Assembly (NCBI GenBank): GCA_016191105.1
Contig: JACPPH010000008.1
Location: forward strand, 136,951 to 200,950
Reading direction: 5' to 3'
From: Candidatus Saccharimonadota bacterium
Lineage (GTDB): Bacteria; Patescibacteriota; Saccharimonadia; CAILAD01; BJGX01
Length of the DNA stretch: 64,000 nucleotides
Part shown: one piece after another, positions 1 to 64,000 of the stretch
How the letters are laid out: every line of letters starts with the position of its first letter
How positions within the stretch are numbered: the stretch's first letter is position 1
Program-made: the position numbers and the translations under genes
The notes under the pieces: generated by a model
What the model was told of the DNA's origin: nothing
Seen by the model: only the letters and a program-made list of their open reading frames with translations
Database searches by the model: none

Positions 1-585
1 GATCTGCCAAAGTTCACTCTAATTGGTGCTACCACTCGTTATGGCTCACTGTCGGGACCATTACGTGATCGCTTTGGCTTGGTGAACCGGCTTGAATATT
101 ACCAGCCACAAGAAATCGAAAAGATCTTAGCACGTTCTGCTAGGCTGCTCGATATCAACGTAGAGCCCAAGACTCTTTCTCATATGGCGGCTCGTTCCAG
201 GCTAACGCCCCGTATTGCCAACCGACTGATTAAGCGGGTGCGCGACTACGCTCAGGTGCATGGCACAGGCAAAATCGACAAAGATGCCTTGTATAAAACG
301 GTTGAACTGTTAAGCATCGATGAATATGGGCTCGAAGCCGCCGACCGCCAAGTTATGAGCATAATTATTGAAAACTATCGGGGCGGACCAGTTGGAATCG
401 AGGCGGTTGCTGCTAGTATTGGCGAAGAACGCCAGACTATCGAAGATGTTTACGAGCCCTATCTGATTCAGATTGGCTTTTTAGAGCGCACGCCACGGGG
501 CCGTAAGGCCACTGCTAAAGCTTACGATCATTTGGGCTTTCAGAAGCCAGCTGCAAATACTGATAATCGGCAAAAGCTATTGTAG
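1..585 (+). CDS. ruvB: Holliday junction branch migration helicase RuvB (C-terminal part; 5' end outside window)
   Basis: Frame-1 translation from nt 1 reads DLPKFTLIGATTRYGSLSGPLRDRFGLVNRLEYYQP...IQIGFLERTPRGRKAT, typical of the RuvB C-terminal AAA lid / winged-helix region. Confidence 0.85.
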   Translation, partial: DLPKFTLIGATTRYGSLSGPLRDRFGLVNRLEYYQPQEIEKILARSARLLDINVEPKTLSHMAARSRLTPRIANRLIKRVRDYAQVHGTGKIDKDALYKTVELLSIDEYGLEAADRQVMSIIIENYRGGPVGIEAVAASIGEERQTIEDVYEPYLIQIGFLERTPRGRKATAKAYDHLGFQKPAANTDNRQKLL

Positions 586-627
586 TGTCAGCTTCCGTCT
601 GCATAGTTTTTGAGCTAAACTATAGAT

Positions 628-1347
628 ATGGAAAACTATCATTACCCAGGCCAGCCTGCCGACGAAGTTACCAAACGAGTAATTTATAAACATATTATTT
701 CGATTGTGCCATTTTTGGTAGCTACTGTAATTGTAGGCGTGGCAGTGGTAGTTGGCCTTTCATATCTATCCATGAACCCCAATGTGCTACCAATAAAGTT
801 TTCAGCCGGCCTGTTCAGCCTAGTGGGCTTTGGTGTAATTGTCATGCTGCTATTAATGTTGGTGGCGGTGGTTTGGATATGGCGAGCTAACAAAATTGTT
901 GTAACTAACCAGCACATAGTTGATATCGACCAGATTGGGCTTTTTAACAAACGCGTTTCTACCCTAACCCTGTCGCGTATCCAAGACGTATCGGCTCGGG
1001 TGCGCGGACCCCTCCAAACTGTGCTGGGTTATGGCAATATCAATGTCCAAACAGCCGGCGAAGACCGCAATTTTGAATTCGACTATGTGCCCAACCCATA
1101 CGACCTAGAGAATTATATTTTAGAAGTGCACAAACAGTTCTACAACCAAGATAGCGGGGTCGAAGAAGATGTTGCCCCGCCAAGACCGTCCAAAACCGAT
1201 AGTGGCAGTGCTGTATCTAATCAAGCTATCTCAAATCCAATCACACCAAGCTCTAAGGCGGGCAAAACCAATAGTTTGCAGCCGGGCGAAGATGATTTTA
1301 ATGTAGCTGAAGCCGCTGGCTCTCAAAAACCACCAAATCAAACTTAG
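628..1347 (+). CDS. membrane protein with bacterial PH (YdbT/bPH_2-like) domain
   Basis: Two N-terminal TM helices, then a domain resembling bacterial PH domains, then a low-complexity Ser/Pro-rich tail. Confidence 0.5.
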   Translation: MENYHYPGQPADEVTKRVIYKHIISIVPFLVATVIVGVAVVVGLSYLSMNPNVLPIKFSAGLFSLVGFGVIVMLLLMLVAVVWIWRANKIVVTNQHIVDIDQIGLFNKRVSTLTLSRIQDVSARVRGPLQTVLGYGNINVQTAGEDRNFEFDYVPNPYDLENYILEVHKQFYNQDSGVEEDVAPPRPSKTDSGSAVSNQAISNPITPSSKAGKTNSLQPGEDDFNVAEAAGSQKPPNQT

Positions 1348-2354
1348 CTCAGGCTAGCTAGCGCCATGCTCAGCGGTAGGCTAAAAACTGGTTTTAGACT
1401 GCGGGCCAGTGGCCGTAAGGGATAACTGGCGACCTTGCTCCACGGGTCAAATTGCACAAGCTTAGTATTTGTTTGTGCTGCAATACTTTCGGCCAGCCCA
1501 GCTACCCGCGCGCCATCGCCGAGTACTACTAAAGTCGTCTCATCTAGTCCCAATGATTTTATAGTTTCATCGACTACCACTGCCAATGGTGTCAGACATG
1601 ATTTTAAAACTGTATTTAGAGCCCGTACGATATTAGAGCTGGCTTCTAAATTTAACACCATGGCTTTGTAGGAGTGTTGGCGTTCTAGCGACAGCACTTT
1701 GCTTAAGTTTTGCAAAATATGTTCAAAACCAACAGGAACGGTAGTAATTGATTCTATTCGGTCTGTTAGGCCAATAACTTTGGTGCTAAGCACACCCATG
1801 TGGACTACAATAGTTTGCTCAACTTTTGAATCTAGTAACAGGTTGCCAAGACTAGCGGTGGCCGAAACCAGCTCAGAATCGTACGGTTGTTCGCTGAGCC
1901 TTTCTGTTAGGTAGTGATGCAAAATTGCCGGCTGTGACCGAATCAAAAATGATTGTTGCACATTGCCTCCCGAGTCAATATATTGATTTAGGGGCAGGTG
2001 TGTAAAATATTGTGGGCTACTCTCATCGGCAATATGTGCTTGCAATTGAGAGTCGAGCTCGTGAACATGTGCGAATGCCAAGGTTTTAACCTGCTCGTTT
2101 TCGGATATACCAGGTAAGGAAATGATAACCTTATTGCCAACAAAATTCCCCCAATGTGGCTCGGCCAGCTGGATGTTTAGTTTTTTTAGCTGTTCGCTAA
2201 CATCTAGTCTGTTAGGAGTGGTGTCTTGCAAATATTGACTGTAAGCATAGCCTGCAACTGTAGCGGGTTTGGTAGCCCGCAGTTGCAGAACTCTGATTGT
2301 ATGACCATCTAGATTCACGCAGATTGGTGAGAACTCAGTTTGGCTCATGATCAA
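1344..2354 (-). CDS. type IV pilus assembly protein PilM-like (actin-like ATPase fold)
   Basis: Length and PilM/FtsA-like pattern. It lies immediately upstream of a prepilin gene with a 4-nt start/stop overlap to the downstream gene. Confidence 0.5.
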   Translation of the reverse strand: MIMSQTEFSPICVNLDGHTIRVLQLRATKPATVAGYAYSQYLQDTTPNRLDVSEQLKKLNIQLAEPHWGNFVGNKVIISLPGISENEQVKTLAFAHVHELDSQLQAHIADESSPQYFTHLPLNQYIDSGGNVQQSFLIRSQPAILHHYLTERLSEQPYDSELVSATASLGNLLLDSKVEQTIVVHMGVLSTKVIGLTDRIESITTVPVGFEHILQNLSKVLSLERQHSYKAMVLNLEASSNIVRALNTVLKSCLTPLAVVVDETIKSLGLDETTLVVLGDGARVAGLAESIAAQTNTKLVQFDPWSKVASYPLRPLARSLKPVFSLPLSMALASLS

Positions 2355-2363
2355 CCTACCTAG

Positions 2364-2774
2364 CTATGGGTTAGAGCTAGTAATTTCGTAGGTGTTCTTG
2401 GTGCCCACTTTTATATCTGGGTCAGTTTTATTCTCTAGATTAGTCTGCAAAATAAATCCGCTAGGCGGGTTGCCCGTAACTATGTACGTGTAGTTTTGTC
2501 GGGTTTTTGGATCGGTCGGCACAGTTTTTATATATGGTATAGAGCCACCTTCGAGCGCGGTTAGAGTGGTGGGGTAGGCGCCTTGTTCGTTGTAATAGTT
2601 TTCTAGCGCAGTCTTAATATTACGCAAATCAATTTTGCGTTGGGCATCGCGCGCCCGGGCAGGACCAGTTAGTAGCTGCGGCACAATCAGGAAAGCTAGA
2701 ATACCGATTACTACAATCACAATTACGAGTTCGAGCAGGGTAAAGCCGCTTTGTTTTGTACGAAACAAAATCAC
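2364..2774 (-). CDS. type IV pilin / prepilin-type N-terminal cleavage-methylation domain protein
   Basis: N-terminus KQSGFTLLELVIVIVVIGILA is a classic class III signal / N-methylation motif (G-F-T-L-x-E). Confidence 0.8.
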   Translation of the reverse strand: MILFRTKQSGFTLLELVIVIVVIGILAFLIVPQLLTGPARARDAQRKIDLRNIKTALENYYNEQGAYPTTLTALEGGSIPYIKTVPTDPKTRQNYTYIVTGNPPSGFILQTNLENKTDPDIKVGTKNTYEITSSNP

Positions 2775-2833
2775 CTCTTAGTAAAATGATATACAAATTG
2801 TATACCGTTTGTGCTTACGGTGCAACCGAGAAA

Positions 2834-3232
2834 TCAGACTTGTTGGCTTTTGGGCTGAGTAATATTAGCCGGCCGCTCATAACTAGGCACAATAATGTGC
2901 TCAGCCCCGCCATTAGTTAGCTTTTCTACGGCTTGCTTTTGCCAGCCACTGCCCTGGCCGACAACAATTGGAATGCCCAGGCTATATGCCAGAGTGTTTG
3001 CTACAGTCGCGCCAATTCGCAATCCAGTAAAAGATCCGCTACCCGTAAATACCCCGATTCCATCGAGGTCTGCCAGCTTTGTGCCACTATCTTTTAACAG
3101 GGCTTCTATATGTGGTAGAAGCTCGTTGGCTAAGCGACGTTCAGCCAGCCACTTGTCTTTGGCAAACACTTTTTGAATGTCTAATAAATACAGCTCAGCT
3201 TGTGGTTCGTCGCTGCGGATTAGTAAAATCAC
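2834..3232 (-). CDS. tsaB: tRNA threonylcarbamoyladenosine biosynthesis protein TsaB (YeaZ)
   Basis: GVFTGSGSFTGLRIGATVANTLAYSLGIPIV motif of inactive Kae1/YgjD paralogs. Co-located with tsaE. Confidence 0.8.
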   Translation of the reverse strand: MILLIRSDEPQAELYLLDIQKVFAKDKWLAERRLANELLPHIEALLKDSGTKLADLDGIGVFTGSGSFTGLRIGATVANTLAYSLGIPIVVGQGSGWQKQAVEKLTNGGAEHIIVPSYERPANITQPKSQQV

Positions 3233-3717
3233 TTGATGGCCTCTAACAGCCCCCGGCTCTTAGGACCCATTGCGTTTAATGTTAGTTTGCGAGAGTCGTC
3301 GTTTACAAATTCAAACTTAATAACTAGCCGGTCATTGCTCAAGTGTGAGTGAAAATGCTCAGCCCATTCTACACAAACCACCGAGTTGCCGTTTTCGAGT
3401 GAATCGGCTAGCTCGTTTTGCACGAGCTGATCGTCTGTTAGCCTATATAGATCAAAATGTTCCAAGCTACCGCCACTAGGGGTCTTGTAACTTTGGTGGA
3501 TGGTAAAGGTAGGGCTAACAATCGTCTTTTCAACACCAAGAGCCCTGCCCAGGGCTTTTACAAAAGCAGTTTTACCGCCACCCAGATCTCCAACCAGCTC
3601 TATTAGCAAGGGCGGCTTAAGGTTTTGAGCTAGTCTTAACGCCAAGTCCGAACTTTGTTCTAAGTTTGTGGTAAGTATTAATGATTTCTGGCCGGTATTC
3701 ATAAATCCCATATCCAA
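3229..3717 (-). CDS. tsaE: tRNA threonylcarbamoyladenosine biosynthesis ATPase TsaE (YjeE)
   Basis: P-loop GDLGGGKTAFVKALGRALGV, about 150 aa. Start may be the internal Met at about 3702 (MNTGQ). Confidence 0.8.
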   Translation of the reverse strand: MDMGFMNTGQKSLILTTNLEQSSDLALRLAQNLKPPLLIELVGDLGGGKTAFVKALGRALGVEKTIVSPTFTIHQSYKTPSGGSLEHFDLYRLTDDQLVQNELADSLENGNSVVCVEWAEHFHSHLSNDRLVIKFEFVNDDSRKLTLNAMGPKSRGLLEAIK

Positions 3718-4951
3718 TAGTACCGACTCCTAGCACAATCAGCAACCAGGTCCACAGTGTAGAATTCTTACTAATGTTGGCGGCAGCTTCGGTAGCGCTA
3801 TTGGCTATTTTGGCTACCGGGCTCTTAGCAGCCGCCTTGGCCTTACTGGTTTTGGCAGCCGCAACTTTCTTGGCAGTAGTTTTCTTGCTAGCAGCAGCCT
3901 TTGCTGTCGTACTGCCAGCCGAATCTACAAGGGCGGCGGAGTTTACGCCACCGGGTGTTGGGCTAGTTGTCCAAGTCCACTCGCCGTTTACTAGCCCCCA
4001 GCTTAGGCCTTGCTTGGCGTTGCCATAATCTGGTGTAGTATCGCCAATTGATCCATCGGGCGCTAGCAGGCTAATTACATCGCCGGTGTTATTAAGTGTA
4101 ATACTTGTTTCCTTGCTATAAAGTACCAAGTAGCCACCAGCCGCAATCGTTTTGCTCTTGATTACAAACACTTTGCCACTGCCATCGCGCAAGCTCCAGC
4201 CATTTAGATCTACATCTGCTCCAGTCGGATTGTACAGTTCAATAAACTCATCGCTACTGTCAACCTGTGGGCTGGCTGGATCTGGTAATAATTCTGTAAC
4301 TACAATGCGGGCATAATTTGCTGGGCTGGGATCATCGACACCTTGATCTCCAGGATTTGGTGGTTCAACAGCAGGAATTGCGCCTGGTGTAGCAGTGGTG
4401 CTGAGCGAAAAGTCACTCAAGTTGTTATCGCTATTGAGCATGGTTTGAGTGGCATCATCGAAGTCCCTGGCCAGCACCTCGTTGGTAACAGGTGCGGGTG
4501 CGGCCAGACCTAATGGACTATCACCATTACCCCAGGCAAACTGATCAACTGCGCTGTCGTTTGAGTCGCGCAATTGAATGTTACCACCGGTTTGCGCCAA
4601 CCCACTGTTAAACTTAGTGTTGGCAGCAATATCACTGGCTAGTAGCCAGAAGCCATGGGCGGCTATAACCGAGCCTGACGGTAGAGTAGCTTTCTTGCTC
4701 CAGCTGGTGCCGGTGGCTGATTTGTAATACAAGCTCCAGCCTGAAATGTCGATATCGCTATTCGTGTTGTTATAGAGCTCAACAAATTCATCCCCCGATG
4801 AAGTAGGGGAGCCGGGTTGAAGCTCGCTTATTACTACAGGTTTGGCAACAGCCCTTACGGGCGGTGCGCCATTGATTAATATGCCCAGCATGGGTAAAGC
4901 CACGAGCAAACTAATCATGGTCCGATTTAAAACTTTGTGTAACACATTCAT
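3617..4951 (-). CDS. lamin-tail-domain (LTD) repeat surface protein with C-terminal TM anchor
   Basis: Two LTD-like repeats (DEFVELYNNTNSDIDISGWSL / DEFIELYNPTGADVDLNGWSL), a signal peptide, and a C-terminal Lys/Ala-rich stretch plus TM helix. Start is uncertain: ORF-track start 5053 would overlap repeat copy 1, so MNVLHK at 4951 or MISLL at 4918 are more plausible. Confidence 0.55.
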   Translation of the reverse strand: MNVLHKVLNRTMISLLVALPMLGILINGAPPVRAVAKPVVISELQPGSPTSSGDEFVELYNNTNSDIDISGWSLYYKSATGTSWSKKATLPSGSVIAAHGFWLLASDIAANTKFNSGLAQTGGNIQLRDSNDSAVDQFAWGNGDSPLGLAAPAPVTNEVLARDFDDATQTMLNSDNNLSDFSLSTTATPGAIPAVEPPNPGDQGVDDPSPANYARIVVTELLPDPASPQVDSSDEFIELYNPTGADVDLNGWSLRDGSGKVFVIKSKTIAAGGYLVLYSKETSITLNNTGDVISLLAPDGSIGDTTPDYGNAKQGLSWGLVNGEWTWTTSPTPGGVNSAALVDSAGSTTAKAAASKKTTAKKVAAAKTSKAKAAAKSPVAKIANSATEAAANISKNSTLWTWLLIVLGVGTIGYGIYEYRPEIINTYHKLRTKFGLGVKTSSKP

Positions 4952-4989
4952 AAACCCCATTGTATGCAGTCCAAAAACCGAAAGTAAAG

Positions 4990-5275
4990 CGTATGCACAA
5001 TACTTTTTTGAAAAAAGTCTGTTTGCGTCTTTTGCATAATCAAAGAAGCCCAAAAACTAATCCCTCGGCCGTTCGGCCGAAACCGAATCTATGGCTTTAA
5101 GCAGCCGGCACTTCTTTGAAAGCCAAAGAAGCAAAGCTCTTGGCATGGACACAAAACATGAACACACCTTAAGCTCTCGCTTCCAGTTCTGCGGAACTCG
5201 CTAAACGCTCAGACAGTCCTCGAACATGGAGCACTCAAGCTCAGTTAGCTTCCTGTTTGCTTTAATGCCGGAGTA
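4990..5275 (+). repeat. copy 1 of a 3-copy ~400-nt intergenic structured repeat element (5' part diverged)
   Basis: Direct sequence matches to 61830-62052 and inverted to 57648-57870. Shared blocks: tcggccgttcggccga hairpin, ggcatggacRcaaaaca, cgcttccagttctgcggaactc, cagtcctcgaacRtggagcac, gcttcctgtttgctttaatgccggag. Confidence 0.7.
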
Positions 5276-5486
5276 AGCTCAGCAACGGCTGGGAGAGAAG
5301 ATTCCTAGATTGACTTTCAGATACAAAAGGCGTTTAATGGGGTTAGGTATATTACCAACTTTTTACGATTTAGATTTAATTAATCACTAAAGTTTGTGTG
5401 TTCTGGCCAAGGTCGCAGTGTGTGCAGCAACAGTTGACTTTATGCAGATCCGAAGCACACGAACTCTTATGGAAGAGAGGTGAATT

Positions 5487-7004
5487 ATGTTATTGGTTTT
5501 TGTGGCCATTGCCGTAATTGGTGGTGGTGTTTTGGGATACACGGGCCAAACCGTAATTAATAAACGGAAAAACAGCGATGCCGAGGCCAAGGCCAAAAAG
5601 GTTTTAGACGAGGCCAAAGAACAGGCTAAAAAACTCGAACTCGAAGGTAAAGAAAAAGCTCTAAAGATTGCCGACGAGGCCAAGGCCGAAGAACGCGAAC
5701 GCCGCACCAAACTCGATGCGCTCGAAAAGCGGGTGGCTGATCGCGAAAGCTTGCTCGACAGCAAACTCGAACAAATTGAACGCCGATCCGAGGCTTTAAA
5801 TACCGACGAAAAAGAGATCTCAGCCATTAAAGATGAGCTGCGCAGCATTCGTGCTAAACAAGAAAAGAACTTAGAAAAAATTGCCAAGCTCAAAAAAGAC
5901 GATGCACAAAAGAAGCTAATGGAAATGACCGAAAAGGAGCTTAAGGTAGACTTGGCGGCCTATATAGAAAAGCGCAAACGCGATGCGACCGAAAATGCCG
6001 AAGAAGACGCCAAGCAAATTATGACCGAGGCCATGGAGCGCCTGGCTACCGCCACCGCTACTGAGCGGCCTATTACCACCGTGGCTATCCCGAGCGACGA
6101 GCTAAAGGGGCGCATTATTGGTAAAGAAGGTCGTAACATACAAACCCTAGAGCGACTTACAGGAGTTGATGTGATTATCGACGAATCTCCGGGTGTGATT
6201 ATGATATCGGGTTTTGACCCAGTGCGCCGCCAAGTAGCTCGCCGCAGTTTAGAAAAACTAATCGAAGACGGTCGGATTCACCCAGGCCGAATAGAAGAGG
6301 TTGTCGAAAAAGTTCAAAAGGAAGTTGACGACGAAATTAAAAAGGCTGGTGAACAAGCCGCCCGCGATGCCAAGGTTGCCGGTTTACCACCCGAGATTGT
6401 TAAGCTCATGGGTCAGCTTAAGTTCCGTACCAGCTATAGCCAAAACGTGCTTTACCACTCGGTCGAAATGGCTCACCTAGCTGCCATGATTGCCGAAGAG
6501 GTGGGTGCAAATATTCAAGTGAGCCGCACGGCGGCGTTCTTGCACGATCTTGGCAAGGCCGTGAGCCATGAGATCGAGGGTAAGCACCACCACATTACTG
6601 GCGACATGATGCGCAAGGCTGGGTTTGACGAGGCTACCACCCACGCCGCCGAAGCTCACCACGACGACATTGAGGCCACCACGCCCGAGGCACTGATTGT
6701 GCGTGTAGTCGATGCCCTAAGCGCTGGCCGCCCAGGAGCTCGCGGTGACACGCTCGAAAACTATGTTAAACGCATGCAAGATCTCGAAAACGTAGCCAAT
6801 AGCTTTGCTGGCATCGACAAAAGCTATGCCGTTAGTGCCGGCCGCGAGATCCGGGTGTTTGTAACACCCGAAGAGATTGACGACCTAAGTGCCATTAAGC
6901 TGGCTCGCGATGTAGCCACCAAGATTGAGGCAACACTAAAGTATCCTGGCACAATCAAAGTTAATGTAATACGGGAAACCCGTGCACAGGAGTACGCCAA
7001 GTAG
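5487..7004 (+). CDS. rny: ribonuclease Y
   Basis: N-terminal TM helix, long coiled coil, a KH domain (GKEGRNIQTLERLTGVD) and an HD domain (HSVEMAHLAAMIAEEVG...LHDLGK). Good RBS GGAAGAGAGGTG. Confidence 0.9.
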   Translation: MLLVFVAIAVIGGGVLGYTGQTVINKRKNSDAEAKAKKVLDEAKEQAKKLELEGKEKALKIADEAKAEERERRTKLDALEKRVADRESLLDSKLEQIERRSEALNTDEKEISAIKDELRSIRAKQEKNLEKIAKLKKDDAQKKLMEMTEKELKVDLAAYIEKRKRDATENAEEDAKQIMTEAMERLATATATERPITTVAIPSDELKGRIIGKEGRNIQTLERLTGVDVIIDESPGVIMISGFDPVRRQVARRSLEKLIEDGRIHPGRIEEVVEKVQKEVDDEIKKAGEQAARDAKVAGLPPEIVKLMGQLKFRTSYSQNVLYHSVEMAHLAAMIAEEVGANIQVSRTAAFLHDLGKAVSHEIEGKHHHITGDMMRKAGFDEATTHAAEAHHDDIEATTPEALIVRVVDALSAGRPGARGDTLENYVKRMQDLENVANSFAGIDKSYAVSAGREIRVFVTPEEIDDLSAIKLARDVATKIEATLKYPGTIKVNVIRETRAQEYAK

Positions 7005-8029
7005 TGAAGCTTAGCCGGGAAAAACTAACGGAAAAGTTAATAAGCGCTGCAGAAAAATTTGTCTCCAGCGATGAAGCCGCATATCTAGCCGATGAAACAA
7101 TTGAGGCATATTTAAGGAAAGCCCCGAGAACAAACCCTTTAAAGTCCACGATTGACGACCTAGGCGCAACACAAAAGTTTTCGAGCAACAAGATTAAATA
7201 CTCAGTGGACTTGCCTTCATTTGTCGAAATTAACTTTGAGCATCAAGGGCCACTTACTTACTTAAAAAGAGTGCATGATTTACTCGCCGGTAGGTCGGCC
7301 AAGAATGGGCTTGCAATGGCCTCTTTTGTAAACTCACAATCCATGCATACGCTACACACTTGGGTACAGGGGCTAGCTAAGAAAGGAATTTTGGCTATTG
7401 CTGTTTGCAATGGTGGGCCCGGGGCTGTAGTCCCGTTCAACGGTACAAAAGGTCTATTCGGTACGAATCCAATTGCTTACGGCATACCGGGCAAAAGTGG
7501 CGAGATTTTCTGCGTAGATATGGCTACATCCGAAATTCCTTATTTTGAAATCATGAATGCCAATAAGAACAACGAGACTTTAAAAGAAAGAGCAGCCGTA
7601 GATAGCAATGGAGAGTTTACGACCAATGCAAAAGCGGCGCTGGATTTTTCTGAAAGCGAAACAGACCCAACTTCTAATATCGTGCCGATGGGTGGTGGCT
7701 ACAAGGGCTACTACATCGTTTACTTAATGGAGGTTTTAACAAGTGCTCTTATAGGCATGCCATCAAGCCCAGAAATGAGTACCGATTTTGTTCCAGAAGA
7801 ACATGGGGCGGTGCTGCTTGCGTTCAGCCCAAAAGCGATGGGAACAAGTGAGAAGTTTGCACAAAGTATTGAGGCACTATGTGGTGCAATAAAAGACCAG
7901 AAAGCGAAAAAGGGCGAAAAGGTTCTTTATCCAGGAGAGGGAAACAATGAAAAATTCAGCAAACTTTCTGGCGCAGAGATTGAGGTTGATGAAGATTTAA
8001 TAAAGAGACTAGAAAGCCTTACAAAATAG
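7004..8029 (+). CDS. Ldh_2 family (malate/L-lactate/L-sulfolactate dehydrogenase-like) oxidoreductase
   Basis: Motif CNGGPGAVVPFNGTKGLFGTNPIAYGIPGKSGEIFCVDMATSEIPYFEI matches the G-x-G-TNP...D-ATS core of PF02615. Confidence 0.55.
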   Translation: MKLSREKLTEKLISAAEKFVSSDEAAYLADETIEAYLRKAPRTNPLKSTIDDLGATQKFSSNKIKYSVDLPSFVEINFEHQGPLTYLKRVHDLLAGRSAKNGLAMASFVNSQSMHTLHTWVQGLAKKGILAIAVCNGGPGAVVPFNGTKGLFGTNPIAYGIPGKSGEIFCVDMATSEIPYFEIMNANKNNETLKERAAVDSNGEFTTNAKAALDFSESETDPTSNIVPMGGGYKGYYIVYLMEVLTSALIGMPSSPEMSTDFVPEEHGAVLLAFSPKAMGTSEKFAQSIEALCGAIKDQKAKKGEKVLYPGEGNNEKFSKLSGAEIEVDEDLIKRLESLTK

Positions 8030-8031
8030 AT

Positions 8032-8841
8032 ATGGTAGGCCCTGAATCTCAGCCGTTGACCAACGAAAATCAGCCAGTTCGGGTAGAATCGGGCCACTTT
8101 TACGGTCCAGAAAATGTTACTGACGGCTATGATGTTCATGATCCACAAGGCAAATCCAACGCCGCTGAAAGAAAGGTCCGCAATGAAAGAATTGAGCAGG
8201 GGCTAGAGCTGGGAAGAGAAGTTGAAGACTTGCTAATCCGCCACAATTTTGCGGTAGAGCGAATATTATTCCACGATGACATCGATGTAAAGATTGAACA
8301 AAGTAAATCAGTAGATTCCTGGCGCTGGCAATTGTTTATTAACAGAGCCGTAATGACGGCACTAGACCGCACCAAACTTAGCTCATCTTCGCCAGTAAAG
8401 CTTGAGGAAGAATCGAAGTATGTTGACCCCGCTCGTGAGTTAATTGAGGAGCTCAAAAAAGCCGCCGAAATGAAAGATGGCTGGCGCATCTCTGAGGGCG
8501 GCAAAAAGTTAATAGTTGGTAGTGGGCCAAATCGCCAAAGAATAGACATGGTTGGTTTTTTAGAACATGATGAGCTGCCCAGCTGCGAAGTGTTAGATAT
8601 GGTTGCGTATCGTAAAAAGATCTGGGGCTCAAAAGGTACGGTTACTGTCTTGCCGGAGTCTTATAAAGGCCAGCAAGATAGGGTTAAAAGATTATTTGAG
8701 CTTTTTGACGAAGCTGCGCCTGTCGTGGTGGTGTATCATGACGACAAAGGCCGACCAGTTGATATTGACGAGTGGTCGCCTCAATATACCCAGGAAGTCG
8801 GGGCAATAATTAAGCAAGGACTAGAGAATGATATCGATTGA
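8032..8841 (+). CDS. hypothetical protein
   Basis: 269-aa ORF with coding-like composition, no recognisable motif. Start overlaps the previous stop. Confidence 0.4.
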   Translation: MVGPESQPLTNENQPVRVESGHFYGPENVTDGYDVHDPQGKSNAAERKVRNERIEQGLELGREVEDLLIRHNFAVERILFHDDIDVKIEQSKSVDSWRWQLFINRAVMTALDRTKLSSSSPVKLEEESKYVDPARELIEELKKAAEMKDGWRISEGGKKLIVGSGPNRQRIDMVGFLEHDELPSCEVLDMVAYRKKIWGSKGTVTVLPESYKGQQDRVKRLFELFDEAAPVVVVYHDDKGRPVDIDEWSPQYTQEVGAIIKQGLENDID

Positions 8842-9160
8842 AGACTTCGACAAGGTAGATATAAGGGTCGGCAAGATTGTGGAGGTTAATGACTTTCCCG
8901 AGGCTCGTAAGCCAAGCTATAAATTGAAGATTGATTTTGGCAAAGAGATCGGCATTAAAAAGTCGTGTGCTCAGTTGCCGCAGAACTATAGCAAAGAAGA
9001 GCTCGAAGGCAAGCTGGTAGCTGCAGTCGTAAACTTTCCACCACGCCAAATTGGCCCAACAACTAGCGAAGTTCTAACGCTCGGCTTTCCCGACGAAGAC
9101 GGCAACGCTGTTTTAATAACCTCGACCAAAGATGTGCCACTCGGCGGGAAGTTGTTTTGA
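8828..9160 (+). CDS. stand-alone tRNA-binding domain protein (CsaA / EMAP-like, MetRS C-terminal domain homolog)
   Basis: VDIRVGKIVEVNDFPEARKPSYKLKIDFG...KLVAAVVNFPPRQIGPTTSEVL is the OB-fold tRNA-binding domain signature. Confidence 0.75.
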   Translation: MISIEDFDKVDIRVGKIVEVNDFPEARKPSYKLKIDFGKEIGIKKSCAQLPQNYSKEELEGKLVAAVVNFPPRQIGPTTSEVLTLGFPDEDGNAVLITSTKDVPLGGKLF

Positions 9161-9201
9161 TTACACTTTTCAGTATCTGTCGAGCAGGGTATAATTGAGC
9201 T

Positions 9202-9546
9202 ATGGCAGATGTAGATTATGCAACCAAAAAAGACCTCAAGACTACCGAGCGCAATTTAGAAACTAGCCTCGATAAACTTGATGAAAAGATCAACCAAAGA
9301 TTCGATGACACTACTGGCTTGATCCGTGAACTGATAGAAGAATTTAGTGGCCGTTTTGATAATGTTGAACAGCGGCTCGACAGGCTCGAGAAAAACTATG
9401 GCCAACCTTTGCTCACAATGGATAAATTTATTGCTCGGCTGGACCGCGAAGAGCTTGAGAATAGTTCTCGTGATGCCCAGCTGGCTCGGCTCGAAGCTTG
9501 GGCAATCAAAGTCTCTAAGAAAACTGGCATCAAACTAGAATATTAG
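9202..9546 (+). CDS. hypothetical coiled-coil protein
   Basis: 114-aa charged, heptad-rich ORF. Confidence 0.35.
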   Translation: MADVDYATKKDLKTTERNLETSLDKLDEKINQRFDDTTGLIRELIEEFSGRFDNVEQRLDRLEKNYGQPLLTMDKFIARLDREELENSSRDAQLARLEAWAIKVSKKTGIKLEY

Positions 9547-9549
9547 CAG

Positions 9550-10203
9550 ATGCTTACCAACCCAAATGCAAAAAGAATCTTGCTATATGGAGATTCTTTT
9601 GTGTTTGGCAAAGTTGGTGGGCAGAACAAACGGTTCGATTCAAAAACTCGATTTAGTGGAGTACTGCAAGACACACTGGGTGCCAACTACGATGTGATCG
9701 AAGAGGGCTTGCGGGCCCGTACGCTATCGGGCGAGAATGGATTCTTTGCCGATCGCGATAGGCTGCAACAATTTAGCCCAATACTCGGCAGTCATTTGCC
9801 AGCAAATCTTGTGGTGATAATGCTTGGCACCAACGACTTTAACTCGAAGAGCTCAAAAGAACCAGTAGGTGTTGGCAAGGATTTAAGGGCCTACCAAAAG
9901 CAGATCGATGAATGGTGTGAGTTCTTGGAAGTACCCATGCCCAAAGTCTTATTGGTTGCACCACCCAACATCAAAGACAAGTACTTCGATGACGGTCAAC
10001 GTGCTATATTTGGCGAGCAAGCTGCGAGCAAAGTCGCAGAGTTACCGACTGGATACGAAAAAGCTGCTAGGGGACTGGACTGGGCATTTTTTGAAGCCAG
10101 CAAGGTTTGTGAAGCCGGTTCTGGAGATGGTGTGCATTTAGACGAAGCAAACAATCGCAAGTTAGGTGAAGCTTTGGCGAAGAATGTGAAAGGAATCGTA
10201 TGA
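9550..10203 (+). CDS. SGNH/GDSL family hydrolase
   Basis: ILLYGDSFVFG (GDS block I), GTNDF (block III) and DGVHL (block V). Confidence 0.7.
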   Translation: MLTNPNAKRILLYGDSFVFGKVGGQNKRFDSKTRFSGVLQDTLGANYDVIEEGLRARTLSGENGFFADRDRLQQFSPILGSHLPANLVVIMLGTNDFNSKSSKEPVGVGKDLRAYQKQIDEWCEFLEVPMPKVLLVAPPNIKDKYFDDGQRAIFGEQAASKVAELPTGYEKAARGLDWAFFEASKVCEAGSGDGVHLDEANNRKLGEALAKNVKGIV

Positions 10204-10838
10204 AACTTTTACTAACTTCAGCTGGCCTTAAGAACCAAACTCTTATTGATGAGTTCTTAAGGCTCGTTGGTAAACCAGCGAAAGAAATTAAAGTTGCCTA
10301 TATTCCTACTGCGGCTAACGTTGAGGTAGGGAACAAAGATTGGCTGATTGATAATTTGTATGAATTTAGACAGCTGGTTGGCGAAGTCGACATTGTAGAT
10401 GTTTCTTCGCTAAAACTTGAACAATTTAAGCCACGGCTAGAATGGGCTAATGCAATTGTAGTTGGCGGCGGTATGTCGTCTTACCTTTATAAACAAATTG
10501 TGGAGTCTGGACTTTCGAAGATTTTGCCTAAGCTACTAGAAGATAGAGTTTATGTCGGCATAAGTGCGGGCAGTATGGTTGTAGGGCCAGACATTGATGA
10601 CGAACTTTCCCAGAAATATTTCAACGAAAAATTGGGTGGTGGTTTAGGGTTTGTAGACTTTTGGATCAAGCCGCATATGAACTCGCCATACTTTAGCGAT
10701 AGAACCCCAGAATTGTTTGCGAAGATTTTTAAAGACACACCAAAAACAGTATATGCGCTTGAAGATAGCACTGCGGTAAAGGTTGATGGTTTAAAAGTGA
10801 CGCCGCTCGGTGAAGGTAAATGGGTAGAGTTTAAGTGA
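10200..10838 (+). CDS. peptidase S51 (dipeptidase E / cyanophycinase-like) family protein
   Basis: Nucleophile motif GISAGSMV and overall S51 layout. Confidence 0.65.
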   Translation: MKLLLTSAGLKNQTLIDEFLRLVGKPAKEIKVAYIPTAANVEVGNKDWLIDNLYEFRQLVGEVDIVDVSSLKLEQFKPRLEWANAIVVGGGMSSYLYKQIVESGLSKILPKLLEDRVYVGISAGSMVVGPDIDDELSQKYFNEKLGGGLGFVDFWIKPHMNSPYFSDRTPELFAKIFKDTPKTVYALEDSTAVKVDGLKVTPLGEGKWVEFK

Positions 10839-11629
10839 AAATCCTCTACATCGGTGACATCGTAGCCCGCATTGGTCGTAAGGCTGTTACGCAAGTATTG
10901 CCCGAGCTGAAGCGCGAAAAGCAGATTGATTTTGTAATTGCCCAAAGCGAAAACATGGCCACCGGCAATGGCTTAACCGAAAAGGGTGTTAGCGACATGA
11001 TGGACGCAGGGGTAGATTTTTTTACCGGTGGCAACCACAGCTTTAAAAAGCCAGAGTTTTTGCCGAAGTTTGAAGATCACACTGTGCCAGTAATCCGCCC
11101 AGCCAACATGCCGGGCGAGCATGTGCCTGGGCGAGGTTGGGCGGTTGTGGACACTGCCTTTGGTAAGATTCTAATAATTAATGTACTTGGCATAACCTTT
11201 AATAGCGAAGAAGTTGAGAATTCGCTGAGAGTTGTCGATAAAATCTTAGAGGAAAACAGCCACCAAAAACTGGCTGCTTCACTGGTGGACTTTCATGGCG
11301 ACTTAAGTAGCGAGAAAGTGGCTGTTGGATTTTACCTCGATGGCCGAGTGAGTGCGGTGGTGGGTAGTCATACTCACGTGCCCACGGCCGATGCACGGGT
11401 GCTATCAGGCGGCACAGCCCACATTACCGACACCGGCATGACCGGCCCCATCGACAGCGTGTTGGGTGTAAAAAAAGAAATTATTATAGGCCGTTGGCTT
11501 GGTGATCGCACTGAATCGTTCGATTGGCCAAAAAGCGGCACGGTGCGCTTTAGTTCGGTACTGATCGATGTTGACCAAAGCGGAAAAGCCAAATCGATTG
11601 AGCAAATTTTACGCTTTATTGACGTATAA
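10835..11629 (+). CDS. YmdB-like metallophosphoesterase (2',3'-cNMP phosphodiesterase family)
   Basis: MKILYIGDIVARIGR...FVIAQSEN...GGNHSF...DFHGD...GSHTHVPTAD, characteristic of the TIGR00282 family. Confidence 0.8.
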   Translation: MKILYIGDIVARIGRKAVTQVLPELKREKQIDFVIAQSENMATGNGLTEKGVSDMMDAGVDFFTGGNHSFKKPEFLPKFEDHTVPVIRPANMPGEHVPGRGWAVVDTAFGKILIINVLGITFNSEEVENSLRVVDKILEENSHQKLAASLVDFHGDLSSEKVAVGFYLDGRVSAVVGSHTHVPTADARVLSGGTAHITDTGMTGPIDSVLGVKKEIIIGRWLGDRTESFDWPKSGTVRFSSVLIDVDQSGKAKSIEQILRFIDV

Positions 11630-11652
11630 TAGTGAAAGTAAGTGAGGGTAAA

Positions 11653-11934
11653 ATGACACACCGTGAACTAATACGCGAACTGGCCGAAGAGCTGGGGGTA
11701 AGCAAAGCCCAGGCCGAGCGGTCGATAAAAAAGCTCAGCCAGATCGTGATGACCGAGGTTAAGGCTGGCCACAAAGTAGGCATAACCGGCTTTGGCGTGT
11801 TTTATCGTGGCAAGCGGGCGGCTCGGGCTGGCATTAACCCAATGACTGGTGGCAAGATCAAGATAGGGGCTATGGATCTGCCCAAGTTTCGAGCTGGCTC
11901 AACCTTTAAAGAGATGCTGCGTAAGTCTCCTTAA
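11653..11934 (+). CDS. DNA-binding protein HU
   Basis: MTHRELIRELAEELGVSKAQAERSIKK...GFGVFYRGKRAARAGINPMTGGKIKI. RBS GAGGG upstream of the ATG at 11653. Confidence 0.85.
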   Translation: MTHRELIRELAEELGVSKAQAERSIKKLSQIVMTEVKAGHKVGITGFGVFYRGKRAARAGINPMTGGKIKIGAMDLPKFRAGSTFKEMLRKSP

Positions 11935-11983
11935 GCCAAAGCAGGTTGTGTAATAACTCTCCCTTAACTATAATCTAGCTAAC

Positions 11984-13357
11984 ATGCCAAGAAAAAAGAA
12001 TATATTTACAAAAGCTGTCGAGGTTCCAGCGGTAGCTTTAGACAAAACGGTTGATACTGCTAAAAACGTTTCTGGTAAGCTACCGCAACCGCATGTGATT
12101 CAGCGAACCAAAAACTTTTGGCATAATTTGGGCCCTGGATTAACCACCGGCGCATCTGACGACGACCCATCGGGGATAGCCACATATTCACAAACTGGTG
12201 CCCAGTTTGGATTTCAATTTTTGTGGATGGCAATATTCACTTATCCTCTGATGTCGATTGTGCAAGAAATGTGTGCACGTATTGGCTTGGTAACCGGCCG
12301 GGGGTTGGCTGGTAATATTCGGATTCATTTTCCACGCTGGGTGATTGCAACCGCAGCTATATTGTTATTTGCTGCCAATGCCTTTAATATTGGTGCTGAC
12401 CTGGGTGCTATGGCTAAGGCTGTCCAATTGATAAGGCCGAGTATGAACTACGGTGTTTTGGTAATTGGCTTTACTGCTTTTAGTATTTGTTTGCAAATCT
12501 TTACGCCATACGAAAAATATGCCAAGTACCTTAAATGGTTAGCGCTAATCTTGCTCTCATATATTGTCTCGGCTTGGCTGGCTAATCCCAATTGGCAAGA
12601 GGTGCTTACACGTGCTGTTGTTCCAAGTTTTAATTTTAACAAAACTCAAATTCTCATAGTCTCTGCTATTTTGGGCACGACTATTTCGCCATACTTGTTT
12701 TTCTGGCAGACATCGCAAGAAGTTGAAGAGCAGATCTTAAAGGGTCGCACCACGGTGTTACAGCGCCAGGATTCCAATAAAAAAGAGGTGCGTCAAATGC
12801 GGGTCGATGTTTGGTCGGGTATGTTGCTATCAAACATTGTAATGTTTTTTATTATTGCGGCTTCTGGTGGCATCTTGTTCCCAAACGGCGTAACCAATAT
12901 AGGTACTGCTGCCCAAGCCGCCGAAGCCTTGCGGCCATTTGCTGGCGATGCAACATATTGGTTATTCGCAATCGGTATTATTGGCACAGGTTTACTTGCC
13001 ATTCCGGTTATGGCCGGTGCGAGCTCATATGCTTTCGCTGAAAGCTTTGGTTGGCAAGAAGGTTTGTTCCGAAATCTCAAACAGGCTCATGCCTTTTATG
13101 GTGTTATAATCTTCTCTATGCTAATTGGTCTGGCCTTAAATTTTGTTGGCCTAGATCCGATTAAGGCTTTAATTTATGCTGCTGTTGGCAACGGCATTGT
13201 TGCGCCTGTTGTGTTGGCACTAATTGTGATAATTAGTAGTAATCCAAAGCACATGGGCCGCTGGGTGAACAAAAAGTCGGTTACCATCATGGGCTGGCTT
13301 ATAACTGGTGTTATGGCAATAGTCGGCATTGCCGCTATTATCTCGATGTTGTCATGA
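11984..13357 (+). CDS. mntH: NRAMP family divalent metal (Mn2+/Fe2+) transporter
   Basis: TGASDDDPSGIATYSQTGAQFGF plus about 11 TM segments. Confidence 0.85.
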   Translation: MPRKKNIFTKAVEVPAVALDKTVDTAKNVSGKLPQPHVIQRTKNFWHNLGPGLTTGASDDDPSGIATYSQTGAQFGFQFLWMAIFTYPLMSIVQEMCARIGLVTGRGLAGNIRIHFPRWVIATAAILLFAANAFNIGADLGAMAKAVQLIRPSMNYGVLVIGFTAFSICLQIFTPYEKYAKYLKWLALILLSYIVSAWLANPNWQEVLTRAVVPSFNFNKTQILIVSAILGTTISPYLFFWQTSQEVEEQILKGRTTVLQRQDSNKKEVRQMRVDVWSGMLLSNIVMFFIIAASGGILFPNGVTNIGTAAQAAEALRPFAGDATYWLFAIGIIGTGLLAIPVMAGASSYAFAESFGWQEGLFRNLKQAHAFYGVIIFSMLIGLALNFVGLDPIKALIYAAVGNGIVAPVVLALIVIISSNPKHMGRWVNKKSVTIMGWLITGVMAIVGIAAIISMLS

Positions 13358-13395
13358 CTAAAAAAGATCCAACTTTGGATCTTTTTAGATAAATT

Positions 13396-13473
13396 TGGGG
13401 TGAGTGATGGGGCTCGAACCCACGACCTTCGGGACCACAACCCGACGCTCTAACCAGCTGAGCTACACCCACC
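13396..13473 (-). tRNA. tRNA-His (anticodon GTG) with encoded G-1 and CCA
   Basis: Folds as GGTGGGTG-TA-GCTC...GAGC / TCGGG-TTGTGGT-CCCGA / GTGGG-TTCGAGC-CCCAT / CACTCAC-C-CCA, with G-1:C73. Confidence 0.85.
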
Positions 13474-13502
13474 ACGTCCAAATAATGCTTCGATAAGCAT
13501 TG

Positions 13503-13516
13503 CGAATAGTTATTCG
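13503..13516. promoter_or_regulatory. perfect palindrome CGAATAGTTATTCG within a conserved module upstream of the tRNA-His 5' end
   Basis: Same 14-nt palindrome recurs at 13808-13821 upstream of tRNA-Arg(TCT), embedded in about 85 nt of conserved flank with TTGAAT and TATTAT-like boxes. Confidence 0.4.
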
Positions 13517-13595
13517 CAATTTACATTCTCGCATTATTTCTCCTATCGATTCAACAAATAGAAACAATTCTCTTGCTGAATCGACTAGAAAAGCA

Positions 13596-13701
13596 ATGAA
13601 ATTTATTCGATCAAAAGCGGGAACGGTTTTGATCGTGAGGAGAATTGCTATATCAGCTGTAGCAATTTAATAAATACGAAAGCTACAATAGCAATTCGAC
13701 G
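13596..13701 (-). repeat. tRNA 3'-flank repeat module (family B), minus orientation, downstream of tRNA-Arg(TCT)
   Basis: Reverse complement matches 15713-15846 and 15924-16065 (CGTCGAATTRCTATTGTAGCTTTCGTA...GATCAAAAC...GCTTTTGATC). Confidence 0.6.
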
Positions 13702-13778
13702 TGGTACCCCCGGCAGGACTCGAACCTGCGACCTACGGTTTAGAAAACCGTTGCTCTATCCAGCTGAGCTACGGGGGC
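13702..13778 (-). tRNA. tRNA-Arg (anticodon TCT), CCA encoded
   Basis: GCCCCCG-TA-GCTC AGCTGGATA GAGC-A-ACGGT TTTCTAA ACCGT-AGGTC-GCAGG TTCGAGT CCTGC-CGGGGGT-A-CCA. Confidence 0.85.
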
Positions 13779-13807
13779 ACGTTCAAATAATACTCTGATA
13801 TTTGGTA

Positions 13808-13821
13808 CGAATAGTTATTCG
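13808..13821. promoter_or_regulatory. second copy of palindrome CGAATAGTTATTCG upstream of the tRNA-Arg(TCT) 5' end
   Basis: Part of the conserved family-A flank (13779-13870) shared with 13474-13560. Confidence 0.4.
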
Positions 13822-14018
13822 CACCTTATATTCTCGCATTATTTATCTCTGCGATTCAAATTTATTCGACAATTTGAATCGCAGAGTCAGCTGCTGGCTA
13901 CTCTTACCAAAGACAATTAGAATACTTTCAATTGTTTTTGGTAATAGGAAATTTTAGGCATCAGCCAAAGAGAACATAAAAGTCTTTTGTTCTCGAAGGC
14001 TAAAGCCTAAAAATGACG

Positions 14019-14093
14019 TGGAGCGGGTAGCGGGAATCAAACCCGCATCGCCTGCTTGGAAGGCAGGCATAATAATCATTATACGATACCCGC
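14019..14093 (-). tRNA. tRNA-Gly (anticodon TCC), CCA encoded
   Basis: GCGGGTATCGTATAATGATTATTATGCCTGCCTTCCAAGCAGGCGATGCGGGTTTGATTCCCGCTACCCGCTCCA. Anticodon stem CCTGC/GCAGG with loop CTTCCAA. Overall very similar to the canonical bacterial tRNA-Gly(UCC) scaffold, with a D-loop lacking GG. Confidence 0.75.
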
Positions 14094-14316
14094 TTAGAGC
14101 CAAAACGCCATTTTAGATGGTCGTTAAGGCTACTTAATATAAGGTGCCAGGCCGAGGCCCACAAGAACAATATAATACTAGAAAACAAGCCATATTTCAA
14201 GTTGGTGCTAATGCACCTATCCTATCAAAAGTATAGCACGGCCCAATACTCGGTTGCATAAGCTCAACGATTGGTGTTTAATTAACTATATAGTAAAAAC
14301 TACAAGGAGTTATACA

Positions 14317-14775
14317 ATGACAAAATCTGCACTTATTAAAGCTTCGGCTGCGGCAGCAGCGCTAAGTAGCTTGGCGCCGCTGGTCGCTCGAGCCGATGAT
14401 ATTAGCAGCACTACCACCGATACAGCCAGCACCGCGGCCGGTACTGCCGCTGCAGGTGGTATATTGGGTGTTGTTCTAATTTTTTGGATCTTGTTCTTGG
14501 CAATTGCGTTAGGATTTTTTATTTTTTGGGTTGTAATGCTAATTGATGCCTTTAAGCGAACCAACTGGCAAGACGAAGGCCAAAAGAATCTGTGGCTAAT
14601 AATACTGATCGTCTCGATTTTCGTGGGCTTGGCTTGGTTGGCGGCTCTGCTGTACTACTTCATTATCAAGCGAGCTCTCGACAAGGGTGCGGCACCGCAA
14701 GTGGCTGCCCAGGCTAGCCAGCCAACAGCTCCAGCTCAACCGGCCACTCCAGAACAAGACAACCAACAAAAGTAA
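14317..14775 (+). CDS. small secreted/membrane protein (signal peptide, 3 TM helices, Gln/Pro-rich tail)
   Basis: RBS AAGGAG 8 nt upstream of the ATG at 14317. Hairpin plus T-run terminator follows at 14792-14824. Confidence 0.5.
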   Translation: MTKSALIKASAAAAALSSLAPLVARADDISSTTTDTASTAAGTAAAGGILGVVLIFWILFLAIALGFFIFWVVMLIDAFKRTNWQDEGQKNLWLIILIVSIFVGLAWLAALLYYFIIKRALDKGAAPQVAAQASQPTAPAQPATPEQDNQQK

Positions 14776-14791
14776 CAGTTTACAAACCATA

Positions 14792-14824
14792 AAAGCGCCT
14801 GAGTTTAAGCCGGGCGCTTTTTGG
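14792..14824 (+). terminator. Rho-independent terminator
   Basis: aaagcgcctg-agttta-agccgggcgcttttt hairpin followed by a T-run. Confidence 0.5.
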
Positions 14825-14839
14825 TATAATGCGAGAGCA

Positions 14840-15577
14840 ATGAAAATTACTCCAATCAAAACCCGTCCGTTAATTCCGCCTAAAGATGACTTGCTAGCCG
14901 TAATAGCAGAAAGTTTAAAGGAGCTGCCAGAGCAATCAGTTTTGGCCATTGCCTCGAAGGTAGTGGCGATTGATGAGGGTAGATGTATCCCGCTGAGCGA
15001 GATTGAGCACGATGACCTAGTGAAACGAGAGTCTGATAAGTATTTACCGCGTAGCTGTGTGCCTGGAGCCCACATTATACATACTCTGAAGAACAACCTG
15101 CTAATTGGCTCTGCTGGCATAGATGAGAGTAACGCCAACAATTACTTTATACTCTGGCCCGAAGATCCAAAAGCTTCTGCTAAACAGATTTTTGAGTATT
15201 TGAAAAGTGAATTTGGAACTAAGCGATTCGCAGTTTTAATAACTGATTCTCATTCTGTCGCGATGAGGCGAGGCACGGTGGGCATATCGTTGGCGAGCTA
15301 CGGCCTAAAGCCATTAAAGGACTATCGTGGTAAAGAAGATATATTTGGGCGAGAGCTTAAAGCCACAATGACCAATCTTGCTGATGGCTTAGCGGCAGCC
15401 GCCACACTGGTAATGGGAGAGGGCGCAGAAGTCTGCCCATTGGCCTTGATTGAAGATTTAGATGTAGAGTTTATTAGCCAACCCTACAGACCGACAGATC
15501 CTGATGGTAGCTTTGAAATACCACCAGAACAAGATATGTTTAAGCCGTTTTTTGATGGTGTAGACTGGCAAGAATAG
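14840..15577 (+). CDS. CofE-like protein (F420-0:gamma-glutamyl ligase family, PF01996 fold)
   Basis: MKITPIKTRPLIPPKDDLLAVIAESL...LAIASKVVAIDEGRCIPL mirrors the CofE N-terminal motif (I-x-G-LP-x-I-x-GDDL...V-x-SK-x-V-SK-x-EGR). Confidence 0.5.
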   Translation: MKITPIKTRPLIPPKDDLLAVIAESLKELPEQSVLAIASKVVAIDEGRCIPLSEIEHDDLVKRESDKYLPRSCVPGAHIIHTLKNNLLIGSAGIDESNANNYFILWPEDPKASAKQIFEYLKSEFGTKRFAVLITDSHSVAMRRGTVGISLASYGLKPLKDYRGKEDIFGRELKATMTNLADGLAAAATLVMGEGAEVCPLALIEDLDVEFISQPYRPTDPDGSFEIPPEQDMFKPFFDGVDWQE

Positions 15578-15635
15578 CTATCTCCTGGGTGACTTTCATT
15601 GCCATAAGATATATGGTAAAATAACCTGGTTTCTA

Positions 15636-15712
15636 GCGCCCTTAGCTCAGCGGATTAGAGCGACTGGCTTCGGACCAGTAGGTCGGGGGTTCGAATCCCT
15701 CAGGGCGTACCA
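15636..15712 (+). tRNA. tRNA-Arg (anticodon TCG), CCA encoded
   Basis: GCGCCCT-TA-GCTC AGCGGATTA GAGC-G-ACTGG CTTCGGA CCAGT-AGGTC-GGGGG TTCGAAT CCCTC-AGGGCGT-A-CCA. Confidence 0.8.
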
Positions 15713-15846
15713 CGTCGAATTACTATTGTAGCTTTCGTAACTCACAGTTACTTCAGCTGACATATTAATTCTCCTCGCGATCAAAACCATTGCTGCTTTT
15801 GATCGGTTGAAAACAAGCCGATTCAAGTTGTCGAAATTTGAGTTGG
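15713..15846 (+). repeat. tRNA 3'-flank repeat module (family B) between tRNA-Arg(TCG) and tRNA-Lys
   Basis: cgtcgaattactattgtagctttcgtaactcacagttacttcagctgacata...ctcctcgcgatcaaaaccattgctgcttttgatcg. Near-identical to 15924-16065. Confidence 0.6.
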
Positions 15847-15923
15847 GGGCCATTAGCTCAGTTGGTTAGAGCATCTGCCTCTTAAGCAGAGTGTCCTGGG
15901 TTCGAGTCCCAGATGGCCCTCCA
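15847..15923 (+). tRNA. tRNA-Lys (anticodon CTT), CCA encoded
   Basis: GGGCCAT-TA-GCTC AGTTGGTTA GAGC-A-TCTGC CTCTTAA GCAGA-GTGTC-CTGGG TTCGAGT CCCAG-ATGGCCC-T-CCA. Confidence 0.85.
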
Positions 15924-16065
15924 CGTCGAATTACTATTGTAGCTTTCGTAATCCATGATTACTTCAGCTGACATAGCAATTCTCCTTGCGATCAAAACCA
16001 TTCCCGCTTTTGATCGAAAACAAAATAACCGATTCAAATTGTCGAAGAAATTTGAATCGAATAGC
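15924..16065 (+). repeat. tRNA 3'-flank repeat module (family B) between tRNA-Lys and tRNA-Pro
   Basis: Second tandem copy of the CGTCGAATTACTATTGTAGCTTTCGTAA...GATCAAAACC...GCTTTTGATCG module. Confidence 0.6.
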
Positions 16066-16142
16066 CGGGGTGTGGCGCAGTTGGCTAGCGCGCCGCGTTT
16101 GGGACGCGGAGGTCGAAGGTTCGAGTCCTTTCACCCCGACCA
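16066..16142 (+). tRNA. tRNA-Pro (anticodon TGG), C1:G72, CCA encoded
   Basis: CGGGGTG-TG-GCGC AGTTGGCTA GCGC-G-CCGCG TTTGGGA CGCGG-AGGTC-GAAGG TTCGAGT CCTTT-CACCCCG-A-CCA. Confidence 0.8.
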
Positions 16143-17929
16143 GAAGATATTTTTGGTAAATCCGCCAGTAAATTATATGGCGGATTTAGTGTTATTTCAG
16201 ATATAGAGTCGTTTGCGGCTCGTAGGTTCGACACTAGCTCGTTGCAAATAGTATCTTGTTCCACTAAATCGTTTGTGTTGAGCAATGTTTTCAGATAAGA
16301 ATCAATGAGTTCGTAGAAATCTTGCTCGCTTGGTAAGCTAGTGCCTAGTCGCTCCAATTCTTGCTCACTAGTTTTTTTGTTGTGTTTAGCTATATCTACC
16401 AGTTTTTGGTAGTGTTCTAATTTGCCATTGTGATGTTTTTTATAATCTTCTGGGTGGTCAACCTGAAACTGTTGGTAACGCATATAATGCTGTGTATTCG
16501 TTCTAACGTCTTTTTTCGCATTACTTAACTTGCGTTTAGCAATAGCTATCTCCTGTGCATGCTTGCTTTTTAGACGTTCAATGTACAGCTGATATGCTTC
16601 TTTACTATTCTTCGTTAGATGTCGTAAAGTCCACTCAATAGCTGACGAAACATATTTGGCTCTAATACTCTTTTTGAGTTTGATACCTTTCTCTCGGTTT
16701 TCTTCTGCTTTATAACGTTGGCAGTTAGTATTCCTGCAATAAAAACTAATAACCCATCTCCCCTTATTTTTGCCCTTTTTAATAGGCTGATGTTGGAATT
16801 GCATTGGAAGATCGCAGTAATCACAAATAACCTTGCCCCTTAGTAGGCCATAACCTAGCTTTTTGGCGTTTACAGAGTTGCCCACGTGTTTTTCACCGTA
16901 ACTAGCTGCCGTACCCTTGTTAAGGGCAATATACTCGTCAGGCGTCATTAAAGGCAAGAAGTCATAAGTTTCTGCTAAATTGGTCAGGTTGTTACCATAT
17001 CTATATAGCCCAAAATAGAATGGGTCTTCAAATAAATCGCCCACCATTTGTTTATCCACTCGCACTACCTTATAAGGCTCGTCTTGATCTTTACGTTCGC
17101 TAAAGTAGGCAGAGTTTAAGAATTCGGCAACCTCTATATTGCTTTTACCCTCCTGTAATCGCATGATTACACTTTGTCTCAATAAATCCCAGTTATATCC
17201 ATCTGGAATAAAGTATCCTGTACTAGCATCAACATAATAGCCTTTTTTTGTTACGCCGTTATATTTACCTTCTTTAATATTGCCACTAGTACCACGCTTA
17301 ACATCCACAGACAACTTATCAGAATACTGTTTCGAAGTGGCAAATAGTATTCCTAGCATCATTTTGCCATTTGGATTGTTCTCAAATTGGTACGTTCTGA
17401 ACTGTAAATCCTGAATCTGCTCATGGTCTATCATTTCAATGACTTCGCCCGCTTCTTTCATATTCCTTGATATTCTGTCGGGCGACCACGAAATTAGACC
17501 ATGATACTTGCCAGTCTTAAATCCCATAATCATGTCGTCAAATATAGGCCGATTGCCTGAGATCTTGGCAGAAGCTGACTCTTCAAGTATATCTTCTTCT
17601 CGTATTGTAATACCTTGTGCTTCCGCTAGTTCAAGACACTCAGACCGTTGATCTTCTAATGATCTAACTTGTTTTGATTCGTCATCAGTTGATTTACGTA
17701 GATATAGTACATAACACCGCCTTTCTTTTGGGAGTATTCGTTTACTTCCTTCTTGCTCACGAGCAAAATACTCTGTTAACTGCTCAACTGTATGGCTACT
17801 CGCAGGTAAATTAAATACGTCAGGATTACCTTCCTTTTGCTTGGCAAGCCTTTTTTCAATTTCAACTACCTTGTCGCTCGGTAGGTATGCAATCTTGCGT
17901 CTTCGTGCTGGTTTTTTCTGATTAGCCAT
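16085..17929 (-). CDS. large serine recombinase (resolvase/invertase catalytic domain + recombinase domain + zinc ribbon)
   Basis: N-terminal YVLYLRKSTDDESKQVRSLEDQ...ISWSPDRISRN (catalytic Ser/Arg motifs), central recombinase domain, Cys-rich CDYCD...CRNTNC zinc ribbon. The last 19 codons read through the tRNA-Pro(TGG) 3' half on the opposite strand. Confidence 0.85.
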   Translation of the reverse strand: MANQKKPARRRKIAYLPSDKVVEIEKRLAKQKEGNPDVFNLPASSHTVEQLTEYFAREQEGSKRILPKERRCYVLYLRKSTDDESKQVRSLEDQRSECLELAEAQGITIREEDILEESASAKISGNRPIFDDMIMGFKTGKYHGLISWSPDRISRNMKEAGEVIEMIDHEQIQDLQFRTYQFENNPNGKMMLGILFATSKQYSDKLSVDVKRGTSGNIKEGKYNGVTKKGYYVDASTGYFIPDGYNWDLLRQSVIMRLQEGKSNIEVAEFLNSAYFSERKDQDEPYKVVRVDKQMVGDLFEDPFYFGLYRYGNNLTNLAETYDFLPLMTPDEYIALNKGTAASYGEKHVGNSVNAKKLGYGLLRGKVICDYCDLPMQFQHQPIKKGKNKGRWVISFYCRNTNCQRYKAEENREKGIKLKKSIRAKYVSSAIEWTLRHLTKNSKEAYQLYIERLKSKHAQEIAIAKRKLSNAKKDVRTNTQHYMRYQQFQVDHPEDYKKHHNGKLEHYQKLVDIAKHNKKTSEQELERLGTSLPSEQDFYELIDSYLKTLLNTNDLVEQDTICNELVSNLRAANDSISEITLNPPYNLLADLPKISSGRGERTRTFDLRVPNAAR

Positions 17930-18035
17930 TCACACCTCAATAATAGTTATTTTCTCACTAGATTACGAACCTATCAAATCCTAAGTGTGACTTATAGTCC
18001 GTAGACCCATAGTCTACTGCTAATCAAGATAGGGT

Positions 18036-18254
18036 ATGACAAAAACATACCCAGAGGTAGCCGCTCAGTTTGGTCAAAGGCTTAGAAAAATTCGTGAATC
18101 AAAGGGCATCTCACAAGAGAAATTAGCCAATGAATCTGGGCTTGATCGCACATATGTCTCTGGAATTGAAAGAGGCAGACGCAATCCGTCACTTATCAAT
18201 ATCTCAAAACTGGCTAAAGGTTTAAACGTAAAGATCACGGATCTATTTAATTAG
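18036..18254 (+). CDS. XRE-family helix-turn-helix transcriptional regulator
   Basis: LRKIRESKGISQEKLANESGLDRTYVSGIERGRRNPSL canonical HTH_3. Divergent from the recombinase. Confidence 0.8.
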   Translation: MTKTYPEVAAQFGQRLRKIRESKGISQEKLANESGLDRTYVSGIERGRRNPSLINISKLAKGLNVKITDLFN

Positions 18255-18426
18255 TGTATGCTTTTTATTGTGTGAGAAAACTACCCTCTGTGTATCATTT
18301 TATAGCGTCAATTAATTCTTCTAACCTGGCCTAATTTGAAGCTATTGAATCTTTTGTTTAGATATTGCATTATATTTAAGTGTGACTTATAATCTACGCA
18401 AGTTAAAAATTAAATCAGGAGTTACT

Positions 18427-18978
18427 ATGGCAACTAAGAAATCTAACAAGACAGCTATTATCGTTGTAATTGCGATCATTGTAGCGTTATTGGTAGTAGG
18501 TGGAGGAGCATACTATTTCATTTGGGGCAACAAGACCCAAGTTACAACAAATAACGGTACAGCAAGTGTAGAGAGTAACACAAATAAGAAACAACTTAAT
18601 GTAGAGCAAATACTTGCAAACGTAAAAGCAAAATATCCTACCGTAACAGAAGTAAAAATATACAGTGAACAAAATGACCCAAACAATCAGCTAGGTAAGC
18701 CAGGGTATTACATAGCGGGAGGTGCTTTTGCAGATTCACGAGCAGGCGGAATCTCAGATAGCAATTGGGGTGCAGAAGCGGGTGGAAGTATAGAAATATA
18801 TCAGACAGAAGCAGATGCAGCAAAGAGAACAGAATATCTAAAGCAGTTTCAAGGCAATGCTTTGCTAGACCCAGGGGCTTATAAGCAGATTGGTGTAGTG
18901 ATTGTAAGAGCATCTAGCAAATTAACTGCTTCACAGCAGGCTGAGATTGTAGATTATCTTGCCAGCCAAGTGCAGTAA
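18427..18978 (+). CDS. membrane-anchored secreted protein of unknown function (island cargo)
   Basis: RBS AGGAG upstream of the ATG at 18427, N-terminal TM/signal peptide, Asn/Gly-rich mature part. Confidence 0.45.
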   Translation: MATKKSNKTAIIVVIAIIVALLVVGGGAYYFIWGNKTQVTTNNGTASVESNTNKKQLNVEQILANVKAKYPTVTEVKIYSEQNDPNNQLGKPGYYIAGGAFADSRAGGISDSNWGAEAGGSIEIYQTEADAAKRTEYLKQFQGNALLDPGAYKQIGVVIVRASSKLTASQQAEIVDYLASQVQ

Positions 18979-19016
18979 TGGTTCAATAGACCAAGATATT
19001 TAATTAGGAAAAACAA

Positions 19017-19655
19017 TTGGGATTTAAGGATCTAACGTCAAAGGCAAAAGCGAAGTGGGACGCTTACAACGAAGCTGCTAAGCAAAGAGCGGAAGAAGCA
19101 AGGAAAGAGCATGAAGCACAAGTAAAAGCAGAGAACGAACGCCGTGAAGCGGTTTTGTCTGGGAAACTTACACCCATTTCATTTCAAGGCTTAAGTTTAG
19201 ATGATGGTGAGACAGCTTATTATGGTGTTGGCGTAATAAGGTTTGCTGACAGAGAGTATGTTACTGAAGTCACAACTGGCAAAAGTAAGAAGAAACATGT
19301 CGTTAGTAGAGGTTTAGTTGGTGGTGTGCTTTTAGGCCCTGTTGGGCTGGTCGCAGGTGCGGCCACAGCAGGCAGTAAACACAACTCCAAAACCACCCAA
19401 CAAACCGATATACGCACCGAAGAAATAGACAGAGGGTCATTTTACTTAACAAATAAGAGACTATTGTTTGTAGGGTCAGAGATATTGTCACTCCCATACT
19501 CTAATATCTTAGCTTTTAGCGTAGAAAGTAATAAGTTGTATTTGAAGTACCCTGAAATGCAGCGAAATGAGTACTTTCAAGTTACAGATAACAACAACGA
19601 GCTTGATTTATACTATCAAGGTGTACAAAAATCGCTCGATAGTAGCAACAAATAG
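19017..19655 (+). CDS. hypothetical protein with PH-like (bPH/GRAM-like) C-terminal domain (island cargo)
   Basis: TTG start in the ORF track. Coiled-coil N-terminus and a YYGVGVIRF...GSFYLTNKRLLFVGSEILSLPYSNILAF pattern like bacterial PH domains. Confidence 0.4.
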   Translation: MGFKDLTSKAKAKWDAYNEAAKQRAEEARKEHEAQVKAENERREAVLSGKLTPISFQGLSLDDGETAYYGVGVIRFADREYVTEVTTGKSKKKHVVSRGLVGGVLLGPVGLVAGAATAGSKHNSKTTQQTDIRTEEIDRGSFYLTNKRLLFVGSEILSLPYSNILAFSVESNKLYLKYPEMQRNEYFQVTDNNNELDLYYQGVQKSLDSSNK

Positions 19656-19682
19656 TATAACTGGTCAATTACTGGTAAACAT

Positions 19683-20072
19683 TTAGGCAGCCCAGCTGTG
19701 GCCAAGGCTGTCTAGCTTCAAGTTATCACTTGTAAACATTATGGGTTCTTCTTCTTTGGCTAGACTATCAGATAGCTTAATAGCTAACTCTATCAATTTG
19801 CTAGTTGATACTTCTGATAAGTCTCTGTTACCTAATTCATCTCTAATAGCTGTCAATTGAGTCCCTAAAACCATCACTCTATGTCTTTTTGTAGCAAGGT
19901 ACTGATCACGTAGCGATTCTAGTTCAATCGCTTTATAATTTGCTAATTCACTTTCTAGTTCATCGCTCCATTTGATTAGGGTGGGTTTGCTTACTCCAAT
20001 AGATTCAGCAATACTGTTGTAGCTATTGCCTTTGGCTCTTAGCTCAATAAACTGCTGTTTCTTCTCATTCAT
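19683..20072 (-). CDS. HTH-domain protein (resolvase/terminase-small-subunit-like HTH; possible recombination directionality or regulatory factor)
   Basis: FIELRAKGNSYNSIAESIGVSKPTLIKWSDELE HTH motif, then a coiled coil. Confidence 0.45.
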   Translation of the reverse strand: MNEKKQQFIELRAKGNSYNSIAESIGVSKPTLIKWSDELESELANYKAIELESLRDQYLATKRHRVMVLGTQLTAIRDELGNRDLSEVSTSKLIELAIKLSDSLAKEEEPIMFTSDNLKLDSLGHSWAA

Positions 20073-20092
20073 AGGTTCTACAAACTTCTGGC

Positions 20093-20446
20093 TTAGAGAA
20101 AATTATTACCAGCCTGAGCATTGTGGCGTTCCACAGCCTGTCTATTTTTTTCTTCCTCTTCTTTAGTCCAGTAGTTTATCTTAAGACCAAATACAACACG
20201 ACTTACGGTGGCATTCTTGTTTTCTTTGCTTATATCGCCACCGCCTTCAATGAATTCCAGCACTTTAATACCAGCTTTGCCTGATTTTTTGTCTGAATGT
20301 TCTGCTGATACTGCTATATCAAACTCAATAGTGCGTGCATTGTCTTTCTCAGAAAACTGAATATCTCTTGATGTCTCTGTTCTAGCTTCATCAACAGCAG
20401 CATTGATCTGAGTTAAAACATCTTTCACAAAATCTTTTAAATTCAT
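20093..20446 (-). CDS. hypothetical protein (island cargo)
   Basis: 117-aa ORF. Its ATG overlaps the stop of an upstream 58-aa ORF (ATGA), suggesting translational coupling. Confidence 0.4.
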   Translation of the reverse strand: MNLKDFVKDVLTQINAAVDEARTETSRDIQFSEKDNARTIEFDIAVSAEHSDKKSGKAGIKVLEFIEGGGDISKENKNATVSRVVFGLKINYWTKEEEEKNRQAVERHNAQAGNNFL

Positions 20447-20619
20447 TGCTCTGTATCCTGTTTATTCTGTACAGATTGGCTTATATCAGGTGTTTGTGGC
20501 TTAAATTCTTCAATATGAACTCTACCATCTGGTGCAATAAATGGCCTATCTTCCCAATTAGTCGTGTCTGAGGGCGACGCTTGAGGTGGCAGTGGTTGTT
20601 CTTGAGGTTTATCTTCCAT
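20443..20619 (-). CDS. small hypothetical protein (58 aa), translationally coupled to the downstream gene
   Basis: ORF MEDKPQEQPLPPQASPSDTTNWEDRPFIAPDGRVHIEEFKPQTPDISQSVQNKQDTEQ, below the ORF-track size cutoff. Stop TGA overlaps the next ATG. Confidence 0.25.
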   Translation of the reverse strand: MEDKPQEQPLPPQASPSDTTNWEDRPFIAPDGRVHIEEFKPQTPDISQSVQNKQDTEQ

Positions 20620-20803
20620 AATTACATTATAGCAAGAATGTAGTTTCTAAGGCTCTACTAGGCTTTACCAGGTTATCAAGCTGTTGTTTTAGATGTTCTA
20701 ATTGATTATTGAGTAACCTATAATTGAGTAGAAGGGTATACAGGGCATCTAAGTTAGGTTCGATTTGAGTATGCATACCCCGACCACGTCATAATACCGC
20801 TTC

Positions 20804-20843
20804 AACACAAAAAGTGATTTCAACTGAAATCACTTTTGTTGTT
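20804..20843. repeat. perfect ~16-bp-stem inverted repeat (acaaaaagtgatttca / tgaaatcacttttgt)
   Basis: Seen directly; in the island's intergenic region. Confidence 0.6.
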
Positions 20844-20857
20844 TGTGCAGCATTTTT

Positions 20858-20896
20858 ACTCTTCAATTGAAAACAGTATAGTTTTCAATTGAAGAG
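20858..20896. repeat. perfect ~16-bp-stem inverted repeat (ctcttcaattgaaaac / gttttcaattgaagag)
   Basis: Seen directly; 15 nt from the previous IR. Confidence 0.6.
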
Positions 20897-20917
20897 CAGC
20901 AGTGATAAAATTAGATT

Positions 20918-21139
20918 ATGGATCTGAACTTATTTGTACAGCAAAATCTGTGGTGGCTGTTGCTTCTAACCGCCTGGAGTTTGGGCTGGAAAGGTTGGGC
21001 TCTTTGGCGGGCAGCCAAACTGGATCAAAAAGCTTGGTTTGTGGTTTTTATGATTGTTAACACCCTTGGAATTTTAGAAGTTTTTTATGTCTTCTATTTT
21101 TCCAAGCAAAAAACCGCTACAAAAACTGCCTCTAAATAA
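20918..21139 (+). CDS. small two-TM membrane protein (island cargo)
   Basis: 73 aa with two hydrophobic helices (LWWLLLLTAWSLGW / FVVFMIVNTLGILEVFYVFYF). Confidence 0.4.
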   Translation: MDLNLFVQQNLWWLLLLTAWSLGWKGWALWRAAKLDQKAWFVVFMIVNTLGILEVFYVFYFSKQKTATKTASK

Positions 21140-21413
21140 TGCGGTCGTTAGATCAGATTAGAGCCGATATAGACGTTGTCGATAAAGCACTCATCAATGA
21201 TTTGAAGCGGCGTTTTGAACTAACTCATGAGACCGGCGTATACAAGAAGACTCATAACTTACCAAGCCTAGATAATACCAGGTATCAAAAATGTTAGTGG
21301 CCAGAAATGAAGCAGCCAAGGCCGCTGGGCTACCCGAGGACTTAGCTATAGAAGTCTTTGGTCTAATTCACAAATATTCTGTACTAGAACAAGATAAGCT
21401 AAAATAGCCATTG

Positions 21414-21490
21414 CGGGGTGTGGCGCAGCCTGGTAGCGCGCAGCGTTCGGGACGCTGAGGTCGCCGGTTCAAGTCCGGCCACCCCGACCA
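21414..21490 (+). tRNA. tRNA-Pro (anticodon CGG), C1:G72, CCA encoded
   Basis: CGGGGTG-TG-GCGC AGCCTGGTA GCGC-G-CAGCG TTCGGGA CGCTG-AGGTC-GCCGG TTCAAGT CCGGC-CACCCCG-A-CCA. Confidence 0.85.
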
Positions 21491-21582
21491 ATCTAAGTTC
21501 ATCACTTGCTTAATTTAACTTGGCCAAGAGTTGCGTGATCTGAATCGGCGCGCCGGTTAGCCAGAATTGTATATCTGGCGCT

Positions 21583-21602
21583 GTCCGGCCACCCCGACCA
21601 AT
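21583..21602 (+). repeat. 20-nt direct repeat of the tRNA-Pro(CGG) 3' end (gtccggccaccccgaccaat), att-like remnant
   Basis: Exact copy of 21473-21492, located 93 nt downstream of the tRNA. Confidence 0.6.
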
Positions 21603-21652
21603 AGATTACTATAGACTCAGCAAAAACCAGCGTTTAAGTTATACTTGTTTGT

Positions 21653-22324
21653 ATGAATAAGCACGACAATAAGTCACTAGATCTGAGACGCAAGCCAGCT
21701 AACGATCGAAAAGAAGCAAAGCAAAACACTGCCACTATTGGCCAGACGAAAAAACCCGGCTTTTTAAAACGAAACAAAAGACTTCTGCTTGTATTACTAG
21801 CAATTGTATTAATAGGCATTGCTATATATGTACTGTTTCTATTGCTGTGGCCAAAAGTTCAAAAGAAGAGTGCTAAAGAAATTTATAGTAGTGCGCAACA
21901 GGCTACTTCGGATACCGATATGGTCTTTATTCCATCGGCAGGAATTCAAGCCGAAATAGCCGAGGGCGGTGCAGACCAGCTCGATCGCGGCAAGGCCTGG
22001 CATAGGTTCCCAGATCGCGGCGACCCCCAAAAAGGTGGCAACTTTATTATTACTGGCCATAGCTTTGTGTGGGGCTATTCTCCGGGCGAAACCTCCAAGA
22101 AATCAATATTCTATAGTTTGGGTGATGCTAAGCCGGGCGACGAGGTGATTGTAAGGTGGAACAAGCAAATGTATAACTACACTATAACCGACAAACAAAC
22201 CGTTAAACCTACCGAGGTGGCAATTGAAGCTGCCAGCAAGATACCCCAACTAACTATCTATACCTGTACTCAAGGGGGCACAGCCGATGGGCGAATAGTG
22301 CTGGTTGCAAAATCAAAAAGCTAG
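21653..22324 (+). CDS. sortase (class E-like transpeptidase)
   Basis: N-terminal TM anchor, His in IITGHS, TLxTC-type motif LTIYTCTQ, Arg downstream. An LAQTG substrate is encoded 2 kb downstream. Confidence 0.8.
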   Translation: MNKHDNKSLDLRRKPANDRKEAKQNTATIGQTKKPGFLKRNKRLLLVLLAIVLIGIAIYVLFLLLWPKVQKKSAKEIYSSAQQATSDTDMVFIPSAGIQAEIAEGGADQLDRGKAWHRFPDRGDPQKGGNFIITGHSFVWGYSPGETSKKSIFYSLGDAKPGDEVIVRWNKQMYNYTITDKQTVKPTEVAIEAASKIPQLTIYTCTQGGTADGRIVLVAKSKS

Positions 22325-22376
22325 CGCCTTGTAGCTTTTATGTCTATCTGATAAGCTATAAAAAAACTTATGGTTT

Positions 22377-24227
22377 ATGGTGGTAAGAAAACTGATACAA
22401 ATATTTGGCCTAGCTCTAACCAGTTTATTGGTGCTGGCTTTTTTTGCAACCAAAGCCCAGGCTGCAACCTTTACGGTTGATAGTGTAGACGATGGCGGCA
22501 ACACGGGTGGGCCGGGTGTTTGCGACGATGGTGGTGGCAAGTGCACGCTGCGCGCGGCTATAGAGGCAGCCAACACTACAGCTGGAGCCGATGTAATTAA
22601 TTTTGCTATTCCTGGTGGTGGGGGTGTAAACACCATTACACCGGCCCTGCCATACGAAATAACAGAACAGGTTACAATCGATGGCTCCACTCAAACTGGT
22701 GCGAGTTGTGGCACATTAGTGCCAGCTAGCTTGCCGGCGAGTTCAAACACCCCACACGTACTTAAGATTGAAATCGATGGTTCGGGCATGGGTACTGGGT
22801 CGGGCTTAGAGCTAAGCTCTGGCTCTGACGGCTCGGTAATACGTGGGTTGGTTGTGAACGATGCGCAGTCTCGGCCAGAAATCCAGATAAATGCCAACAG
22901 TGTTACGGTTGAGTGTAACTATATAGGCACAAATGTTAGTGGAACTGCGGCTGGCGCCAGTAATACCGGCAGCGGACTCGAAGCTAGTGGTGCCTCATTG
23001 ACAATTCAAAATAATCTAATTTCTGCGAATGAGGGTAGAGGAATGTATGTGTCGGCATATTCACCTGGTTCGTTGGTGGCAAACAATTTAGTTGGCGTAA
23101 CGGCCAACGGGCTAGGCGCACTTGCCAATATGGGCTCTGGCATTGTAGCTAGCCAATATACAACCGTTAGCCATAATATTGTTAGCGGTAATACAACAGA
23201 TGGGATATTTATACAGGGCTACTTCAACCGCATAACTGATAGCTACATTGGGTTGAGTATGAATGGCTCGGCGCTGGGCAATGGCGGTAGCGGCATAAAT
23301 ACCGACAGAACCAGTAACGATTACCGCATTGGCGGCTCATCGGCTGGCGAGGGCAACATAATTTCGGCCAATGCCAATAATGGCATTTCTATTCGAAGCC
23401 AGTCTGGTATTGCGTGTCCAGCGAATCAGATTTCCTACATCTTTGGCAATAAGATTGGTACGAACGTAAGCGGTGAAGCACAGTCTGGTTATGGCAACGG
23501 TGGCTCGGGCATATCTGCCAGCGAAACTGTTGGCGGCAGCTGTGTTACAAGTGTATATAAACACCAGATAGGCGGTGGCAACTCTGGAGAAGGTAATGTT
23601 ATAGCTGGCAACGCTCAGGACGGCGTACGGGTGTATGAATATAATAACCCAGAAGATGATACTGATCATACTGATGTTTTCAGCATCTCGGTGGTGCAAA
23701 ATAGTATTTTTGGCAACGGCAACCTAGGCATAAACCTGGCGTCGGCCAGTGATCCGTTCAACGACGTTGCAAATGTTGATTTAGGGCCAAATAGTCTAAA
23801 TAGCTTCTTGATTGACTACCCAGCCAGCCGTGCCAACAACTATCTAAATAGCCCAATCATAAACTCACTCAGTACAAGCGGAAACAATATTACGGTTAAC
23901 TACAGTTTTCAGGCACCGCCCAGAGTAGTAGAGAACCCCAACTTTCTGCTGGCTTCAAACCTGGTCGGCTATAGGCTCGACTTTTACCTGAATAACGGCA
24001 CTCAAGACGGTGCCTATTCGGGTTATTCACAGGGCAAAACTCACCTGGGCAGCTTTGTTGTAAACGGCTCGGAGGCAGGGGCAACGCATACGTTTACTAG
24101 CCCGGTTGCGCTAAACCCAAATCAAAACATTACAGCCACTGCAACTATATTGTGGCAAGTCCAGAATTGTTCTGGCCAGCAAGATCAAAATGGTGCTGGA
24201 CCACCCTATGGCGGCTGTGGGGGTTAA
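22377..24227 (+). CDS. secreted CSLREA-domain protein with parallel beta-helix repeats (paralog 1)
   Basis: Signal peptide, then FTVDSVDDGGNTGGPGVCDDGGGKCTLRAAIEAANTTAGADVINFAIPGGGG (CSLREA-type motif C-T-L-R-A-A-I-E-A-A-N), then many N-x-I/V-x-G-N beta-helix repeats. Cys-containing C-terminus. Confidence 0.6.
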   Translation: MVVRKLIQIFGLALTSLLVLAFFATKAQAATFTVDSVDDGGNTGGPGVCDDGGGKCTLRAAIEAANTTAGADVINFAIPGGGGVNTITPALPYEITEQVTIDGSTQTGASCGTLVPASLPASSNTPHVLKIEIDGSGMGTGSGLELSSGSDGSVIRGLVVNDAQSRPEIQINANSVTVECNYIGTNVSGTAAGASNTGSGLEASGASLTIQNNLISANEGRGMYVSAYSPGSLVANNLVGVTANGLGALANMGSGIVASQYTTVSHNIVSGNTTDGIFIQGYFNRITDSYIGLSMNGSALGNGGSGINTDRTSNDYRIGGSSAGEGNIISANANNGISIRSQSGIACPANQISYIFGNKIGTNVSGEAQSGYGNGGSGISASETVGGSCVTSVYKHQIGGGNSGEGNVIAGNAQDGVRVYEYNNPEDDTDHTDVFSISVVQNSIFGNGNLGINLASASDPFNDVANVDLGPNSLNSFLIDYPASRANNYLNSPIINSLSTSGNNITVNYSFQAPPRVVENPNFLLASNLVGYRLDFYLNNGTQDGAYSGYSQGKTHLGSFVVNGSEAGATHTFTSPVALNPNQNITATATILWQVQNCSGQQDQNGAGPPYGGCGG

Positions 24228-24253
24228 TAGAAAATAAGCTAAGGAGTAAGGAT

Positions 24254-24583
24254 ATGAAAACAAATCAACAATTAGATTCAAAAAAACTATTAGTGCTAGT
24301 TTTGCTGGGGGTTGCGACTACATTGCTAGCATTGGAGCTTACGGCTTTGCCAGCTAGGGCACAAGAAATTAATCCAGACCCAGGCACCTACAGCTATGGC
24401 TCGACCTCGGAGTTTTCGCCCTATGTGTCGCTAAGCGCTTCGGGGAACAGCTCTTTGGCTCAAACAGGATCTGACCAGTTGGTCGGGTATTTGGCAGCCG
24501 GTTTGCTGGCGTTAGGTGCTAGCGTGGCGCTGTACTTGTCGCGTAAACCAGGAGTTAGGGCAGCCAAAAATGTTAAAACGTAG
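24254..24583 (+). CDS. small sortase-substrate surface protein (LAQTG sorting signal + TM + basic tail)
   Basis: RBS AAGGAG 6 nt upstream of the ATG at 24254, signal peptide, and C-terminal SLAQTGSDQLVGYLAAGLLALGASVALYLSRK. Confidence 0.6.
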   Translation: MKTNQQLDSKKLLVLVLLGVATTLLALELTALPARAQEINPDPGTYSYGSTSEFSPYVSLSASGNSSLAQTGSDQLVGYLAAGLLALGASVALYLSRKPGVRAAKNVKT

Positions 24584-26441
24584 TGCATATTTAGTAGCTG
24601 CTTTAGGCATTGGCTTGTTTGCATTGTTATTTTTTGCCCAAACTGCCCAGGCTGCAACTTTTACGGTCGATAGCGTTGATGACGGCGGCAACGCGGGTGG
24701 CCCAGGTGTTTGTGACGATGGCGGCGGCAAGTGCACGCTGCGCGCGGCTATAGAGGCAGCCAACACTACAGCTGGAGCCGATGTAATTAATTTTGCCATT
24801 CCTGGTGGTGGGGGTGTAAACACCATTACACCGGGGTCAGACTATCCGGATATAACTGAGCAGCTTACTATAAATGGTGAAACCCAAAATAACCCAAGCT
24901 ATCCTACGATTGCGCCAGATGGTGCGAGTTGTGGCACATTGGTGCCCGCTAGCTTGCCGGCGAGTTCAAACACCCCACACGTACTTAAGATTGAAATCGA
25001 TGGCACCAGTGTAAATCGTGTTTTTAGTCTAGCTGCCAGCAATATCACTCTGCGCGGTCTTGCAATCCACGACGGCTCAACGGCAGTTTATGGCAACTCG
25101 AGTATAAATAATACTCTAATTGAGTGCAATTACATTGGCACAAATCCACCTGGCACGGCAGCCGAGGGTGGCACAGAAGGTATAAATCTACAAAGCAACA
25201 ATAATTCAACAATTCAAAATAATTTGCTAAGCGGCACAAATAACACAGGCATGTTTATTTACAACAGTAGTAATGTGCTTATCCAAAACAACTTGGTTGG
25301 GACTACCGCAATAGGCACGCAGGCGCTGGGTAATGGCAGTATTGGCATATATACCTACAATCTCACAAATGCGACCATTAGCCACAACATTGTTGCTGCG
25401 AACGGCGGCGGTGGTACGCGGGACGATTTGGGTACCTCAACCACTTTCACCGGTAATCTGGTGGGCATAGGCCTATCTGGTAGCCCATTGGGCAATACGG
25501 GCGATGGAGCAATCTTTAAGGGCTCGAACGGGTTTGTGGTTGGCGGCACATCTGCCACACTTCGCAACGTAATGTCGGCCAATACCGGTGATGGGCTACA
25601 TATTTTTGCCAACTGTGATGTCGGCTCATCACTAGTCTCGAACACATACGGCAACTATATTGGTACCAATACAGATGGCACAGTGCAGTCTGTATTCGGC
25701 AATGGCAAGGCGGGCATTGAAGTTAATGAATACCAAGGCAACTGTGGGTCGGTTTATAAACACCAAATTGGCGGCGATAGTGCTGGCCAAGCCAACATTA
25801 TAGCCGGCAATGGTGCTCAAGGTATCTTAATCCACCAGGACACCAATCACGATGTATTTAGCATAACGGCTATCGTGAATAGTATTTATGGCAACGGTCA
25901 GTTTGGTATTGATTTAGCTGCCGACAGTAGCACTACGAATGGGGTTGCCGACACCGATCTTGGCCCCAACCCGCTAAATTTACTAGCTATGACTTACCCC
26001 ACCACAGTTGCCAATTATTATCTTAATACCACTATTGTGAATTCGGCTACCTACTCTGGCAACCAGGTTACTGTTAATTACAGCTTGCAAGCCAACCCGG
26101 CACAAAATAGTAGTGACGGTGTTAGCTTACTTGCCAGTGATCTTGTTGGCTACCGCTTGGATTTTTATATAAATAGTGGCGGCCAGGACGGCGCTTATGC
26201 TGGCTATGGGCAGGGCAAAACCCATTTGGGCTCATTTATAGTAAATGGCTCAGAAACAAATGCCAACCATACTTTTATTAGCTCTGTTGCTTTGACCAAC
26301 GGCCAAACAATAACTGCTACCACGACCGTGCTTTGGACTAATAGTCCAGGCCCAGCTATTACGCCACGAGAGTGTGACGGTGAAACCGAACGAGAAGGCA
26401 ATGGACCACCATATAATTATGTAGGTTCTTGCCCTATGTAG
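24570..26441 (+). CDS. secreted CSLREA-domain protein with parallel beta-helix repeats (paralog 2)
   Basis: Same N-terminal module as paralog 1, with nucleotide tracts 100% identical over about 100 bp. Divergent central beta-helix, conserved C-terminal GYRLDFY...GKTHLGSF block. Confidence 0.6.
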   Translation: MLKRSAYLVAALGIGLFALLFFAQTAQAATFTVDSVDDGGNAGGPGVCDDGGGKCTLRAAIEAANTTAGADVINFAIPGGGGVNTITPGSDYPDITEQLTINGETQNNPSYPTIAPDGASCGTLVPASLPASSNTPHVLKIEIDGTSVNRVFSLAASNITLRGLAIHDGSTAVYGNSSINNTLIECNYIGTNPPGTAAEGGTEGINLQSNNNSTIQNNLLSGTNNTGMFIYNSSNVLIQNNLVGTTAIGTQALGNGSIGIYTYNLTNATISHNIVAANGGGGTRDDLGTSTTFTGNLVGIGLSGSPLGNTGDGAIFKGSNGFVVGGTSATLRNVMSANTGDGLHIFANCDVGSSLVSNTYGNYIGTNTDGTVQSVFGNGKAGIEVNEYQGNCGSVYKHQIGGDSAGQANIIAGNGAQGILIHQDTNHDVFSITAIVNSIYGNGQFGIDLAADSSTTNGVADTDLGPNPLNLLAMTYPTTVANYYLNTTIVNSATYSGNQVTVNYSLQANPAQNSSDGVSLLASDLVGYRLDFYINSGGQDGAYAGYGQGKTHLGSFIVNGSETNANHTFISSVALTNGQTITATTTVLWTNSPGPAITPRECDGETEREGNGPPYNYVGSCPM

Positions 26442-26621
26442 TTTTGTATTAGTGACGGACCACCTTATCAGATATCTAGTGACTGTAATTAAAAGCCCTT
26501 TGCAAAATCTTTAGAAACGACTATAGTGTAATTAGTTTTACAAAAGTATAGGTGGAATTTGGAAGAGCCAAGTTTGTTTATAATAATCTCTACCCATCTA
26601 GTTGGCGCAAACTGCCAACGA

Positions 26622-26649
26622 AACACTGAAGGCTGCAGCAAAAAAGCTG
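26622..26649 (+). terminator. Rho-independent terminator
   Basis: ggctgcagc-aaaaaa-gctgcag followed by tttttt. Confidence 0.45.
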
Positions 26650-26656
26650 CAGTTTT

Positions 26657-27682
26657 TTGTTTGGGACAAACACTATGAATGACTACATGTCCAAAAATAT
26701 ATCTGTTATAAAAAACTCTGGCAATCCTCAGAAAACTTGCCAAGAAGTATGCAGGTTGATATTCTCACACTACGAGCAGGGTCGGCTAAGTGCTGCCGAA
26801 GCGATGGTTTTGTTAAAAAGCAGCATAGTACAGTTAGATGATCGAAAAGAAGGCGGCTTTAGGTTTCTGTCTGTATGTAAAAAACCGGGCGCGATGCTAG
26901 CCATATTTGCACTAATAGGGGCACTACTAGGCGCGACTTTTACACTAAGTGGTGCATATAATTCAGCTCAAATTACCGTATTAATATTTAGCTGCTTCAT
27001 TAATTTGATATTAGGGGGTATGGTTTTTGCAAAAAATCCAAAGAGTCAATGTAACAAGATATTCTTTGCAACATCGATTGTACTGACAGGCTTTTTACTG
27101 ACCAATTTTATGTCTTTACACCCCCTAGCTTTAGCACAAATTACTTGGATAAGATTACAAATGGTGAGTGTAGTTAGCTTTGTATTAGGCTATTACCTCA
27201 TAATCTTGTTGTTTCCCAATAGGCTAATTACTCAATTGTCGCAATTCCAAAAAAGTGTCATTGGACTTTCACTCATATTAATAGGCTTGTGCTTAACACC
27301 AACGATTTTTGTTGCCACAACTCAAGCTCCCAATGCACGTCTTGGCAACTTATTCTTTTTAATACTTGTTCAACAATTTGGCTTAATAGTACTTACAATT
27401 TATGAAATATACAAGAAATCCAAGGTTGCCACAAAAACTAGAAAACTACAACTAGTCATAATAGCTGTTGGCATACTTTTTAGCTTTTTTGGTATCTTTG
27501 TATTCAACTTTATATTCGTTCAAGTACTGAATACTACTGCCTTCATCTACTTGAGTAATCTTGCCACTCTAGCCTTTACTGCTAGCTTTGCTTATGTAGT
27601 TTTTTACAAAAAAATGTTTGATAAGATACAGAGATTAAAAAAGTTATCAGGGCTAACCTGGATAACCGTGATTGGTGTTTGA
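26657..27682 (+). CDS. polytopic membrane protein of unknown function
   Basis: 341 aa with at least 7 predicted TM segments. Confidence 0.45.
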   Translation: MFGTNTMNDYMSKNISVIKNSGNPQKTCQEVCRLIFSHYEQGRLSAAEAMVLLKSSIVQLDDRKEGGFRFLSVCKKPGAMLAIFALIGALLGATFTLSGAYNSAQITVLIFSCFINLILGGMVFAKNPKSQCNKIFFATSIVLTGFLLTNFMSLHPLALAQITWIRLQMVSVVSFVLGYYLIILLFPNRLITQLSQFQKSVIGLSLILIGLCLTPTIFVATTQAPNARLGNLFFLILVQQFGLIVLTIYEIYKKSKVATKTRKLQLVIIAVGILFSFFGIFVFNFIFVQVLNTTAFIYLSNLATLAFTASFAYVVFYKKMFDKIQRLKKLSGLTWITVIGV

Positions 27683-27854
27683 TTATTTGCGAGCACATTC
27701 GCAATAAGCTGACTATGTTAGTTCTACCGCTGTTTTTGTAATAAATTTTATAGGTGAATCAAATATAATAAGAAAACCGAACCCATAATCCACACACATA
27801 ATCACTGGCTGCTGCTATCTATTGGCTAAGACCTAAAATAACTGGTAAACTTCT

Positions 27855-28328
27855 TTAGTCCCAGCTCCTAGATTGGTAAACTGCTATAACTAGAGAACAA
27901 ACAGGTTTGTGTTCACAGATTGTTCCAGAAACTGATAGTTTGATGGGGTGCCAGCTATGATCTGGGCGCCTTTTCATCATATCTGTTAAGGTCTTATAAA
28001 TATCTTTTTGAACCTCATCTTCACTGCTCCCAGTATGTTCTACAAACATACCCTGTTTAGTTTTTTTATCTAATACCCAACCTATACCCGCCCAAGCTTG
28101 TTTATTTGGGATAGTTTCACGTTTTTGAGCAATAACGCAGTAAAGTTTATGACCAAATTTGCCATTTTCTGGTTTTGGTTTGGATTGTATAATTTTTGAA
28201 CCAGCTGGAATAATCGAACTCAAGTAAATTAGATTATAGTTTGCAGCACCTGCTTCCTGTAGTGCAGTATCAAAGGCAGCTAAAGGAGTAGGTCCGCTGG
28301 CAGATGCCTTAACAACATGTATATCCAT
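27855..28328 (-). CDS. pdaD: pyruvoyl-dependent arginine decarboxylase
   Basis: ASGPTPLAAFDTALQEAGAANYNLIYLSSIIPAGS parallels the archaeal/bacterial PvlArgDC motif [31 protein letters not shown] (self-cleaving Ser-Ser). Confidence 0.65.
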   Translation of the reverse strand: MDIHVVKASASGPTPLAAFDTALQEAGAANYNLIYLSSIIPAGSKIIQSKPKPENGKFGHKLYCVIAQKRETIPNKQAWAGIGWVLDKKTKQGMFVEHTGSSEDEVQKDIYKTLTDMMKRRPDHSWHPIKLSVSGTICEHKPVCSLVIAVYQSRSWD

Positions 28329-28368
28329 AATAGATATTGTAAACTAAATTTAAAAGCATATATATATT

Positions 28369-28397
28369 GACAATCTAACTGAAATATAGTAGAATAG
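28369..28397 (+). promoter_or_regulatory. sigma70-like promoter TTGACA-N17-TAGAAT
   Basis: attgacaatctaactgaaatatagtagaat, immediately upstream of the higher-GC two-gene module. Confidence 0.45.
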
Positions 28398-28427
28398 AGA
28401 AAGTTCTTTTTACAGAAGGAACGATCC

Positions 28428-28967
28428 TTGAGAACGGGAGTAAACATGCAGAAATTGGAATCAAACAGCGATCATCTTGAGTTCCAGCTTCCGCTGGTGG
28501 TCAAGGTTTTCGTGTTCGTGATCCCACTTTGGATCATCAACGCGTATGCCACCCGATTAGGTCTCTGGCCCGTAGGAATTGCTCTCTCCGTAATCACGGC
28601 GAGTGCAATTATTTGGCAATGGCCGAAGATTGAACGTGGAATTGTCAAACTCCGCCACAAAGCAATCAACGACTACCACGTCAGTCCCAAGACTTTTGCT
28701 GTGCTTTACATCTTCAGTTTTGCGCCTTTCTATCTTGGCCTGTTCATGATGGCCGAAGGTGTCGTTCGTCAAAGTTGGGCGCTAGTTGCGCTAGGAGGAC
28801 TGATCAATCGGTTTTCGTATGCGCTTCCTTATCTCTACGTCATTTTCTGGGGGGATCTCACTGAAAAGGTAGGAATTTGGAAGATCAGGCTTAGACTAAA
28901 CGTCTTGGTGTGGGGTTGGATTGTCATTTCGGTGGCTTTCTTTGTCCTAACAAAGGTGCTCTCGTAG
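28428..28967 (+). CDS. membrane protein of unknown function (higher-GC module)
   Basis: 4 TM helices. Codon usage is richer in C-ending codons than neighbouring genes. Confidence 0.45.
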   Translation: MRTGVNMQKLESNSDHLEFQLPLVVKVFVFVIPLWIINAYATRLGLWPVGIALSVITASAIIWQWPKIERGIVKLRHKAINDYHVSPKTFAVLYIFSFAPFYLGLFMMAEGVVRQSWALVALGGLINRFSYALPYLYVIFWGDLTEKVGIWKIRLRLNVLVWGWIVISVAFFVLTKVLS

Positions 28968-28990
28968 CACCACCCCTTAAAGGAGTAAGT

Positions 28991-29536
28991 ATGTCGTCAT
29001 ACGTTAGCATGGAAAGTGGTTTCTCGGATGACGTGGTTGAATTGTTGTGGCCCTTGTATGACGAAGGCTTCAAAGACATCAACCTGCACAGTCCGTGCCG
29101 GCAATCGTTCAACTACGGCGAATTCGTTGCTGCGTTAAAGGACCCCAGGGTCTATAGGGCAGTACTACGAGATGACGAAAGCAACGAGATGCTCGCTGTG
29201 GCTGTATGGAGCAACAACTTCGATCACTTCCCTTGGCTTAGCGCGGAGTACTTCAAAGCGAGGTACCCCGAGGAGTTTGAGGCAGGCCGACTGTACTACA
29301 CAGTTGCAACCCTATCTCTCAACAAGCGAAGTGGGCACATGACAAAGATCATGCTTGAGATGACTCGACGAATCGCCGCGGAACGTGGCAGAATGTTGTT
29401 TGATCTCTGCGAAGAACTTGTCAACATAAATTGGCAAGTTGTCATCTTTGAAACAGCCAGCTCAGTGGTTGATGAACCACTAGAACTGGAAAACCTTGGA
29501 GTACAGCAATACTTCTCGGTTGGTTTCAAGAGTTGA
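28991..29536 (+). CDS. hypothetical cytoplasmic protein (higher-GC module)
   Basis: RBS AAAGGAG upstream of the ATG at 28991, 181 aa, no recognised motif. Confidence 0.45.
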   Translation: MSSYVSMESGFSDDVVELLWPLYDEGFKDINLHSPCRQSFNYGEFVAALKDPRVYRAVLRDDESNEMLAVAVWSNNFDHFPWLSAEYFKARYPEEFEAGRLYYTVATLSLNKRSGHMTKIMLEMTRRIAAERGRMLFDLCEELVNINWQVVIFETASSVVDEPLELENLGVQQYFSVGFKS

Positions 29537-29540
29537 CGCC

Positions 29541-29573
29541 AGGGGACCCTTAGGGGTCCCCTTCTCTTTTTGT
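29541..29573 (+). terminator. Rho-independent terminator
   Basis: aggggaccc-ttagg-ggtcccct plus ttctcttttt. Confidence 0.6.
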
Positions 29574-29592
29574 TATAATAACTACAAGTAGA

Positions 29593-31794
29593 ATGAAAAT
29601 TCAATTTTTTATCTATATTCCTACATTTCTGTTACTTTTTTTATTGGGGCTACTTGTTTATCTAAAAAACCACAAGACACGCTCCAACAAACTTTTTATA
29701 TTATTAGATGCCTCCATATTGTTTTGGTTGATACCTTCATTTGTGGCTGACATAGCCACAGACTCAATGATTTCGTTAAGAGCCCTTCAAATAGGGTATT
29801 TAATATCGCTCCTAATTCCTTATTTTTTTATATTGTTTTCATTAACTTTTTTATCTAATAAGAAACTGAACAAACTTACAGTAGGTTTACTTACACCGAC
29901 CCCAATTGTTTTATCTTTATTTTCATTTAGTGTACTAAACATTAATGAAGTCACGATTAGAAATTGGGGGGCAGAGGTTACAAAAAGTGGAATAATATAT
30001 TCAATTTCAGCTGCTTATTTCTTTGGGTACGCGTTACTAGCCTTGCTAGTGCTAATTAGAAAACAGAGAAAATCGAAAGGTAGTGAGAAGGACCAACTTA
30101 GGTTGATAATATATGGTACAGCATTCGCTGCCATTGCAAATGTAGCTACGAGTTATGTGTTTGTTCTATTTGGTAATTCACAATATGCAGTTTTATTTGG
30201 GATACCATCCTTTGTTATATTTGTAGGCTGTATAACCTATGCAATAGTAAGACATAAGCTATTTGACATAAGAGCTGTAATTGCCCGATCGGTTACATTT
30301 GTGCTGCTAATAACTACTATGGCTGGAGTTTATGGTGTAGTGGCTTTTCAGGTAATAAATGTAATACTAAAGGGGAGCTCTAACACTGCAAGACAGCTGG
30401 CCGATGTTCTGCTGGCTGTGGTGTTGGCTTTTACGTTTGGGCCGCTGCGGCGGTTCTTCGAGAAACTAACCGATAGGGTGTTTTATCGTGATCGCTACGA
30501 TCCACAAGTGTTGGTAAACAAAATAGGGCGCATTCTGGCCAGCGAAATTGATTTAGAAAAACTTTGCCGCAAGGTTATAAGTGAATTGACGGTCTCTATG
30601 CGTTTAAGTTTTACCGACATAGTAGTATTTGGCGAAAAGGAAGTTCATTTTCAAACTCGGGTGTTTTCGCCAGATCAGCACCACATATTAATTGCCGATC
30701 TAAAAAAGCTTGGCCGTTTAGCTGTGGTGCGTGATGAGTTAGCTACGGGCGAGCGAAAAGAGGTTATGGATAAATACGGGGTTAGCGCCAGTCTGGCCTT
30801 GCGAACCAGCGAGGAGTTTATAGGCTATCTTTTGTTGGGCGAAAAGAAGTCAGGTGACATATATAATGATCAAGATATTCAGATTCTTAAGATTATTGCT
30901 AATGAGCTATCGGTGGCCATACAAAATGCCAAAGCCTTTACTGAGATACAGTTATTCAATGCAACATTGCAAGAGAAGGTTCAACGTGCCACCAAAAATC
31001 TTCGTCATGCCAACGAACAGCTCAAAGAGCTAGATCAAGCCAAAGATGAGTTTATTAGCATGGCCAGCCATCAGTTGCGCACACCGCTAACTACCGTTAA
31101 GGGCTATGCCAGCATGTTAGCCGAGGGCGATTTTGGCAAGCTGAACAGCCAGCAAAAAGAGCCGGTGCAAGAGGCTCTAGACGGCGCTAGCCGTATGGCT
31201 CGACTAATTGACGATCTGCTGAATGTTAGCCGCATGGAGGCCGGCCGGTTCTTTATAGATGCTGTAAGTACCGACGTGGTTAAAATGACTCAGCAAGAAG
31301 TAGATCAACTGCAAAGCCTGGCCCAAGCCAAGAAGGTAGAGCTTGTGTACGAACCGCCCAAAACACCGCTCAAGCCAATTTTACTCGATGAAAACAAAAC
31401 CCGCCAGGTAATCATGAACCTGGTCGACAACGCCATTCACTATAGCCAGCCGCCGGCCGGCGGAGGGCATGTTCATGTTAAGTTAACCGCCGAAGGCAGC
31501 AACTTGGTGTTTACGGTGCAAGACGATGGCATTGGTGTGCCAAAAGAGCAGCAAGGCAGGCTTTTTCATAAGATGTTTAGAGCCGGAAATGCTAAAAATG
31601 TTCGGCCAGATGGCACAGGCCTTGGTTTGTACCTAGTTAAGCGGGTAGTCGAAGACCAGGGTGGCCAAATAATATTCCAAAGCGAAGAGGGTAAGGGTTC
31701 GCTATTCGGGTTCCGATTACCATTGAGCGGGGTTCCTCAAGAACTGTTGGGTAAGGCCAAAGAAATTGCCAAAACCGCCCACCTGACTGCTTAG
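29593..31794 (+). CDS. sensor histidine kinase (polytopic membrane sensor + GAF-like + HisKA + HATPase_c)
   Basis: About 7 N-terminal TM helices, H-box HQLRTPLTTVKGYASML, and N/G1/G2 boxes (NLVDNAIHYS, DDGIGVP, GTGLGL). Confidence 0.8.
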   Translation: MKIQFFIYIPTFLLLFLLGLLVYLKNHKTRSNKLFILLDASILFWLIPSFVADIATDSMISLRALQIGYLISLLIPYFFILFSLTFLSNKKLNKLTVGLLTPTPIVLSLFSFSVLNINEVTIRNWGAEVTKSGIIYSISAAYFFGYALLALLVLIRKQRKSKGSEKDQLRLIIYGTAFAAIANVATSYVFVLFGNSQYAVLFGIPSFVIFVGCITYAIVRHKLFDIRAVIARSVTFVLLITTMAGVYGVVAFQVINVILKGSSNTARQLADVLLAVVLAFTFGPLRRFFEKLTDRVFYRDRYDPQVLVNKIGRILASEIDLEKLCRKVISELTVSMRLSFTDIVVFGEKEVHFQTRVFSPDQHHILIADLKKLGRLAVVRDELATGERKEVMDKYGVSASLALRTSEEFIGYLLLGEKKSGDIYNDQDIQILKIIANELSVAIQNAKAFTEIQLFNATLQEKVQRATKNLRHANEQLKELDQAKDEFISMASHQLRTPLTTVKGYASMLAEGDFGKLNSQQKEPVQEALDGASRMARLIDDLLNVSRMEAGRFFIDAVSTDVVKMTQQEVDQLQSLAQAKKVELVYEPPKTPLKPILLDENKTRQVIMNLVDNAIHYSQPPAGGGHVHVKLTAEGSNLVFTVQDDGIGVPKEQQGRLFHKMFRAGNAKNVRPDGTGLGLYLVKRVVEDQGGQIIFQSEEGKGSLFGFRLPLSGVPQELLGKAKEIAKTAHLTA

Positions 31795-32696
31795 TTAAGA
31801 TTTGGCTCCAAAGTAAGTCTTATAGAGTAACCTTCACCATAGTTTGTATCGTAAGTCTTGTACCCCTTGGGAAATAGTTGCACTAACTGCTTATGCTCTA
31901 CTGCGATATTTTTTTGATGATCAGTATATTTAGCTAAGTACTCATCGTACAAAACCGGCGTAACAATAATCAATCTACCATTACTATTCAAAAGACTGTT
32001 AATTTTTTCTACAAACTCAGCTTTATCGTCGATGAATGCCAGTACTAAATTTACAGTTATTAAGTCAAACTTTTTCTTGCCAAAGTTATAGCTCATAAAG
32101 TCACCAACAATTCCGGCCGAATAATCACTTAAATCAATACCTGTAACTCTACAGCCCCTATCTTTGAGCTGCTTCATCAGTTCACCTTGGCCACAGCCAA
32201 TATCTAATACATCACCTCTAGGACTGATATCATCGAGTATGATTTCACTCACAGAAGCAAACTTCCGACCTTCTTTATATGCTTTATTCCAATCTAATTT
32301 TTTCATTGCAATTACCCCACAGATATGAGGGTCGGAATGGCCCTCGTACAACCCAGGGTCGTAGGCGATGCCGTGTTCGGCCATGAACATCCTTGTGTCG
32401 TCCGCTGGCCGTACCACATCGCCGTCCCGATCTGTCGGGTTGTGGTGCAAGAAGAAGCCGAAAGCGTCGCAGCAGTACTGCTGGTACTCGCGCGTGTAGA
32501 GGATGAAGGTGTGCCAACCGATGTCGACGAGCTGGGGTGAGCCGAGCCCCTCCTGACTCATGGCCGCGGCTCGCATGTAGATCAGCGTCTCGTCCATGAT
32601 GGCGCTAGCCATCTCGCACGAGAACTGATGCTCGCCCATCATGAGTTTGATGATCCGTTGGCGAGTCTCCTCGAGCGGGTGTATTGTGGTGTTCAC
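31791..32696 (-). CDS. two-domain protein: N-terminal unknown domain (high-GC DNA) fused to a class I SAM-dependent methyltransferase (AT-rich DNA)
   Basis: C-terminal half has VLDIGCGQGELMKQL (SAM motif I). An abrupt GC-content step occurs inside the ORF at about 32290. Confidence 0.55.
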   Translation of the reverse strand: MNTTIHPLEETRQRIIKLMMGEHQFSCEMASAIMDETLIYMRAAAMSQEGLGSPQLVDIGWHTFILYTREYQQYCCDAFGFFLHHNPTDRDGDVVRPADDTRMFMAEHGIAYDPGLYEGHSDPHICGVIAMKKLDWNKAYKEGRKFASVSEIILDDISPRGDVLDIGCGQGELMKQLKDRGCRVTGIDLSDYSAGIVGDFMSYNFGKKKFDLITVNLVLAFIDDKAEFVEKINSLLNSNGRLIIVTPVLYDEYLAKYTDHQKNIAVEHKQLVQLFPKGYKTYDTNYGEGYSIRLTLEPNLN

Positions 32697-32823
32697 TGGT
32701 AGGTCTTCTTTCGTTTATTTGGCTACCAGTTGCCCGCACTATATTCCTGGTTGTACTTATTGTCAAACATCGTTATAACGACAATTTGCAACTTCCGGCA
32801 GTAACTATTACCATAAGAACAAT

Positions 32824-33009
32824 ATGTCCCCACTAAAACTCATTGCCTTATTTGTACTAGTATTTTGTGTGAGTGCTTTCTTGTTGTTGCTAATTGTCAA
32901 AATAACACATTTTATTACCAAAGATCATACCAACAACTACTGGCTGGCAATTGCAGTCTTTTCAGCGCTGCTGGCGGCCATGGTTGTTTATACTAATTTA
33001 GGAAGATAA
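32824..33009 (+). CDS. small two-TM membrane protein
   Basis: 61-aa hydrophobic ORF ending 1 nt before pgk. Confidence 0.3.
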   Translation: MSPLKLIALFVLVFCVSAFLLLLIVKITHFITKDHTNNYWLAIAVFSALLAAMVVYTNLGR

Positions 33010-34194
33010 ATGGCGGTTGAGCTTATTACCCTAGACAAATTGTATCTTCGTGGCAAAAGAGTCTTTGTGCGGGTTGATTATAACGTAGTCGAAAACGGAA
33101 AGATTATCGATGACTTTCGAATCGAAGCTAGCCTAACAACCCTGCAGTATTTGTTAAAGCAAGACTGTGCGCTTGTGCTGGCGAGCCACAATGGTAGGCC
33201 AAATGGCAAACCAAATAAATCTCTGAGCCTTCAACCAGTGGCTCGGCGACTGGCGCAGCTTTTGCGCAGAGAGGTGGTTTTTATGCACGACTGCGTGGGT
33301 AAACAAGTAAAAGCAGAAGCTACTGCACTGCGAGCGGGCGACATAATGATGCTCGAAAACTTACGTTTTCACCCGGGCGAAGAGAAAGACTCGGCCGAAT
33401 TTGCCAAAGATCTGGCTAGTTTAGCCGAAGCCTATGTCGACGATGCTTTTGCCAACATCCATAGGGCTCATGCTAGCATGGTGGGAGTGCCCAAACTCTT
33501 GCCACATGCAGCTGGCAAACTGGTGGCTACCGAATACAAAACTCTACACCATATGCTAACCAAACCTACCCGTCCATTTACGGCCGTGATTGGTGGGGTT
33601 AAGGTGTCAGACAAAATCGATGTATTATATGGCCTATTAGACATAGTCGACAATCTGCTTATCGGTGGTGCTATGGCCAACACCTTTCTGGCAGCGGCTG
33701 GCAATAATATGCGCGCCAGTGTGGTTGAAAAAGATCACCTGCGCGACGCTAATTACATTGTCGAAAAAGCTAAACAAAAAGGTGTTAAGCTGTATCTACC
33801 AAAAGACTTGGTGGTAGCACATTCCATGCAGCGCGGGGCAGCTAAACACACGGTCGATGTTGGTTCGGTTCGAGATGGCGAAGCCGCCTACGATCTGGGA
33901 GATGCTACTATGAAGGGGTTTAGTAAAGTTATTAAAGTTAGCAAAACGGTTTTTTGGAACGGCACGCTAGGCATGGCCGAAATCCCCGACTTTGCAACTG
34001 CTAGTCAGCAGTTGGCGCGGGCTATGCTAAGCTCTGGCGCCGAAACAGTAGTGGGCGGGGGAGACACGGCAAGCTTTGTAGACGCCGAAAAACTGCACGA
34101 TAAATTCGACTTTGTTTCAACCGGCGGCGGGGCTACATTGGAGTTGATCGCGGGTAAAAAACTGCCGGCTCTCGAAATTCTGTTTAAGAAATAA
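33010..34194 (+). CDS. pgk: phosphoglycerate kinase
   Basis: KRVFVRVDYNV, ASHNGRP, GGGDT motifs; 394 aa. Confidence 0.9.
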   Translation: MAVELITLDKLYLRGKRVFVRVDYNVVENGKIIDDFRIEASLTTLQYLLKQDCALVLASHNGRPNGKPNKSLSLQPVARRLAQLLRREVVFMHDCVGKQVKAEATALRAGDIMMLENLRFHPGEEKDSAEFAKDLASLAEAYVDDAFANIHRAHASMVGVPKLLPHAAGKLVATEYKTLHHMLTKPTRPFTAVIGGVKVSDKIDVLYGLLDIVDNLLIGGAMANTFLAAAGNNMRASVVEKDHLRDANYIVEKAKQKGVKLYLPKDLVVAHSMQRGAAKHTVDVGSVRDGEAAYDLGDATMKGFSKVIKVSKTVFWNGTLGMAEIPDFATASQQLARAMLSSGAETVVGGGDTASFVDAEKLHDKFDFVSTGGGATLELIAGKKLPALEILFKK

Positions 34195-34216
34195 ACAATT
34201 CTGGCATAATAGGACT

Positions 34217-34678
34217 GTGCCAAATAACACAATCGAGCTAGTAAAAGAAGTTATCGCCGATTTAGAAGCAAATGGAGTTAATGTTTTGCTTGGCGGCGGT
34301 TGGGCCGAAGAACGGCTTGGTCTAAAGGCGCCGTGGGCGCATGGCGATATTGATCTTTACTACATCGCTCAAAACTTTAATCTGCTAGATAGCTACATAG
34401 CTAAGCGCAATCTTAAGCTACACAAAAACAAGCCCCACAAACGGGCATTCAAGGTGAATGGCGTGCAGGTAGAGGTTATTCTTATACAACAAGATGAGGG
34501 TGGATATTTCTCTACTTACCAAAATCATTCCGATGTTGTCGATAAAGTTACTATTAGATGGCCAGACAACATAAAAACTGCTTGTGATCTTGGTATTGAA
34601 CACTTGAGTCCGACAGCCCTAAGATTCAAACGCAAAGTTCATAGGCAACTTTTCCCAGAGTCAGAGCATAGGGCCTAA
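34217..34678 (+). CDS. ANT(2'')-like nucleotidyltransferase family protein (PF10706-like)
   Basis: VNVLLGGGWAEERLGLKAPWAHGDIDLYY parallels ANT(2'')-Ia LPLWIGGGWAIDARLGRVTRKHDDIDLTF. Confidence 0.6.
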   Translation: MPNNTIELVKEVIADLEANGVNVLLGGGWAEERLGLKAPWAHGDIDLYYIAQNFNLLDSYIAKRNLKLHKNKPHKRAFKVNGVQVEVILIQQDEGGYFSTYQNHSDVVDKVTIRWPDNIKTACDLGIEHLSPTALRFKRKVHRQLFPESEHRA

Positions 34679-34764
34679 GTTCTAATTGGCTTAATGCCAC
34701 CATGACTTACAATTACCGCCGGCCGGCCATGAACCATACCAATCCGCTCTATACGCAAACCGCA

Positions 34765-34795
34765 TTCGGCACAAAATGCATCTGTGCCGGTTTGT
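34765..34795 (+). terminator. putative terminator hairpin
   Basis: cggcaca-aaatgcatc-tgtgccg followed by gtttg. Confidence 0.35.
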
Positions 34796-34928
34796 AGATT
34801 ACTTACCCAACTCTATCGCTACCAATTTCATTTAAATAGCACCTTATAAGGACTCCTGATTTGGCTTTGCTGGTACTTGCCAAAAGGCAGATGACCGTTC
34901 TTGCACCTTACCTCGATAACTTTTTGCT

Positions 34929-36041
34929 TCATGGCAATTGACTAACGTTGCGAACGCGCCGCAGGGTAAAGATGTTTTCGGGAGTTTGATACAAGCCACT
35001 TATGGTTGTAACTGCGGTACTAAAACCAGCCTTGCGCACCGCATCGATTGTGGTGCCATTAAAGCTGCCGTACGGGTAAGCCAGGGTGGTTATGGGCACA
35101 CCTAGCATTGCCTCAAGTTTTTGTTTGGCGCTCACAATCTCGAATGTCTGCAGCTCGGCATTTAGAACCGGAAGATTAGAATGATCAGCAGTGTGGTTGC
35201 CTATTTCAATTAGACCAGTTGCTAACGCCTGTCTAATCTGGTTCCAGTTTAAATAACTATCGCCACAATTGCCAGGTCTGCGCTCAACACCAATACACCA
35301 GTTAGAGCGTTCGCCAGCTGTAATCAAATACAGCGTGGCCTTAAAATGGTGTTTAATAAGGCTGGGCATAGCTGCTTGCTGGGCCGAAAAACCATCGTCA
35401 AAGGTAATAACCGCTGGCTTGGGCGGTGAGGTCATTTCGCCCGATATGATTTTGGCTGCCTCGGCCATACTAACAGTGGTGTAACCTTTGGCTGCCAATT
35501 GATTCATCTGAGAATCAAAATCGGCCGGCGGTTTGTGGTAAAACAATATTGGTAGCAGCACACTTTTGGTAGGGCTGTTTGCAGCAGCCACGGGTTTATT
35601 TGGTTGTTGCCTGGCATACAGAGCTTTGGCAAACTCTATTTGGGCGCTTCCCAGGCTCAATTTAGCCTGATTAATCTGGTTGTAGGCCTGCAGGTATTTA
35701 CGTTGCTTTATAAGGTCTCCAGTCTGTTGGATCTTCTGCTCGCTGCTAGACTGGTCGTCGAGGCTAAGATTGCTTTGAGTGGCTAGCTTTCTAAAAAGTT
35801 CTAATCGCTGCTGAAGGGCATTGGCTTGAGCGTTTAGGCGCACACTGCTAGCTGCCTGGCTACGTGCAATGGCGTGAGCTCGATAATATACAAAGCCTAT
35901 AGCTGCGGCATATAGAATAACCATTGCAATACTCAACAGGGTTAGCCAAAGACTCAAGTGCTGGCCTCGGCCTTTCGCAGACCCCCTGGACTTAGATTTT
36001 TTTGATTTTGATTTGCTGGCCGGGTGTTTTTTGGCTGGCAT
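34929..36041 (-). CDS. polysaccharide deacetylase (NodB-homology) with N-terminal TM anchor and coiled coil
   Basis: AVITFDDGFSAQQ (DD motif), HTADH (His motif), and C-terminal NodB-like blocks. Confidence 0.7.
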   Translation of the reverse strand: MPAKKHPASKSKSKKSKSRGSAKGRGQHLSLWLTLLSIAMVILYAAAIGFVYYRAHAIARSQAASSVRLNAQANALQQRLELFRKLATQSNLSLDDQSSSEQKIQQTGDLIKQRKYLQAYNQINQAKLSLGSAQIEFAKALYARQQPNKPVAAANSPTKSVLLPILFYHKPPADFDSQMNQLAAKGYTTVSMAEAAKIISGEMTSPPKPAVITFDDGFSAQQAAMPSLIKHHFKATLYLITAGERSNWCIGVERRPGNCGDSYLNWNQIRQALATGLIEIGNHTADHSNLPVLNAELQTFEIVSAKQKLEAMLGVPITTLAYPYGSFNGTTIDAVRKAGFSTAVTTISGLYQTPENIFTLRRVRNVSQLP

Positions 36042-36091
36042 AGTTTAACAAGATAACATACGAACAAAAGTAAAACAACTTAATAGCTTAA

Positions 36092-37378
36092 CTATAAAGA
36101 CAAGGTGGGTGCAGCCACATTAGTAGCTTGGGCTGGGTTAGTGGCTTGACGATCTTCTAAGCCAGCCTCGATTTCGAGTAAACGGTTATATTTAGCAACT
36201 CGTTCACCTCTAACTGGAGCGCCTATCTTTAACCCCATAGCGCCTATGCCGTAGGCTAAATCAACTATTAGGTCGTCATTGGTTTCACCCAGGCGTTGAC
36301 TGATTATCACCTTAGCGCTAGTGCTGCGAGCAGCCTTAATGGCTGCGAATGTTTCGCTAATTGAGCCGATTTGACTTGGTTTTATTACTATGGCGTCAAA
36401 TATCTTGTCTTTGTTGAGCTCTTCGATTTTTTTGCCGTTCGAAACCGTGTAATCGTCGGCGATTATCAAGAATTCTTTGTTGTCTTTGGGCATGCCTTTA
36501 ATAATTTCTAGACCCTCAAGATCGCTTTCGGCAAACGGATCCTCAATGGCGTACAGGCCAAACTTTTTATGCCAGTCCTGATACAATTTGTTCAGATCAC
36601 TAGCATGCAGTTTTTGAGCTTCTACTTGGTAAGTTTGGTCAGCAAAAAAACTATTGGCTGCGGCATCGATAGCCACATCAAATTTTTGGGCTTGCTTAGT
36701 GGCCAGCTGACTCATAGCTTCAAGCATTACCTCAATGTTGGCTCCAACGGGCGCTAGGCCACCATCATCACTACTCAGCAGCGCCGAGGGGCCGTAGAGG
36801 TTCTGCATAATAGTTTGAGCGGTATGATAAACTTCGTCTATTTGAGCAACTGCCTGCAATGGCTGGTTGGTTTGGGGGACGGCCATAAACTCTTCTATAC
36901 TCACGCCTGGAGCGTGCTTGCCACCACCAAAGATAGTAGCAAACAGCCGCGGAAACTCCGGACTGGTGCCATCAACCTCAGCTATATACTGCCAAACCGG
37001 CTTATTTTGCTCGGCTGCGCTCAACTTAAGATAAGCTGCCGATAGCCCCAAGATCGTATTGCTGCCCAAATTTTGTTTATTAGGTGTGCCGTCGAGCGCA
37101 ATAAGCAGGCTATCGAAGTCTTCTTGCTGGGCTAGTGGATAGCCGGTAAATTTATGGGCCAACACCTCGGTAATTACCTTTATACAATTAGTAACTCCCA
37201 TGCCGCCGTAAGTTTCGCCGCCATCGCGCTTTTCGACAGCCTCGTCTTTACCTCGGCTTTGACCAGAGGGCACCGAAAAAGTAGCTGTTTTGCCACTATC
37301 CGATACAATATTAACCCGCAGTGTTGGTACACCCCGAGAATCCAAAATCTGAACCGCCGATATATGCTTAATGTTCAT
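36092..37378 (-). CDS. eno: enolase
   Basis: MNIKHISAVQILDSRGVPTLRVNIV...SQRLGETNDD...; 428 aa. Confidence 0.9.
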   Translation of the reverse strand: MNIKHISAVQILDSRGVPTLRVNIVSDSGKTATFSVPSGQSRGKDEAVEKRDGGETYGGMGVTNCIKVITEVLAHKFTGYPLAQQEDFDSLLIALDGTPNKQNLGSNTILGLSAAYLKLSAAEQNKPVWQYIAEVDGTSPEFPRLFATIFGGGKHAPGVSIEEFMAVPQTNQPLQAVAQIDEVYHTAQTIMQNLYGPSALLSSDDGGLAPVGANIEVMLEAMSQLATKQAQKFDVAIDAAANSFFADQTYQVEAQKLHASDLNKLYQDWHKKFGLYAIEDPFAESDLEGLEIIKGMPKDNKEFLIIADDYTVSNGKKIEELNKDKIFDAIVIKPSQIGSISETFAAIKAARSTSAKVIISQRLGETNDDLIVDLAYGIGAMGLKIGAPVRGERVAKYNRLLEIEAGLEDRQATNPAQATNVAAPTLSL

Positions 37379-37479
37379 AAGATAGCTGTATGCTAAATTA
37401 TAGCATAAGCAGTAAGAAGAATTCTATGCGAAAGGGGCCCGTACAGGACCCCTAATCGCTCCTCATGGCGAACGACTAC

Positions 37480-37803
37480 CTAGCTGGCATCGTCATGTTC
37501 GTGTCCGAACCGCCGCTCATACGATCGCGCGCTTGGCTTGTGGTAGTGCCGCGTGTGAGTATTGCGCACGAAGCCTGTAACCTCTGGCTCCACCGAACTT
37601 GGTTTTGCACCGGTCTGCTCCCAGTCGTTGCCCGTTGCCAGATCCAGCATTGAGGCCACAGATTGTCTGCCCGTAGGCAGATATTGGCCAACACGCCGTG
37701 GATCTTGTGTGGCACAACCGGCTGACTGGCTACTTCTTCTGAGGAGCAGAACCCCGAGACCAGCTGCTCCAGCCCCGAGGATCACTTTGGTACGAAGTCG
37801 CAT
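37480..37803 (-). CDS. small signal-peptide protein encoded in a high-GC patch
   Basis: Strong RBS GGGAGG 8 nt upstream of the ATG at 37803, N-terminal hydrophobic signal. GC is far above local background, and several overlapping alternative-frame ORFs are typical of high-GC DNA. Confidence 0.35.
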   Translation of the reverse strand: MRLRTKVILGAGAAGLGVLLLRRSSQSAGCATQDPRRVGQYLPTGRQSVASMLDLATGNDWEQTGAKPSSVEPEVTGFVRNTHTRHYHKPSARSYERRFGHEHDDAS

Positions 37804-37880
37804 TACTAATACCTCCCTGTAGGCCGAAAATGCGATGCCGGCATTTTAACTTATATTTATCTGTTAATCAAAAAACCACC

Positions 37881-37932
37881 TGGTGACCCCAGGGGGAGTC
37901 GAACCCCCGTTGTCAGGATTAAAACCTGGTAC
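37881..37932 (-). pseudogene. 3'-half fragment copy of tRNA-Glu (anticodon loop mutated to UUUUAAU); tandem partial duplication
   Basis: Near-identical to 38046-38098 (T-arm, acceptor 3' strand, CCA, anticodon arm), but the 5' half cannot form an acceptor/D-arm. Confidence 0.55.
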
Positions 37933-38045
37933 CTTTCGTTATAAGTCAATTAGGGCTTACGCAAAAAGCTTAACGCCTTTTTGCTTCAGTCTCCATTAAC
38001 TTCTTCCTCTTAAATCAAAACACTTTGGTGACCCCAGGGGGAGTC

Positions 38046-38120
38046 GAACCCCCGTTGCCAGGATGAAAACCTGGTGTCCTAACCGCTAGACGATGGGGCC
38101 ACAAAGCAAGTGTTTTGATT
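38046..38120 (-). tRNA. tRNA-Glu (anticodon TTC), CCA encoded
   Basis: GGCCCCA-TC-GTCT AGCGGTTA GGAC-A-CCAGG TTTTCAT CCTGG-CAAC-GGGGG TTCGACT CCCCC-TGGGGTC-A-CCA. Confidence 0.85.
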
Positions 38121-38337
38121 TAGAAGGAACAATAAGCTGTAAGTTGAAATTTATAGCTTGAGCATAGTGGTTAGTGCTATCAATGTAAACTGAAGGCTTT
38201 CTTGTAACGCGACGATGGGACCATCAGCTAGTTTCTAGGCAAAAATAACCTCAAAATTATACCATTTATGCCTATATTCTTCAAGAGATTGGACAAGTGG
38301 TGGGTATTTAGGTATAACTTAAACCATAAGGATAATC

Positions 38338-38931
38338 ATGACAGACATCGAACCAAGAGCCTCAACTGAAGAACATGCAGCTTCAAGCCTAAGTGCCAAA
38401 GAGCTAGAGGCGCTCAAGCCGGATTCACAACTGGGCAGAGCAGTTGATCAGGCCGTTGCCAATGAAGACCAAATTGTTGCTGAAGAAGCCAGGGGGCGCG
38501 AGATAACCCCCGATCGTGCAGCTTCGATGCAAAGAGTGGCGCAGGCTATGGTTGAAGGCAAAGTAAAGCCCCCGGGCTCACCCGAAATACGTGATCAAGT
38601 ATTGCAAGAAATGAAGACCAGCCTGCAATCTTATGAGGCAACCGGCGATCCCTCGGAGCTTGTAGGGGTGTTTGATAAGTACCGGGTCGGCAGCAATACT
38701 GGCCAAGCAGAGATTGAGCGACTAACAAAAGCACGTAGAACCCTACAAGAGAAAATTGCCGAGTCAGATGCCAAGCTTCAGGCCGAAAAAGAGGCCAACA
38801 AGGCTGAGCGAAAGGCAAGGCTTGAGGCTTATGATCGGCGTCAGGCAGACGAAAAGGCTACCATCAAAGAAAGTCGAAAAGGCAAGTCGCTATCGCGCCG
38901 CTTCTTTAGCTGGTGGGCAGGAGAAAACTAA
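38338..38931 (+). CDS. hypothetical coiled-coil protein
   Basis: 197 aa, charged/coiled-coil. Stop overlaps the next start (TAATG). Confidence 0.4.
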   Translation: MTDIEPRASTEEHAASSLSAKELEALKPDSQLGRAVDQAVANEDQIVAEEARGREITPDRAASMQRVAQAMVEGKVKPPGSPEIRDQVLQEMKTSLQSYEATGDPSELVGVFDKYRVGSNTGQAEIERLTKARRTLQEKIAESDAKLQAEKEANKAERKARLEAYDRRQADEKATIKESRKGKSLSRRFFSWWAGEN

Positions 38932-39689
38932 TGGGCGGCGAAAAGTTTCCAGGCAACCATGATGGCGACAATGTAAGGCCGCTTGTGCCAAAGCTAGGCT
39001 CACCGAATAATCCTTTGCCAATTGACTCGCATTCAGATTTAGCAAACAAACCAAACAGTATTGTGACCGATGTAGACAAGAAGGCTAAAGCAGCGCGGCG
39101 AAAAAACCTGCGCCGAGGAGTTGTGGCCGGGTTGGCTGGCACAGCCATAACAGCCGCTGCTGTAGCTGGGGTGAGCCACGAGCAAGTCCGGCGCGAAAAA
39201 ACTGCCGAGACCAAGCCCGAAATTAAACCTCTAGATATTGAAGGTCTGCGCAAAGGTAATAGGATCTTGTATCTGCCGGGTGAGTTTAGGATTGATTTTA
39301 GTAAAGTTCGTGCCCGAACCAGCCCTCATGTCGAGGAGGACTCGGTAAGCGGTTCATCGAACCGTGTAGATATGGGCGAGGAGGCAATAACACAATCAAA
39401 CATAATGGTTGTAACGAATGAATACGGTGGAGCTGCATACGATAAATTTGGACCTTGGTATGTTTTGTTTGGCAGCAATGGCGAGGCTATATATGTAACA
39501 GCAAGCGATAATTCTAGTGGCGTGAGTCGCACCGGATCTGGTCAACTGCTCCAGTATGATAACAAGCAGATCGAGAGAGCGGCACAAGGAGGTGTAGTTG
39601 AAGACGCACTTACCTCCGGGGTTGTTATCAAAAACGAAAACGGGCAGAGCTCAGTAACCCCACCGTATAGAATAGAAAAAGGTCAATAA
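38931..39689 (+). CDS. hypothetical membrane-anchored protein
   Basis: ATG overlapping the upstream stop. Internal TM (GVVAGLAGTAITAAAVAGV). Confidence 0.4.
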   Translation: MGGEKFPGNHDGDNVRPLVPKLGSPNNPLPIDSHSDLANKPNSIVTDVDKKAKAARRKNLRRGVVAGLAGTAITAAAVAGVSHEQVRREKTAETKPEIKPLDIEGLRKGNRILYLPGEFRIDFSKVRARTSPHVEEDSVSGSSNRVDMGEEAITQSNIMVVTNEYGGAAYDKFGPWYVLFGSNGEAIYVTASDNSSGVSRTGSGQLLQYDNKQIERAAQGGVVEDALTSGVVIKNENGQSSVTPPYRIEKGQ

Positions 39690-39697
39690 ACGTGAAA

Positions 39698-39725
39698 GGG
39701 ACCCGTCCATGGTAGGACGGGTCCC
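39698..39725. terminator. bidirectional terminator hairpin between convergent genes
   Basis: gggacccgtcc-atggtag-gacgggtccc, a perfect 11-bp stem. Confidence 0.5.
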
Positions 39726-39745
39726 GGCGGACAAAATTATGTGGG

Positions 39746-40114
39746 CTAGGCGCCAGTTGGCGGCCGGCCGTTGCATTCGGCCGGAAGCCAAGCCCCGCCA
39801 TCGGCTCTGATACCTTGCGGGTTCAGTGACAAGATGGCCTGGGCTACCACTTGTTCGGGCAGCTCCTTGAAGTGCTGCCGAGCCAGCAACGTGGCGTTAC
39901 CGTTGCTGGTAGTTATCTTTACGGCTGCGGGCCAACGACCCTTGCAGCTCACGTAGTCACGCGAGCCGCCCAGGTTTTGGCCGATTGTGGCCAAGAACCA
40001 GATAGTGGTCGCCACCACCACCACCGCTGCCGCTGAGATGAACAGCATGCGAGCATATGCTCGCAGGTTCATCTGCTCTACGTGTGTCTCTTCAACAGTG
40101 TTCGACTTCGGCAT
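39746..40114 (-). CDS. small membrane-anchored protein encoded in a high-GC patch
   Basis: Start MPKSNTVEET at 40114 with RBS AGGAAAGAGGAAGG. One TM helix; very GC-rich. Confidence 0.4.
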   Translation of the reverse strand: MPKSNTVEETHVEQMNLRAYARMLFISAAAVVVVATTIWFLATIGQNLGGSRDYVSCKGRWPAAVKITTSNGNATLLARQHFKELPEQVVAQAILSLNPQGIRADGGAWLPAECNGRPPTGA

Positions 40115-40394
40115 CGCCTTCCTCTTTCCTCTCGTTCGTCGAAAAAAATTTGGTGCAAATGGGATTATATTATAGCACAAGAGCCGCTATCAGTCAACCT
40201 TTCGTAAACCTGAATCACGAAATATTTTCACCCTGTGTTTGCACATAAGCCTAAACAGTGGCAATATTGATCAGACTTTTTATGGCGGTTTGACAAATTT
40301 TAACAGGCAAGAAGTTAGTTTTTGTGATTCACATTCAAACCAACACCCATAGCAAGCATTGGCAGTTTAGGCCACCAGCCGCTACAATATAAGA

Positions 40395-41918
40395 GTGAAG
40401 ATTGATGCCACCTTATTTAAAAAAACCAAGATTATTGCCACTGTCGGCCCAGCCACCGAAGATAAGATAGAGGATCTACTAGCCGCAGGCGTAAACGGCA
40501 TACGTCTAAACTTTAGTCACGGCACTCATACTAGTCATTTGGCCGCCCTTGAACAGGCTCGGGCTGCCGCCAAAAAGCTCGATCGATCAGTTGCTATAAT
40601 AGCTGATTTGCAAGGGCCAAAGATCCAGGTGGGTAGCTTACCGGCCGGAGGTGTTGAGATTAGTGCGGGTCAGCAGATTAAATTCCAACACGGAGCCGAT
40701 TTTAGCAAAACGAGCATTATTCCTATCCAATATGATTTCAGCGCCATGGTGGCCAAGGGTGAACCGCTTTATCTGCGCGATGGTCAGATCAAGACTGTTA
40801 TTCGCTCGGTTAAAAAAGGCGTTGTGGTGGCCGAGGCTCAGAATTCTGGCAAGCTCATGAGCAACCAGGGTATAAATCTACCCGAAACTCATTTCTCGGC
40901 CTCGGTGCTTACCAAAAAAGACCGCCAAGACATTGACCTTGGAGTCAGTAAAAAGGCCGACTACATAGCCCTTAGTTTTGTGCAGACAGCAGCTAGTGTT
41001 CACGAGCTTAGAAAAATTTTGGCTAGCCACAAGTCAACAACTAAAATAATCACAAAAATCGAAACCCGACTGGCAGTTGAAAACTTAGAGGAAATTGTAA
41101 AAGCTAGTGATGCGGTTATGATTGCCCGTGGTGATTTAGCTATCGAGACGGCAAGCGAAGAAGTACCCATAATCGGCCGCGAGATTATCTTGCTAGCGCG
41201 CAAATACAAAAAAATCGTAATCATGGCCACCCAGATGCTCGAGGGCATGATGAATAGTACCCAGCCCACCCGAGCCGAAGCTAACGATGTGGCTACCGCC
41301 GTTAGCTTGGGGGTGGATTGTGTTATGCTTAGCGGCGAAACAGCGATTGGTAAATTCCCGATTGAGACTGTTCAAACCATGAAGCGAATAATTTTGCGAT
41401 CCGAAAAGTACTTTGTAGCCACCTCGATGGCTGTCGAAACCACAGATAGCGATGAAACAGAGCTGAATATAGAGGGCAGTAAAAGCCTGGTTGATAGGGT
41501 GGCCCAAAAAACTAAGCTTATTTTTACCCGGGAGCTGACGGCTGCTGGCAAGATTTCGACAGACATTGCTCAAAAGAGCATTAGCTTGAGCGCTATAACG
41601 TTGGCTGAACAATTGCGCGCTAAGCTGATCGTGGCCGAGACACTGAGTGGCAGCACCGCTCTCAGCCTTGCAAGCCTGCGACCCAGCGCCCCCGTAGTTA
41701 TAGCTAGCCCGCACGAGGTTGTTTGCAACCAATTGGCTCTGCTTTGGGGCGGTAAACCCTTCTTGGTAGGTAAAAACCAGCGCGGCTACGAGGCCGCTAT
41801 CAAAAAAATGAAAAGCCGCGGTGCCGTGAAAGACGGTGACTTTGTGGTTACGGCTTATGGCAAACAGCACAACGTGGCTGGTGGCACCGATACCATTCGT
41901 TTGCTCGAAGTTAAGTAG
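40395..41918 (+). CDS. pyk: pyruvate kinase
   Basis: KTKIIATVGPA, NFSHG, MIARGDL, and MLSGETA motifs. Confidence 0.9.
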   Translation: MKIDATLFKKTKIIATVGPATEDKIEDLLAAGVNGIRLNFSHGTHTSHLAALEQARAAAKKLDRSVAIIADLQGPKIQVGSLPAGGVEISAGQQIKFQHGADFSKTSIIPIQYDFSAMVAKGEPLYLRDGQIKTVIRSVKKGVVVAEAQNSGKLMSNQGINLPETHFSASVLTKKDRQDIDLGVSKKADYIALSFVQTAASVHELRKILASHKSTTKIITKIETRLAVENLEEIVKASDAVMIARGDLAIETASEEVPIIGREIILLARKYKKIVIMATQMLEGMMNSTQPTRAEANDVATAVSLGVDCVMLSGETAIGKFPIETVQTMKRIILRSEKYFVATSMAVETTDSDETELNIEGSKSLVDRVAQKTKLIFTRELTAAGKISTDIAQKSISLSAITLAEQLRAKLIVAETLSGSTALSLASLRPSAPVVIASPHEVVCNQLALLWGGKPFLVGKNQRGYEAAIKKMKSRGAVKDGDFVVTAYGKQHNVAGGTDTIRLLEVK

Positions 41919-41948
41919 GCCTTGTATAATAAGCACAAGCATTAATCT

Positions 41949-42725
41949 TTGGGCGGCAGACGCAAAATGAAGAAACTTATTGTTGGTAATTGGAAAATGC
42001 ACTTAGATGTGCCAGGCTCTAGCTTGCTAATTGCTAGAGTGCAACACGAGATTAAGGGTGGCAGCAGTGCCGTAGTGGTGGTTTGCCCGAGTTTTACCTC
42101 GTTGTTTGCTTGTCATCGCGAGCTCCAGGCCTACAAAGAACCAAAAATGGTGCTTGGAGCCCAGAACGTTTCACAGTTTGAAGAAGGCGAATATACAGGA
42201 GAAGTTTCGGCAACCCAGCTTAAGGGTTTGGTAAGATATGTGATTATTGGCCATTCCCAAAGGCGCCTTTACTATAGCGAAACAGATGAGCAAATAAGCA
42301 AAAAGATCTCACAAGCCTTGCGCTATAAGCTTAAGCCAATACTATGTGTAGGTGAAACTCTCAAACAGCGCCACGACAAACTGGCTACGCAAACTGTGCT
42401 TGATCAGCTAGATGAAGATCTAGATATGGTAACAGCAACCGATCTGGGCAAAATCGCCATTGCCTATGAGCCGATTTGGGCGATTGGTACGGGCGAATTT
42501 GCCAAACCGGCTCAAGTCGAAGAGATGGTGCAATTAATATTCGACGTGTTGCGCCAAAAGTTTGGCGAAGAAGCAGCCCAAAAAGTTAGAATTTTGTATG
42601 GCGGTAGCGTAGACGACCAAAATTCGACCACGTATTTAGCATTACCTCACGTTAGTGGATTGCTTGTAGGTGGCGCTAGTCTTAACTATCGCAAATTTGC
42701 CAAAATTATTAATAACCTTGGCTAA
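41949..42725 (+). CDS. tpiA: triosephosphate isomerase
   Basis: LIVGNWKMH, AYEPIWAIGTG, and YGGSV motifs. True start probably MKKLIV at about 41967. Confidence 0.9.
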   Translation: MGGRRKMKKLIVGNWKMHLDVPGSSLLIARVQHEIKGGSSAVVVVCPSFTSLFACHRELQAYKEPKMVLGAQNVSQFEEGEYTGEVSATQLKGLVRYVIIGHSQRRLYYSETDEQISKKISQALRYKLKPILCVGETLKQRHDKLATQTVLDQLDEDLDMVTATDLGKIAIAYEPIWAIGTGEFAKPAQVEEMVQLIFDVLRQKFGEEAAQKVRILYGGSVDDQNSTTYLALPHVSGLLVGGASLNYRKFAKIINNLG

Positions 42726-42771
42726 TCTGGTGGAATTGGTTACAATATAGCCATAATTTACAGGAGAAACT

Positions 42772-43284
42772 ATGTCGTTGAACGATGTCAAAATTGGTGG
42801 TGCCGCACCAAAAGAGGTAAACGTAATTATTGAGATCCCGCGCGGCAGTGGTAATAAGTATGAGCTCGACAAAGACACCGGCGCTATTTTTTTGGATCGA
42901 GTACAACCCACCAATCTAAAGCAGCCCTACGACTATGGCTATATCCCCCAAACCTTGGGTGATGACAACGACCCGCTCGATGCGCTAATTGTGATCGACG
43001 AGCCGCTTTACCCAGGCGTGGTTATACCCTCACGCGTGGTGGGGGTGTTATACATGGTAGATAGCGACGAGCAAGATGAAAAGATTGTCTGCGTGGCCGC
43101 CGACGATATGCACTACGAGCATGTGGTAGAGCTCAAGGACTTGGGCAAGCATTTTAAAGATAAAGTTGCCCACTACTTCGAACACTACAAAGACTTGCAA
43201 CACAAAAAAGTTGAAATTAGCGGTTGGGGCGAACGCGATGAAGCTTTAGAGATTATCGAGAAATATCGCTTAGACAAAAAGTAG
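42772..43284 (+). CDS. ppa: inorganic pyrophosphatase
   Basis: VNVIIEIPRGSGNKYELD and DPLDALV motifs; 170 aa. Confidence 0.9.
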   Translation: MSLNDVKIGGAAPKEVNVIIEIPRGSGNKYELDKDTGAIFLDRVQPTNLKQPYDYGYIPQTLGDDNDPLDALIVIDEPLYPGVVIPSRVVGVLYMVDSDEQDEKIVCVAADDMHYEHVVELKDLGKHFKDKVAHYFEHYKDLQHKKVEISGWGERDEALEIIEKYRLDKK

Positions 43285-43287
43285 GCC

Positions 43288-43818
43288 ATGAAGGTTATAA
43301 TGCTCAACACGATGTCGGTTAACGGCATGATTTCTCTTGAGGATGGAAGCGAAAACTTTCTGTCTGACGAAGGCGGTGACTATGTTATGCAAAAAGCCAA
43401 GGAATTCGGCTGCATAATTTGGGGTCGCAGGGTCTACGAAAACCTTTAGAGTAATCTTACAGAGTTTAACGAGAGGCAGTCCAAAAAGTTGGCCGAAATT
43501 TATAAGATAGTTGTTTCAAGCGACACAAATTTACAGCTTGAGGAAGGCTATAATTTGACAACAAGTCCGCGGCACGCTCTAGAGTTGCTTAGGGAACAGG
43601 GCACGGAAAGCGCTTTAGTAGACGGCGGCGGTAAGCTCAACGCTTCATTTCTCAGAGAAGGCTTAGTTCATGAAATTCATCTTATCATCGAACCTGTAAT
43701 GATTGGCAAGGGGCTGCCAATTATTGCGCCAGATGCTTTTGAAGTAAGAACCTCCTTAATTTCGGTCGAAGAGATTCATAAAGAAGAAGTTCTGCTAAAA
43801 TATAAGGTAGAGAAATAA
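43288..43818 (+). pseudogene. dihydrofolate-reductase-like (RibD C-terminal domain family) gene interrupted by a single in-frame TAG at 43447-43449
   Basis: N-terminal segment MKVIMLNTMSVNGMISLEDGS...WGRRVYENL, then TAG, then in-frame continuation ...EIYKIVVSSDTNLQ...ALVDGGGKLNASFL...IHLIIEPVMIGKG. Confidence 0.5.
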
Positions 43819-43820
43819 CT

Positions 43821-44276
43821 ATGGATGTCGAAAAAGTAATCCGCGACTACCTGCCAGATGTTATACACATGTTGCTCGGAACCTGTGCTGGCAACAAACC
43901 ATGGGTCTGCGAAGTTCACTTTGTTTATGACAATGACTTAAATTTATATTGGCGATCGCTAACTTCTCGTAGACACAGCCGTGAAATTGACTCTAATCCT
44001 AAGGTCGCCGGCAATATCGTACGCCAGCATACATTAGATGATTATCCCCATGGCATTTACTTTGAGGGCAGGGCTGAAAAGATTGACGTTGAAGCCGAAC
44101 GCAACAAGGCCTTTCCACTATTCCAAAAGCGATTAAATTGTGACGAAGGTATTTTAGAAGAAGCCAAACGCGAAGATGGCCACCAGTTTTATAAGGTAAA
44201 TGTTGATAGTTGGTATGCTTTTGGAAAGTTTGGCGGCTATAAAGGCCAAAAGTTTGAGCTCAAGTGGGGTAAATGA
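43821..44276 (+). CDS. pyridoxamine 5'-phosphate oxidase-like FMN-binding protein
   Basis: 151 aa with a PNPOx-like split-barrel pattern (GTCAGNKPWVCEVHFVYD). Confidence 0.5.
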   Translation: MDVEKVIRDYLPDVIHMLLGTCAGNKPWVCEVHFVYDNDLNLYWRSLTSRRHSREIDSNPKVAGNIVRQHTLDDYPHGIYFEGRAEKIDVEAERNKAFPLFQKRLNCDEGILEEAKREDGHQFYKVNVDSWYAFGKFGGYKGQKFELKWGK

Positions 44277-44749
44277 AAACCCTAGAAATTATCGGCCTAA
44301 TAGCACTGAGCCTACTGGTTTTACTATTCGTAGCTTTTTTATTGGTGCGAGCCTACTATGGTTGGCGCACTAGCCAGATGCCAGAGCACAGTCAGTTTGC
44401 GAGTGGGACAGCTCCAACCGAGCTGCCAAACGGCAGCTACAAAGGCACAGCCACAGTTTCGCAAGGCAGCTGGCAGGGTAAGAAGTTCGATTCTGCAACG
44501 GCCGCTGGAATTAATGTGTTTGCCGAAGGTGATAAGTACGAGTTTAAGATGTCGAGCGCCAAAGGCTTAACTGACCCCGACAAGCAAGTACTGAAGATCG
44601 ACTATAACCTGCCAAGCAACCCGTGGTGGCTACGCTTGGTGGTAGATGAAGTGGTGCAGACTGGGCCAAATGAACTACTTGGCAAGATCCAAATTAACGC
44701 TATCCCGTCGCTGCCATTTACGGTCGGCTACTTTAAGCTTCAGAAATAA
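44273..44749 (+). CDS. hypothetical membrane-anchored protein
   Basis: N-terminal TM helix, 158 aa. Confidence 0.4.
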   Translation: MKTLEIIGLIALSLLVLLFVAFLLVRAYYGWRTSQMPEHSQFASGTAPTELPNGSYKGTATVSQGSWQGKKFDSATAAGINVFAEGDKYEFKMSSAKGLTDPDKQVLKIDYNLPSNPWWLRLVVDEVVQTGPNELLGKIQINAIPSLPFTVGYFKLQK

Positions 44750-44777
44750 TTTTCGTCTTTTTGTGCTAAAATAATCT

Positions 44778-45262
44778 CAACCCGGCCACAAGCGGTCCCA
44801 CCAGTGGGGCAACTCACAGGTTCGACTGCGGTTCTCGGGTGCCCATTGGGTTAAGTGCCGGTGTGCCTCGGTGCCTGTCCTACACAGGGGCGGGAAAAGC
44901 CGGTAGACTGGCTCGAGCGAGCTCCTGAGCTTGTAGGGCAACAGTGGTAGTGGAACTGCAAAGACAGCCAGGACTAGGGCTTAGAAACAGCCCCGGTTGA
45001 AAGAGTGCGTAACAGCTCACTGGTCGAGTGGTTCTGCGCCACAAAACGCAAGTGGTATGTTTCGGCGATGTCGGCCGCCGCGTGCCGACTTTAAGGGCCT
45101 CTGGCCTATCACATACCCACTCCGACCCTGGCGTTCGCGCTAAGGCGGGGCAAAGGTGGTTTCTCGAGCCGAACTAGAGACTCCACCAACCCCTCGATCG
45201 TATCGAGGTGCCATCCGGAAGGGTGGGCGGGGATTAAAGCATGTCCCCGTCCACTCGCTGGG
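44778..45262 (+). ncRNA. 23S rRNA domain II-like RNA (helices ~41-46 / L10-L11-binding GTPase-associated-centre region) as an isolated ~480-nt non-coding segment
   Basis: Co-linear blocks match conserved 23S sequence, e.g. ACAGCCAGGACTAGGGCTTAGAAACAGCC...AAAGAGTGCGTAACAGCTCACTGGTCGAGTGGTTCTGCGCC vs E. coli ACAGCCAGGATGTTGGCTTAGAAGCAGCC...AAAGAAAGCGTAATAGCTCACTGGTCGAGTCGGCCTGCGCG. Also AACCCGGCCACAAGCGGTCCC, GGTTAAGTG, CTAAGGCGGGGCAAAGG blocks. Extended -10 TGcTAAAAT at 44764-44772 and a terminator-like hairpin/T-run at 45224-45269. No ORFs. Confidence 0.45.
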
Positions 45263-45318
45263 CTTTTTTATTTACGGCAAATGTTCGTATGTGCTAATGC
45301 TTGTAGTAAAATAGACCA

Positions 45319-47487
45319 ATGCAACAGATTCTGGAATCTCTAAATGAATCGCAAAAGCAGGCCGTGCTGGCCACCGAAGGGCCAGTATTAATGCTGGCTG
45401 GTGCTGGCAGTGGTAAAACCAAAACCCTTACGCACCGCATAGCCTACCTGATTGCTGAGCGCAAAATTCCGGCCGCCAACATTTTGGCGGTTACGTTTAC
45501 CAACAAAGCCGCTGGCGAAATGCGCCGACGGGTGGCGCGGATTCTGCACTTTCACGAAGACAATATGAACTATCTGCCCTTCCTTGGCACCTTCCACTCC
45601 ATTGCCAACAAGATTTTGCGGCGCGAGGCGACCCACATTGGCTACCCTAGTAACTTTTTAATCTACGACACCAACGACTCTCAGGCGCTCATTAAGCACC
45701 TTATTAAACAACACCGCATCGACGAAAAAACTATTACTGCTAACGCTGTGGGGCACATGATAAGCAGCGCCAAAAATGAACTGCTCGATCCAAACCAATA
45801 CGCCAACTTTGCCGTCGGTCGCTTGCAAGAGGCCGCGGCCAAAATTTACCCTGATTATCAAAAAGAGTTGCGTAAGGCCCAGGCTATGGACTTTGATGAT
45901 CTTATAATGCAGTTAGTTAAGTTGTTCCAAACTGAGGCCGAGGTGTTAAAAAAATACCAAAGCCAGTTTCAGTACATATTGGTCGATGAGTATCAGGATA
46001 CCAACAACGCTCAGTACACACTCATTCACTTACTGGCGCGTGAGCACAGCAATGTTTGTGTAGTTGGTGACGACTGGCAGAGCATATACAGCTGGCGCGG
46101 TGCCAATTACGAAAACATCCTTAATTTTGAGCGTGATTATCCGACCGCTAAGATTGTAAAACTCGAGCAAAACTATCGCTCTACTCAGACCATACTAGAT
46201 GCTGCCCACGCGGTGATATCTAAAAACACTGCCCGCAGCGAAAAAGAGCTCTGGACCGAAGCCGGCAGTGGAGCTAAGATCCAGCTCGTGAGTGTGCGCG
46301 ATGAGCTCGAAGAGGGCCGGTTTATAGTGCAAACTATTCAGAGCGCTATCGAGCACGACCCACGGCTTAGTCGGCATGACTTTGCGGTGCTGTACCGTAC
46401 TAACGCTCAGTCACGCGCCTTGGAAGAGTCATTTCTGCGCTACAACGTGCCATACCAGATCGTCGGTGGAGTACGGTTTTATGAACGCAAAGAGATCAAA
46501 GATACCTTAGCTTACTTGCGCTTTGTATTTCAGCCCAACGACCAGATTAGTTTACGCCGCGTAATCAACGTGCCTCCGCGCGGCCTGGGCGAGCGCAGCT
46601 TACAAACATTTTTCGATTATACGGCTCGGTTTGAACTTAACTTGCTCGAGGCCATGGCCAACGCCACAGAGATTGAAGGGCTAACACCTAAGGCGGCCAA
46701 AGCTTTCACTGAGTTTGCCGCCACCATCAAAGAGCTTCAGGTAAAACAAGAGACTCTGCCCTTGAGCGTGCTGGTTGAGACAGTATTAAAAACCACTGGC
46801 TACCTTAAGTATCTAGACGACGGCAACATCATCTCGGCCGACCGCATTGAGAACCTCCAAGAGTTTATAGGCGTAGCCAAGAGCTTCGACAATGCTGGCT
46901 TGGAGGCCTTTCTAACAGAAATCACATTAATTTCTGACCTCGATGGCCTCAAAGAAAGCCAAGACGCCGTAACCTTGATGACTCTACATTCGGCTAAAGG
47001 GCTGGAGTTCGACACCGTCTTTATGGCCGGTATGGAGGAGGCTATATTCCCGCACTCTCGAGCCATGTTTGAGGCTGTGGAGCTCGAAGAGGAGCGCCGC
47101 CTATGCTACGTGGGCATGACTCGCGCCAAGAGCAAGCTTTATATGATTCATGCCAATGCTCGTATGTTGTATGGACGCACTCAGCACAACGTGCCCTCGC
47201 GCTTTTTGAGCGACATCCCAGCCGAGCTGGTGGAATCAACCTCACCGACTGGCACCCTTGGCCAGCTGCTACAGCGACAAACACTGTCTGATCCATCGAG
47301 CGGTGACAGCTTCGACGATGAGCCGTTTGTCAATCTGCCTAAGCTTAGCCCGGGTGATGAGGTAGAGCACGATGCCTTTGGCCGCGGCATCGTTAAGAGT
47401 CTCGATGACAGTGAAGTTGTAGTAAGCTTCTACCGAGCCGGCGTAAAAACCCTAAACTTAGGCTTTGCACCATTGAGAAAAGTATGA
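45319..47487 (+). CDS. pcrA: ATP-dependent DNA helicase PcrA/UvrD
   Basis: LNESQKQAV, GAGSGKT (Walker A), VDEYQDTN, and UvrD-C motifs; 722 aa. Confidence 0.9.
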   Translation: MQQILESLNESQKQAVLATEGPVLMLAGAGSGKTKTLTHRIAYLIAERKIPAANILAVTFTNKAAGEMRRRVARILHFHEDNMNYLPFLGTFHSIANKILRREATHIGYPSNFLIYDTNDSQALIKHLIKQHRIDEKTITANAVGHMISSAKNELLDPNQYANFAVGRLQEAAAKIYPDYQKELRKAQAMDFDDLIMQLVKLFQTEAEVLKKYQSQFQYILVDEYQDTNNAQYTLIHLLAREHSNVCVVGDDWQSIYSWRGANYENILNFERDYPTAKIVKLEQNYRSTQTILDAAHAVISKNTARSEKELWTEAGSGAKIQLVSVRDELEEGRFIVQTIQSAIEHDPRLSRHDFAVLYRTNAQSRALEESFLRYNVPYQIVGGVRFYERKEIKDTLAYLRFVFQPNDQISLRRVINVPPRGLGERSLQTFFDYTARFELNLLEAMANATEIEGLTPKAAKAFTEFAATIKELQVKQETLPLSVLVETVLKTTGYLKYLDDGNIISADRIENLQEFIGVAKSFDNAGLEAFLTEITLISDLDGLKESQDAVTLMTLHSAKGLEFDTVFMAGMEEAIFPHSRAMFEAVELEEERRLCYVGMTRAKSKLYMIHANARMLYGRTQHNVPSRFLSDIPAELVESTSPTGTLGQLLQRQTLSDPSSGDSFDDEPFVNLPKLSPGDEVEHDAFGRGIVKSLDDSEVVVSFYRAGVKTLNLGFAPLRKV

Positions 47488-47918
47488 GCAAGCCAAAGGT
47501 CATTACTATTAACAATAAGCAAGTTCATGTTTCAGCAGGTGTTCTGGTAGTAAATGACAAGAATCAAGTTCTTTTAATTGATCGTGCAACCCCTCCATTT
47601 GGTTTAGCAGGCATAGCTGGTCATGTTGATGAAGGTGAGTCTGCTAAAGTCGCAGCTATAAGAGAAGTCTTGGAGGAGGCCGGCCTAGCCGCCAAAGATC
47701 TTAAATTGCTGAAACATGAGCTTATTGATTGGAACTGGTGTAGTGCTGGTGTAACTGGCCACGACTGGTATCTGTATGAAGCTAAGGTTACCGGGAGGCC
47801 TAAAATACAAGAATCCGAAGTGAAATCTATTGGCTGGTATGATCTGGGAAGCCTAAAATCAAGCCAGCTCGAGCCGGTTTGGAAATTCTGGCTTGAAAAA
47901 TTACAGCTTCTCGGTTAA
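47484..47918 (+). CDS. NUDIX hydrolase
   Basis: Nudix box GHVDEGESAKVAAIREVLEEAGL. Confidence 0.75.
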   Translation: MSKPKVITINNKQVHVSAGVLVVNDKNQVLLIDRATPPFGLAGIAGHVDEGESAKVAAIREVLEEAGLAAKDLKLLKHELIDWNWCSAGVTGHDWYLYEAKVTGRPKIQESEVKSIGWYDLGSLKSSQLEPVWKFWLEKLQLLG

Positions 47919-47956
47919 GCATAAGCTAAATGAATCAAAAATGTATTCAAAATCCA

Positions 47957-47986
47957 TTGACATGCTTATGCTTGAAGGTCTAGAAT
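47957..47986 (+). promoter_or_regulatory. sigma70-like promoter TTGACA-N18-TAGAAT
   Basis: ccattgacatgcttatgcttgaaggtctagaat upstream of the RpfB-like gene. Confidence 0.4.
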
Positions 47987-48033
47987 AGTGATTAGCCAAA
48001 TATAAACAAAAACAAAAGCCTTTTAGATAATTT

Positions 48034-49266
48034 GTGAGGCTTATTATTTTACCGAGAAGATTGTCATCTTCAGTTGTCCGCAAGGGCTTGGCAAAAGCAA
48101 ACACTGGAAAAGCAAAATACACACTCAAGCGCGGGCTAATTGTCTTTGGACTCGTGTTTTTGTTTATCTTAACAGTCGGTGCTTTTTCGCGCGATCAGAT
48201 CAACCTGAGTGGTAGCAACCAGGCATTTGCCAATAGTCAGAGCCTGGTAAGCATTTTTGCCGACGGCCAGAAGCGCACGGTTGCTACTAGCGCCAATACG
48301 GTGGGTGAGGCATTAGAAAAGAATGGTGTAACGCTTGGCCAGGGCGATGTGGTTGAACCTAGTGCCGACCAGCCTCTGAGCTCAAATGTAACCAATATAA
48401 ACATTTATCGGGCGCGGCCGTACTTAATTGTCGATGGTGGCAAAGCCACAACCATTCTTTCGGGCTATCGCAGCCCGCGCAGCGTGATTGAGCGCAACAA
48501 CATCACTCTGTATCCAGAAGATGTTGTAACGCCCGAGCTCCAAAACGAACACCAAATGCTTAGTGACGGCTCGGTTGGCGAAAAGCTAGTTATACAGCGT
48601 GCTACACCAGTGACTGTAGTGTTGGCCGGCAAAACTTTCAACGTGCGTACCCAGAAATCGACAGTTGCCGACTTGTTGGCCGAAAAAGGCCTAACTGTTC
48701 AGCCGAATGATGTTATTACTCCAGGGGCAAACGCTAAATTAGTTGCCGGCATGAAGATTGCTATTAACCGGGTTGACCAAAAGATTGTAGCCGAGCAGCA
48801 AACTATAGAACCCGAAATTCAGTATGTGACCGACGACTCTAAACCGGTCGGCTATAGTGAAGTTCGCGATCCTGGTGCGCCTGGGCAGAAGACACTGACT
48901 TTTACTATAACCATGCAAAATGGCGCCGAACAATCCAGGCAGCTGCTGCAAGAGGCAGTTGATGTTGCTCCAAAAACCAAGGTGGTTGTGATTGGCCCGG
49001 TATCGGTGGCTGCCCAAAACGCTCATAATGCCAACACCTCTGGCTGGGCGGCCTTGCGTAACTGTGAATCGGGCGGTAATTATGCTAACAAGAATAATCC
49101 ACTCTATCGCGGCGCCTACCAGTTTAGCTACTCGACTTGGGGCAATTATGGCGGCTATCGTGACCCTGCCGATGCTCCGCCGGCCGTGCAAGATGCCAAA
49201 GCCCAAGCTACCTACGCAGTCTCTGGCTCCAGCCCGTGGCCTATCTGTGGCCGGTTCCTGCGCTAG
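48034..49266 (+). CDS. RpfB-like protein (DUF348 repeats + G5 + Rpf-type lytic transglycosylase domain)
   Basis: N-terminal TM; three DUF348-like repeats (KTILSGYRSP..., VTVVLAGKTFNVRT..., GMKIAINRV...); C-terminal GWAALRNCESGGNYANKNNPLYRGAYQFSYSTW is the Rpf transglycosylase signature. Confidence 0.65.
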   Translation: MRLIILPRRLSSSVVRKGLAKANTGKAKYTLKRGLIVFGLVFLFILTVGAFSRDQINLSGSNQAFANSQSLVSIFADGQKRTVATSANTVGEALEKNGVTLGQGDVVEPSADQPLSSNVTNINIYRARPYLIVDGGKATTILSGYRSPRSVIERNNITLYPEDVVTPELQNEHQMLSDGSVGEKLVIQRATPVTVVLAGKTFNVRTQKSTVADLLAEKGLTVQPNDVITPGANAKLVAGMKIAINRVDQKIVAEQQTIEPEIQYVTDDSKPVGYSEVRDPGAPGQKTLTFTITMQNGAEQSRQLLQEAVDVAPKTKVVVIGPVSVAAQNAHNANTSGWAALRNCESGGNYANKNNPLYRGAYQFSYSTWGNYGGYRDPADAPPAVQDAKAQATYAVSGSSPWPICGRFLR

Positions 49267-49325
49267 TATTTAATAGGTAACATACTTAAGAGGCCAACCC
49301 GGCCTCTTTTTGGTATTATTAATCT

Positions 49326-49931
49326 ATGAATAAAACACGAATAATGTCGGTAGATATGCAAAAAGACTTTGCAGCCAAGGGCGGCAAGCACTTCCACGAG
49401 CATCCTAACGTTGAATTTGTTAGTGCAACGCTCATACCTTTTATGAGGGATCACAACTTAAAACTTGCCGAAATTGTATCGGACTATCGTCAACCTAGGC
49501 CGGGCGATAGAGACTCGAGTTGTCTGCCTGCTACCAGTGGCTACGAGTCTGTTATACCAGATGATGTAAAGCTACAACCTGTCTGGATAAAGTGCATGAA
49601 CTCACCTATTTGGACACGCGAAAATGCCGGTGATCCCTCAAAAAATCCAGGCTATCCATATGAAGACACAAAACGGCTTGGAGAGTGGCTAGATAAAGCA
49701 GTTGGCAAGCCAGGGGAAGTCGACGTAGCCTTAATTGGCTTAACAATTGATTGTTGTGTGTTGTGCGCCGCCCAAGAGCTAAGCATGCGCGGCTACAAAG
49801 TCTTTGTACTCAAAGAGGGGGTCGATCCATATTCGGGAAACCAAGAAGACAAAGAGTTCATACTAAGTGGGCCAATTCTTAGAAACTGGGCCAAAGTCGT
49901 TACTTGGACCGAGCTTAAAGAGAAGATTTAG
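49326..49931 (+). CDS. isochorismatase-family cysteine hydrolase
   Basis: VDMQKDF (Asp), Lys, GLTIDCCV (Cys) catalytic-triad pattern. Confidence 0.65.
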   Translation: MNKTRIMSVDMQKDFAAKGGKHFHEHPNVEFVSATLIPFMRDHNLKLAEIVSDYRQPRPGDRDSSCLPATSGYESVIPDDVKLQPVWIKCMNSPIWTRENAGDPSKNPGYPYEDTKRLGEWLDKAVGKPGEVDVALIGLTIDCCVLCAAQELSMRGYKVFVLKEGVDPYSGNQEDKEFILSGPILRNWAKVVTWTELKEKI

Positions 49932-49933
49932 GG

Positions 49934-50431
49934 ATGGCCAAGTACAATTATTTGATTGAAGGCATCTCTGGTAGTGGCAAGTCGACAGTTGGCGAAGAGC
50001 TAAAAACAAAGGGCTATACTGTAATTGATGCAGACAAGGTTTTTGGTTACTATGGTGATCCAAAAACGGGTGAGCCAACCAGCGAGAAGTCTCAGCTAAA
50101 TTGGTTGTGGGAAAAAAACAAGGTTGAACAGCGGCTAGGCAGTCAAACAGATAATATACTTTTTGTTTGTGGTGGAGCTATGAACCAGGCCCAATTTGAG
50201 CATTACTTTAGTAAGATATTCATGCTCAAAGTAGACGACGAAACTTTGAAGCACCGCATTATGAACCGAACCAGCCACGATTTTGGCAAAGACCCAGAAG
50301 ATCTTAAGCGTCAACTTGCATGGAATAAAGGCGTGGAAGAATATGCCAAGCAAAAAGGCGCAATATTGGTCGATGCGTCTAAGCCTGTTGCAGATGTAGC
50401 TCGGTACATCTTGAAAGAAGTAGGGCAATGA
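49934..50431 (+). CDS. P-loop NTPase, small nucleotide/nucleoside kinase-like
   Basis: IEGISGSGKSTVGEEL Walker A; 165 aa. Confidence 0.5.
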   Translation: MAKYNYLIEGISGSGKSTVGEELKTKGYTVIDADKVFGYYGDPKTGEPTSEKSQLNWLWEKNKVEQRLGSQTDNILFVCGGAMNQAQFEHYFSKIFMLKVDDETLKHRIMNRTSHDFGKDPEDLKRQLAWNKGVEEYAKQKGAILVDASKPVADVARYILKEVGQ

Positions 50432-51207
50432 AAGCTAAAAAGTCATTTGGGCAGCATTGGTTGTTCGACCAAGAAAGCCTAGAAAAAGTTGTGGAGGCGG
50501 CTGAGCTAACCAAAGACGACTTTGTGCTCGAGGTTGGCCCTGGCCGTGGTAGCTTAACCGAACTTTTAGCACGAAAGGCCAAAGCCGTAATTGCGGTCGA
50601 GGCCGATGCCGATTTGCTGCCTGGCTTGCAAGCCCAGTTTGCACTAACCAGCAATGTTGAGATTGTTGAGCAAGACATACTCAAGTTTGATCTATCTAAA
50701 CTACCACCAGGCTACAAGGTTGTGGCTAACATCCCATATTACCTAACCTCGAATTTAATTCGTAGACTACTAGAGGCTCCAAACTCACCGAGCATTATGA
50801 GCTTGCTCATCCAAGAAGAAGTTGCCGAACGGATTGTGGCCAAGCCAGGGCAGATGTCGATATTGAGTGTGAGCGTGCAATACTATGCGACTGCTCATAT
50901 TGTTCGAGCTGTAAGTCGAGAACTATTCCAGCCTGTCCCGAATGTGGATTCGGCCATAATCCAGATTGTGCGACGCCCCAAGCCAGCCTTTACGGCCGAC
51001 ACCAAAAAGCTTTTTCGTTTAGTTAAGGCCGGCTTTGGCGAGAAGCGCAAGATGCTACGCAATTCCCTGAGTGGTGGCTTGCAGTTGCCAACAAATGAGG
51101 TCGAGAGTTTACTCGAACAAGCTAAGCTTAAGCCAACTGCTCGTGCCCAAGAACTAAGTTTAGACGAATGGCGGCGGCTGTATAATTCGGCAGAAAGTGT
51201 GCTATGA
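50428..51207 (+). CDS. rsmA: 16S rRNA (adenine1518/1519-N6)-dimethyltransferase
   Basis: KKSFGQHWL, LEVGPGRGSLT, and NIPY motifs. Confidence 0.9.
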   Translation: MKAKKSFGQHWLFDQESLEKVVEAAELTKDDFVLEVGPGRGSLTELLARKAKAVIAVEADADLLPGLQAQFALTSNVEIVEQDILKFDLSKLPPGYKVVANIPYYLTSNLIRRLLEAPNSPSIMSLLIQEEVAERIVAKPGQMSILSVSVQYYATAHIVRAVSRELFQPVPNVDSAIIQIVRRPKPAFTADTKKLFRLVKAGFGEKRKMLRNSLSGGLQLPTNEVESLLEQAKLKPTARAQELSLDEWRRLYNSAESVL

Positions 51208-51638
51208 ACGAAAAGTCAACAATAAAGGTTTTAAAAGAATGCACAGATAATAATCTTAATGACCTAAATGAATTATTTAAGTTATTTGATAAGCCCAGAA
51301 AGTTGGATATCACAATTGTTAACGATATGCTCAGTAACAAAGAGACTATCGTTGTAGTTGCGGTTCGTGATCAAAAGGTTGTTGGTATGTGCACAGTCGC
51401 AGCTTACTATACGCTCACAGGAAAACAAGGCGTATTTGAACACTTCGCTATAGACAGAAGCAATCAAGGCACGGGGTTGGCAGACAAAATGTTTAACTTT
51501 GCAGTCGAACGGGCCAAAAAAATGGGTGTCACTAGACTTATGTGGACGTCGCGGCCATCTAAAGAGAAGGCTAACGCCTTTTACCGAAAACGACTAGTAC
51601 CAGCCCCAACCAATGTTTATAAGTACGACCTGAAATAG
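51204..51638 (+). CDS. GNAT family N-acetyltransferase
   Basis: HFAIDRSNQGTGLADKMFNFAVERAKKMGV (motif A, Q/R-x-x-G-x-G/A). Confidence 0.7.
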   Translation: MNEKSTIKVLKECTDNNLNDLNELFKLFDKPRKLDITIVNDMLSNKETIVVVAVRDQKVVGMCTVAAYYTLTGKQGVFEHFAIDRSNQGTGLADKMFNFAVERAKKMGVTRLMWTSRPSKEKANAFYRKRLVPAPTNVYKYDLK

Positions 51639-51659
51639 TTCATATGCTATCATAAAAAT

Positions 51660-53639
51660 ATGAGAAAATTTGGCCAGAGATTTACTGGCGGCTGGCTGTT
51701 GCAAGCCGCAGCTATCGGGTTGTTGATTCTTTATGGCCTAATGGCCACAGCTGTTCCACAGCCGAGCCGGGCGGCGGCCGAATTTGCAAATACGGTTGAC
51801 ATTAAGTATGAGGCTCGATCTGATGGCGTCACCCGGGTTACCGAAACTTATGCGGTTACAAATCAAACCGCCAACAAATACCTAAACAGCATTCAGCTTT
51901 CAGCTCCGACCGATCAGCTGACTAACCTAACAGTCAACTATGGCGACGGTGCTAGTATCCCTTACACTACGGCTGTGAAAGCGGCCAACAGCAAGGGCTA
52001 TAGCTATAACTACCAACAGATACTGATTAACTTTAATCGTCAAAATGCTGGCTTAGGCAATCGCTGGAGTTTTGTGGTTAGTTTTGATACTACTAAGCTG
52101 GTAGAAAGCCAAGGTAGTGCGCGCACAGTTTATATTCCCTCGGTGGCGGCCGATGCAAGCGTACAATACAAGATTAGCTTGGTTGTGCCCGACAATTTTG
52201 GGCCACTACACACCACTGGTCCGCGGCCAGTCAATGCCGGCAGTAAAGACGGTTTTACTACTTATAACTTTGATCAAACCGATATTGCCAACCAATCTCT
52301 TAGCCTGGTGTTTGGCGACTCTACAGTGTATGACATTAATTTTAACTTTCCGCTCAACAACGACTCTAATACGGCCAAAACCCTTACTGTAACCCTACCG
52401 CCTACCACTTCGGCTCAAAAAGTCTACATAAATAGGCTTGAGCCTCAACCATCGGCTACGCGTTTGGATGCTGAGGGCAACATACTAGCTGATTACATGG
52501 TGCCACCACGAACTCGCATGGTAGTGAAAACTAGTGTTGCGGTGGTGGTTAAGTACTTAGATTACAACCTGGTAGCCAGTGGCACCAAGGCCGATATTCC
52601 GGCTGAGTTGGTAGGCGCCTATACTAGCCCTCAGCCCTATTGGCAAGCCAATAATCCGGCGATTATTCAAAAAGCCAACGAGCTAACCAAGGGCAAAGAT
52701 ACGGTTGCCAAGCAGGTACAAGCTATTAATGACTATGTGGTGAGCAGGCTTAGCTACAACAGCGAAAAAATTAAATACAACATTCGCCAAGGTGCGCTCA
52801 AGGCCTTTGAAAACCCCAATAATGTTGTTTGTTTGGAGTACTCCGATCTTACTATCGCGCTCTTGCGGGCGGCCGGTATTCCGGCACGCATGCCAATTGG
52901 TTATGGCTATTCTGGTAATCTCAAGCCGTCTTCGTCGGTTAGCGATTCGCTGCACTCCTGGGTTGAAGCTTATGTACCGGGTGTAGGCTGGATGAACGTT
53001 GACCCAACCTGGGCTGAGAAGTTTCAGAACTTTGGCACCTCTGATCTTGCTCATGTAGCTTTTGCTATTTGGGGCAAAAACAATGACTCACCGACCGCGG
53101 TTATGCAAAACGGCCAGGATATTAATTACCAATACGAAGCTACAACTATTAGCTACCAACAAGCTGTGGCACAACTACCATCCACGAGTCAGATAAGTGT
53201 TAGTAAATATGCGGTTCTGCCGTTTGTGAGTCTCATAAACTATAGCTTACAGGCACCTCAGAATGCTGCCGGTGACAATTATTACCTCGAAATAACCGAA
53301 GGTAGCTACAGCCAGCGAGTTAAGCTTGGTTCGCTGGCGCCGGCTCAAAAAATTAGCTCCGTGGCCTGGGGGCTAAGCATTGGCTTTCTTAATCCTTCGA
53401 CCGTTAAGGTTTTACAGACAGGTAATAATTCGCTGATGCTAGCCACTACCCAGGTCTCGAGTCAATGGTGGCCGTTGGTGGTGTTCTGTCTAATTCTGGC
53501 TGGCATTGTTATCTATTTGTTGGTAAAATCCAGACACACTAAGCGAAAATTAGCCCAAGCTAAGCAGACCCAAGCTCAGGCGGTTAATCGCTTGCACGAG
53601 ATCAAAAACAAGCCAAAGACACCGGAATCAAAATCATGA
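51660..53639 (+). CDS. transglutaminase-like domain surface protein (signal peptide, C-terminal TM anchor)
   Basis: Cys-His-Asp core: VCLEYSDLTIALLRAAGIPARMP...HSWVEAYVPGVGWMNVDPT. Confidence 0.7.
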   Translation: MRKFGQRFTGGWLLQAAAIGLLILYGLMATAVPQPSRAAAEFANTVDIKYEARSDGVTRVTETYAVTNQTANKYLNSIQLSAPTDQLTNLTVNYGDGASIPYTTAVKAANSKGYSYNYQQILINFNRQNAGLGNRWSFVVSFDTTKLVESQGSARTVYIPSVAADASVQYKISLVVPDNFGPLHTTGPRPVNAGSKDGFTTYNFDQTDIANQSLSLVFGDSTVYDINFNFPLNNDSNTAKTLTVTLPPTTSAQKVYINRLEPQPSATRLDAEGNILADYMVPPRTRMVVKTSVAVVVKYLDYNLVASGTKADIPAELVGAYTSPQPYWQANNPAIIQKANELTKGKDTVAKQVQAINDYVVSRLSYNSEKIKYNIRQGALKAFENPNNVVCLEYSDLTIALLRAAGIPARMPIGYGYSGNLKPSSSVSDSLHSWVEAYVPGVGWMNVDPTWAEKFQNFGTSDLAHVAFAIWGKNNDSPTAVMQNGQDINYQYEATTISYQQAVAQLPSTSQISVSKYAVLPFVSLINYSLQAPQNAAGDNYYLEITEGSYSQRVKLGSLAPAQKISSVAWGLSIGFLNPSTVKVLQTGNNSLMLATTQVSSQWWPLVVFCLILAGIVIYLLVKSRHTKRKLAQAKQTQAQAVNRLHEIKNKPKTPESKS

Positions 53640-55066
53640 CCAAGCCAAAATTCTATGTAACCACTCCCATTTACTACATCAACGATGTTCCACATGTTGG
53701 CCACGCCTACTCGACCATTGCAGCCGATGTGTTGGCTCGCTATTGGCGCGGTAAGCTTGGTGATAGCAATGTATTTTTACTAACTGGCACCGATGAGAAT
53801 TCTAAAAAAACCATCGAGGCCGCTAAAGCAGTCGGCCAGGAAATTCAAGAGTATACAGATCAGACTGCCAAAAAATGGGAGGCTATCTGGAAACAGCTAG
53901 GCATAACCAATAATGGCTTTATTCGCACTACCGAACCAGCCCATGTTAAAGCGGTACAAGATGTAATTTTGAAAATCCACGAAGCAGGCGACATTGAGAA
54001 AGGCGTTTACGAAGGACCATATTGCTTTAAGTGCGAGGCATTCTATCGCGAAGACGAGCTGATCGACGGTTGCTGCCCAATACACAAAACCGAAGTTGAA
54101 CATCTTAAAGAGGAAAATTATTTCTTTAAACTCAGTAAATATCAAGACCAACTCAAGCAGTATATAACCGATAATCCACACTTTGTAGAGCCCGAGAGTC
54201 GGCGCAACGAAGTATCGGCCTTTATTGATCGCGGTTTAGAAGATGTTAGCATCTCGCGAGCCAGCCAAAAGTGGGGTATAAAACTGCCTTTCGACGAAAG
54301 CCAGATAATATACGTATGGTTCGATGCACTTATTAACTACCTAACTGGTGTCGGCTACCCAGATGACAAGTACAAGGAATTCTGGCCGGCCAATGTTCAC
54401 ATTGTTGGCAAAGATATTATTAAGTTTCACTGCATTATCTGGCCAGCAATGCTCATGAGTGCCGGCTTAGAGCTTCCGCAAAAAGTCTTTGCCCACGGCT
54501 TTTTTACCATCGATGGCGAAAAGATTAGTAAGAGTCTGGGCAATGCAATCGATCCTGTTGAACTAGCCAACAAATATGGCAACGATGCTCTACGCTACTT
54601 TTTATTGCGCGAGATCCCTTTTGGGGCTGACGGTGATTTCAGTCGGGAACGGTTCAAGATTGTCTATGAGACTGAGCTTGGCAATAAGCTGGGCAACTTA
54701 GTAACTCGAACAGCCGCAATGCTCAACAAATATTGCGATGGGTCATTTGAAAAAATTAACCCAGCTAAGCCTCTAGCGCTCGAAGATGATATTGAAAAAC
54801 TCAAATTTGAACAGTATTTGCAAAAAATATTTGTTCGAATTGAGGAACTTAATACTTCTATCGAGGAAAACAAACCGTGGGAACTAGTAAAAACCGAACC
54901 CGGTAAAGTTAAAGATGTATTGAGTGGGATTGTTTCTGAACTGGTTGAGTTGAGTAAATGGCTAGAGCCGGTTATTCCAGAAGCCACCGCTAAGATTCAG
55001 AAGACTTTCATGGGCGGTAAAGTTGACAGCTCAGTAGGCATTTTGTTTCCTCGGGTTGAAGAATGA
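53636..55066 (+). CDS. metG: methionyl-tRNA synthetase (short form, no C-terminal tRNA-binding domain)
   Basis: HVGH (PHVGHAYS), Zn knuckle CFKCEAF...CCPIH, KISKSLGN (KMSKS); 476 aa. Confidence 0.9.
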   Translation: MTKPKFYVTTPIYYINDVPHVGHAYSTIAADVLARYWRGKLGDSNVFLLTGTDENSKKTIEAAKAVGQEIQEYTDQTAKKWEAIWKQLGITNNGFIRTTEPAHVKAVQDVILKIHEAGDIEKGVYEGPYCFKCEAFYREDELIDGCCPIHKTEVEHLKEENYFFKLSKYQDQLKQYITDNPHFVEPESRRNEVSAFIDRGLEDVSISRASQKWGIKLPFDESQIIYVWFDALINYLTGVGYPDDKYKEFWPANVHIVGKDIIKFHCIIWPAMLMSAGLELPQKVFAHGFFTIDGEKISKSLGNAIDPVELANKYGNDALRYFLLREIPFGADGDFSRERFKIVYETELGNKLGNLVTRTAAMLNKYCDGSFEKINPAKPLALEDDIEKLKFEQYLQKIFVRIEELNTSIEENKPWELVKTEPGKVKDVLSGIVSELVELSKWLEPVIPEATAKIQKTFMGGKVDSSVGILFPRVEE

Positions 55067-55863
55067 GCTTAGTCGATACCCACGCTCACATTCATTTCGA
55101 TGAATTTAGCCACGATCTAGGCGAAGTCTTTGGTAATTGTCGTAAAGCCAAAGTCAACCAGATAATCTGTGTAGGGGTGAACGACGTTGACTCGCAAAAA
55201 GCCCTGGACTTCGTGAGTAACGCAGAGGTTAAAAGGCAGGCTGCCAGCATTGGCTTGTATGCCACGGCCGGGCTTCATCCGCACGAAGCTAGCAGGGGAG
55301 AAGATGCGCTGCTTACTATTAAGGAACTCATCCAAGCCGAAGATAACCAAGGCAAAATTGTGGCTGTTGGTGAATGTGGCCTCGATTACTATCGAAATTT
55401 GTCTGGCCAGGCTGAGCAGCAGAGAGCTTTAGAATTTCAGCTTGAACTGGCGGCACAAGAGGGGCTACCGGTGGTTTTTCATATACGAGACGGGTGGGAA
55501 GATTTTTGGACAATCTTAAAAAATTACCCCAAAATCCAGGGCGTAATTCATAGTTTTACGGGCGGTCCAAAAGAGGTCGAAAAAGGGCTTGAAGCTGGTT
55601 TATATTTTGGGCTCAACGGCATCATGACCTTTACCAGAGATGCCAACCAGCTTAAGGCGGCTGAATTGATTCCAGATGATAAAATTCTACTTGAGACCGA
55701 TTGCCCATATCTGGCTCCCGTGCCATATCGTGGCAAGCGCAACGAACCTGCTTATGTTTTGGAAACTACTAAGTTCCTGGCCGACTTGCGTGGCCAAGAA
55801 GTCGAGGAACTAGCCAGCATCTCCACGAGCAATGTCGATAAACTTTTTAATCTAGCAAAATAA
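55063..55863 (+). CDS. tatD: TatD family deoxyribonuclease
   Basis: LVDTHAHIHFDEF, GECGLD, and HSF motifs. Confidence 0.85.
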   Translation: MSLVDTHAHIHFDEFSHDLGEVFGNCRKAKVNQIICVGVNDVDSQKALDFVSNAEVKRQAASIGLYATAGLHPHEASRGEDALLTIKELIQAEDNQGKIVAVGECGLDYYRNLSGQAEQQRALEFQLELAAQEGLPVVFHIRDGWEDFWTILKNYPKIQGVIHSFTGGPKEVEKGLEAGLYFGLNGIMTFTRDANQLKAAELIPDDKILLETDCPYLAPVPYRGKRNEPAYVLETTKFLADLRGQEVEELASISTSNVDKLFNLAK

Positions 55864-55884
55864 GCGCTTTTCTGGTATAGTAAT

Positions 55885-57033
55885 ATGCCTATGAAGCGTG
55901 TTTATTTAGATTACGCTGCCGCCACACCACTAGATAATGAGGTCGGAAAAGTTATGGTTAAAACCGCCAGAAGCTTTGCCAATCCTTCGGCTAGCTACTC
56001 GAGTGCGCGTACAGCCAAAGAGATTCTACGCTTAGCTCGAAAGTCTGTTGCCATGTTTTTGGGTGCCAACTCGACTGAGATTATATTTATCAGCGGTGCT
56101 ACTGAAGCCAACAACCTGGCTATCTTAGGTTATGCCCGTGCCCACAAAGCTCCAAAAGCACGTATAATTAGTATCGCTACCGAGCACGCTTCGGTTTATG
56201 AACCTCTCTTACAGCTTGAGCGCGAAGGCTTTGAGGTCGTATGGTGCCCAGTCGACGAATCTGGGCAGGTTAAGCAAGCTGAACTCAAAAAGCTTATAAA
56301 CAGCAAAACAATTTTAATCACAATTTCAGCAGTAAACAGCGAATTCGGTACGGTCCAGCCAATTGCGGAGATCTGCCGGCTAGCCAAACAGGCCAATAAG
56401 AACGTTGTTATTCACACCGATGCCTCGGCTGCTACCAACTTAAATTTACAGGTTAATAGGCTGGGAGTGGACTTGCTAACCCTGAGCGGCGCCAAGGTCT
56501 ATGGCCCTAAAAGTGCCGGTGTATTGTATGTACGCCGTGGTACCAAACTCGAACCCACCGCTTTCGGCGGCGCTCAGCAACGGGGATTACGGCCGGGTAG
56601 CGAGGACGTGGTTGCTGCTGCAGGCATGGCCAAGGCCTTGGAGCTTGCAAGCCAACATCGTAAAGTCGACAATCTAAAATTTCAAGCACTCTATCTTAAG
56701 CTAATCAGTTTTGTGCAAAAAAATTATCCAAAGGCTATAATTAACGGCCACAAAAAGTCTAGGGTGTTTTGGTGTGTGAGCATTTGTTTTGCCGGCATCA
56801 ACGGCGAAGATTTGGTGGCAAGTCTGGATGCTGCAGGGCTTGAAGTGGCCACTGGTGCGGCCTGCGAGGCTAGCAACGACCGGCCCAGCCGCGCACTAAT
56901 GACACTTGGCCTAAATAGCGGGCAAGCTCAAGGGTCACTCAGAGTTAGTTTTGGCCGTAGTACTAGTGGCGATGATGTCGATCGATTTCTGGCAGCTTTG
57001 TCGAATTGTTTAAAGCAATTTGGGTATAATTAA
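55885..57033 (+). CDS. cysteine desulfurase / class V aminotransferase (IscS/NifS-like)
   Basis: YLDYAATTP, and PLP-Lys region SGAKVYGPKSAGVLY. C-terminal Cys ...GAACEAS. Confidence 0.75.
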   Translation: MPMKRVYLDYAAATPLDNEVGKVMVKTARSFANPSASYSSARTAKEILRLARKSVAMFLGANSTEIIFISGATEANNLAILGYARAHKAPKARIISIATEHASVYEPLLQLEREGFEVVWCPVDESGQVKQAELKKLINSKTILITISAVNSEFGTVQPIAEICRLAKQANKNVVIHTDASAATNLNLQVNRLGVDLLTLSGAKVYGPKSAGVLYVRRGTKLEPTAFGGAQQRGLRPGSEDVVAAAGMAKALELASQHRKVDNLKFQALYLKLISFVQKNYPKAIINGHKKSRVFWCVSICFAGINGEDLVASLDAAGLEVATGAACEASNDRPSRALMTLGLNSGQAQGSLRVSFGRSTSGDDVDRFLAALSNCLKQFGYN

Positions 57034-57628
57034 GGCAATGAAGAAGCGTACAGTTGCAGCAATTATCTTGGCTGGTCTTATTGGCGGCTTGGTCTTGTTG
57101 ATTTTCTTTGGCCTAGGCTTTTTTTTGAGCCCTCAAGATAACTTGCAAAAGGCCGATGCTATTGTGGTGATCTCGGGCGGCCGCACAACAGCTAGAGCCC
57201 AGAAGGGCATCCAACTATTTAAAGATGGCTACGGCAAAAAGCTAATTCTTTCTGGTGCTGCTCTCGACGATGGCCCCAGCAACGCCCTGGCTATGCGCGA
57301 TCAGGCTTTGAGTGCTGGCATAGCCGACCAAGACATATTGATAGATGAAGCTGCTCAAGACACCTATCAAAACGCAATCGATAGCAAACATATCTTAGAC
57401 CAACTCGATGCCCGCAGTTTAATATTGGTAACCAGCCCCTACCATCAACGCCGGGCCGATATGACATTTAGGGCAGTGCTTGGGCCAGCCTACAAGGTAA
57501 TTGGGGTTTCTGCCTTCGACGATCGCTGGAGCAAGGCGGCTTGGTGGAAGTCGGGCTTTGCTTTTGATATTTCTTTGAGTGAGTTACAAAAGCTAGTGTT
57601 TATTTACCTAACCGGCAGTTACCAATGA
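57020..57628 (+). CDS. YdcF/ElyC-like DUF218 family protein
   Basis: ADAIVVISGG...GKKLILSGAA...DTYQNA...SPYHQRRA pattern of the DUF218 fold with N-terminal TM. Confidence 0.65.
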   Translation: MGIIKAMKKRTVAAIILAGLIGGLVLLIFFGLGFFLSPQDNLQKADAIVVISGGRTTARAQKGIQLFKDGYGKKLILSGAALDDGPSNALAMRDQALSAGIADQDILIDEAAQDTYQNAIDSKHILDQLDARSLILVTSPYHQRRADMTFRAVLGPAYKVIGVSAFDDRWSKAAWWKSGFAFDISLSELQKLVFIYLTGSYQ

Positions 57629-57647
57629 TACCTGGCGTCCTCCAACA

Positions 57648-58078
57648 TTCGAAAATACATCTAGCTACTTTCTCCGGCATTAAAGCAAACAGGAAGCTAA
57701 GTAAGCTTAAGTGCTCCAAATTTGAGGACTGTTTGAATCCCGGTCTTGACCGAGATGAGTTGCGCAGAACTGGAAGCGAAAGCTCATTAGTGCTCATGTT
57801 TTGTGTCCATGTCGGCAGTTTTATCCAACTTTTACTGCCAAAAGTTGGCCAAGCCATGGAATGGCAAGATTCAGCTTTTGGCCGAATGGCCAACCTTCTT
57901 TTGAAAAGACTAAAAGAAGGCAAAAGTCTTTGGCCTGTGCTGCGATTCAAGCAGCGCGCAACAAGCAAAATACTTTCTGTTTCTGCGCGGTCTGGTAAAA
58001 ACCAGATTCTCAAAAAAAGAGTGCATTTTGCTATTGCACTTGCTGATCTTGCAACGGCCGGGGAAACGATACGTGTCT
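57648..58078 (-). repeat. copy 2 (inverted orientation) of the 3-copy ~400-nt structured repeat element
   Basis: Reverse complement aligns along about 400 nt with 61662-62060, including gatcagcaagtgca, gctgcttgaatcgcagca, ggccattcggcc, ggcatggacacaaaacatg, cgcttccagttctgcg, cagtcctc...ggagcac, and gcttcctgtttgctttaatgccggag. Confidence 0.7.
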
Positions 58079-59170
58079 AGGGTCTTTGTTGGGCTTTCGG
58101 GCGGAGTCGACAGCTCGGTGGCTGCGGCCTTACTTAAAGACCAGGGCCACGAAGTTATAGGTGTGTACATGAAAAACTGGAGTCACGATGTGGCCGGCCA
58201 TCACTGCCCGTGGCGCGAGGATCTGGCTAGTGCTCGCTCGGTGGCCGCGCACCTCCAGATCCCCCTGAAAGTCTATGACTTTGAAAGAGAGTATTTCGAT
58301 ACTGTCGCTAAATATATGATCGATACCTACAAAGCTGGTCTAACCCCCAATCCCGATATTATGTGCAATTCTGAGATTAAATTTAAGCTGTTTTTAAGTA
58401 AGTGTCGGGCTGATGGCGCCGAAATGATCGCTACTGGCCATTATGCCAAGATCATCGACGGCCAACTTTGTAAGGCCAAGGACGCCAGTAAGGACCAAAC
58501 TTATTTTTTGTATCGCATGCCAGGGAGCGCGGCTAAGAAAACAATTTTCCCGCTTGGTGAGCTTGCCAAAACTCAAGTTCGTATATTGGCTCGTAAGTAC
58601 AAATTACCTACAGCCAACCGAGCCGATAGTCAGGGGTTGTGTTTTGTAGGGCCGGTGCCCATGCGCGATTTTTTGGCTGAGTTTGTAAGGCCTAAACCAG
58701 GTGATATCGTGAGCGAGAGAGGCAACAAAATAGGCCAACATCAGGGTGCGTTTTATTACACCATTGGTCAGCGTCATGGCCTTGGAGTTGGCGGCGGCCA
58801 ACCCTACTTTGTATACAAAGTTGATACAAAAGCCAACGTAGTGCACGTAACAACAGATGAGGACTCAACCCTTCTCAAGAGAAATAATTTTAAGATAAAT
58901 GACTGCGTTTGGTGGCAAGAGCCAGAAACCGGCAAAGAATATACAGTTAAGGTTCGATATCGTGTCAAGGCAATTGCTTGCACTATTACCCCGCGTTTTC
59001 CTGTCACTTCGACCGGGGTGGAAAAGTCTAGCCAGATCTCTCGACAAGCTCGAGACGACACCTGGACGGTCAAACTCACAAAACCAGAACGGGCAATAGC
59101 TCCTGGCCAATCGGCTGTTTTGTACGATGGCAACAAGGTGGCGGGTGGCGGCATTATCGAACCCTTCTAA
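58028..59170 (+). CDS. mnmA: tRNA 2-thiouridine(34) synthase MnmA
   Basis: PP-loop VFVGLSGGVDSSVAAALL and catalytic Cys motifs. True start may be the GTG at 58073 (VSRVFVG), since 58028-58078 overlaps the repeat element. Confidence 0.85.
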   Translation: MLLHLLILQRPGKRYVSRVFVGLSGGVDSSVAAALLKDQGHEVIGVYMKNWSHDVAGHHCPWREDLASARSVAAHLQIPLKVYDFEREYFDTVAKYMIDTYKAGLTPNPDIMCNSEIKFKLFLSKCRADGAEMIATGHYAKIIDGQLCKAKDASKDQTYFLYRMPGSAAKKTIFPLGELAKTQVRILARKYKLPTANRADSQGLCFVGPVPMRDFLAEFVRPKPGDIVSERGNKIGQHQGAFYYTIGQRHGLGVGGGQPYFVYKVDTKANVVHVTTDEDSTLLKRNNFKINDCVWWQEPETGKEYTVKVRYRVKAIACTITPRFPVTSTGVEKSSQISRQARDDTWTVKLTKPERAIAPGQSAVLYDGNKVAGGGIIEPF

Positions 59171-59247
59171 AATGCTTATGCTATAATAAGTTCAAAATAA
59201 CAAGGGCTCATTATGGATCAACAAAACCAATCGGTACCTGCTTTCGA

Positions 59248-59805
59248 ATGGCAGTGAAAAACCGCAAGGATAGATCGTTAACTCCAAAGCCGGCCCAGCG
59301 CAATGGTTGGAGGGTAGCTACCTGGGTTCTGGCGGCTGCGGCTCTTGTTTTACTATTCGTAGTTTTTGTGCAGCAAGGTCAAATAAATAATCTCAAGGCT
59401 GACAATCAAAAATTGGCCAATGGGTTTAAAAGTGGTGCCGGTTCTTACTTAAACATTCCCGAAAAAGGCATAAAACTACAACTCTCACCAACCATTAGAG
59501 ACGCCTACTATTTTATCGATTCGTCGGGCAATGTGAGTTTTTCGACTCGCACCCTCAATGCAATAAAGATTCCACAGTGCAAGGCCCAGGCAGTGGTCGA
59601 AGGTAGCTCCAATAAATTATCGGGCGCAGCTCTGTTGGGCACCGCGCAACAAGGCTTTAAGGGAGCCCAAAAGGTCGGCGCCGTGTATTACAGCATTCAG
59701 CCCAATGCTGACTGTAAGAGTGACGATCCAAACGTTCAGACGGTGATAAAATCTATTCAAGACGCCTTATTTTATGCGGGCGGCACCATCGCCCCTAGTA
59801 ACTAG
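59248..59805 (+). CDS. hypothetical membrane-anchored protein
   Basis: N-terminal TM helix; 185 aa. Confidence 0.4.
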   Translation: MAVKNRKDRSLTPKPAQRNGWRVATWVLAAAALVLLFVVFVQQGQINNLKADNQKLANGFKSGAGSYLNIPEKGIKLQLSPTIRDAYYFIDSSGNVSFSTRTLNAIKIPQCKAQAVVEGSSNKLSGAALLGTAQQGFKGAQKVGAVYYSIQPNADCKSDDPNVQTVIKSIQDALFYAGGTIAPSN

Positions 59806-59838
59806 CCCCAAACCTGAAAAAGTAGTATAATCAAGCTC

Positions 59839-61656
59839 ATGAAAACCGCAGAAATACGGCAGAAATTCTTAGATTTCTTTAAATCTAAAGACCACGCCAT
59901 TATCCCCAGTGCACCGGTGGTGCCCGAGCACGATCCAACGGTGCTGTTTACAACTGCCGGCATGCACCCTTTGGTGCCCTATCTGTTGGGTCAACCACAC
60001 CCGCAAGGCAAGCGCCTGGCTGACAGTCAAAAGGTGGTTCGAACCACCGATATCGATGAAGTTGGTGATTACTCTCACCTAACTTTTTTCGAGATGCTTG
60101 GCAACTGGAGCTTGGGCGACTACTTTAAACAAGACTCAATTACCTGGAGCTGGGAATTTTTGACCGACAAAAAGTGGATGGGTATAGATCCACACAAACT
60201 ATACATAACTGTCTACGAGGGTGATGGTGAGGTGCCGAAAGATGATGAGTCTATCAAGATCTGGCAAGAGCTGTACAAAAAGGTTGGCATCGAAGCCAAA
60301 GAAGGTGAGCGAATCCTTGCTCTGGGACACGACGATAACTGGTGGGGCGGGGTAGAAACAGGCGCAGCCGGCCCAGATACCGAGATCTTCTATTATCTAG
60401 GCAGCGATAAAAATCCCAAGTTCGATACCGAAAGCACCGATTTTGTGGAGATTTGGAATAACGTGTTTATGACTTACCGTGCCAATAAGGATGGTAGCTA
60501 CACTGAATTACCAAACAAAAATGTGGATACCGGCATGGGCTTGGAACGCATGGCTGTAGCCATGCAGGGCGTAGATAATGTTTACGAAACCGACTCTGTG
60601 CACGAAATCCTGGAGACAGTCGAGGCTTATGCTCGCAACGTGCACAAAACCGTTTTTGAGGAAACCTCACCTGAATCATCGCTGCGCGCAGCTCGAATTA
60701 TCACCGATCATAGCCGCACAGTTACTTTTATGTCGGCCGATGGTGTAAGCCCTGGTAACAAAGACCAAGGCTATGTAATGCGCCGGCTGGCTCGCCGCGC
60801 AATTCGCGAAGGCCTGGTATTGGGAATTCAAAGCGACTTATTTAAAAACATAGTGCCAAAAGTGATTGAGATTTATGGCGATGCTTACCCGGAGCTTAAC
60901 GACCGGGAGGCAGAAATTATGAGCACTCTCGAACGCGAAGAAAAAGTATTTCGCTCAACACTAGCTCGTGGCCTTAAAGAGTTTGAGCGCCTATTACGCG
61001 ACAAAAAAGACCTGAATGGCGCAACTGCCTTCACCCTTTACGACACCTATGGATTTCCAAAAGAGCTTAGCCTAGAAGAGGCTAAACGAGTTGGCTTGCC
61101 AGTAGCTCAAGATTTTGAAAACCAATTCGAGATCGAGATGGAAAAGCAACGCGAACGTAGTCGAACCGCCACAGCTGGGCAATTCAAGGGCGGCTTGGCC
61201 GATGATAGTGAGGTTGCCACCAAGTACCACACTGCTACACACCTTATGTACCGCGCTCTGCGTAATGTGCTGGGTGATCATGTGGTGCAACGCGGATCCA
61301 ATATTACGGCTGAGCGTATGCGCTTCGATTTTTCGCATCACGAAAAAATGACTCCAGAGCAGATCAAAGAGGTGGAAGACATGGTGAACGATGTGATCCA
61401 CAAAGACATGCCCATGAGTTTTGAGGAAATGCCGAAAGATACAGCTTTCGAGAAAGGTGCTTTGGGTGCCTTTGGCGAGAAGTACCCCGATGTGGTGAAA
61501 GTTTATACCGTGGGTGATCCAGAGGGGGATTGGTATTCCAAAGAAATTTGTGGTGGCCCGCACGTTAAACACACCGGCGAAATAGGTAAATTTAAGATAA
61601 CCAAAGAAGAGTCGTCGTCAGCGGGCGTGCGCCGCATTAAAGCCGTTATCGAATAG
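59839..61656 (+). CDS. alaS: alanyl-tRNA synthetase (short form: catalytic + tRNA-recognition + editing domains, no C-Ala domain)
   Basis: FLDFFKSKDHAIIPSAPVVP, TTAGMHP (class II motifs), and editing-site HxxxH...CGGxH (HTATHLMYRAL...CGGPHV). Confidence 0.85.
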   Translation: MKTAEIRQKFLDFFKSKDHAIIPSAPVVPEHDPTVLFTTAGMHPLVPYLLGQPHPQGKRLADSQKVVRTTDIDEVGDYSHLTFFEMLGNWSLGDYFKQDSITWSWEFLTDKKWMGIDPHKLYITVYEGDGEVPKDDESIKIWQELYKKVGIEAKEGERILALGHDDNWWGGVETGAAGPDTEIFYYLGSDKNPKFDTESTDFVEIWNNVFMTYRANKDGSYTELPNKNVDTGMGLERMAVAMQGVDNVYETDSVHEILETVEAYARNVHKTVFEETSPESSLRAARIITDHSRTVTFMSADGVSPGNKDQGYVMRRLARRAIREGLVLGIQSDLFKNIVPKVIEIYGDAYPELNDREAEIMSTLEREEKVFRSTLARGLKEFERLLRDKKDLNGATAFTLYDTYGFPKELSLEEAKRVGLPVAQDFENQFEIEMEKQRERSRTATAGQFKGGLADDSEVATKYHTATHLMYRALRNVLGDHVVQRGSNITAERMRFDFSHHEKMTPEQIKEVEDMVNDVIHKDMPMSFEEMPKDTAFEKGALGAFGEKYPDVVKVYTVGDPEGDWYSKEICGGPHVKHTGEIGKFKITKEESSSAGVRRIKAVIE

Positions 61657-61661
61657 TTCCT

Positions 61662-62060
61662 TCCGGCCGTTGCTGTGATCAGCAAGTGCAGTGGCAAAAT
61701 GCGTTCTTGTTGCGAGAATCTTGTCACTACAAGACCGCACAGCAACAGGAAAGTATTTTTGCTATTGCACGCTGCTTGAATCGCAGCATAGGCCAAAACA
61801 CTTTTGCCCTCTTTTGGTGTCTCAAAAGAACGGTCGGCCATTCGGCCGAAAGCTGAATCTTGTACTGTGCATACGGCACTTCTTTGTAGCCAAAGAAGCA
61901 AAGCTTCTGGCATGGACGCAAACAAGGAGCGCCATCTACTCTCCGCTTCCAGTTCTGCGGAACTCGTCCCGACGGTACTGTCGGGACTCAAACAGTCCTC
62001 GAACGTGGAGCACACCAAGCTCTTTGGCTTCCTGTTTGCTTTAATGCCAGAGAAAGCTAT
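61662..62060 (+). repeat. copy 3 of the 3-copy ~400-nt structured repeat element
   Basis: See copies at 4990-5275 and 57648-58078. Begins 6 nt after the alaS stop. Confidence 0.7.
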
Positions 62061-62242
62061 TTTTGCGATTTTTTGCTAGCGTAAGCCATGTAGATAGCCA
62101 TAGCCAAAAAACCTGCACCCATGCCGGCTAGGGTACCAATAGCCACGCTGTTCCAATAAGAGCCGGCTGCTATGCCGACAAACATAAAGCCAACAAACAG
62201 TAACCCGCCCGAGCCGTTGCTGTCTTTTTTGTTACTCGCCAT
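62057..62242 (-). CDS. small two-TM membrane protein
   Basis: RBS AGGAG 8 nt upstream of the ATG at 62242; 61 aa, hydrophobic. Confidence 0.45.
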   Translation of the reverse strand: MASNKKDSNGSGGLLFVGFMFVGIAAGSYWNSVAIGTLAGMGAGFLAMAIYMAYASKKSQK

Positions 62243-62310
62243 TAATTTAAGCTCCTATAAATAATGTTTTAAGTATAAGAACTTTGGCTGAAAAAAGTCA
62301 CGTATAACGA

Positions 62311-62340
62311 AAACGAGCCCCCGCGAGGGGACTCGTTTTG
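62311..62340. terminator. bidirectional terminator hairpin
   Basis: aaacgagcccc-cgcg-aggggactcgttt, a perfect ~11-bp stem. Just downstream of the pgsA-like gene's stop. Confidence 0.5.
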
Positions 62341-62362
62341 AGTAACTCCTTTCGCGACGGCT

Positions 62363-63265
62363 TTAAGCCACTCGGCCGAACCTCTCGAGCGGGAATCTGG
62401 TGGCCAGAGCCAACCGGATCGGGAATTGAACGTCTACTTGCGGCGCCGGGGGGTTGATCTGGCTTAGCACTACCAGCCAGATGTATTCCCAACGGTGGCG
62501 AGTCAGACTCTTGTCGGCTAACCATCGGGCAATGCCTAGCAGAACCACGGTTGTAACCGGGCCGAACTGGTTGGTGGGATCGTGGATCAGGAACATGAAC
62601 CCCACCAAGAACGCTGCCATCTGCACGTTGAACTTGATCTTGCCCCAGACGTTAGCACCAGGATGGGCAACCTCCATACGGAGCACCATGGGCGCAATCA
62701 ATTTGGTCGAAACCTTGACCAGGTTGAGTTCAACATGGAAGACCCACACGATTACCACCAACAAGGGCGGTACCAGCAGCCAACCGGTTTCGTGGATGGT
62801 GCCGATTACATAGGCCAACACCAGGCAGACCATCATGATCTTGTCGGCCAACGGGTCGAGTATCTTGCCCAGGTCGGTTTCGGCATCGAGATAGCGGGCG
62901 CAGGGTCCGTCAATACCGTCGAGCAGGGCTATACCTACCACCCAAGTGGTCCACTTGGTGATATCGCCCTGTTGAAGGATCGAGGGCAAGAAGTAGCCCA
63001 AGATCACAACCGGCGCTACCACCAGCCGTGCAAAGCTCATGATGTTGGCTGTCATCTTGACCACCCACAGCCGTCGTAGCGGCATAAGCACGATCAAGAT
63101 TGGTGAGGCGAGTAGCACAAAGACGAACCGAAAGGTTGCTTCGAGCCCCGCCAGCAGATCCTTGCCTAGTTTGGCGTAGGCTGACCGATCGGCCTGCCAA
63201 CGCGAGGGTTGCTCGAGACCGGCCCGAGCCTGGTCGTTGATAGGTATAACTTGGCTCATGCTCAT
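62363..63265 (-). CDS. CDP-alcohol phosphatidyltransferase family protein (high-GC region)
   Basis: DG-x2-AR-x8-G-x3-D-x3-D motif (DGIDGPCARYLDAETDLGKILDPLADK) with multiple TM helices. Start set at MSMSQV (63265); the longer ORF-track extension overlaps the WhiB gene. Confidence 0.6.
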   Translation of the reverse strand: MSMSQVIPINDQARAGLEQPSRWQADRSAYAKLGKDLLAGLEATFRFVFVLLASPILIVLMPLRRLWVVKMTANIMSFARLVVAPVVILGYFLPSILQQGDITKWTTWVVGIALLDGIDGPCARYLDAETDLGKILDPLADKIMMVCLVLAYVIGTIHETGWLLVPPLLVVIVWVFHVELNLVKVSTKLIAPMVLRMEVAHPGANVWGKIKFNVQMAAFLVGFMFLIHDPTNQFGPVTTVVLLGIARWLADKSLTRHRWEYIWLVVLSQINPPAPQVDVQFPIRLALATRFPLERFGRVA

Positions 63266-63281
63266 GCTGTCCTTTCGCTGT

Positions 63282-63536
63282 TCAGACTCCGATTTGGCTC
63301 GGGTTGTCGGGTTGTTTGCGTTTCTTGAGTATTCGCCGTCGTTGGCGTTCGCTGGTAGCGCCCCACACGCCGTGATCGAGATGGTGCTCGAGTGCATACT
63401 CAAGGCACGGATCCTTGACCGGGCAGGTGGCACAGACGCGCTTGGCGATCTCCACCCCCACTCCATCGCTGGGAAAAAATTTTGCGGGTGGCTCGAACCG
63501 GCACGCGCCGCGAGCCATCCAATCGTCATCGCGCAT
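63282..63536 (-). CDS. WhiB-like (Wbl) Fe-S transcription factor (high-GC region)
   Basis: Four Cys (C-x22-C-x2-C-x5-C: ...GACRFEP...CATCPVKDPC) and G(V/I)WGG-like turn GVWGATSERQRRR; 84 aa. Confidence 0.7.
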   Translation of the reverse strand: MRDDDWMARGACRFEPPAKFFPSDGVGVEIAKRVCATCPVKDPCLEYALEHHLDHGVWGATSERQRRRILKKRKQPDNPSQIGV

Positions 63537-63681
63537 GGTGTCATCTCCTTTTGTTCTTCAGGTGCGCTTGTTCGCCCATAATATCATAACTTTATATGGT
63601 TTTCAAGGTTTTAGTGGCTAGCCAAGCCCTACCATAAGCGGTACAATTATAGGTGATTTACAAACAGGCAAATCATACGAA

Positions 63682-64000
63682 TTGAAGTTTCCAAAATTTT
63701 CTAAAAAATCGCAAAACACAGATCAATATTTAGTTGCACTCGATATTGGTACCGAGTACGTTAAGGCTCTTATTGGTCAAGTAGTAGAGGGCAAAGACGA
63801 AAAGACCGGCAAGCGTGAGCAGGTGGTAGAGATTATTGGCAGCGGCCGCCAGCGCCAGCGCCTAACCGATATGAGTAGCGGTGCTATTACCGATATTGCT
63901 GGAGTGGTAGAGAACTGCGATGCCGCCTTGCGCCGAGCCGAAGAGATGGCTGGCTGTGTGGCCAAAGATGCGGTTTTGGGTATTGCCGGCGAGTTGGTAA
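63682..64000 (+). CDS. ftsA: cell division protein FtsA (N-terminal part; 3' end outside window)
   Basis: YLVALDIGTEYVKALIGQVVEG...GAITDIAGVVENCDAALRRAEEMAG. Start codon uncertain (TTG at 63682 or an upstream alternative). Confidence 0.55.
   Translation, partial: MKFPKFSKKSQNTDQYLVALDIGTEYVKALIGQVVEGKDEKTGKREQVVEIIGSGRQRQRLTDMSSGAITDIAGVVENCDAALRRAEEMAGCVAKDAVLGIAGELV

Follow-up and report, generated by a model that had tools for sequence, protein, structure and literature searches.

Segment 16143–20786 of the window (the whole stretch of DNA analysed, 64,000 nt) is very probably an integrated copy of a widespread family of small integrative elements of Saccharibacteria/Patescibacteria. The best explanation of the sequence, which we hold with the same good confidence, is an element mobilised by a large serine recombinase (LSR), with its own attP inside the LSR gene, which is split on integration.

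Element boundaries and surroundings

The att-defined element has 4,644 bp and is flanked by an exact 10-nt direct repeat, ACCCCGACCA, identical to the last 10 nt of tRNA-Pro(TGG), including the CCA.

16066–16142, + strand: tRNA-Pro(TGG), intact (ARAGORN; Rfam tRNA, 67 bits); B arm of the attachment site
16133–16142: attL core copy ACCCCGACCA, exact repeat
16143–16182: P' arm of attP, on the element side of attL (consensus of 26 elements)
20747–20786: P arm of attP with the attR core copy (20777–20786)
20810–20837, + strand: hairpin (12 pairs) followed by a T-rich run, host side, just past attR
20918–21139: DUF5652 small protein (E 3.5e-22), outside the element
21139 to ~21410: frameshifted chorismate mutase, outside the element
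21414–21490, + strand: second tRNA-Pro gene, tRNA-Pro(CGG); the element ends short of it, at 20786

An earlier note on this DNA had described an AT-rich mobile island bracketed by the two tRNA-Pro genes. Both genes were recovered by ARAGORN and Rfam, and the mobile character held: the element is tRNA-Pro-adjacent, LSR-driven and foreign in composition, its cargo varies among relatives, and the family has free circular forms. Its G + C content was 38.7%, versus 46.7% elsewhere, and none of 251 same-sized windows outside it was as low. The bracketing had to be given up, as the element starts directly 3' of tRNA-Pro(TGG) and has its right end at 20786. Att repeats had been expected near 16143 and 21413; the first was found, as part of a direct repeat, while the right copy is at 20777–20786 instead. 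The small protein with two transmembrane segments that had been counted as cargo is the DUF5652 protein, encoded outside the element.

The hairpin past attR probably terminates transcription of the tRNA cluster when the site is unoccupied, and comparable hairpins were found downstream of attR in many relatives; the terminator and promoter scans were crude consensus matches. A search for an empty site or a circle junction from the source organism found none.

A large serine recombinase gene split by integration

Two minus-strand reading frames, at opposite ends of the element, carry the parts of the LSR gene.

16085–17929, − strand: LSR gene in the integrated state, 614 aa (ORF; Pfam Resolvase E 3.5e-19)
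20627–20776, − strand: displaced LSR 3' end, 49 codons plus stop, encoding MHTQIEPNLDALYTLLLNYRLLNNQLEHLKQQLDNLVKPSRALETTFLL

The 614-aa gene, already recognized as an LSR, was intact, with weak Recombinase and Zn_ribbon_recom matches besides Resolvase. The element encodes residues 1–599 (17929–16133). The ORF then crosses attL, and its last 15 residues, ERTRTFDLRVPNAAR, come from the antisense strand of the tRNA. The family-conserved P' arm (16143–16182) doubles as coding sequence for the LSR (...NPPYNLLADLPKISS). When the element ends are joined as a circle, the LSR body and the ORF at 20627–20776 are in frame across the core, giving a protein of 648 aa. Read in this way, the ORF is the displaced C-terminus of the LSR, and attP sits within the 3' part of the LSR gene, so that recombination with the 3' end of tRNA-Pro(TGG) splits the gene. 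In the integrated state the LSR body stays at attL with 15 unrelated residues appended from the antisense tRNA, and the conserved helical tail (49 residues) is left at attR, the far end of the element. In the circular form the gene is whole, with 648 aa. Integration thus removes the last 49 residues of the LSR, and excision would restore them. The attP-in-LSR arrangement, the LSR end in antisense tRNA and the identity of the tail were absent from the earlier note.

A homologue search with the 614-aa LSR returned an identical protein and 380 homologues. The MHTQIEPNLDALYTLLLNYRLLNNQLEHLKQQLDNLVKPSRALETTFLL tail was homologous to the C-termini of three free full-length LSRs (P0012, P0014 and P0079), and a tail HMM matched the tail at 20627–20776 with E 7.8e-24. 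The AlphaFold2 (AF2) model of P0012 resembled the SPbeta and phiC31 integrases (E 1e-13 to 1e-9), with the LI and Bxb1 integrases also among the matches; confidence was low for the tail and the preceding NPPY segment (pLDDT 37–59). The LSR of the element is a deep-branching large serine recombinase.

The attachment sites have an arrangement typical of this enzyme class. Only the last 6 nt of the core, CGACCA, were common across the family, so the crossover falls within them; these are also the last 6 nt of the tRNA, which is therefore left untouched. The motif AGGTTCG is found in tRNA-Pro(TGG) at 16117–16123, starting 26 nt from the CCA end, and in the P arm at 20756–20762, starting 31 nt from the CCA-like end, that is, 5 bp further out. 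In the family, the distance from the CCA end to the start of GGTT was 25 nt for 25 of 26 tRNA arms; for the element arms it was 30 nt in 24 of 25. A 5-bp shift of the zinc-ribbon motif distinguishes LSR attB from attP half-sites (PMC3783163), and the offset between attP and tRNA seen here is the hallmark geometry of LSR sites. The junction residues co-varied with the end of the target tRNA: GR for Pro, GG for Val and GA for Leu.

Related elements and free circles

Elements of the family are 2.8–7.9 kb long, and their gene order varies; conservation of gene order among relatives, named earlier as a check, was not found. Homologous LSRs fell into two classes, ending either in antisense-tRNA peptides or, at ~650 aa, in a tail like that of the 20627–20776 ORF. 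In genome contigs the LSR 3' end overlapped antisense tRNA genes, mostly Pro, also Val, Gln, Leu and Ser, and the peptides read through from the tRNA were variable (3–60 residues). We collected 43 integrated junctions, 39 of them with at least 3.5 kb of upstream sequence. At 37 of these 39 the tail was found upstream on the same strand; at two (L041 and L044) it was not detected despite ample upstream sequence. All 37 integrated relatives with a detectable tail had an in-frame fusion across the 6–10-nt core, for which the chance expectation is (1/3)^37. Across the family, the last 38 codons of the tail had a dN/dS of 0.18–0.20, and its C-terminus was always a hydrophobic tripeptide, (F/V)(L/M/V)(L/I/M/F). 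The split arrangement was kept across sub-families with five different tRNA targets. That tails are intact in integrated copies might mean only that these copies integrated recently, and need not point to selection for excision.

Two contigs (L001 and L002) were the same contig in circular permutation, and their 127-nt terminal overlaps close a circle of 4,553 bp; another (L004) closed to 6,904 bp, and gene orders were permuted among the related contigs L003–L006. Both circles had a full-length LSR. Both ends of an integrated relative (L012) aligned contiguously across position 2620/2621 of the 4,553-bp circle, inside the LSR gene.

Regulator, operon and cargo

Between the two parts of the LSR gene we annotated the following features.

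17930–18035: control region separating the divergent LSR and XRE genes
17977–17949, − strand: tentative promoter-like site, TTGATA-17-GAAAAT with TG extension (consensus scan only)
18036–18254, + strand: divergent XRE-family HTH regulator, 72 aa (Pfam HTH_3 E 9.7e-19; PHROG transcriptional regulator families)
18382–18978, + strand: 198-aa protein with one N-terminal membrane helix, variable cargo (ORF)
19017–19655, + strand: 212-aa protein with a glycine-zipper-like hydrophobic segment, variable cargo (ORF)
19683–20072, − strand: 129-aa HTH protein, last operon gene
20093–20446, − strand: 117-aa protein, variable cargo (ORF)
20443–20619, − strand: conserved 58-aa ORF, starting 7 nt past the LSR-tail stop

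Most of these genes had been named before, and the divergent XRE gene, the protein noted as secreted (198 aa) and the minus-strand run of 58-, 117- and 129-aa genes with the HTH protein last are all present. The 58-aa stop and the 117-aa start overlap by 4 nt. The genes for the 198-, 212- and 117-aa proteins were singletons among 28 elements. No significant family was found for the 198-aa protein in Pfam, PHROG and PADLOC searches. The 212-aa protein had been called PH-like, a label that did not survive: its sole Pfam match was Vps36 GLUE at E 0.067, and PHROG matches were only to families without known function (E 2e-6 and weaker). The 117-aa protein matched Trypco2 at E 0.0015, under the Pfam threshold.

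The 58-aa ORF has the alignment motif PPQxSPxDTSNW(D/E)DRPF..P.GR..IE; an ORF was found at its position in 24 of 28 elements, and the circular contigs had the same 7-nt gap between the LSR tail stop and the next ORF. The gene for the 129-aa HTH protein was found in 15 of 28 elements. This protein matched PHROG terminase small subunit families (E 3e-5 and 7e-5) in the HTH region only. Its AF2 model (pLDDT 85) had an HTH, a long helical hairpin and two short strands, an architecture weakly suggestive of a small terminase subunit, and Foldseek found nothing significant (best E 0.058).

Defence or exclusion functions, suggested earlier for the cargo, were not detectable in this copy: on the element, PADLOC matched only the XRE regulator ("control protein" and other HTH models), with no recognisable defence genes. 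Defence-type cargo was found in relatives only, and included a DNA methylase with a partner gene (restriction-modification), SMODS and AGS_C with SLATT_4, and Mrr_cat.

Proposed mechanism and alternative explanations

We infer the following steps. In the circle the co-directional three-gene operon (58, 117 and 129 aa) directly follows the LSR gene and, as its neighbour, would share the LSR promoter; integration parts the operon from that promoter. The consensus scan found no promoter-like site on the minus strand of 20620–20917; such sites were unenriched overall (16 found versus 15.0 expected). The free or integrated state would thus be recorded both in the recombinase isoform and in expression of the tail-linked operon. 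Integration is presumably carried out by the full-length isoform. As free circles exist, the truncated isoform would have to retain the ability to excise. Most likely the tail influences the LSR in its directionality, activity or stability, and one may speculate that the isoforms differ in activity, for example as a directionality or stability switch. In the integrated state the LSR gene is also transcribed towards and into the tRNA gene, and this convergence may lower LSR expression further.

That attP overlaps the LSR end could instead be incidental, a result of genome compaction, with a general role of the tail in the free form, a truncated enzyme that is equivalent or dead, and no state-dependent regulation. 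We consider this rather unlikely. AF2 does not place the tail confidently, the read-through peptides look like variable junk, and LSR C-termini are often disordered, with 28 C-terminal residues unseen in the SPbeta cryo-EM maps (PMC11722253). Against it stand the protein-level conservation of the tail (dN/dS ~0.2), its intact, in-frame state in 37/37 cases, the persistence of the arrangement over five tRNA target types and, going by the title of Abe et al. 2021, an influence of the extreme C-terminus of SprA on directionality. The tail could also serve mainly as a signal for stability or degradation, making the free-form LSR short-lived and the integrated form stable, or the reverse. This would fit its constant hydrophobic end and has a parallel in integration-dependent immunity, where integration strips a C-terminal ssrA-like tag (PMC8092301). 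However, ~48 conserved residues of predicted helix go far beyond the needs of a degron, and the mycobacteriophage gene spanning attP is a repressor, not an integrase, which makes this reading improbable.

A further proposal concerns transfer and is compatible with the LSR-mobilised element preferred here: the elements might be minimalist phage satellites (PICI/PICMI style) that hijack helper packaging via the 129-aa small-terminase-like HTH protein. It is suggested by the PHROG matches and AF2 architecture of this protein, and by its best full-length Foldseek matches, which include the phage protein 2ao9 and the Sf6 and NV1 small terminases (E not significant). Homologues with ~48% identity in Bacillus and Peribacillus sit after HTH_17 and primase genes in a PICI-like layout, in the Bacillus loci only preceding serine-recombinase genes or fragments, and satellites of ~5–6 kb are known (PMC10803314). 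Yet the Foldseek E values are 0.06 or higher, the PHROG matches are limited to the HTH, just 15/28 elements have the protein, and no helper phage is known. IMG/VR viral contigs had no close family, only two relatives with 31–32% identity. We regard the satellite role as doubtful. Least probable of all is the original 5.3-kb island, bounded by both tRNA-Pro genes and carrying defence or exclusion cargo. The region 20787–21413, outside the element, is AT-rich too (38.9% G + C), a related element (L009) also lies between two tRNA-Pro genes, and some relatives have restriction-modification, SMODS-SLATT or Mrr cargo. But the right end is fixed at 20786 by the repeated core together with the P arm and the in-frame tail, two relatives (L010 and L016) likewise have the DUF5652 gene outside attR, and the element's cargo has no defence-family match.

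Comparison with known systems

PICMI are small integrative satellites that combine an integrase and a regulator with few genes and cargo that varies (PMC10803314). The elements described here share this small plan. They differ in that neither a helper phage nor a replication gene nor signs of packaging are known for them, and the 129-aa protein resembles small terminases only weakly.

Like SPbeta SprA, phiC31, LI/A118 and Bxb1, the LSR has a catalytic domain, a recombinase domain and a zinc ribbon with an embedded coiled coil, and like characterised LSRs it uses a short core with the outer motif shifted by 5 bp between attP and attB. Identity to characterised LSRs is at most 27% over half of the protein, and we found no solved structure related by sequence beyond the catalytic domain. 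To our knowledge, known large serine integrases have attP outside their own gene and work with a separate recombination directionality factor (RDF). Serine integrases that target tRNA genes were presented as a new observation, with 14 of 297 predicted cases (PMC7192596).

In mycobacteriophage integration-dependent immunity (BPs, Brujita and Mab clusters), attP lies inside a regulatory gene (PMC8092301; PMC3694055), so that the product has one C-terminus in the free form and another in the integrated form, and integration acts as a genetic switch. There too, a gene spans attP and its C-terminus depends on the state; the split gene is a repressor, the integrase is a tyrosine recombinase and an ssrA-like tag of 20–35 residues is removed, whereas here the serine integrase itself is split.

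Among known systems, the tyrosine integrases of Mx8 and SSV1 come closest as precedents. Mx8 is a 49-kb tailed phage, and its Int is a tyrosine recombinase. In this Myxococcus phage attP lies within the integrase coding sequence, which acquires another 3' end when the phage integrates into a tRNA gene. The recombinant gene encodes IntX in place of IntP, so that the prophage integrase differs at its C-terminus (PMC6070905, PMC4383910). The element resembles Mx8 in having attP in the integrase gene and a C-terminus changed by tRNA-gene integration. It differs in its large serine recombinase, 6–10-nt core and LSR-type half-sites, in its family size of 2.8–7.9 kb, and in the operon displaced along with the tail. 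The SSV1-type split parts a substantial N-terminal portion from the rest, so the integrated state encodes no intact enzyme. In these fuselloviruses of Sulfolobus, the integrase gene spans attP and is partitioned on tRNA-gene integration (PMC4383910; PMC8371274), as in our element. SSV1-type integrases are archaeal tyrosine recombinases, unlike the serine LSR here, which keeps its whole catalytic and DNA-binding body and exchanges only its last 49 residues. In the searched literature, attP inside an integrase gene is described only for tyrosine integrases; here the enzyme is a serine integrase.

Element boundaries and composition

The 614-aa recombinase, the divergent XRE gene and the ORFs that an earlier note had placed between two tRNA-Pro genes were all recovered by ARAGORN, Rfam and the ORF list. 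The features recognized were:

16066–16142, + strand, tRNA-Pro(TGG) (ARAGORN, Rfam)
16085–17929, − strand, large serine recombinase (LSR) ORF of 614 aa (Resolvase E 3.5e-19; weak Recombinase and Zn_ribbon_recom matches)
18036–18254, XRE gene, divergent from the LSR
between the two tRNA-Pro genes, two proteins of 198 aa and 212 aa (ORF list)
− strand, gene run of 58 aa, 117 aa and 129 aa (HTH) (ORF list)
20918–21139, DUF5652 protein, outside the element
21139–21297, N-terminal half of a chorismate mutase, outside the element
21414–21490, + strand, tRNA-Pro(CGG) (ARAGORN, Rfam)

The G + C content of the region is 36–40%, against about 46% in its surroundings. The last 10 nt of tRNA-Pro(TGG), ACCCCGACCA at 16133–16142, have a second copy at 20777–20786, delimiting an element of 4,644 bp (16143–20786). 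Its G + C content is 38.7%, compared with 46.7% in the rest of the window, in agreement with the AT-richness noticed earlier. When 251 windows of equal size from the rest of the sequence were compared, all had a higher G + C content. Other AT-rich stretches of the window are found at 26250–28500 and from 29500 (33–39% G + C).

The core repeat sets the right end at 20786. Therefore, the element does not extend to the second tRNA-Pro, as had been proposed, and the DUF5652 gene, the broken chorismate mutase and tRNA-Pro(CGG) lie outside. The filler between the right junction (attR) and the second tRNA-Pro (20787–21413, about 630 nt) is AT-rich like the element (38.9% G + C), yet outside it. Two relatives, L010 and L016, also have a DUF5652 gene at this position beyond attR. 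In a third (L009) the element is again flanked by two tRNA-Pro genes, but with a different filler. Just past the right repeat, the + strand carries a 12-pair hairpin (20810–20837) followed by a T-rich run. As a consensus match, it is likely the terminator of the tRNA cluster at the unoccupied site; our promoter and terminator calls come from a crude consensus scan only.

Several other features were observed around the element. The chorismate mutase (CM_2) frame is broken (21139–21410): the N-terminal 52 residues match Pfam at E 6e-9 and the C-terminal part runs on in another frame up to tRNA-Pro(CGG), so it is probably a pseudogene. Two 198-nt repeat units (15638–15835 and 15849–16046, 78% identical) each consist of a tRNA (Arg-TCG or Lys-CTT) and a spacer of about 120 nt with the inverted repeat CGATCAAAACCATT...GCTTTTGATCG. 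The attR core is directly followed by CGTCATAATAC, which is similar to the beginning of this spacer. A direct repeat of 20 nt without mismatches, GTCCGGCCACCCCGACCAAT, is present at 21473–21492 and 21583–21602, with the copies 110 nt apart. It corresponds to the 3' end of tRNA-Pro(CGG) plus 2 nt, is longer than the 6–10-nt cores of the LSR family, and looks like the scar of another tRNA-targeting element. We rejected it as the right end, for it lies outside the element, comes without the recombinase tail or the P arm described below, and duplicates the other tRNA. A longest-repeat search for attR chose spurious repeats and the other tRNA-Pro; searches with a tail HMM and anchored junctions were used instead.

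Exact look-ups of the flanking host proteins gave nothing useful on an empty site in this species. Two attB patterns were searched in metagenome contigs, one without any match and the other with a single unrelated high-GC match. No circle junction for this species was found in the searches made.

A split recombinase gene and its tail

The LSR ORF crosses the left repeat and ends inside the antisense strand of the tRNA, from which its last 15 residues, ERTRTFDLRVPNAAR, are read. When the circle is joined at the repeat, the ORF continues in frame into a 49-codon ORF at 20627–20776 (− strand), giving a protein of 648 aa. The predicted circle junction (attP) is ...GAGTATGCATACCCCGACCAGAAGATATTTTTGG... 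and the predicted empty attB junction is ...GTCCTTTCACCCCGACCACGTCATAATACCGC.... Comparison of the two forms demonstrates that, on integration at the tRNA-Pro 3' end, the enzyme loses a conserved tail of 49 residues and gains 15 unrelated ones.

The last 38 codons of the tail lie past the DNA needed for an att site. They have a dN/dS of 0.18–0.20, and the stop position is the same in all 26 elements analysed. Therefore, the tail is a protein-coding module under purifying selection. In the AF2 model of P0012, a full-length homologue, the tail forms two helices (609–620 and 622–640), whose low pLDDT (37–59) does not allow their position to be inferred.

A tail-only search of 1.84 billion representatives gave five matches. 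Four were ORFs of 60–93 aa ending in the tail, which are pieces of attR annotated as genes. Evidently, the LSR representatives at 50% identity are integrated forms. A search with the C-terminal 154 residues gave one match, its sensitivity being limited by the word index.

The recombinase family and its free circular forms

A search with the fused protein recovered 381 homologues. The best 120 of the 381 were 57–100% identical, and the named sources among them were Saccharibacteria or Patescibacteria. The conserved body of the homologues ends at ...LNPPYNLLVDLxxIS(T/S)GR, beyond which there are two classes. In the integrated-form class, read-through peptides are recognisably antisense tRNA, for example GERTRTFDLRVPNAAR or ...VPNRARYQLRHTP. 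The full-length class (P0012, P0014 and P0079) has about 650 aa and a tail, ...TDTAIEPxLxxLYxLLLNY...ERAxxTxFLL, homologous to the displaced ORF of the window.

Scanning one genome per species gave 79 loci, of which the close family accounts for about 55. In nearly all close-family loci the LSR 3' end overlaps an antisense tRNA. The target is mostly Pro(TGG), with Pro(CGG), Pro(GGG), Val, Gln, Leu and Ser making up the remainder. In about 50 loci, an HMM of eight tails detected a tail fragment (E 1e-7 to 1e-26) upstream of the LSR and in the same orientation; the opposite strand gave nothing comparable. Counts anchored on the tRNA end gave 43 integrated junctions, 39 with at least 3.5 kb of upstream sequence. 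The tail was detected upstream in 37 of these 39, and in every one (37/37) the reading frame continued from the LSR body through the shared core into the tail, which by chance has a probability of (1/3)^37. As in the window, attP in these 37 relatives lies inside the integrase ORF. No tail was detectable in loci L041 and L044.

The elements of the family range from 2.8 to 7.9 kb. The usual shared core is TGGTCG only, the antisense of the last six tRNA nt (CGACCA). It is TGGTGG for tRNA-Val, TGGTGC for tRNA-Leu and TGGCGGA for tRNA-Ser, and the LSR junction residues co-vary with the target: GR (Pro), GG (Val), GA (Leu) and GGE (Ser). Two loci had unusual arrangements. In L017 (4803–6668) a second LSR body is joined in frame to the tail of the tRNA-proximal element, and the result is a 622-aa full-length ORF; these appear to be tandem elements, with the full-length ORF at the internal junction. 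At the left junction (attL) of L052 no recognisable tRNA follows the LSR, and only ACCCCGACCA is kept, so this may be a secondary site or a degraded target.

Free circular forms were found for two of the full-length homologues. The P0012 contig was assembled twice (JGI metagenome and GenBank), as circular permutations offset by 95 nt. Both versions have a 127-nt exact terminal overlap, giving a circle of 4,553 bp (L001). The P0014 contigs from several samples have circularly permuted gene orders, and one of them (L004) closes by a 127-nt overlap into a circle of 6,904 bp. Both circles encode a full-length LSR. In the integrated relative L012, the two ends are contiguous across positions 2620/2621 of the 4,553-bp circle, inside the LSR gene at about residue 600. 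Judged from this alignment, the two loci stand in the relationship expected between attP and attL/attR.

Attachment sites

The att sites of 26 elements were aligned on the CCA end. On the tRNA side (B arm) the motif AGGTTCG is present, and in 25/26 its GGTT begins 25 nt from the CCA end. The same motif is found on the element side of attR (P arm), where the distance of GGTT from that end is 30 nt in 24/25. The element side of attL (P' arm) is conserved and doubles as the codons for NPPYNLLVDL..IS. The host flank (B' arm) had no conservation among the aligned elements. In the structure of the LI integrase, the motif of the zinc-ribbon domain sits 5 bp nearer the centre in attB than it does in attP (PMC3783163), a rule restated in a study of SPbeta (PMC11722253). 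Here the 5-bp shift was found for the B/P arm pair only, with a common core of 6–10 nt.

The tRNA is uninterrupted, and the element begins directly after the encoded CCA. Common cores at tRNA sites are typically 25–76 bp (PMC8092301). The element departs from an Islander-type tRNA island in having a serine-type integrase, in repeating only the last 6–10 nt of the tRNA and in leaving the tRNA whole.

Tail-linked operon and cargo

The 58-aa ORF begins 7 nt after the tail stop and overlaps the 117-aa ORF; the 129-aa HTH gene is next. In the circular contigs the spacing between LSR and small ORF is equally tight. Therefore, in the circle the operon genes come after the LSR, in one co-directional unit. 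Integration severs them from the LSR promoter region. The crude scan gave a promoter-like site for the LSR (17977–17949, − strand) and none upstream of the 58/117/129-aa operon.

Only three genes were widely shared across 28 delimited elements: the LSR (28/28), the small ORF after the tail (24/28; motif PPQxSPxDTSNWDDRPF..P.GR..IE) and the HTH protein (15/28). XRE or HTH_17 type regulators are common in the family, and diverse. For the role of recombination directionality factor (RDF), the conserved 58-aa ORF and 129-aa HTH protein are candidates only.

The cargo in the window (117, 198 and 212 aa) had no convincing family match, and Trypco2, PH-like and defence readings of it were unsupported by family searches. 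The suggestion that the island carries defence functions is not supported for the window, where PADLOC matched the XRE regulator only, to a "control protein" and other HTH models, and no defence genes. Defence-type cargo is present in relatives. Among their variable genes are a DNA methylase and its partner gene, SMODS+AGS_C together with SLATT_4, Mrr_cat, a kinase of the APH family, DUF4145 and GIY-YIG. For example, L048 carried SMODS+AGS_C with SLATT_4, L016 an N6_N4 DNA methylase (N6_N4_Mtase) with a 385-aa partner, and L013 an Mrr_cat nuclease.

In the AF2 model of the 129-aa protein (pLDDT 85), an HTH is combined with a long helical hairpin and, at the C-terminus, two short strands. Its matches to the PHROG small terminase subunit families were weak (E 3e-5 and 7e-5) and covered the HTH only. 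Foldseek gave nothing significant (best E 0.058), with phage small terminases among the top hits. Homologues with about 48% identity were observed in Bacilli: L089 (Peribacillus asahii CP085720.1), L091 and L092 (Bacillus subtilis). There they follow an HTH_17 gene and a DnaG-zinc-ribbon/D5_N primase, and are themselves followed, in the Bacillus loci, by serine-recombinase genes or fragments. By its gene content, the layout in Bacilli reads as satellite-like and shared across phyla. The window element itself had no recognisable primase or replication gene. PICMIs are minimalist phage satellites (PMC10803314), and the element could conceivably have a lifestyle of this kind.

Enzyme class

The catalytic domain of the window LSR (residues 74–223) matched PF00239 at E 3.5e-19, with 69.8 bits (cut-off 23.3). 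The catalytic R-x-S-T residues R78, S80 and T81 are invariant in 20 homologues. PF07508 scored 19.7 bits, just under its cut-off of 21.1, and is precomputed for many homologues. The zinc-ribbon cysteines C369, C372, C398 and C403 are invariant, with a weak PF13408 match (19.9 bits). The LSR had no Phage_integrase match, the domain of tyrosine recombinases. The AF2 model of P0012 (mean pLDDT 70.6) has catalytic, recombinase and zinc-ribbon domains and a long coiled coil, with long helices at residues 447–495 and 507–533. Foldseek matched this model to SPbeta integrase complexes (E 1.8e-13, about 583 aligned columns), the phiC31 integrase (E 1.9e-9), the LI integrase (E 1.4e-6) and Bxb1 (E 1.6e-3).

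The identity of the family to phage integrases is at most 27%, and a PDB sequence search with the LSR gave only a weak match to the catalytic domain. The close family was absent from IMG/VR. The IMG/VR scan and phage records gave distant LSRs only, and therefore do not tie the element to a known phage. The enzyme is a genuine LSR of a deep-branching kind.

Proposed functioning and transfer

As the arrangement of the junctions shows, integration moves the tail and the downstream operon to the far end of the element, and circularisation restores both. Natural selection has put the crossover within the integrase gene, and every recombination event thus exchanges a conserved C-terminal module of the integrase and uncouples the operon. 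The operon would plausibly be expressed from the circle only. Transcription of the integrated LSR would converge on the tRNA gene, and LSR expression may be limited as a result.

The full-length LSR would be the form present when integration must happen. Since circles exist and tails are maintained, we infer that the truncated enzyme must be able to excise. With the full-length form at integration and the truncated form at excision, the tail plausibly tunes the directionality, activity or stability of the LSR. A 2021 study by Abe et al., going by its title, is said to give the extreme C-terminus of SPbeta SprA a role in LSR directionality. A stricter version seems to us rather improbable: the full-length LSR of the circle would only integrate, and the truncated LSR would excise, alone or with the 58-aa protein. 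Such a toggle may mean that the recombination product rewrites the enzyme and reverses its preferred direction, without a conventionally regulated RDF. If true, it would offer as a by-product natural serine integrases that target the tRNA gene 3' ends of Patescibacteria, which are universally conserved.

A tail that plausibly tunes the LSR bears on the one-way control of serine integrases and its reversal, an active structural and biotechnological question. Short, defined att sites at the tRNA-Pro 3' end of Saccharibacteria could also give an integration tool for these hard-to-engineer, host-dependent bacteria. Pipelines that need a complete integrase ORF within the element boundaries, or reject ORFs overlapping tRNAs, will systematically mis-handle such elements and will give their integrases a wrong C-terminus.

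Comparison with known systems

A 2015 survey stated that serine integrases were not known to target tRNA genes (PMC4383910). In 2020 such targeting was "not reported previously", with 14/297 predicted cases "requiring experimental proof" (PMC7192596). With more than 40 independent junctions, the LSR family contradicts the working rule that tRNA genes are no targets of serine integrases. In the literature searched, of incomplete coverage, we found no description of this element family or of a serine integrase gene spanning attP. Tyrosine integrase genes with this property are known. The gene of Mx8 spans attP, and integration makes a new int 3' end (PMC6070905); the integrase gene of SSV-type viruses also spans attP (PMC4383910). 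In contrast to both, the enzyme here is a serine recombinase. In integration-dependent immunity, a C-terminus is likewise changed by integration, but the gene is a repressor (PMC8092301), whereas here it is the integrase. What appears to be new, as read from the junctions, is an LSR-driven integrative element which pairs targeting of tRNA 3' ends with an attP inside its own integrase gene.

What the first reader, a model, noticed from the sequence alone, without database searches (positions are those of the whole stretch)
31791..32696. Single ORF with an abrupt GC-content step: high-GC N-terminal domain fused to an AT-rich SAM methyltransferase domain
Codons for residues about 1-135 (nt approx. 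32290-32696) are strikingly GC-rich (runs like gccgtcccgatctgtcgggttgtggtgcaagaagaagccgaaagcgtcgc). The methyltransferase half (nt 31791-32290, VLDIGCGQGELMKQL) has the genome's usual AT-rich composition. This suggests a recent in-frame domain acquisition from a high-GC donor, plausibly an actinobacterial host if the organism is an epibiont, or a chimeric assembly.
Basis: partly seen in the sequence, partly recalled or inferred. Interest (0 to 1): 0.6.

Follow-up and report, generated by a model that had tools for sequence, protein, structure and literature searches.

The report
Two neighbouring genes fused by deletion
The sharp GC step is real, but it marks the seam where a deletion fused two neighbouring genes of a Saccharibacteria genome: a GC-rich gene of actinobacterial type and an AT-rich methyltransferase that lie side by side, with the same GC contrast, in many relatives.

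Summary
The GC step is real. Inside ORF 31791..32696(-), GC falls from 0.60 (GC3 0.83) to 0.35 (GC3 0.33) at nt 32315, about 9 nt before the methyltransferase's own ATG. It is the largest step in the window.

It is neither a domain captured in frame from a high-GC donor nor an assembly chimera. In 15 other low-GC loci (Saccharibacteria and other Patescibacteria, phage-like contigs) the two halves are adjacent separate genes. The first is a UCP032817-like gene (PF27765) with a Cys/Gly-rich tail. A hairpin spacer follows, then a ~170-aa class I SAM methyltransferase. In all 19 low-GC loci the first gene is GC-rich (+0.07 to +0.21 over its flanks), and in the loci profiled the GC-rich block matches the ORF; the methyltransferase is near or below flank GC.

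Here the tail, stop codon and hairpin were lost, giving the only fused protein among 1.84 billion representatives. PF27765 is mainly actinobacterial, so an ultimate actinobacterial origin is plausible. The nearest relatives, however, are low-GC copies (54-61% identity), and actinobacterial copies reach at most 48%.

Synonymous changes show net GC-to-AT decay, which fits slow amelioration. GC3 above 0.9 in some lineages and excess mRNA structure leave selection for GC-richness open.

The parts
32738..32766 (-). Promoter-like element TTGACA-17 nt-TATAGT upstream of the fused ORF
   Evidence: It matches 11 of 12 consensus positions and is the only promoter-like site found in 31500-33100. The same TTGACAATA...TAT box arrangement lies upstream of the UCP genes of phage-like contigs L006 and L098.
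32696..32729 (-). 5'-UTR hairpin CTGGTAG-N20-CTACCAG. The purine-rich, Shine-Dalgarno-like stretch lies in the loop and the 3' arm ends on the G of the GTG start codon.
   Evidence: Coordinates were checked. The stem is present in the minimum-free-energy fold. L006 and L098 have an equivalent CTGGT...ACCAG stem, and L002 and L013 have CTACC...GGTAG. Function is inferred, not tested.
32340..32696 (-). Codons 1-119: UCP032817-like (PF27765) helical domain, GC 0.60, GC3 0.83
   Evidence: 91 homologues, all carrying PF27765. The invariant residues L56-V57-D58-I59-G60-W61-H62-T63-F64, L66-Y67-T68, E70-Y71, C75, H84-H85 and P87 are all present. The AlphaFold2 model has pLDDT 88.4 and shows six helices. 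The GTG start and N-terminus VNTTIHPL match VNQTITPL, VNITVTPL and VNSTITPL in L006, L098 and L104.
32307..32339 (-). Codons 120-130 (GHSDPHICGVIA): remnant of the Cys/Gly-rich tail plus the deletion junction. The GC change point is at 32315.
   Evidence: The alignment places GH-SDPHICG against the CVGHGGPNCG tail motif of relatives, and everything after it is missing. In relatives this position is followed by 15-110 more tail residues, a stop codon and a 54-123-nt spacer with a GC-rich hairpin. Change point.
31794..32306 (-). Codons 131-301: complete class I SAM-dependent methyltransferase that keeps its own ATG, GC 0.36, GC3 0.33
   Evidence: Methyltransf_23 scores 62 bits against a cutoff of 27, and Methyltransf_11 scores 53.6 against 21.2. 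It is 55-63% identical along its length to stand-alone 168-171-aa proteins P0093-P0097. Its MKKLDWNKAYKEG aligns with their N-termini, MKIDWNKYYKEG.
31791..31794 (.). Four-base overlap between the 3' end of the fused ORF and the 3' end of the convergent HisKA_7TM histidine kinase gene (29593..31794 +)
   Evidence: The same kinase family lies next to the intact two-gene module in Saccharibacteria loci L002 and L003, in the opposite relative orientation, and a few kb away in L097.

Best explanation
The ORF is a gene fusion specific to this lineage. It was made from a conserved two-gene module of Patescibacteria and their phage-like elements.

Gene 1 of the module encodes a UCP032817-like helical domain followed by a variable Cys/Gly-rich tail. 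Gene 2 encodes a small class I SAM methyltransferase. A GC-rich hairpin spacer normally separates them.

In this Saccharibacteria genome a deletion or illegitimate recombination removed most of the tail, the stop codon and the hairpin spacer. The UCP domain therefore reads in frame into the intact methyltransferase, driven from the UCP gene's own promoter.

The GC step is the old boundary between the two genes. Gene 1 is of actinobacterial type: it is GC-rich at synonymous sites and is being ameliorated slowly and incompletely. Gene 2 is AT-rich.

Shown here: the module, the fusion, the composition pattern and the direction of synonymous change. Inferred: that the UCP domain works together with the transferase (a methyltransferase here, usually an APH-family kinase in Actinobacteria) as its partner, regulator or substrate, and that the fusion protein is made and active.
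For: 1. The two halves are separate adjacent genes elsewhere.
- UCP followed by MTase occurs in Saccharibacteria chromosomes L002/L003, L013, L097, L015, L019, L025, L029, L038 and L056, in other low-GC loci (L051, L075), in phage-like contigs L006-8, L098 and L099, which carry HNH, CHAP, NinG or terminase genes, and in L100, which carries a phage scaffold gene.
- That is an MTase next to UCP in 16 of 19 distinct low-GC loci, counting the window's own fused copy, plus a truncated MTase remnant in L104.

2. The same GC contrast is seen everywhere.
- The UCP gene is +0.066 to +0.21 GC above its flanks in all 19 low-GC loci, with GC3 of 0.53-0.96.
- The MTase has GC 0.27-0.54, near or below its flanks.
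- In the 11 relatives profiled at 60-nt resolution the GC-rich block coincides with the UCP ORF and the upstream spacer is AT-rich.

3. The fusion is derived and unique.
- Among 1.84 billion representative proteins only P0092, identical to the window protein, spans both domains. The apparent exception P0136 is an out-of-frame extension through a GC-rich UCP gene.
- The tail, stop codon and 54-123-nt hairpin spacer seen in relatives are absent here.
- The change point at 32315 lies 9 nt before the MTase ATG.

4. It is not an assembly artefact. L001 matches the window at 100% over 12.9 kb.

5. An actinobacterial origin for gene 1 is plausible.
- 69 of the 80 best genome loci are Actinobacteria, and there the gene's GC is close to its flanks (-0.12 to +0.055).
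- RSCU correlates at r=0.71 with actinobacterial genes.

6. Amelioration is in progress. Parsimony-polarised synonymous changes are mostly GC-to-AT: 6-7 vs 0-1 in the window copy, 16 vs 0 in L015, 12 vs 1 in L013, 7 vs 0 in L019. GC3 forms a continuum from 0.53 to 0.96.

7. The modules travel together but get reshuffled.
- UCP and MTase pairwise identities correlate at r=0.74 over 120 pairs.
- Yet the window's MTase is closest to the L002/L100/L102 type (55-58%), while its UCP and promoter are closest to the L104/L006/L098 type (58-61%, against 35-47% for L100 and L002).

8. The partner enzyme varies. In Actinobacteria the downstream gene is usually an APH phosphotransferase (PF01636, 27.9-44.4 bits against a cutoff of 23.2) and sometimes a methyltransferase.
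Against: - No reads were available, so the junction rests on assemblies, and the Logan and NCBI assemblies may derive from the same data.
- Nothing shows that the fusion protein is made. A weak GGGG 8 nt upstream of the internal ATG could allow the methyltransferase to be translated separately, and the upstream SD-like sequence is degenerate (AAGAAGA).
- Simple amelioration does not explain everything. No low-GC copy is more than 64% identical to any sampled high-GC copy, and clade A copies are at most 48% identical. Even so, some copies keep GC3 of 0.91-0.96 (L038, L056), while the fourfold sites of their linked MTases are saturated.
- Pooled GC-to-AT changes outnumber G<->C changes by only about 2:1. 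For comparison, the unpolarised S<->W to S<->S ratio in a neighbouring kinase gene is about 9:1.
- Low-GC UCP coding sequences fold more stably than synonymous shuffles, whereas actinobacterial ones do not.
- The neighbour-joining tree is crude and does not root the family.
Confidence: 0.8

Rival explanations
1. The GC-richness of the UCP gene in low-GC genomes is actively maintained and is not merely an un-ameliorated leftover. Candidate causes are selection for a stable, structured mRNA, selection for a particular translation rate, or GC-biased repair at a recombination hot spot. Under this reading the step would be a functional property of the module, and the fusion would simply expose it inside one ORF.
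For: - All 19 low-GC copies are GC-rich, and in the 11 relatives profiled the GC-rich block follows the ORF borders while the co-inherited promoter region is AT-rich.
- Clade A has only low-GC members and is at most 48% identical to any sampled high-GC copy.
- L038 and L056 keep GC3 of 0.91-0.96 while the fourfold sites of their MTases are saturated (excess identity 0.36 vs -0.06).
- All 16 low-GC UCP coding sequences fold more stably than synonymous-codon shuffles, with mean z -2.5. Local shuffles give -1.6 and S/W-preserving controls give -1.7. Actinobacterial UCP genes give +0.3, +0.2 and +1.3, and the adjacent MTases give -0.65.
- The block from the kinase gene to the response regulator is replaced between near-identical genomes, so recombination is frequent there.
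Against: - Polarised synonymous changes are overwhelmingly GC-to-AT in most lineages, so the genes are not at compositional equilibrium.
- GC3 ranges continuously from 0.53 to 0.96 rather than sitting at a set point.
- In the L002/L013 pair, my reading of the counts is that the per-site GC-to-AT rate in UCP is similar to that of the neighbouring kinase gene.
- No strongly conserved consensus RNA structure appears in clade A (alifold z -1.3).
- The z-score effect per gene is modest.
- The better-preserved synonymous sites of UCP can equally be explained by more recent exchange of the UCP module.
Confidence: 0.2
2. One reading: a high-GC (actinobacterial host) DNA segment was recently inserted in frame upstream of a resident methyltransferase, creating a new two-domain protein.
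For: - The N-half has actinobacterial-like codon usage and GC3 of 0.83.
- The family is mainly actinobacterial.
- The window holds another GC-rich actinobacterial-type gene, a WhiB homologue.
- The window's UCP and MTase modules have different nearest relatives, so the UCP module may have been brought in by recombination.
Against: - The nearest relatives of the N-half lie in low-GC Saccharibacteria and phage-like contigs, already next to an AT-rich MTase and behind the same AT-rich promoter and hairpin.
- The best actinobacterial identity is 48% over 81 residues.
- The GC-rich block starts exactly at the start codon.
- A tail remnant shows that a complete UCP gene once stood here.
Confidence: 0.05
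3. The join is an artefact: a chimeric or collapsed assembly, or a sequencing error that removed a stop codon.
For: The window comes from a metagenome-assembled genome, and no read-level data were available.
Against: - A separate Logan assembly gives the identical 12,937 bp.
- What is missing relative to relatives is well over 100 bp of tail, stop codon and spacer, not a single base.
- Both flanks are syntenic with related Saccharibacteria loci, including the HisKA_7TM kinase and PvlArgDC genes.
- The GC contrast itself is present in many independent assemblies.
Confidence: 0.03
4. The ORF is a decaying remnant. The UCP part is a dead, truncated gene that happens to be in frame, and only the methyltransferase is made, from its own ATG at 32306.
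For: - The module decays in other ways elsewhere. L104 has a truncated MTase, and in L102 the UCP gene is replaced by a TIR-like fragment that keeps only the tail end GCCSGQCS.
- The Cys/Gly tail, the nearly invariant W117 and the response-regulator neighbour are lost here.
- The SD-like sequence before the GTG is weak, and a GGGG lies 8 nt before the internal ATG.
Against: - All invariant core residues of the UCP domain are intact over 119 codons with no stop or frameshift.
- A near-consensus promoter is retained.
- The strong SD of the MTase seen in relatives (AAAGGA or AGGAG) was removed by the deletion, so MTase expression now most likely depends on read-through from the UCP start.
Confidence: 0.15

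Closest known systems
Unfused UCP032817-like + small SAM methyltransferase gene pair of Saccharibacteria (for example GCA_964570715.1 contig CAZMYX010000002.1 = L003, and JAXLZU010000001.1 = L013)
   Same: Both halves are homologous (UCP 45%, MTase 57% identity). The GC-rich/AT-rich contrast is the same, and a HisKA_7TM histidine kinase lies next door.
   Different: There the pair consists of two genes separated by a 54-nt hairpin spacer. The UCP protein keeps an ~80-aa Cys/Gly-rich tail, a response regulator follows, and the module has the opposite orientation relative to the kinase.
Phage-like contigs carrying the same pair as an own-promoter insert (L006-L008, L098, L099)
   Same: These hold close relatives of the window's UCP half (52-59%). 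L006 and L098 share its promoter, 5'-UTR hairpin and GTG start, and all show the GC contrast.
   Different: The genes are separate and the tail is long. The setting is viral (HNH, CHAP, Gp10_C, NinG, terminase genes), and their MTase is less similar to the window's (37-48%).
Actinobacterial 'glycine-rich domain-containing protein' (PF27765) followed by an APH-family phosphotransferase (Amycolatopsis, Micromonospora, Actinoplanes, Kitasatospora, Streptosporangium and others)
   Same: The conserved core LVDIGWHTFILYTREY..C....G.FIHH.P.D and a short Cys-rich tail are shared. It is also the first gene of a pair whose second gene is a group-transfer enzyme.
   Different: The gene's GC is close to the genome's. 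The partner is usually a kinase rather than a methyltransferase (L077, L095 and L068 are the exceptions). Identity to the window copy is only 31-48%.
Compositional islands from horizontal transfer and their amelioration (Lawrence and Ochman model; from general knowledge)
   Same: Base composition and codon usage are atypical and resemble a donor lineage, and there is a net drift of synonymous sites toward the recipient's composition.
   Different: The anomaly is limited to one ORF, is shared by a whole set of diverged low-GC copies, and has no close donor sequence. Decay appears slower than in the linked gene in several lineages.
Rosetta-stone gene fusions (Marcotte/Enright concept; from general knowledge)
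   Same: Two proteins that are separate and adjacent in many genomes appear as one polypeptide in one genome, which suggests that they act together.
   Different: Only one instance is known. It lost part of one partner (the tail), and its expression is untested.

Membership tests
Class I SAM-dependent methyltransferase (Pfam Methyltransf_23/11/25 clan) | Profile match above the curated cutoff | tested here: met
   PF13489 scores 62 bits (cutoff 27), PF08241 53.6 (21.2) and PF13649 43 (27), over residues 155-262. No NCBIfam equivalog reaches its cutoff, so no specific substrate can be assigned.
Class I SAM-dependent methyltransferase (Pfam Methyltransf_23/11/25 clan) | Glycine-rich SAM-binding motif I, an acidic residue after strand 2, and full domain length | tested here: met
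   The sequence shows VLDIGCGQG (motif I) and GIDLS. Residues 131-301 align end to end with stand-alone 168-171-aa homologues.
PF27765 UCP032817-like (NCBI: 'glycine-rich domain-containing protein') | Profile match to the family | tested here: met
   The precomputed Pfam annotation of the identical protein P0092 lists PF27765, and all 91 homologues of residues 1-133 carry it. The local Pfam copy lacks this model, so there was no direct hmmscan hit.
PF27765 UCP032817-like (NCBI: 'glycine-rich domain-containing protein') | Invariant core LVDIGWHTF-LYT-EY, C75, HH-P | tested here: met
   All 16 columns that are invariant across 83 sequences are present in the window protein.
PF27765 UCP032817-like (NCBI: 'glycine-rich domain-containing protein') | C-terminal Cys/Gly-rich tail | tested here: not met
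   Only GHSDPHICG remains. The nearly invariant tail cysteines and W117 are missing or changed.
Gene fusion of adjacent genes (Rosetta-stone type) | The components are encoded as separate neighbouring genes in other genomes | tested here: met
   15 other low-GC loci have UCP followed by MTase as two genes.
Gene fusion of adjacent genes (Rosetta-stone type) | One uninterrupted reading frame across both parts, produced as one polypeptide | tested here: inconclusive
   The frame is open from 32696 to 31794. Production of the fusion protein cannot be tested with these tools.
Horizontally acquired gene (compositional plus phylogenetic criteria) | Composition and codon usage deviate from the host genome and resemble the putative donor | tested here: met
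   GC3 is 0.83 against 0.458 +/- 0.079. RSCU correlates at r=0.71 with actinobacterial genes and 0.01 with the window's own genes.
Horizontally acquired gene (compositional plus phylogenetic criteria) | The gene nests inside the donor clade in a phylogeny | tested here: inconclusive
   In the neighbour-joining tree the low-GC copies form three clades. Clades B and C each include or adjoin a high-GC sequence (L040, L068), whereas clade A, which holds the window copy, has none. The root is unknown.
GRDP-like / DUF1399 (PF07173) | Profile match | tested here: not met
   There is no PF07173 hit for the window protein at E<=1, and none for any of 83 family members at E<=10. Any resemblance of the W-H...Y..C...HH motif is from memory only.
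Known anti-phage defence or phage protein families (PADLOC, PHROGs) | Profile match of the UCP part | tested here: not met
   UCP proteins give no hits. The MTase gives only generic SAM-fold matches.

The most novel reading that the evidence does not exclude
Across Patescibacteria and their phage-like elements, the UCP032817-like gene is held GC-rich and structured at the RNA level by selection or biased repair. This happens inside genomes of 34-51% GC, next to an AT-rich partner gene, and through long divergence. That would make it a rare case of a protein-coding gene whose nucleotide composition, and not only its protein, is under long-term constraint. It would probably be tied to how this host-derived, frequently exchanged module is expressed or exchanged between epibionts and phages. 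The window's fusion would then be a natural experiment that places the constrained and unconstrained segments in one ORF.
Probability: 0.2. Interest if true: 0.75.

Novelty: new member of a known kind. Interest (0 to 1): 0.45.

Why it matters
- It replaces a striking but misleading picture, a host domain spliced in frame, with a documented one. A conserved and so far undescribed two-gene module (UCP032817-like protein plus a transferase) is shared by Saccharibacteria, other Patescibacteria and phage-like contigs, and is related to an actinobacterial module.
- The family-wide GC contrast bears on gene flow from actinobacterial hosts to their epibionts. It provides a clean data set for asking how fast foreign genes lose their donor composition in reduced genomes, and whether something slows that loss.

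Tried and rejected
- Overlapping or antisense gene as the cause of the high GC3. Stop-free runs in the other five frames are no longer than in synonymous shuffles (P >= 0.08), so this was rejected.
- Known structured RNA in the region. Rfam finds nothing at 31.7-32.8 kb.
- Conserved RNA structure. The alifold z-score against codon-column shuffles is only -1.3 in clade A and -4.25 in the less diverged clade C, which is not convincing. An earlier version of the script timed out.
- GenBank phages. Only two weak partial hits were found, so deposited phage genomes give no support for actinophage carriage. The IMG/VR high-GC hits L089-L096 exist but may be prophage regions.
- Literature. Nothing was found on UCP032817, on GC-rich host-derived genes in Saccharibacteria, or on WhiB in Saccharibacteria genomes.
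- Structure of the whole fusion. The mixed alignment A3 was misaligned, with UCP sequences laid over the MTase part, so no prediction was run.
- Other fused proteins. The candidates turned out to be either tandem UCP-UCP proteins (P0124, P0126, P0184, P0217) or a gene-calling artefact (P0136).
- Amino-acid composition as the cause. The N-half has an ordinary GARP/FYMINK content, so the excess GC is synonymous.

Full report
**1. The observation**

ORF 31791..32696 on the minus strand encodes 301 residues from a GTG start. The 5' part, nt 32330-32696, has GC 0.599, and codons 1-122 have GC3 0.83. The 3' part, nt 31791-32329, has GC 0.358, and codons 123-301 have GC3 0.33.

The window averages 0.461 GC, with sd 0.049 for 360-nt windows. 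The largest step between adjacent windows anywhere in the 64 kb falls at ~32320. A two-segment likelihood fit places the change after ORF nt 382, which is window nt 32315, with support interval 32307-32339 and LLR 26.6.

Among 63 ORF-called genes, GC3 is 0.458 +/- 0.079. The N-half has the highest 120-codon GC3 in the window. Its relative synonymous codon usage correlates at r=0.71 with actinobacterial genes and r=0.01 with the window's own genes. Its amino-acid composition is ordinary, so the excess GC is synonymous.

The methyltransferase half is about 2 sd more AT-rich than the genome and is not 'usual'.

**2. What the two halves are**

Residues 155-262 match class I SAM methyltransferase profiles well above their cutoffs. 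No NCBIfam equivalog fits.

Residues 1-~119 have no hit in the local Pfam copy. Their 91 homologues all carry PF27765 (UCP032817-like), and NCBI names some of them 'glycine-rich domain-containing protein'. The core LVDIGWHTFILYTREY..C....G.F.HH.P.D is invariant or nearly so across 83 sequences, and the window protein has all of it.

**3. The halves are two neighbouring genes elsewhere**

A full-length search found only one two-domain protein, P0092, which is identical to the window's. Every other hit covers one half only: UCP proteins of 137-225 aa or methyltransferases of 167-171 aa. An exhaustive scan of 1.84 billion representatives gave the same answer. The longer candidates are tandem UCP-UCP proteins or a gene-calling artefact.

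Genomic contexts show the UCP gene directly followed by the methyltransferase gene in several settings:
- Saccharibacteria chromosomes L002/L003, L013, L097, L015, L019, L025, L029, L038 and L056.
- Other low-GC loci, L051 and L075.
- Phage-like contigs L006-8, L098 and L099, which carry HNH, CHAP, Gp10_C, NinG or terminase genes, and L100, which carries a phage scaffold gene.

The spacer is 54-123 nt long and holds a GC-rich hairpin, in some loci followed by a T-run.

**4. The GC contrast is a property of the module**

In all 19 distinct low-GC loci (flanks 0.34-0.51 GC) the UCP gene exceeds its flanks by +0.066 to +0.21 GC, with GC3 of 0.53-0.96. The methyltransferase has GC 0.27-0.54, near or below its flanks. 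In the 11 relatives profiled at 60-nt resolution, the GC-rich block begins at the UCP start codon and ends at or just after its stop, and the upstream spacer is AT-rich.

In 77 high-GC loci (Actinobacteria and high-GC viral contigs) the gene's GC is close to that of its flanks, from -0.12 to +0.055.

**5. How the fusion arose**

The window protein aligns with relatives up to ...YDPxL(W/Y) and then keeps only GHSDPHICG, which corresponds to the CVGHGGPNCG tail motif. VIA follows, and then the methyltransferase's own Met in MKKLDWNKAYKEG. The rest of the tail, the stop codon, the hairpin and the strong SD of the methyltransferase are gone. The GC change point lies 9 nt before that ATG.

Upstream there is a near-consensus promoter, TTGACA-17-TATAGT, at 32766..32738. 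There is also a 5'-UTR hairpin that ends on the GTG. Promoter, hairpin and GTG start are shared with phage-like contigs L006 and L098.

The window's methyltransferase is closest to the L002/L100/L102 type (55-58% identity). Its UCP part is closest to the L104/L006/L098 type (58-61%), against 35-47% to the UCP of L100 and L002. The modules therefore have different histories. The join may be a recombination junction rather than a simple internal deletion.

Module turnover is general:
- L100 pairs a similar methyltransferase with a very different UCP.
- L104 keeps the UCP gene but only a stub of the methyltransferase.
- L102 has a TIR-like fragment that ends in the UCP tail motif, placed ahead of the hairpin and the methyltransferase.
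- Two Saccharibacteria genomes differ by 3-5% at fourfold sites in the fmt and def genes. They differ by 30-54% in the genes compared within the block from the kinase gene to the response regulator.

**6. Artefact?**

A Logan assembly of SRR12113392 matches window 24974-37910 at 100% over 12,937 bp. The missing segment is well over 100 bp, not a single base. The flanks are syntenic with related loci. I could not inspect reads.

**7. Where the GC-rich gene came from**

The window is from a Candidatus Saccharibacteria MAG. Of the 80 best loci in GTDB species genomes, 69 are Actinobacteria (Amycolatopsis, Micromonospora, Actinoplanes, Kitasatospora, Streptosporangium and others) and 11 are Patescibacteria or low-GC MAGs.

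A rough neighbour-joining tree groups the low-GC copies into three clades with long internal branches. The window's clade has no sampled high-GC member. Its best actinobacterial match is 48%, and no low-GC copy exceeds 64% identity to a high-GC copy. An ultimate actinobacterial origin is therefore plausible. A recent direct import into this genome is not.

**8. Decay or maintenance?**

Evidence for decay:
- Parsimony-polarised synonymous changes on terminal branches are mostly GC-to-AT: 6-7 vs 0-1 in the window copy, 16 vs 0 in L015, 12 vs 1 in L013, 7 vs 0 in L019.
- GC3 forms a continuum across the low-GC copies.

Evidence that decay is not the whole story:
- L038 and L056 keep GC3 of 0.91-0.96 although the fourfold sites of their linked methyltransferases are saturated.
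- GC-to-AT changes outnumber G<->C changes by only about 2:1. The unpolarised S<->W to S<->S ratio in a neighbouring kinase gene is about 9:1.
- All 16 low-GC UCP coding sequences fold more stably than synonymous shuffles, with mean z -2.5. Stricter controls give -1.6 to -1.7. Actinobacterial copies do not show this (+0.2 to +1.3), and the methyltransferases barely do (-0.65).
- A conserved consensus structure is not convincing, and an overlapping ORF is excluded.

I rate slow amelioration with frequent module exchange as most likely, and active maintenance at about 0.2.

**9. Function (inferred)**

In Actinobacteria the gene after UCP is usually an APH-family phosphotransferase (PF01636 above its cutoff). 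Sometimes it is a methyltransferase. In Patescibacteria it is the small methyltransferase.

The UCP protein is thus the constant first member of a pair whose second member is a group-transfer enzyme. The fusion suggests that the two act together, with UCP as partner, regulator or substrate. The invariant His and Cys residues suggest a metal or redox site. None of this was tested.

**10. Verdict**

The feature is a new, unique fusion within a known kind of event: fusion of adjacent genes, one of them horizontally derived. The more interesting residue is the family-wide GC-richness of the UCP gene in low-GC genomes.

Noticed in passing
window 63282..63536 (-), with 62363..~63130 (-): An 84-aa WhiB-family transcription factor (PF02467, E 4.7e-21). 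This family is usually regarded as a hallmark of Actinobacteria and actinophages. It has GC 0.60 and lies next to a GC-rich (0.56, GC3 0.73) CDP-alcohol phosphatidyltransferase. NCBI annotates it as WhiB of a Candidatus Saccharibacteria bacterium. Homologues at 74-85% identity include Actinobacteria and Acidimicrobiales MAGs. It is a second GC-rich gene of actinobacterial type in the same window.
   Followed up: partly
window 44946..45045 (+): An isolated 100-nt match to bacterial 23S rRNA positions 1071-1170 (the region I recall as the GTPase-associated centre, where L10/L11 bind), at 76-82 bits and E 1e-22. It sits in a 570-nt gap between ORF 44273..44749 and ORF 45319..47487, whose N-terminus reads like a UvrD/PcrA-type helicase (not profile-tested). 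It is not part of an rRNA operon. It may be an rRNA mimic or a gene fragment.
   Followed up: partly
window 32696..32766 (-); L006 ~5230-5300; L098 ~6095-6165: A near-consensus promoter plus a short 5'-UTR hairpin with the SD-like purines in its loop and its 3' arm abutting the GTG start. The arrangement is conserved between this chromosome and phage-like contigs. It may be a translational control element of the UCP gene.
   Followed up: partly
L003 3694-7639 vs L013 2691-6560: Two Saccharibacteria genomes that are nearly identical in fmt and def (97-99% aa identity, 3-5% fourfold differences) differ by 30-54% at fourfold sites in the genes compared within the block from the histidine kinase gene to the response regulator. 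The block behaves as a swapped, hypervariable island.
   Followed up: partly
L102 4623-4886, L104 4477-4677, L100 4421-5513: Other states of the module. In L102 a weak TIR-like fragment (E 0.005, below cutoff) ends in the UCP tail motif GCCSGQCS and sits ahead of the hairpin and the MTase. In L104 the UCP gene closest to the window's is followed by only a stub of the MTase. In L100 a similar MTase (58%) is paired with a UCP only ~36% identical to the window's.
   Followed up: partly
Actinobacterial loci, for example L041 5496-6377, L050 5434-6333, L037 5471-6265: In many actinobacterial loci the UCP032817-like gene is directly followed by a ~265-300-aa APH-family phosphotransferase. HTH_31/DUF5753, DUF397 and HTH-TPR regulators recur nearby. 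L077 and L095 have a class I methyltransferase in place of the kinase.
   Followed up: partly
L068 4923-6070 (Kibdelosporangium banguiense): This is the only sampled actinobacterium with the patescibacterial-type UCP+MTase pair. Both genes (GC 0.54 and 0.51) lie below their flanks (0.61), and the UCP groups with Saccharimonadales copies. It may be a back-transfer from an epibiont or phage to an actinobacterium.
   Followed up: no
window 39746..40180 (-) and 37480..37803 (-): Two further GC-rich ORFs (GC 0.57 and 0.58 against a window mean of 0.46) with no Pfam match. They were not examined further.
   Followed up: no

What the first reader, a model, noticed from the sequence alone, without database searches (positions are those of the whole stretch)
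44778..45262. Isolated 23S rRNA domain II (L10/L11-binding) look-alike RNA, with its own promoter and terminator, between protein genes
About 480 nt with no ORF show block-wise, co-linear identity to the most conserved part of 23S rRNA domain II (E. coli approx. 975-1260). The 77-nt stretch ACAGCCAGGA...GCGTAACAGCTCACTGGTCGAGTGGTTCTGCGCC is about 80% identical to the H42-H44 region that binds L10(L7/L12)4 and L11 and carries the thiostrepton/GTPase-centre loops. Homology starts abruptly at 44778, exactly 6-8 nt downstream of an extended -10 box (TGcTAAAAT), and the segment ends with a hairpin plus T-run before pcrA. Flanking genes are ordinary proteins, so this is not part of an rRNA operon. 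Possibilities include an rRNA-derived pseudogene fragment, a decoy RNA that titrates L10/L11 or GAC-targeting factors/antibiotics, or a cis-leader mimic displaced from a ribosomal-protein operon.
Basis: partly seen in the sequence, partly recalled or inferred. Interest (0 to 1): 0.8.

Follow-up and report, generated by a model that had tools for sequence, protein, structure and literature searches.

The report
Orphan structured RNA carrying ribosomal stalk-base arm
A Saccharibacteria genome holds a GC-rich, strongly folded, roughly 485-base non-coding unit with its own promoter and terminator whose central 100 bases copy the 23S rRNA arm that anchors the ribosomal stalk, but I found it in no other genome, so its function is inferred.

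Summary
Partly confirmed. Window 44946-45045 (+) is a genuine copy of the 23S rRNA H42-H44 arm (kink-turn 42 plus the GTPase-associated centre). It scores 82 bits, E 1e-22, against Rfam's bacterial LSU model and is 83-89% identical to real 23S genes.

The whole 44779-45263 segment still looks like one RNA gene:
- It has 60.6% GC in a 46% GC window and no ORF with a family match.
- It folds well on the + strand only.
- A helix pairs its two ends.
- An extended -10 box sits 7 nt upstream and a T-run follows.

The arm keeps the kink-turn and both loops (A1067, A1095). It is rewritten at residues invariant in 78 real arms (U1060, U1061, A1077; also G1071), which include an L11 contact.

The segment appears inserted into the pcrA promoter and is absent from syntenic relatives. 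No homologue turned up.

Best guess (0.4): an off-ribosome mimic that binds L10-L7/L12. Main rival (0.3): an inert inserted relic.

The parts
44764..44772 (+). Extended -10 promoter box TGcTAAAAT, preceded by a T-run; predicted start of transcription at about 44779-44780
   Evidence: Read from the sequence. TGNTAWAAT is enriched in the window (19 vs 7.9 expected, 0/100 shuffles) and sits just upstream of other genes and a tRNA. The -35/-10 consensus scan found no canonical two-hexamer promoter.
44779..45263 (+). Predicted non-coding RNA of about 485 nt, 60.6% GC
   Evidence: Fold of 44770-45275: + strand -223 kcal/mol, z -4.24, 0/100 shuffles; - strand z -0.55. GC 0.606 against 0.461 for the window. 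No Rfam family other than the LSU arm. No Pfam match in its small ORFs.
44781..44786 (+). P1 5' strand (CCCGGC); pairs with 45257-45262 and closes the whole RNA
   Evidence: MFE and partition function, mean pair probability 0.66.
44792..44829 (+). Hairpin A with a GCAA tetraloop
   Evidence: Pair probabilities 0.98-1.00. The 5' flank alone folds with z -2.90 on + and +0.96 on -.
44830..44875 (+). Hairpin B (lower confidence)
   Evidence: Pair probabilities 0.36-0.58.
44876..44940 (+). Hairpin C, a long interrupted stem
   Evidence: Pair probabilities about 0.9.
44946..45045 (+). 23S rRNA H42-H44 look-alike arm (about E. coli 1030-1129): kink-turn 42, H43 (44972-44998, A1067 = 44983), H44 (45003-45018, A1095 = 45011)
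   Evidence: cmscan 82.4 bits, E 1.2e-22. nhmmer 82.7 bits, E 6.7e-28. An unconstrained MFE fold reproduces H42/H43/H44.
44974..44996 (+). Rewritten lower H43 and loop. 1058-1061 = CUAG (real 23S: GGUU). 1077-1080 = CCGG (real: AYCC). G1071 is A at 44987.
   Evidence: In 78 distinct real arms U1060 and A1077 are 78/78, U1061 is 77/78 and G1071 is 74/78. Six of the nine mismatches at conserved Rfam positions fall in this stem, p 2.6e-4.
45051..45121 (+). Domain D: long-range helix (GUGGUAUGU / ACAUACCCAC) enclosing two hairpins
   Evidence: Fold of the 3' flank alone, z -4.67, 0/200 shuffles; - strand z -1.79.
45122..45212 (+). Hairpins E, F and G
   Evidence: Hairpin F (45155-45187) has pair probability about 1.0.
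45221..45256 (+). Hairpin H, 14 consecutive G+C-rich pairs
   Evidence: Pair probability 0.99.
45257..45273 (+). P1 3' strand (GCUGGG) followed by TTTTTTATTT: terminator-like end
   Evidence: The terminator scan reports 45249-45263 plus a T-run.
45301..45313 (+). Native pcrA -10 region TTGTAGTAAAATA, an imperfect direct repeat of 44761-44773 (TTGTGCTAAAATA)
   Evidence: the repeat finder family D1, start-to-start spacing 540 nt. Relatives carry GTAGTACAATA 7-8 nt before the pcrA ATG.

Best explanation
The segment is an independently transcribed, stable, highly structured RNA of about 485 nt. An arm taken from 23S rRNA (H42-H44) has been built into an otherwise unrelated scaffold of about eight hairpins closed by a terminal helix.

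The arm keeps the parts that uL10 recognises (kink-turn 42 and its flanking stems) and both factor- and thiopeptide-facing loops (A1067, A1095). It has lost the invariant U1060/U1061/A1077 internal loop and G1071, which in ribosomes form H43-H44 tertiary contacts and an L11 contact.

My inferred mechanism is that the RNA works off the ribosome as an rRNA mimic. It would bind the stalk complex L10-(L7/L12)n without needing L11, as rplJ leaders do in cis. It would therefore buffer, store or titrate stalk proteins, or present them on a separate platform.

Shown: the homology, its boundaries, the substitution pattern, the folding bias, the promoter and terminator signals, the insertion signature, and the absence from relatives.

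Inferred: transcription, protein binding and physiological role.
For: - Arm homology and correct pairing.
- Non-uniform divergence: all conserved positions of the kink-turn, junction, H44 and the loops are kept except G1071, while six of the nine conserved-position mismatches fall in lower H43. Pairs 1058-1080 and 1059-1079 stay complementary.
- Both non-rRNA flanks fold better than shuffles on the + strand only, as does the whole segment.
- GC is 60.6% against 46% for the window.
- The P1 helix pairs the ends just inside the promoter box and the T-run.
- No protein-coding signal.
- Literature: uL10 recognises a kink-turn in both 23S rRNA and the rplJ leader (PMC10931766); L11 contacts the 1067 stem and the U1060-A1088 pair (PMC2175356).
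Against: - It is a single occurrence. No homologue was found at the syntenic site of relatives with 65-69% PcrA identity. None lies next to homologues of the upstream gene. None was found in JGI metagenomes using the A1071 arm pattern. None was found in phage or plasmid records or in viral contigs.
- There is therefore no covariation support for the flank helices.
- There is no expression data.
- The neighbourhood contains a truncated RibD_C gene, so this slot tolerates decaying DNA.
- The changes at U1060 and G1071 could equally reflect loss of constraint.
- The resident 23S could not be obtained for comparison.
Confidence: 0.4

Rival explanations
1. Inert relic. A roughly 540-bp piece of foreign or rearranged DNA, which happened to contain a 100-nt 23S fragment, was inserted into the pcrA promoter region. 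It persists without function, and its apparent promoter is only the duplicated pcrA -10 box.
For: - Direct repeat of the pcrA -10 region on both sides.
- Absence from every relative examined.
- No homologue anywhere I could search.
- A decayed gene lies next door.
- Residues essential in real ribosomes are mutated.
- High GC is compatible with recent foreign origin.
Against: - Arm boundaries coincide with the base of H42 rather than an arbitrary break.
- Mismatches are clustered and pair-preserving rather than spread evenly.
- Both unrelated flanks show strand-specific excess folding.
- A terminal helix joins the two ends exactly between the promoter box and the T-run.
- No working donor 23S would carry A1060, G1061 and C1077, so the arm has either evolved since leaving a 23S or came from an existing RNA gene.
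Confidence: 0.3
2. Decoy for molecules that target the GTPase-associated centre. These could be thiopeptide antibiotics made by Actinobacteria (the usual hosts and neighbours of Saccharibacteria) or a GAC-binding factor or toxin. The RNA would soak them up through the conserved A1067 and A1095 loops.
For: - Both loops are intact except for G1071A.
- The unit is independently transcribed and stable-looking.
- Thiostrepton binding depends on the GAC RNA conformation together with L11 (PMC2175356).
Against: - High-affinity thiopeptide binding needs the compact H43-H44 fold and L11 (PMC2175356). The U1060 and G1071 changes probably weaken both (my inference from established GAC structure).
- No resistance-type genes are adjacent.
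- There is no precedent for a natural RNA decoy of this kind (searches found none).
Confidence: 0.1
3. True ribosomal piece supplied in trans. The organism's 23S gene would lack H42-H44, and this RNA would provide the stalk base, as in fragmented organellar rRNAs.
For: Plasmodium mitochondria encode their GAC as separate tiny RNAs thought to be held in place by proteins (PMC3382252). The arm here is a complete structural module.
Against: - Residues invariant in 78 real arms are changed.
- About 385 nt of unrelated structured RNA is attached.
- The gene is absent from syntenic relatives, which presumably have normal ribosomes.
- It looks like a recent insertion.
Confidence: 0.03
4. Assembly chimera, or a 5' leader of pcrA.
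For: Both Logan contigs break inside the H44 core (L135 ends at window 45026, L001 starts at 45001), so rRNA-shared k-mers do disturb assembly here. The RNA lies directly upstream of pcrA.
Against: - Each contig independently carries a non-rRNA flank running into its half of the arm, and the two H42 strands are complementary.
- Gene order on both sides matches that of relatives.
- A terminator-like end and the conserved pcrA promoter lie between the RNA and pcrA.
Confidence: 0.05

Closest known systems
L10 (rplJ) leader, the rRNA-mimicking autoregulatory element (Rfam RF00557 and the E. coli rplJ leader)
   Same: It is an RNA outside the ribosome that reproduces the uL10 recognition site of 23S rRNA, built around a kink-turn (PMC10931766). 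By my recollection of Iben & Draper 2008 (cited in PMC10931766, not read here), it does not reproduce the L11 site. The arm here likewise keeps the kink-turn and loses L11-site invariants.
   Different: Leaders are short cis elements directly upstream of rplJ with only limited sequence resemblance to rRNA. This is a near-full 100-nt H42-H44 copy (82 bits on the LSU model) inside a 485-nt terminated transcript upstream of pcrA. It does not match RF00557 even at E<=10.
Fragmented organellar LSU rRNA with separately encoded GAC pieces (Plasmodium mitochondrial LSUB/LSUC)
   Same: H43/H44 sequences are encoded as their own genes away from the rest of the LSU rRNA (PMC3382252).
   Different: Those pieces are 23-30 nt, retain consensus residues, and replace a region missing from the rest of the rRNA. 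Here the arm is embedded in a large unrelated scaffold and departs from invariant residues. Whether the resident 23S lacks the arm is unknown.
Modular mimic RNAs such as bacterial Y RNA and tmRNA, which embed a tRNA-like domain in a larger ncRNA
   Same: The design principle is the same: a domain of a translation RNA grafted into a bigger scaffold to recruit that domain's partners (PMC4201824 for Y RNA).
   Different: The grafted module here is an rRNA arm, not a tRNA-like domain. Those families are widespread and conserved; this is a singleton. No Rfam match to either family.
Orphan rRNA gene fragments or pseudogenes
   Same: It is a stand-alone piece of 23S sequence outside an operon.
   Different: The fragment ends exactly at a helix base. 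It carries clustered pair-preserving changes. It sits in a strand-specifically structured, promoter- and terminator-bounded unit.

Membership tests
Bacterial LSU rRNA gene (RF02541) | Contiguous match to the whole roughly 2.9-kb model (domains I-VI) | tested here: not met
   Only model positions 1071-1170 match. nhmmer with a +-500-nt domain II profile finds only 44947-45040.
Bacterial LSU rRNA gene (RF02541) | Invariant GAC residues U1060, U1061, A1077 and G1071 | tested here: not met
   The window has A, G, C and A at these positions. In 78 distinct real arms the canonical residues are present in 78, 77, 78 and 74 respectively.
L10_leader (RF00557) / rplJ leader | Match to the family covariance model | tested here: not met
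   No hit at E<=10 in 44650-45400.
L10_leader (RF00557) / rplJ leader | Location in the 5' UTR of rplJ | tested here: not met
   The downstream gene is pcrA (UvrD-helicase), and a terminator-like end separates it from the RNA.
L10_leader (RF00557) / rplJ leader | Binding of L10-(L7/L12)n | not testable with these tools
   The kink-turn 42 sequence matches the LSU consensus. Binding needs biochemistry.
Fragmented rRNA piece acting in the ribosome | The resident LSU rRNA lacks the corresponding region | not tested
   The resident 23S could not be retrieved. The extension upstream of the window holds no rRNA.
Known large bacterial ncRNAs (RNase P, tmRNA, SRP, 6S, OLE, GOLLD, ROOL, raiA, HEARO and others) | Match to the Rfam model | tested here: not met
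   No hit at the gathering threshold in the window, nor at E<=10 in the region. ARAGORN finds no tmRNA.
Degraded protein-coding gene | Residual similarity of translated frames to proteins | tested here: not met
   Pfam gives no significant match at E<=10, only a chance-level WH2 motif (E 0.01, 15.9 bits, below its 23.1-bit cut-off). Concatenated six-frame peptides of both flanks give no hit at E<=10 against 5.8 billion proteins.
Conserved ncRNA family (any) | Homologues in other genomes with covariation | tested here: not met
   None found. The searches were limited by caps and by exact-pattern matching, so absence is not proven.

The most novel reading that the evidence does not exclude
This is the first free-standing bacterial ncRNA built around a ribosomal functional centre. 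A possibly mobile RNA gene presents a re-engineered stalk-base/GAC arm off the ribosome, with the L10 site and factor loops kept and the L11 site erased. It would capture L10-L7/L12, translational GTPases or GAC-directed antibiotics in a reduced-genome episymbiont.
Probability: 0.35. Interest if true: 0.8.

Novelty: new variant of a known kind. Interest (0 to 1): 0.55.

Why it matters
rRNA mimicry is known only from short cis-acting leaders of ribosomal-protein operons. A separately transcribed, large structured RNA carrying a near-complete stalk-base arm would show that whole rRNA domains can be reused as trans-acting modules, much as tRNA-like domains are reused in tmRNA and Y RNA.

It would also give a natural experiment on which GAC residues matter for L10, L11, factor and thiopeptide binding. 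In this arm the L11-side invariants are selectively rewritten.

If it proves to be an inert relic, it is still a useful caution. rRNA-derived segments can sit inside MAG contigs, break short-read assemblies, and imitate ncRNA genes.

Tried and rejected
- Co-linear 23S homology over 480 nt: rejected.
- A 25-28-nt similarity of the 5' flank to sequence upstream of rRNA operons in Acidimicrobiia turned out to be the GSDQWGN motif of tyrS. With E 0.01-0.1 and no extension, I treat it as chance.
- Association with the upstream 158-aa protein: homologues at 60-68% identity are followed directly by protein genes and no RNA.
- Conservation upstream of pcrA: absent in L002, L003, L004, L005, L133 and L134.
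- Metagenome scan for the A1071 variant: five hits, all genuine LSU rRNAs.
- Phage and plasmid blastn: only real 23S genes. The Paenibacillus plasmid and 'phage' hits carry full-length 23S.
- Viral scans had a spacer one base too long. They could only find GACs with a 1-nt insertion, and they found L006 and L007. The corrected scan found only two real 23S fragments.
- Spurious-ORF and pseudogene test with concatenated six-frame peptides: nothing.
- RNase P, tmRNA, SRP and 6S identities: no Rfam or ARAGORN support.
- Sideways extension of the window to find the resident rRNA operon: none found in L145, and the other end is not on record.
- Literature searches for a described GAC-mimic ncRNA or rRNA-fragment decoy found nothing relevant.

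Full report
**Organism and setting.** The window comes from a Candidatus Saccharibacteria MAG. Its PcrA and the upstream 158-aa protein are 100% identical to NCBI proteins of that name, on a 203-kb contig. Around the finding the genes are ordinary housekeeping genes: pyruvate kinase, TIM, inorganic pyrophosphatase, a RibD_C fragment, a PNPOx-like protein, a 158-aa hypothetical, then the non-coding segment, then PcrA, a NUDIX protein, an Rpf-like protein and KsgA. No rRNA gene lies in the window, only eight tRNAs.

**What is really rRNA-like.** Rfam's bacterial LSU model matches window 44946-45045 (+) at model positions 1071-1170, scoring 82.4 bits with E 1.2e-22. Every modelled pair is canonical. 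This is the complete H42-H44 arm, that is, kink-turn 42 plus the GTPase-associated centre (E. coli about 1030-1129; compare PMC1919483).
- Against 120 genuine 23S genes fetched from GTDB genomes, the arm is 83-89% identical over 90-96 nt.
- Against enterobacterial 23S it is 78-80% identical.
- Nothing else in 44778-45262 is rRNA-like. cmscan at E<=10 gives no second block. blastn of each flank against about 1 Mb of rRNA-operon loci gives nothing significant. nhmmer with all filters off and E<=100, using a profile of 23S domain II extending 500 nt either side of the arm, returns one hit, 44947-45040.
The 77-nt core and the promoter and terminator observations are.

**The segment as a unit.** Several independent features mark 44779-45263 as one RNA gene on the + strand.
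- Composition: GC is 60.6% (flanks 62-63%, arm 54%) against 46.1% for the window.
- Folding of the whole: 44770-45275 folds at -223 kcal/mol, z -4.24, with 0 of 100 shuffles as good. The reverse complement gives z -0.55.
- Folding of the flanks alone: the 5' flank gives z -2.90 on + and +0.96 on -. The 3' flank gives z -4.67 on + and -1.79 on -.
- The arm in context: the unconstrained MFE reproduces H42, H43 and H44 inside the larger fold.
- Ends: a six-pair helix joins 44781-44786 to 45257-45262. This helix begins 9 nt after the extended -10 box TGcTAAAAT (44764-44772) and ends one base before TTTTTTATTT.
- Promoter: the TGNTAWAAT box is the window's own promoter type. There are 19 copies against 7.9 expected, and none of 100 shuffles reaches 19. 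Copies lie directly upstream of a tRNA-Arg gene, the histidine-kinase gene and others.
- Coding potential: the longest ORFs are 48-54 aa, with no significant Pfam match at E<=10, only a chance-level WH2 motif (E 0.01, below cut-off). A concatenate of all six-frame stop-free peptides of both flanks found nothing at E<=10 among 5.8 billion proteins.

**How the arm differs from real ribosomes.** I compared the arm with 78 distinct real LSU arms and with the conserved positions of the Rfam consensus.
- Unchanged: the kink-turn internal loop (AGACA / GAG), the H42-H43/44 junction, the H43 loop with A1067 (44983), and H44 with A1095 (45011).
- Changed: the differences are concentrated in lower H43. 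Positions 1058-1061 read CUAG where real arms have GGUU. Positions 1077-1080 read CCGG where real arms have A-Y-C-C. G1071 is A.
- Naturally variable pairs: 1058-1080 and 1059-1079 also covary among real 23S genes, and they remain complementary here.
- Invariant residues: U1060 and A1077 are present in 78 of 78 real arms, U1061 in 77 of 78 and G1071 in 74 of 78.
- Clustering: six of the nine mismatches at 61 conserved positions fall in this stem (hypergeometric p 2.6e-4; the block was chosen after looking at the data).
- Meaning for L11: the L11 C-terminal domain docks in the minor groove of this '1067 stem' and hydrogen-bonds to the U1060-A1088 pair (PMC2175356).
- Meaning for L10: uL10 recognises the kink-turn, both in rRNA and in the rplJ leader (PMC10931766).
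- Reading: the arm looks like an L10-competent, L11-impaired version of the stalk base. I recall G1071 as part of an H43-H44 base triple; that point is from memory, not from a tool. This pattern is not what even neutral decay would give. It also cannot be a copy of any working 23S.

**Is it an assembly artefact?** Two Logan contigs of run SRR12113392 break inside the most conserved part of H44. L135 ends at window 45026 and L001 starts at 45001. This shows that rRNA-shared k-mers split the graph. Each contig nevertheless carries one non-rRNA flank running into its half of the arm. The two H42 strands pair with each other. The genes on both sides are neighbours in related genomes. A chimera is therefore unlikely, although the MAG and the Logan contigs probably derive from the same reads.

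**Distribution and origin.** The order PK-TIM-PPase-[variable genes]-PcrA-Rpf-KsgA is conserved in relatives with 65-69% PcrA identity. Their pcrA upstream spacers are only 50-120 nt and contain nothing similar. Homologues of the upstream 158-aa gene are followed by protein genes.

The segment is flanked by an imperfect 13-nt direct repeat, TTGTGCTAAAATA (44761) and TTGTAGTAAAATA (45301), 540 nt apart. The second copy is the conserved pcrA -10 region, which in relatives reads GTAGTACAATA 7-8 nt before the ATG. Removing one repeat plus the intervening DNA recreates a relative-like spacer. I infer that the RNA gene arrived as an insertion of about 540 bp into the pcrA promoter, duplicating the -10 box that now drives it.

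Searches for homologues elsewhere failed:
- the A1071 arm pattern in JGI metagenomes found only five true LSU rRNAs;
- phage and plasmid records held only true 23S genes;
- viral contigs held only 23S fragments.

The element is at present an orphan, and I could not obtain a Saccharibacteria 23S or the resident 23S.

**Interpretation.** I favour a functional stand-alone RNA that uses an exapted stalk-base arm as a protein-binding mimic, most plausibly for L10-(L7/L12)n (confidence 0.4). The grounds are the modular boundaries, the selective retention and rewriting within the arm, the strand-specific structure of the unrelated flanks, and the matched promoter, terminal helix and terminator.
- The strongest rival is an inert inserted relic (0.3). 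It explains the singleton distribution, the insertion signature and the decayed neighbour gene (a RibD_C fragment). It does not explain the structure and the substitution pattern.
- A drug or factor decoy (0.1) is a variant of the first idea. It is weakened by the loss of L11-side and tertiary-contact residues.
- A trans-supplied ribosomal GAC (0.03) has an organellar precedent (PMC3382252) but conflicts with the changed invariants and the recent-insertion signature.
- A chimera or a pcrA leader together rate 0.05.

**Comparison with known systems.** The element works most like the rplJ/L10 leader class of rRNA mimics, but it is not a member. It does not match the model, it is not upstream of rplJ, and it is terminated. 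It is not a 23S gene, and it matches no Rfam family other than the LSU arm. No paper in the library describes such an RNA. I rate it a new variant of a known kind (rRNA mimicry). Interest is moderate to high, tempered by the lack of any second example.

Noticed in passing
L006 1755-1822 (IMGVR_UViG_2721755776_000002): An AT-rich viral contig carries an isolated copy of about 68 nt of the GAC core (top of H42, H43 and H44, with a CCAG/CUGG to CUAG/CUAG covariation and a 1-nt insertion) and has no rRNA around it. About 30 nt downstream are GAGGTG and the ATG of a 56-aa hydrophobic ORF (1852-2022). The MFE fold pairs the H44 sequence with the Shine-Dalgarno and start region (z -4.0). It may be a GAC-mimicking cis-regulator and is a second stand-alone GAC look-alike.
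   Followed up: partly
window 44761-44773 and 45301-45313: A 13-nt imperfect direct repeat of the -10 region brackets the RNA segment, 540 nt apart. The downstream copy is the conserved pcrA promoter. This suggests the RNA gene was inserted into that promoter with a duplication.
   Followed up: partly
window 45289-45321; L002, L004, L133 upstream of pcrA: In this genome and its relatives the pcrA -10 box (TAGTAAAAT or TAGTACAAT) ends only 7-8 nt before the ATG. This suggests a leaderless or near-leaderless pcrA mRNA.
   Followed up: no
window 43288-43818: The RibD_C-family ORF (109 aa) matches only the C-terminal third of the domain (profile 117-193 of 197), and a separate 53-aa ORF lies just upstream. 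It is probably a truncated or frameshifted pseudogene in the same variable slot as the RNA.
   Followed up: partly
window 16066-21490: A 614-aa serine recombinase gene (16085-17929, - strand) overlaps the end of tRNA-Pro(tgg). It is followed by about 5 kb of low-GC DNA (38-40%) up to tRNA-Pro(cgg) at 21414. This is probably an integrated element.
   Followed up: no
window 37886-37955 (-): A weak tRNA hit (30 bits, missed by ARAGORN) is a partial duplicate of the 3' part of the adjacent tRNA-Glu (38026-38100). It looks like an att-site remnant. A 107-aa secreted-looking ORF follows at 37802-37480.
   Followed up: no
window 45001-45026; L001 and L135: Both Logan contigs of SRR12113392 end inside the 26-nt H44 core shared with real 23S genes. 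The short-read assembly graph breaks at this rRNA-like k-mer, whereas the NCBI MAG contig spans it.
   Followed up: yes
L143 (IMGVR_UViG_3300029275_000010), contig end: A 23S fragment covering H42-H44 runs, just after the conserved AACGGGCC, into AT-rich non-rRNA sequence. This may be an intervening sequence or intron near H45, or a chimeric viral contig.
   Followed up: no
L128 (Ga0137420_1475400), L129-L132: A few genuine bacterial and archaeal LSU rRNAs in JGI metagenomes carry A instead of the near-universal G at position 1071. L128 holds two inverted 23S-5S copies on one 8-kb contig.
   Followed up: no
window 44792-44817: GCGGTCCCACCAGTGGGGCAACTCAC in the RNA's 5' hairpin resembles the tyrS region encoding GSDQWGN in Acidimicrobiia (89-92% over 25-28 nt, E 0.01-0.1). 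I judged this to be chance.
   Followed up: yes
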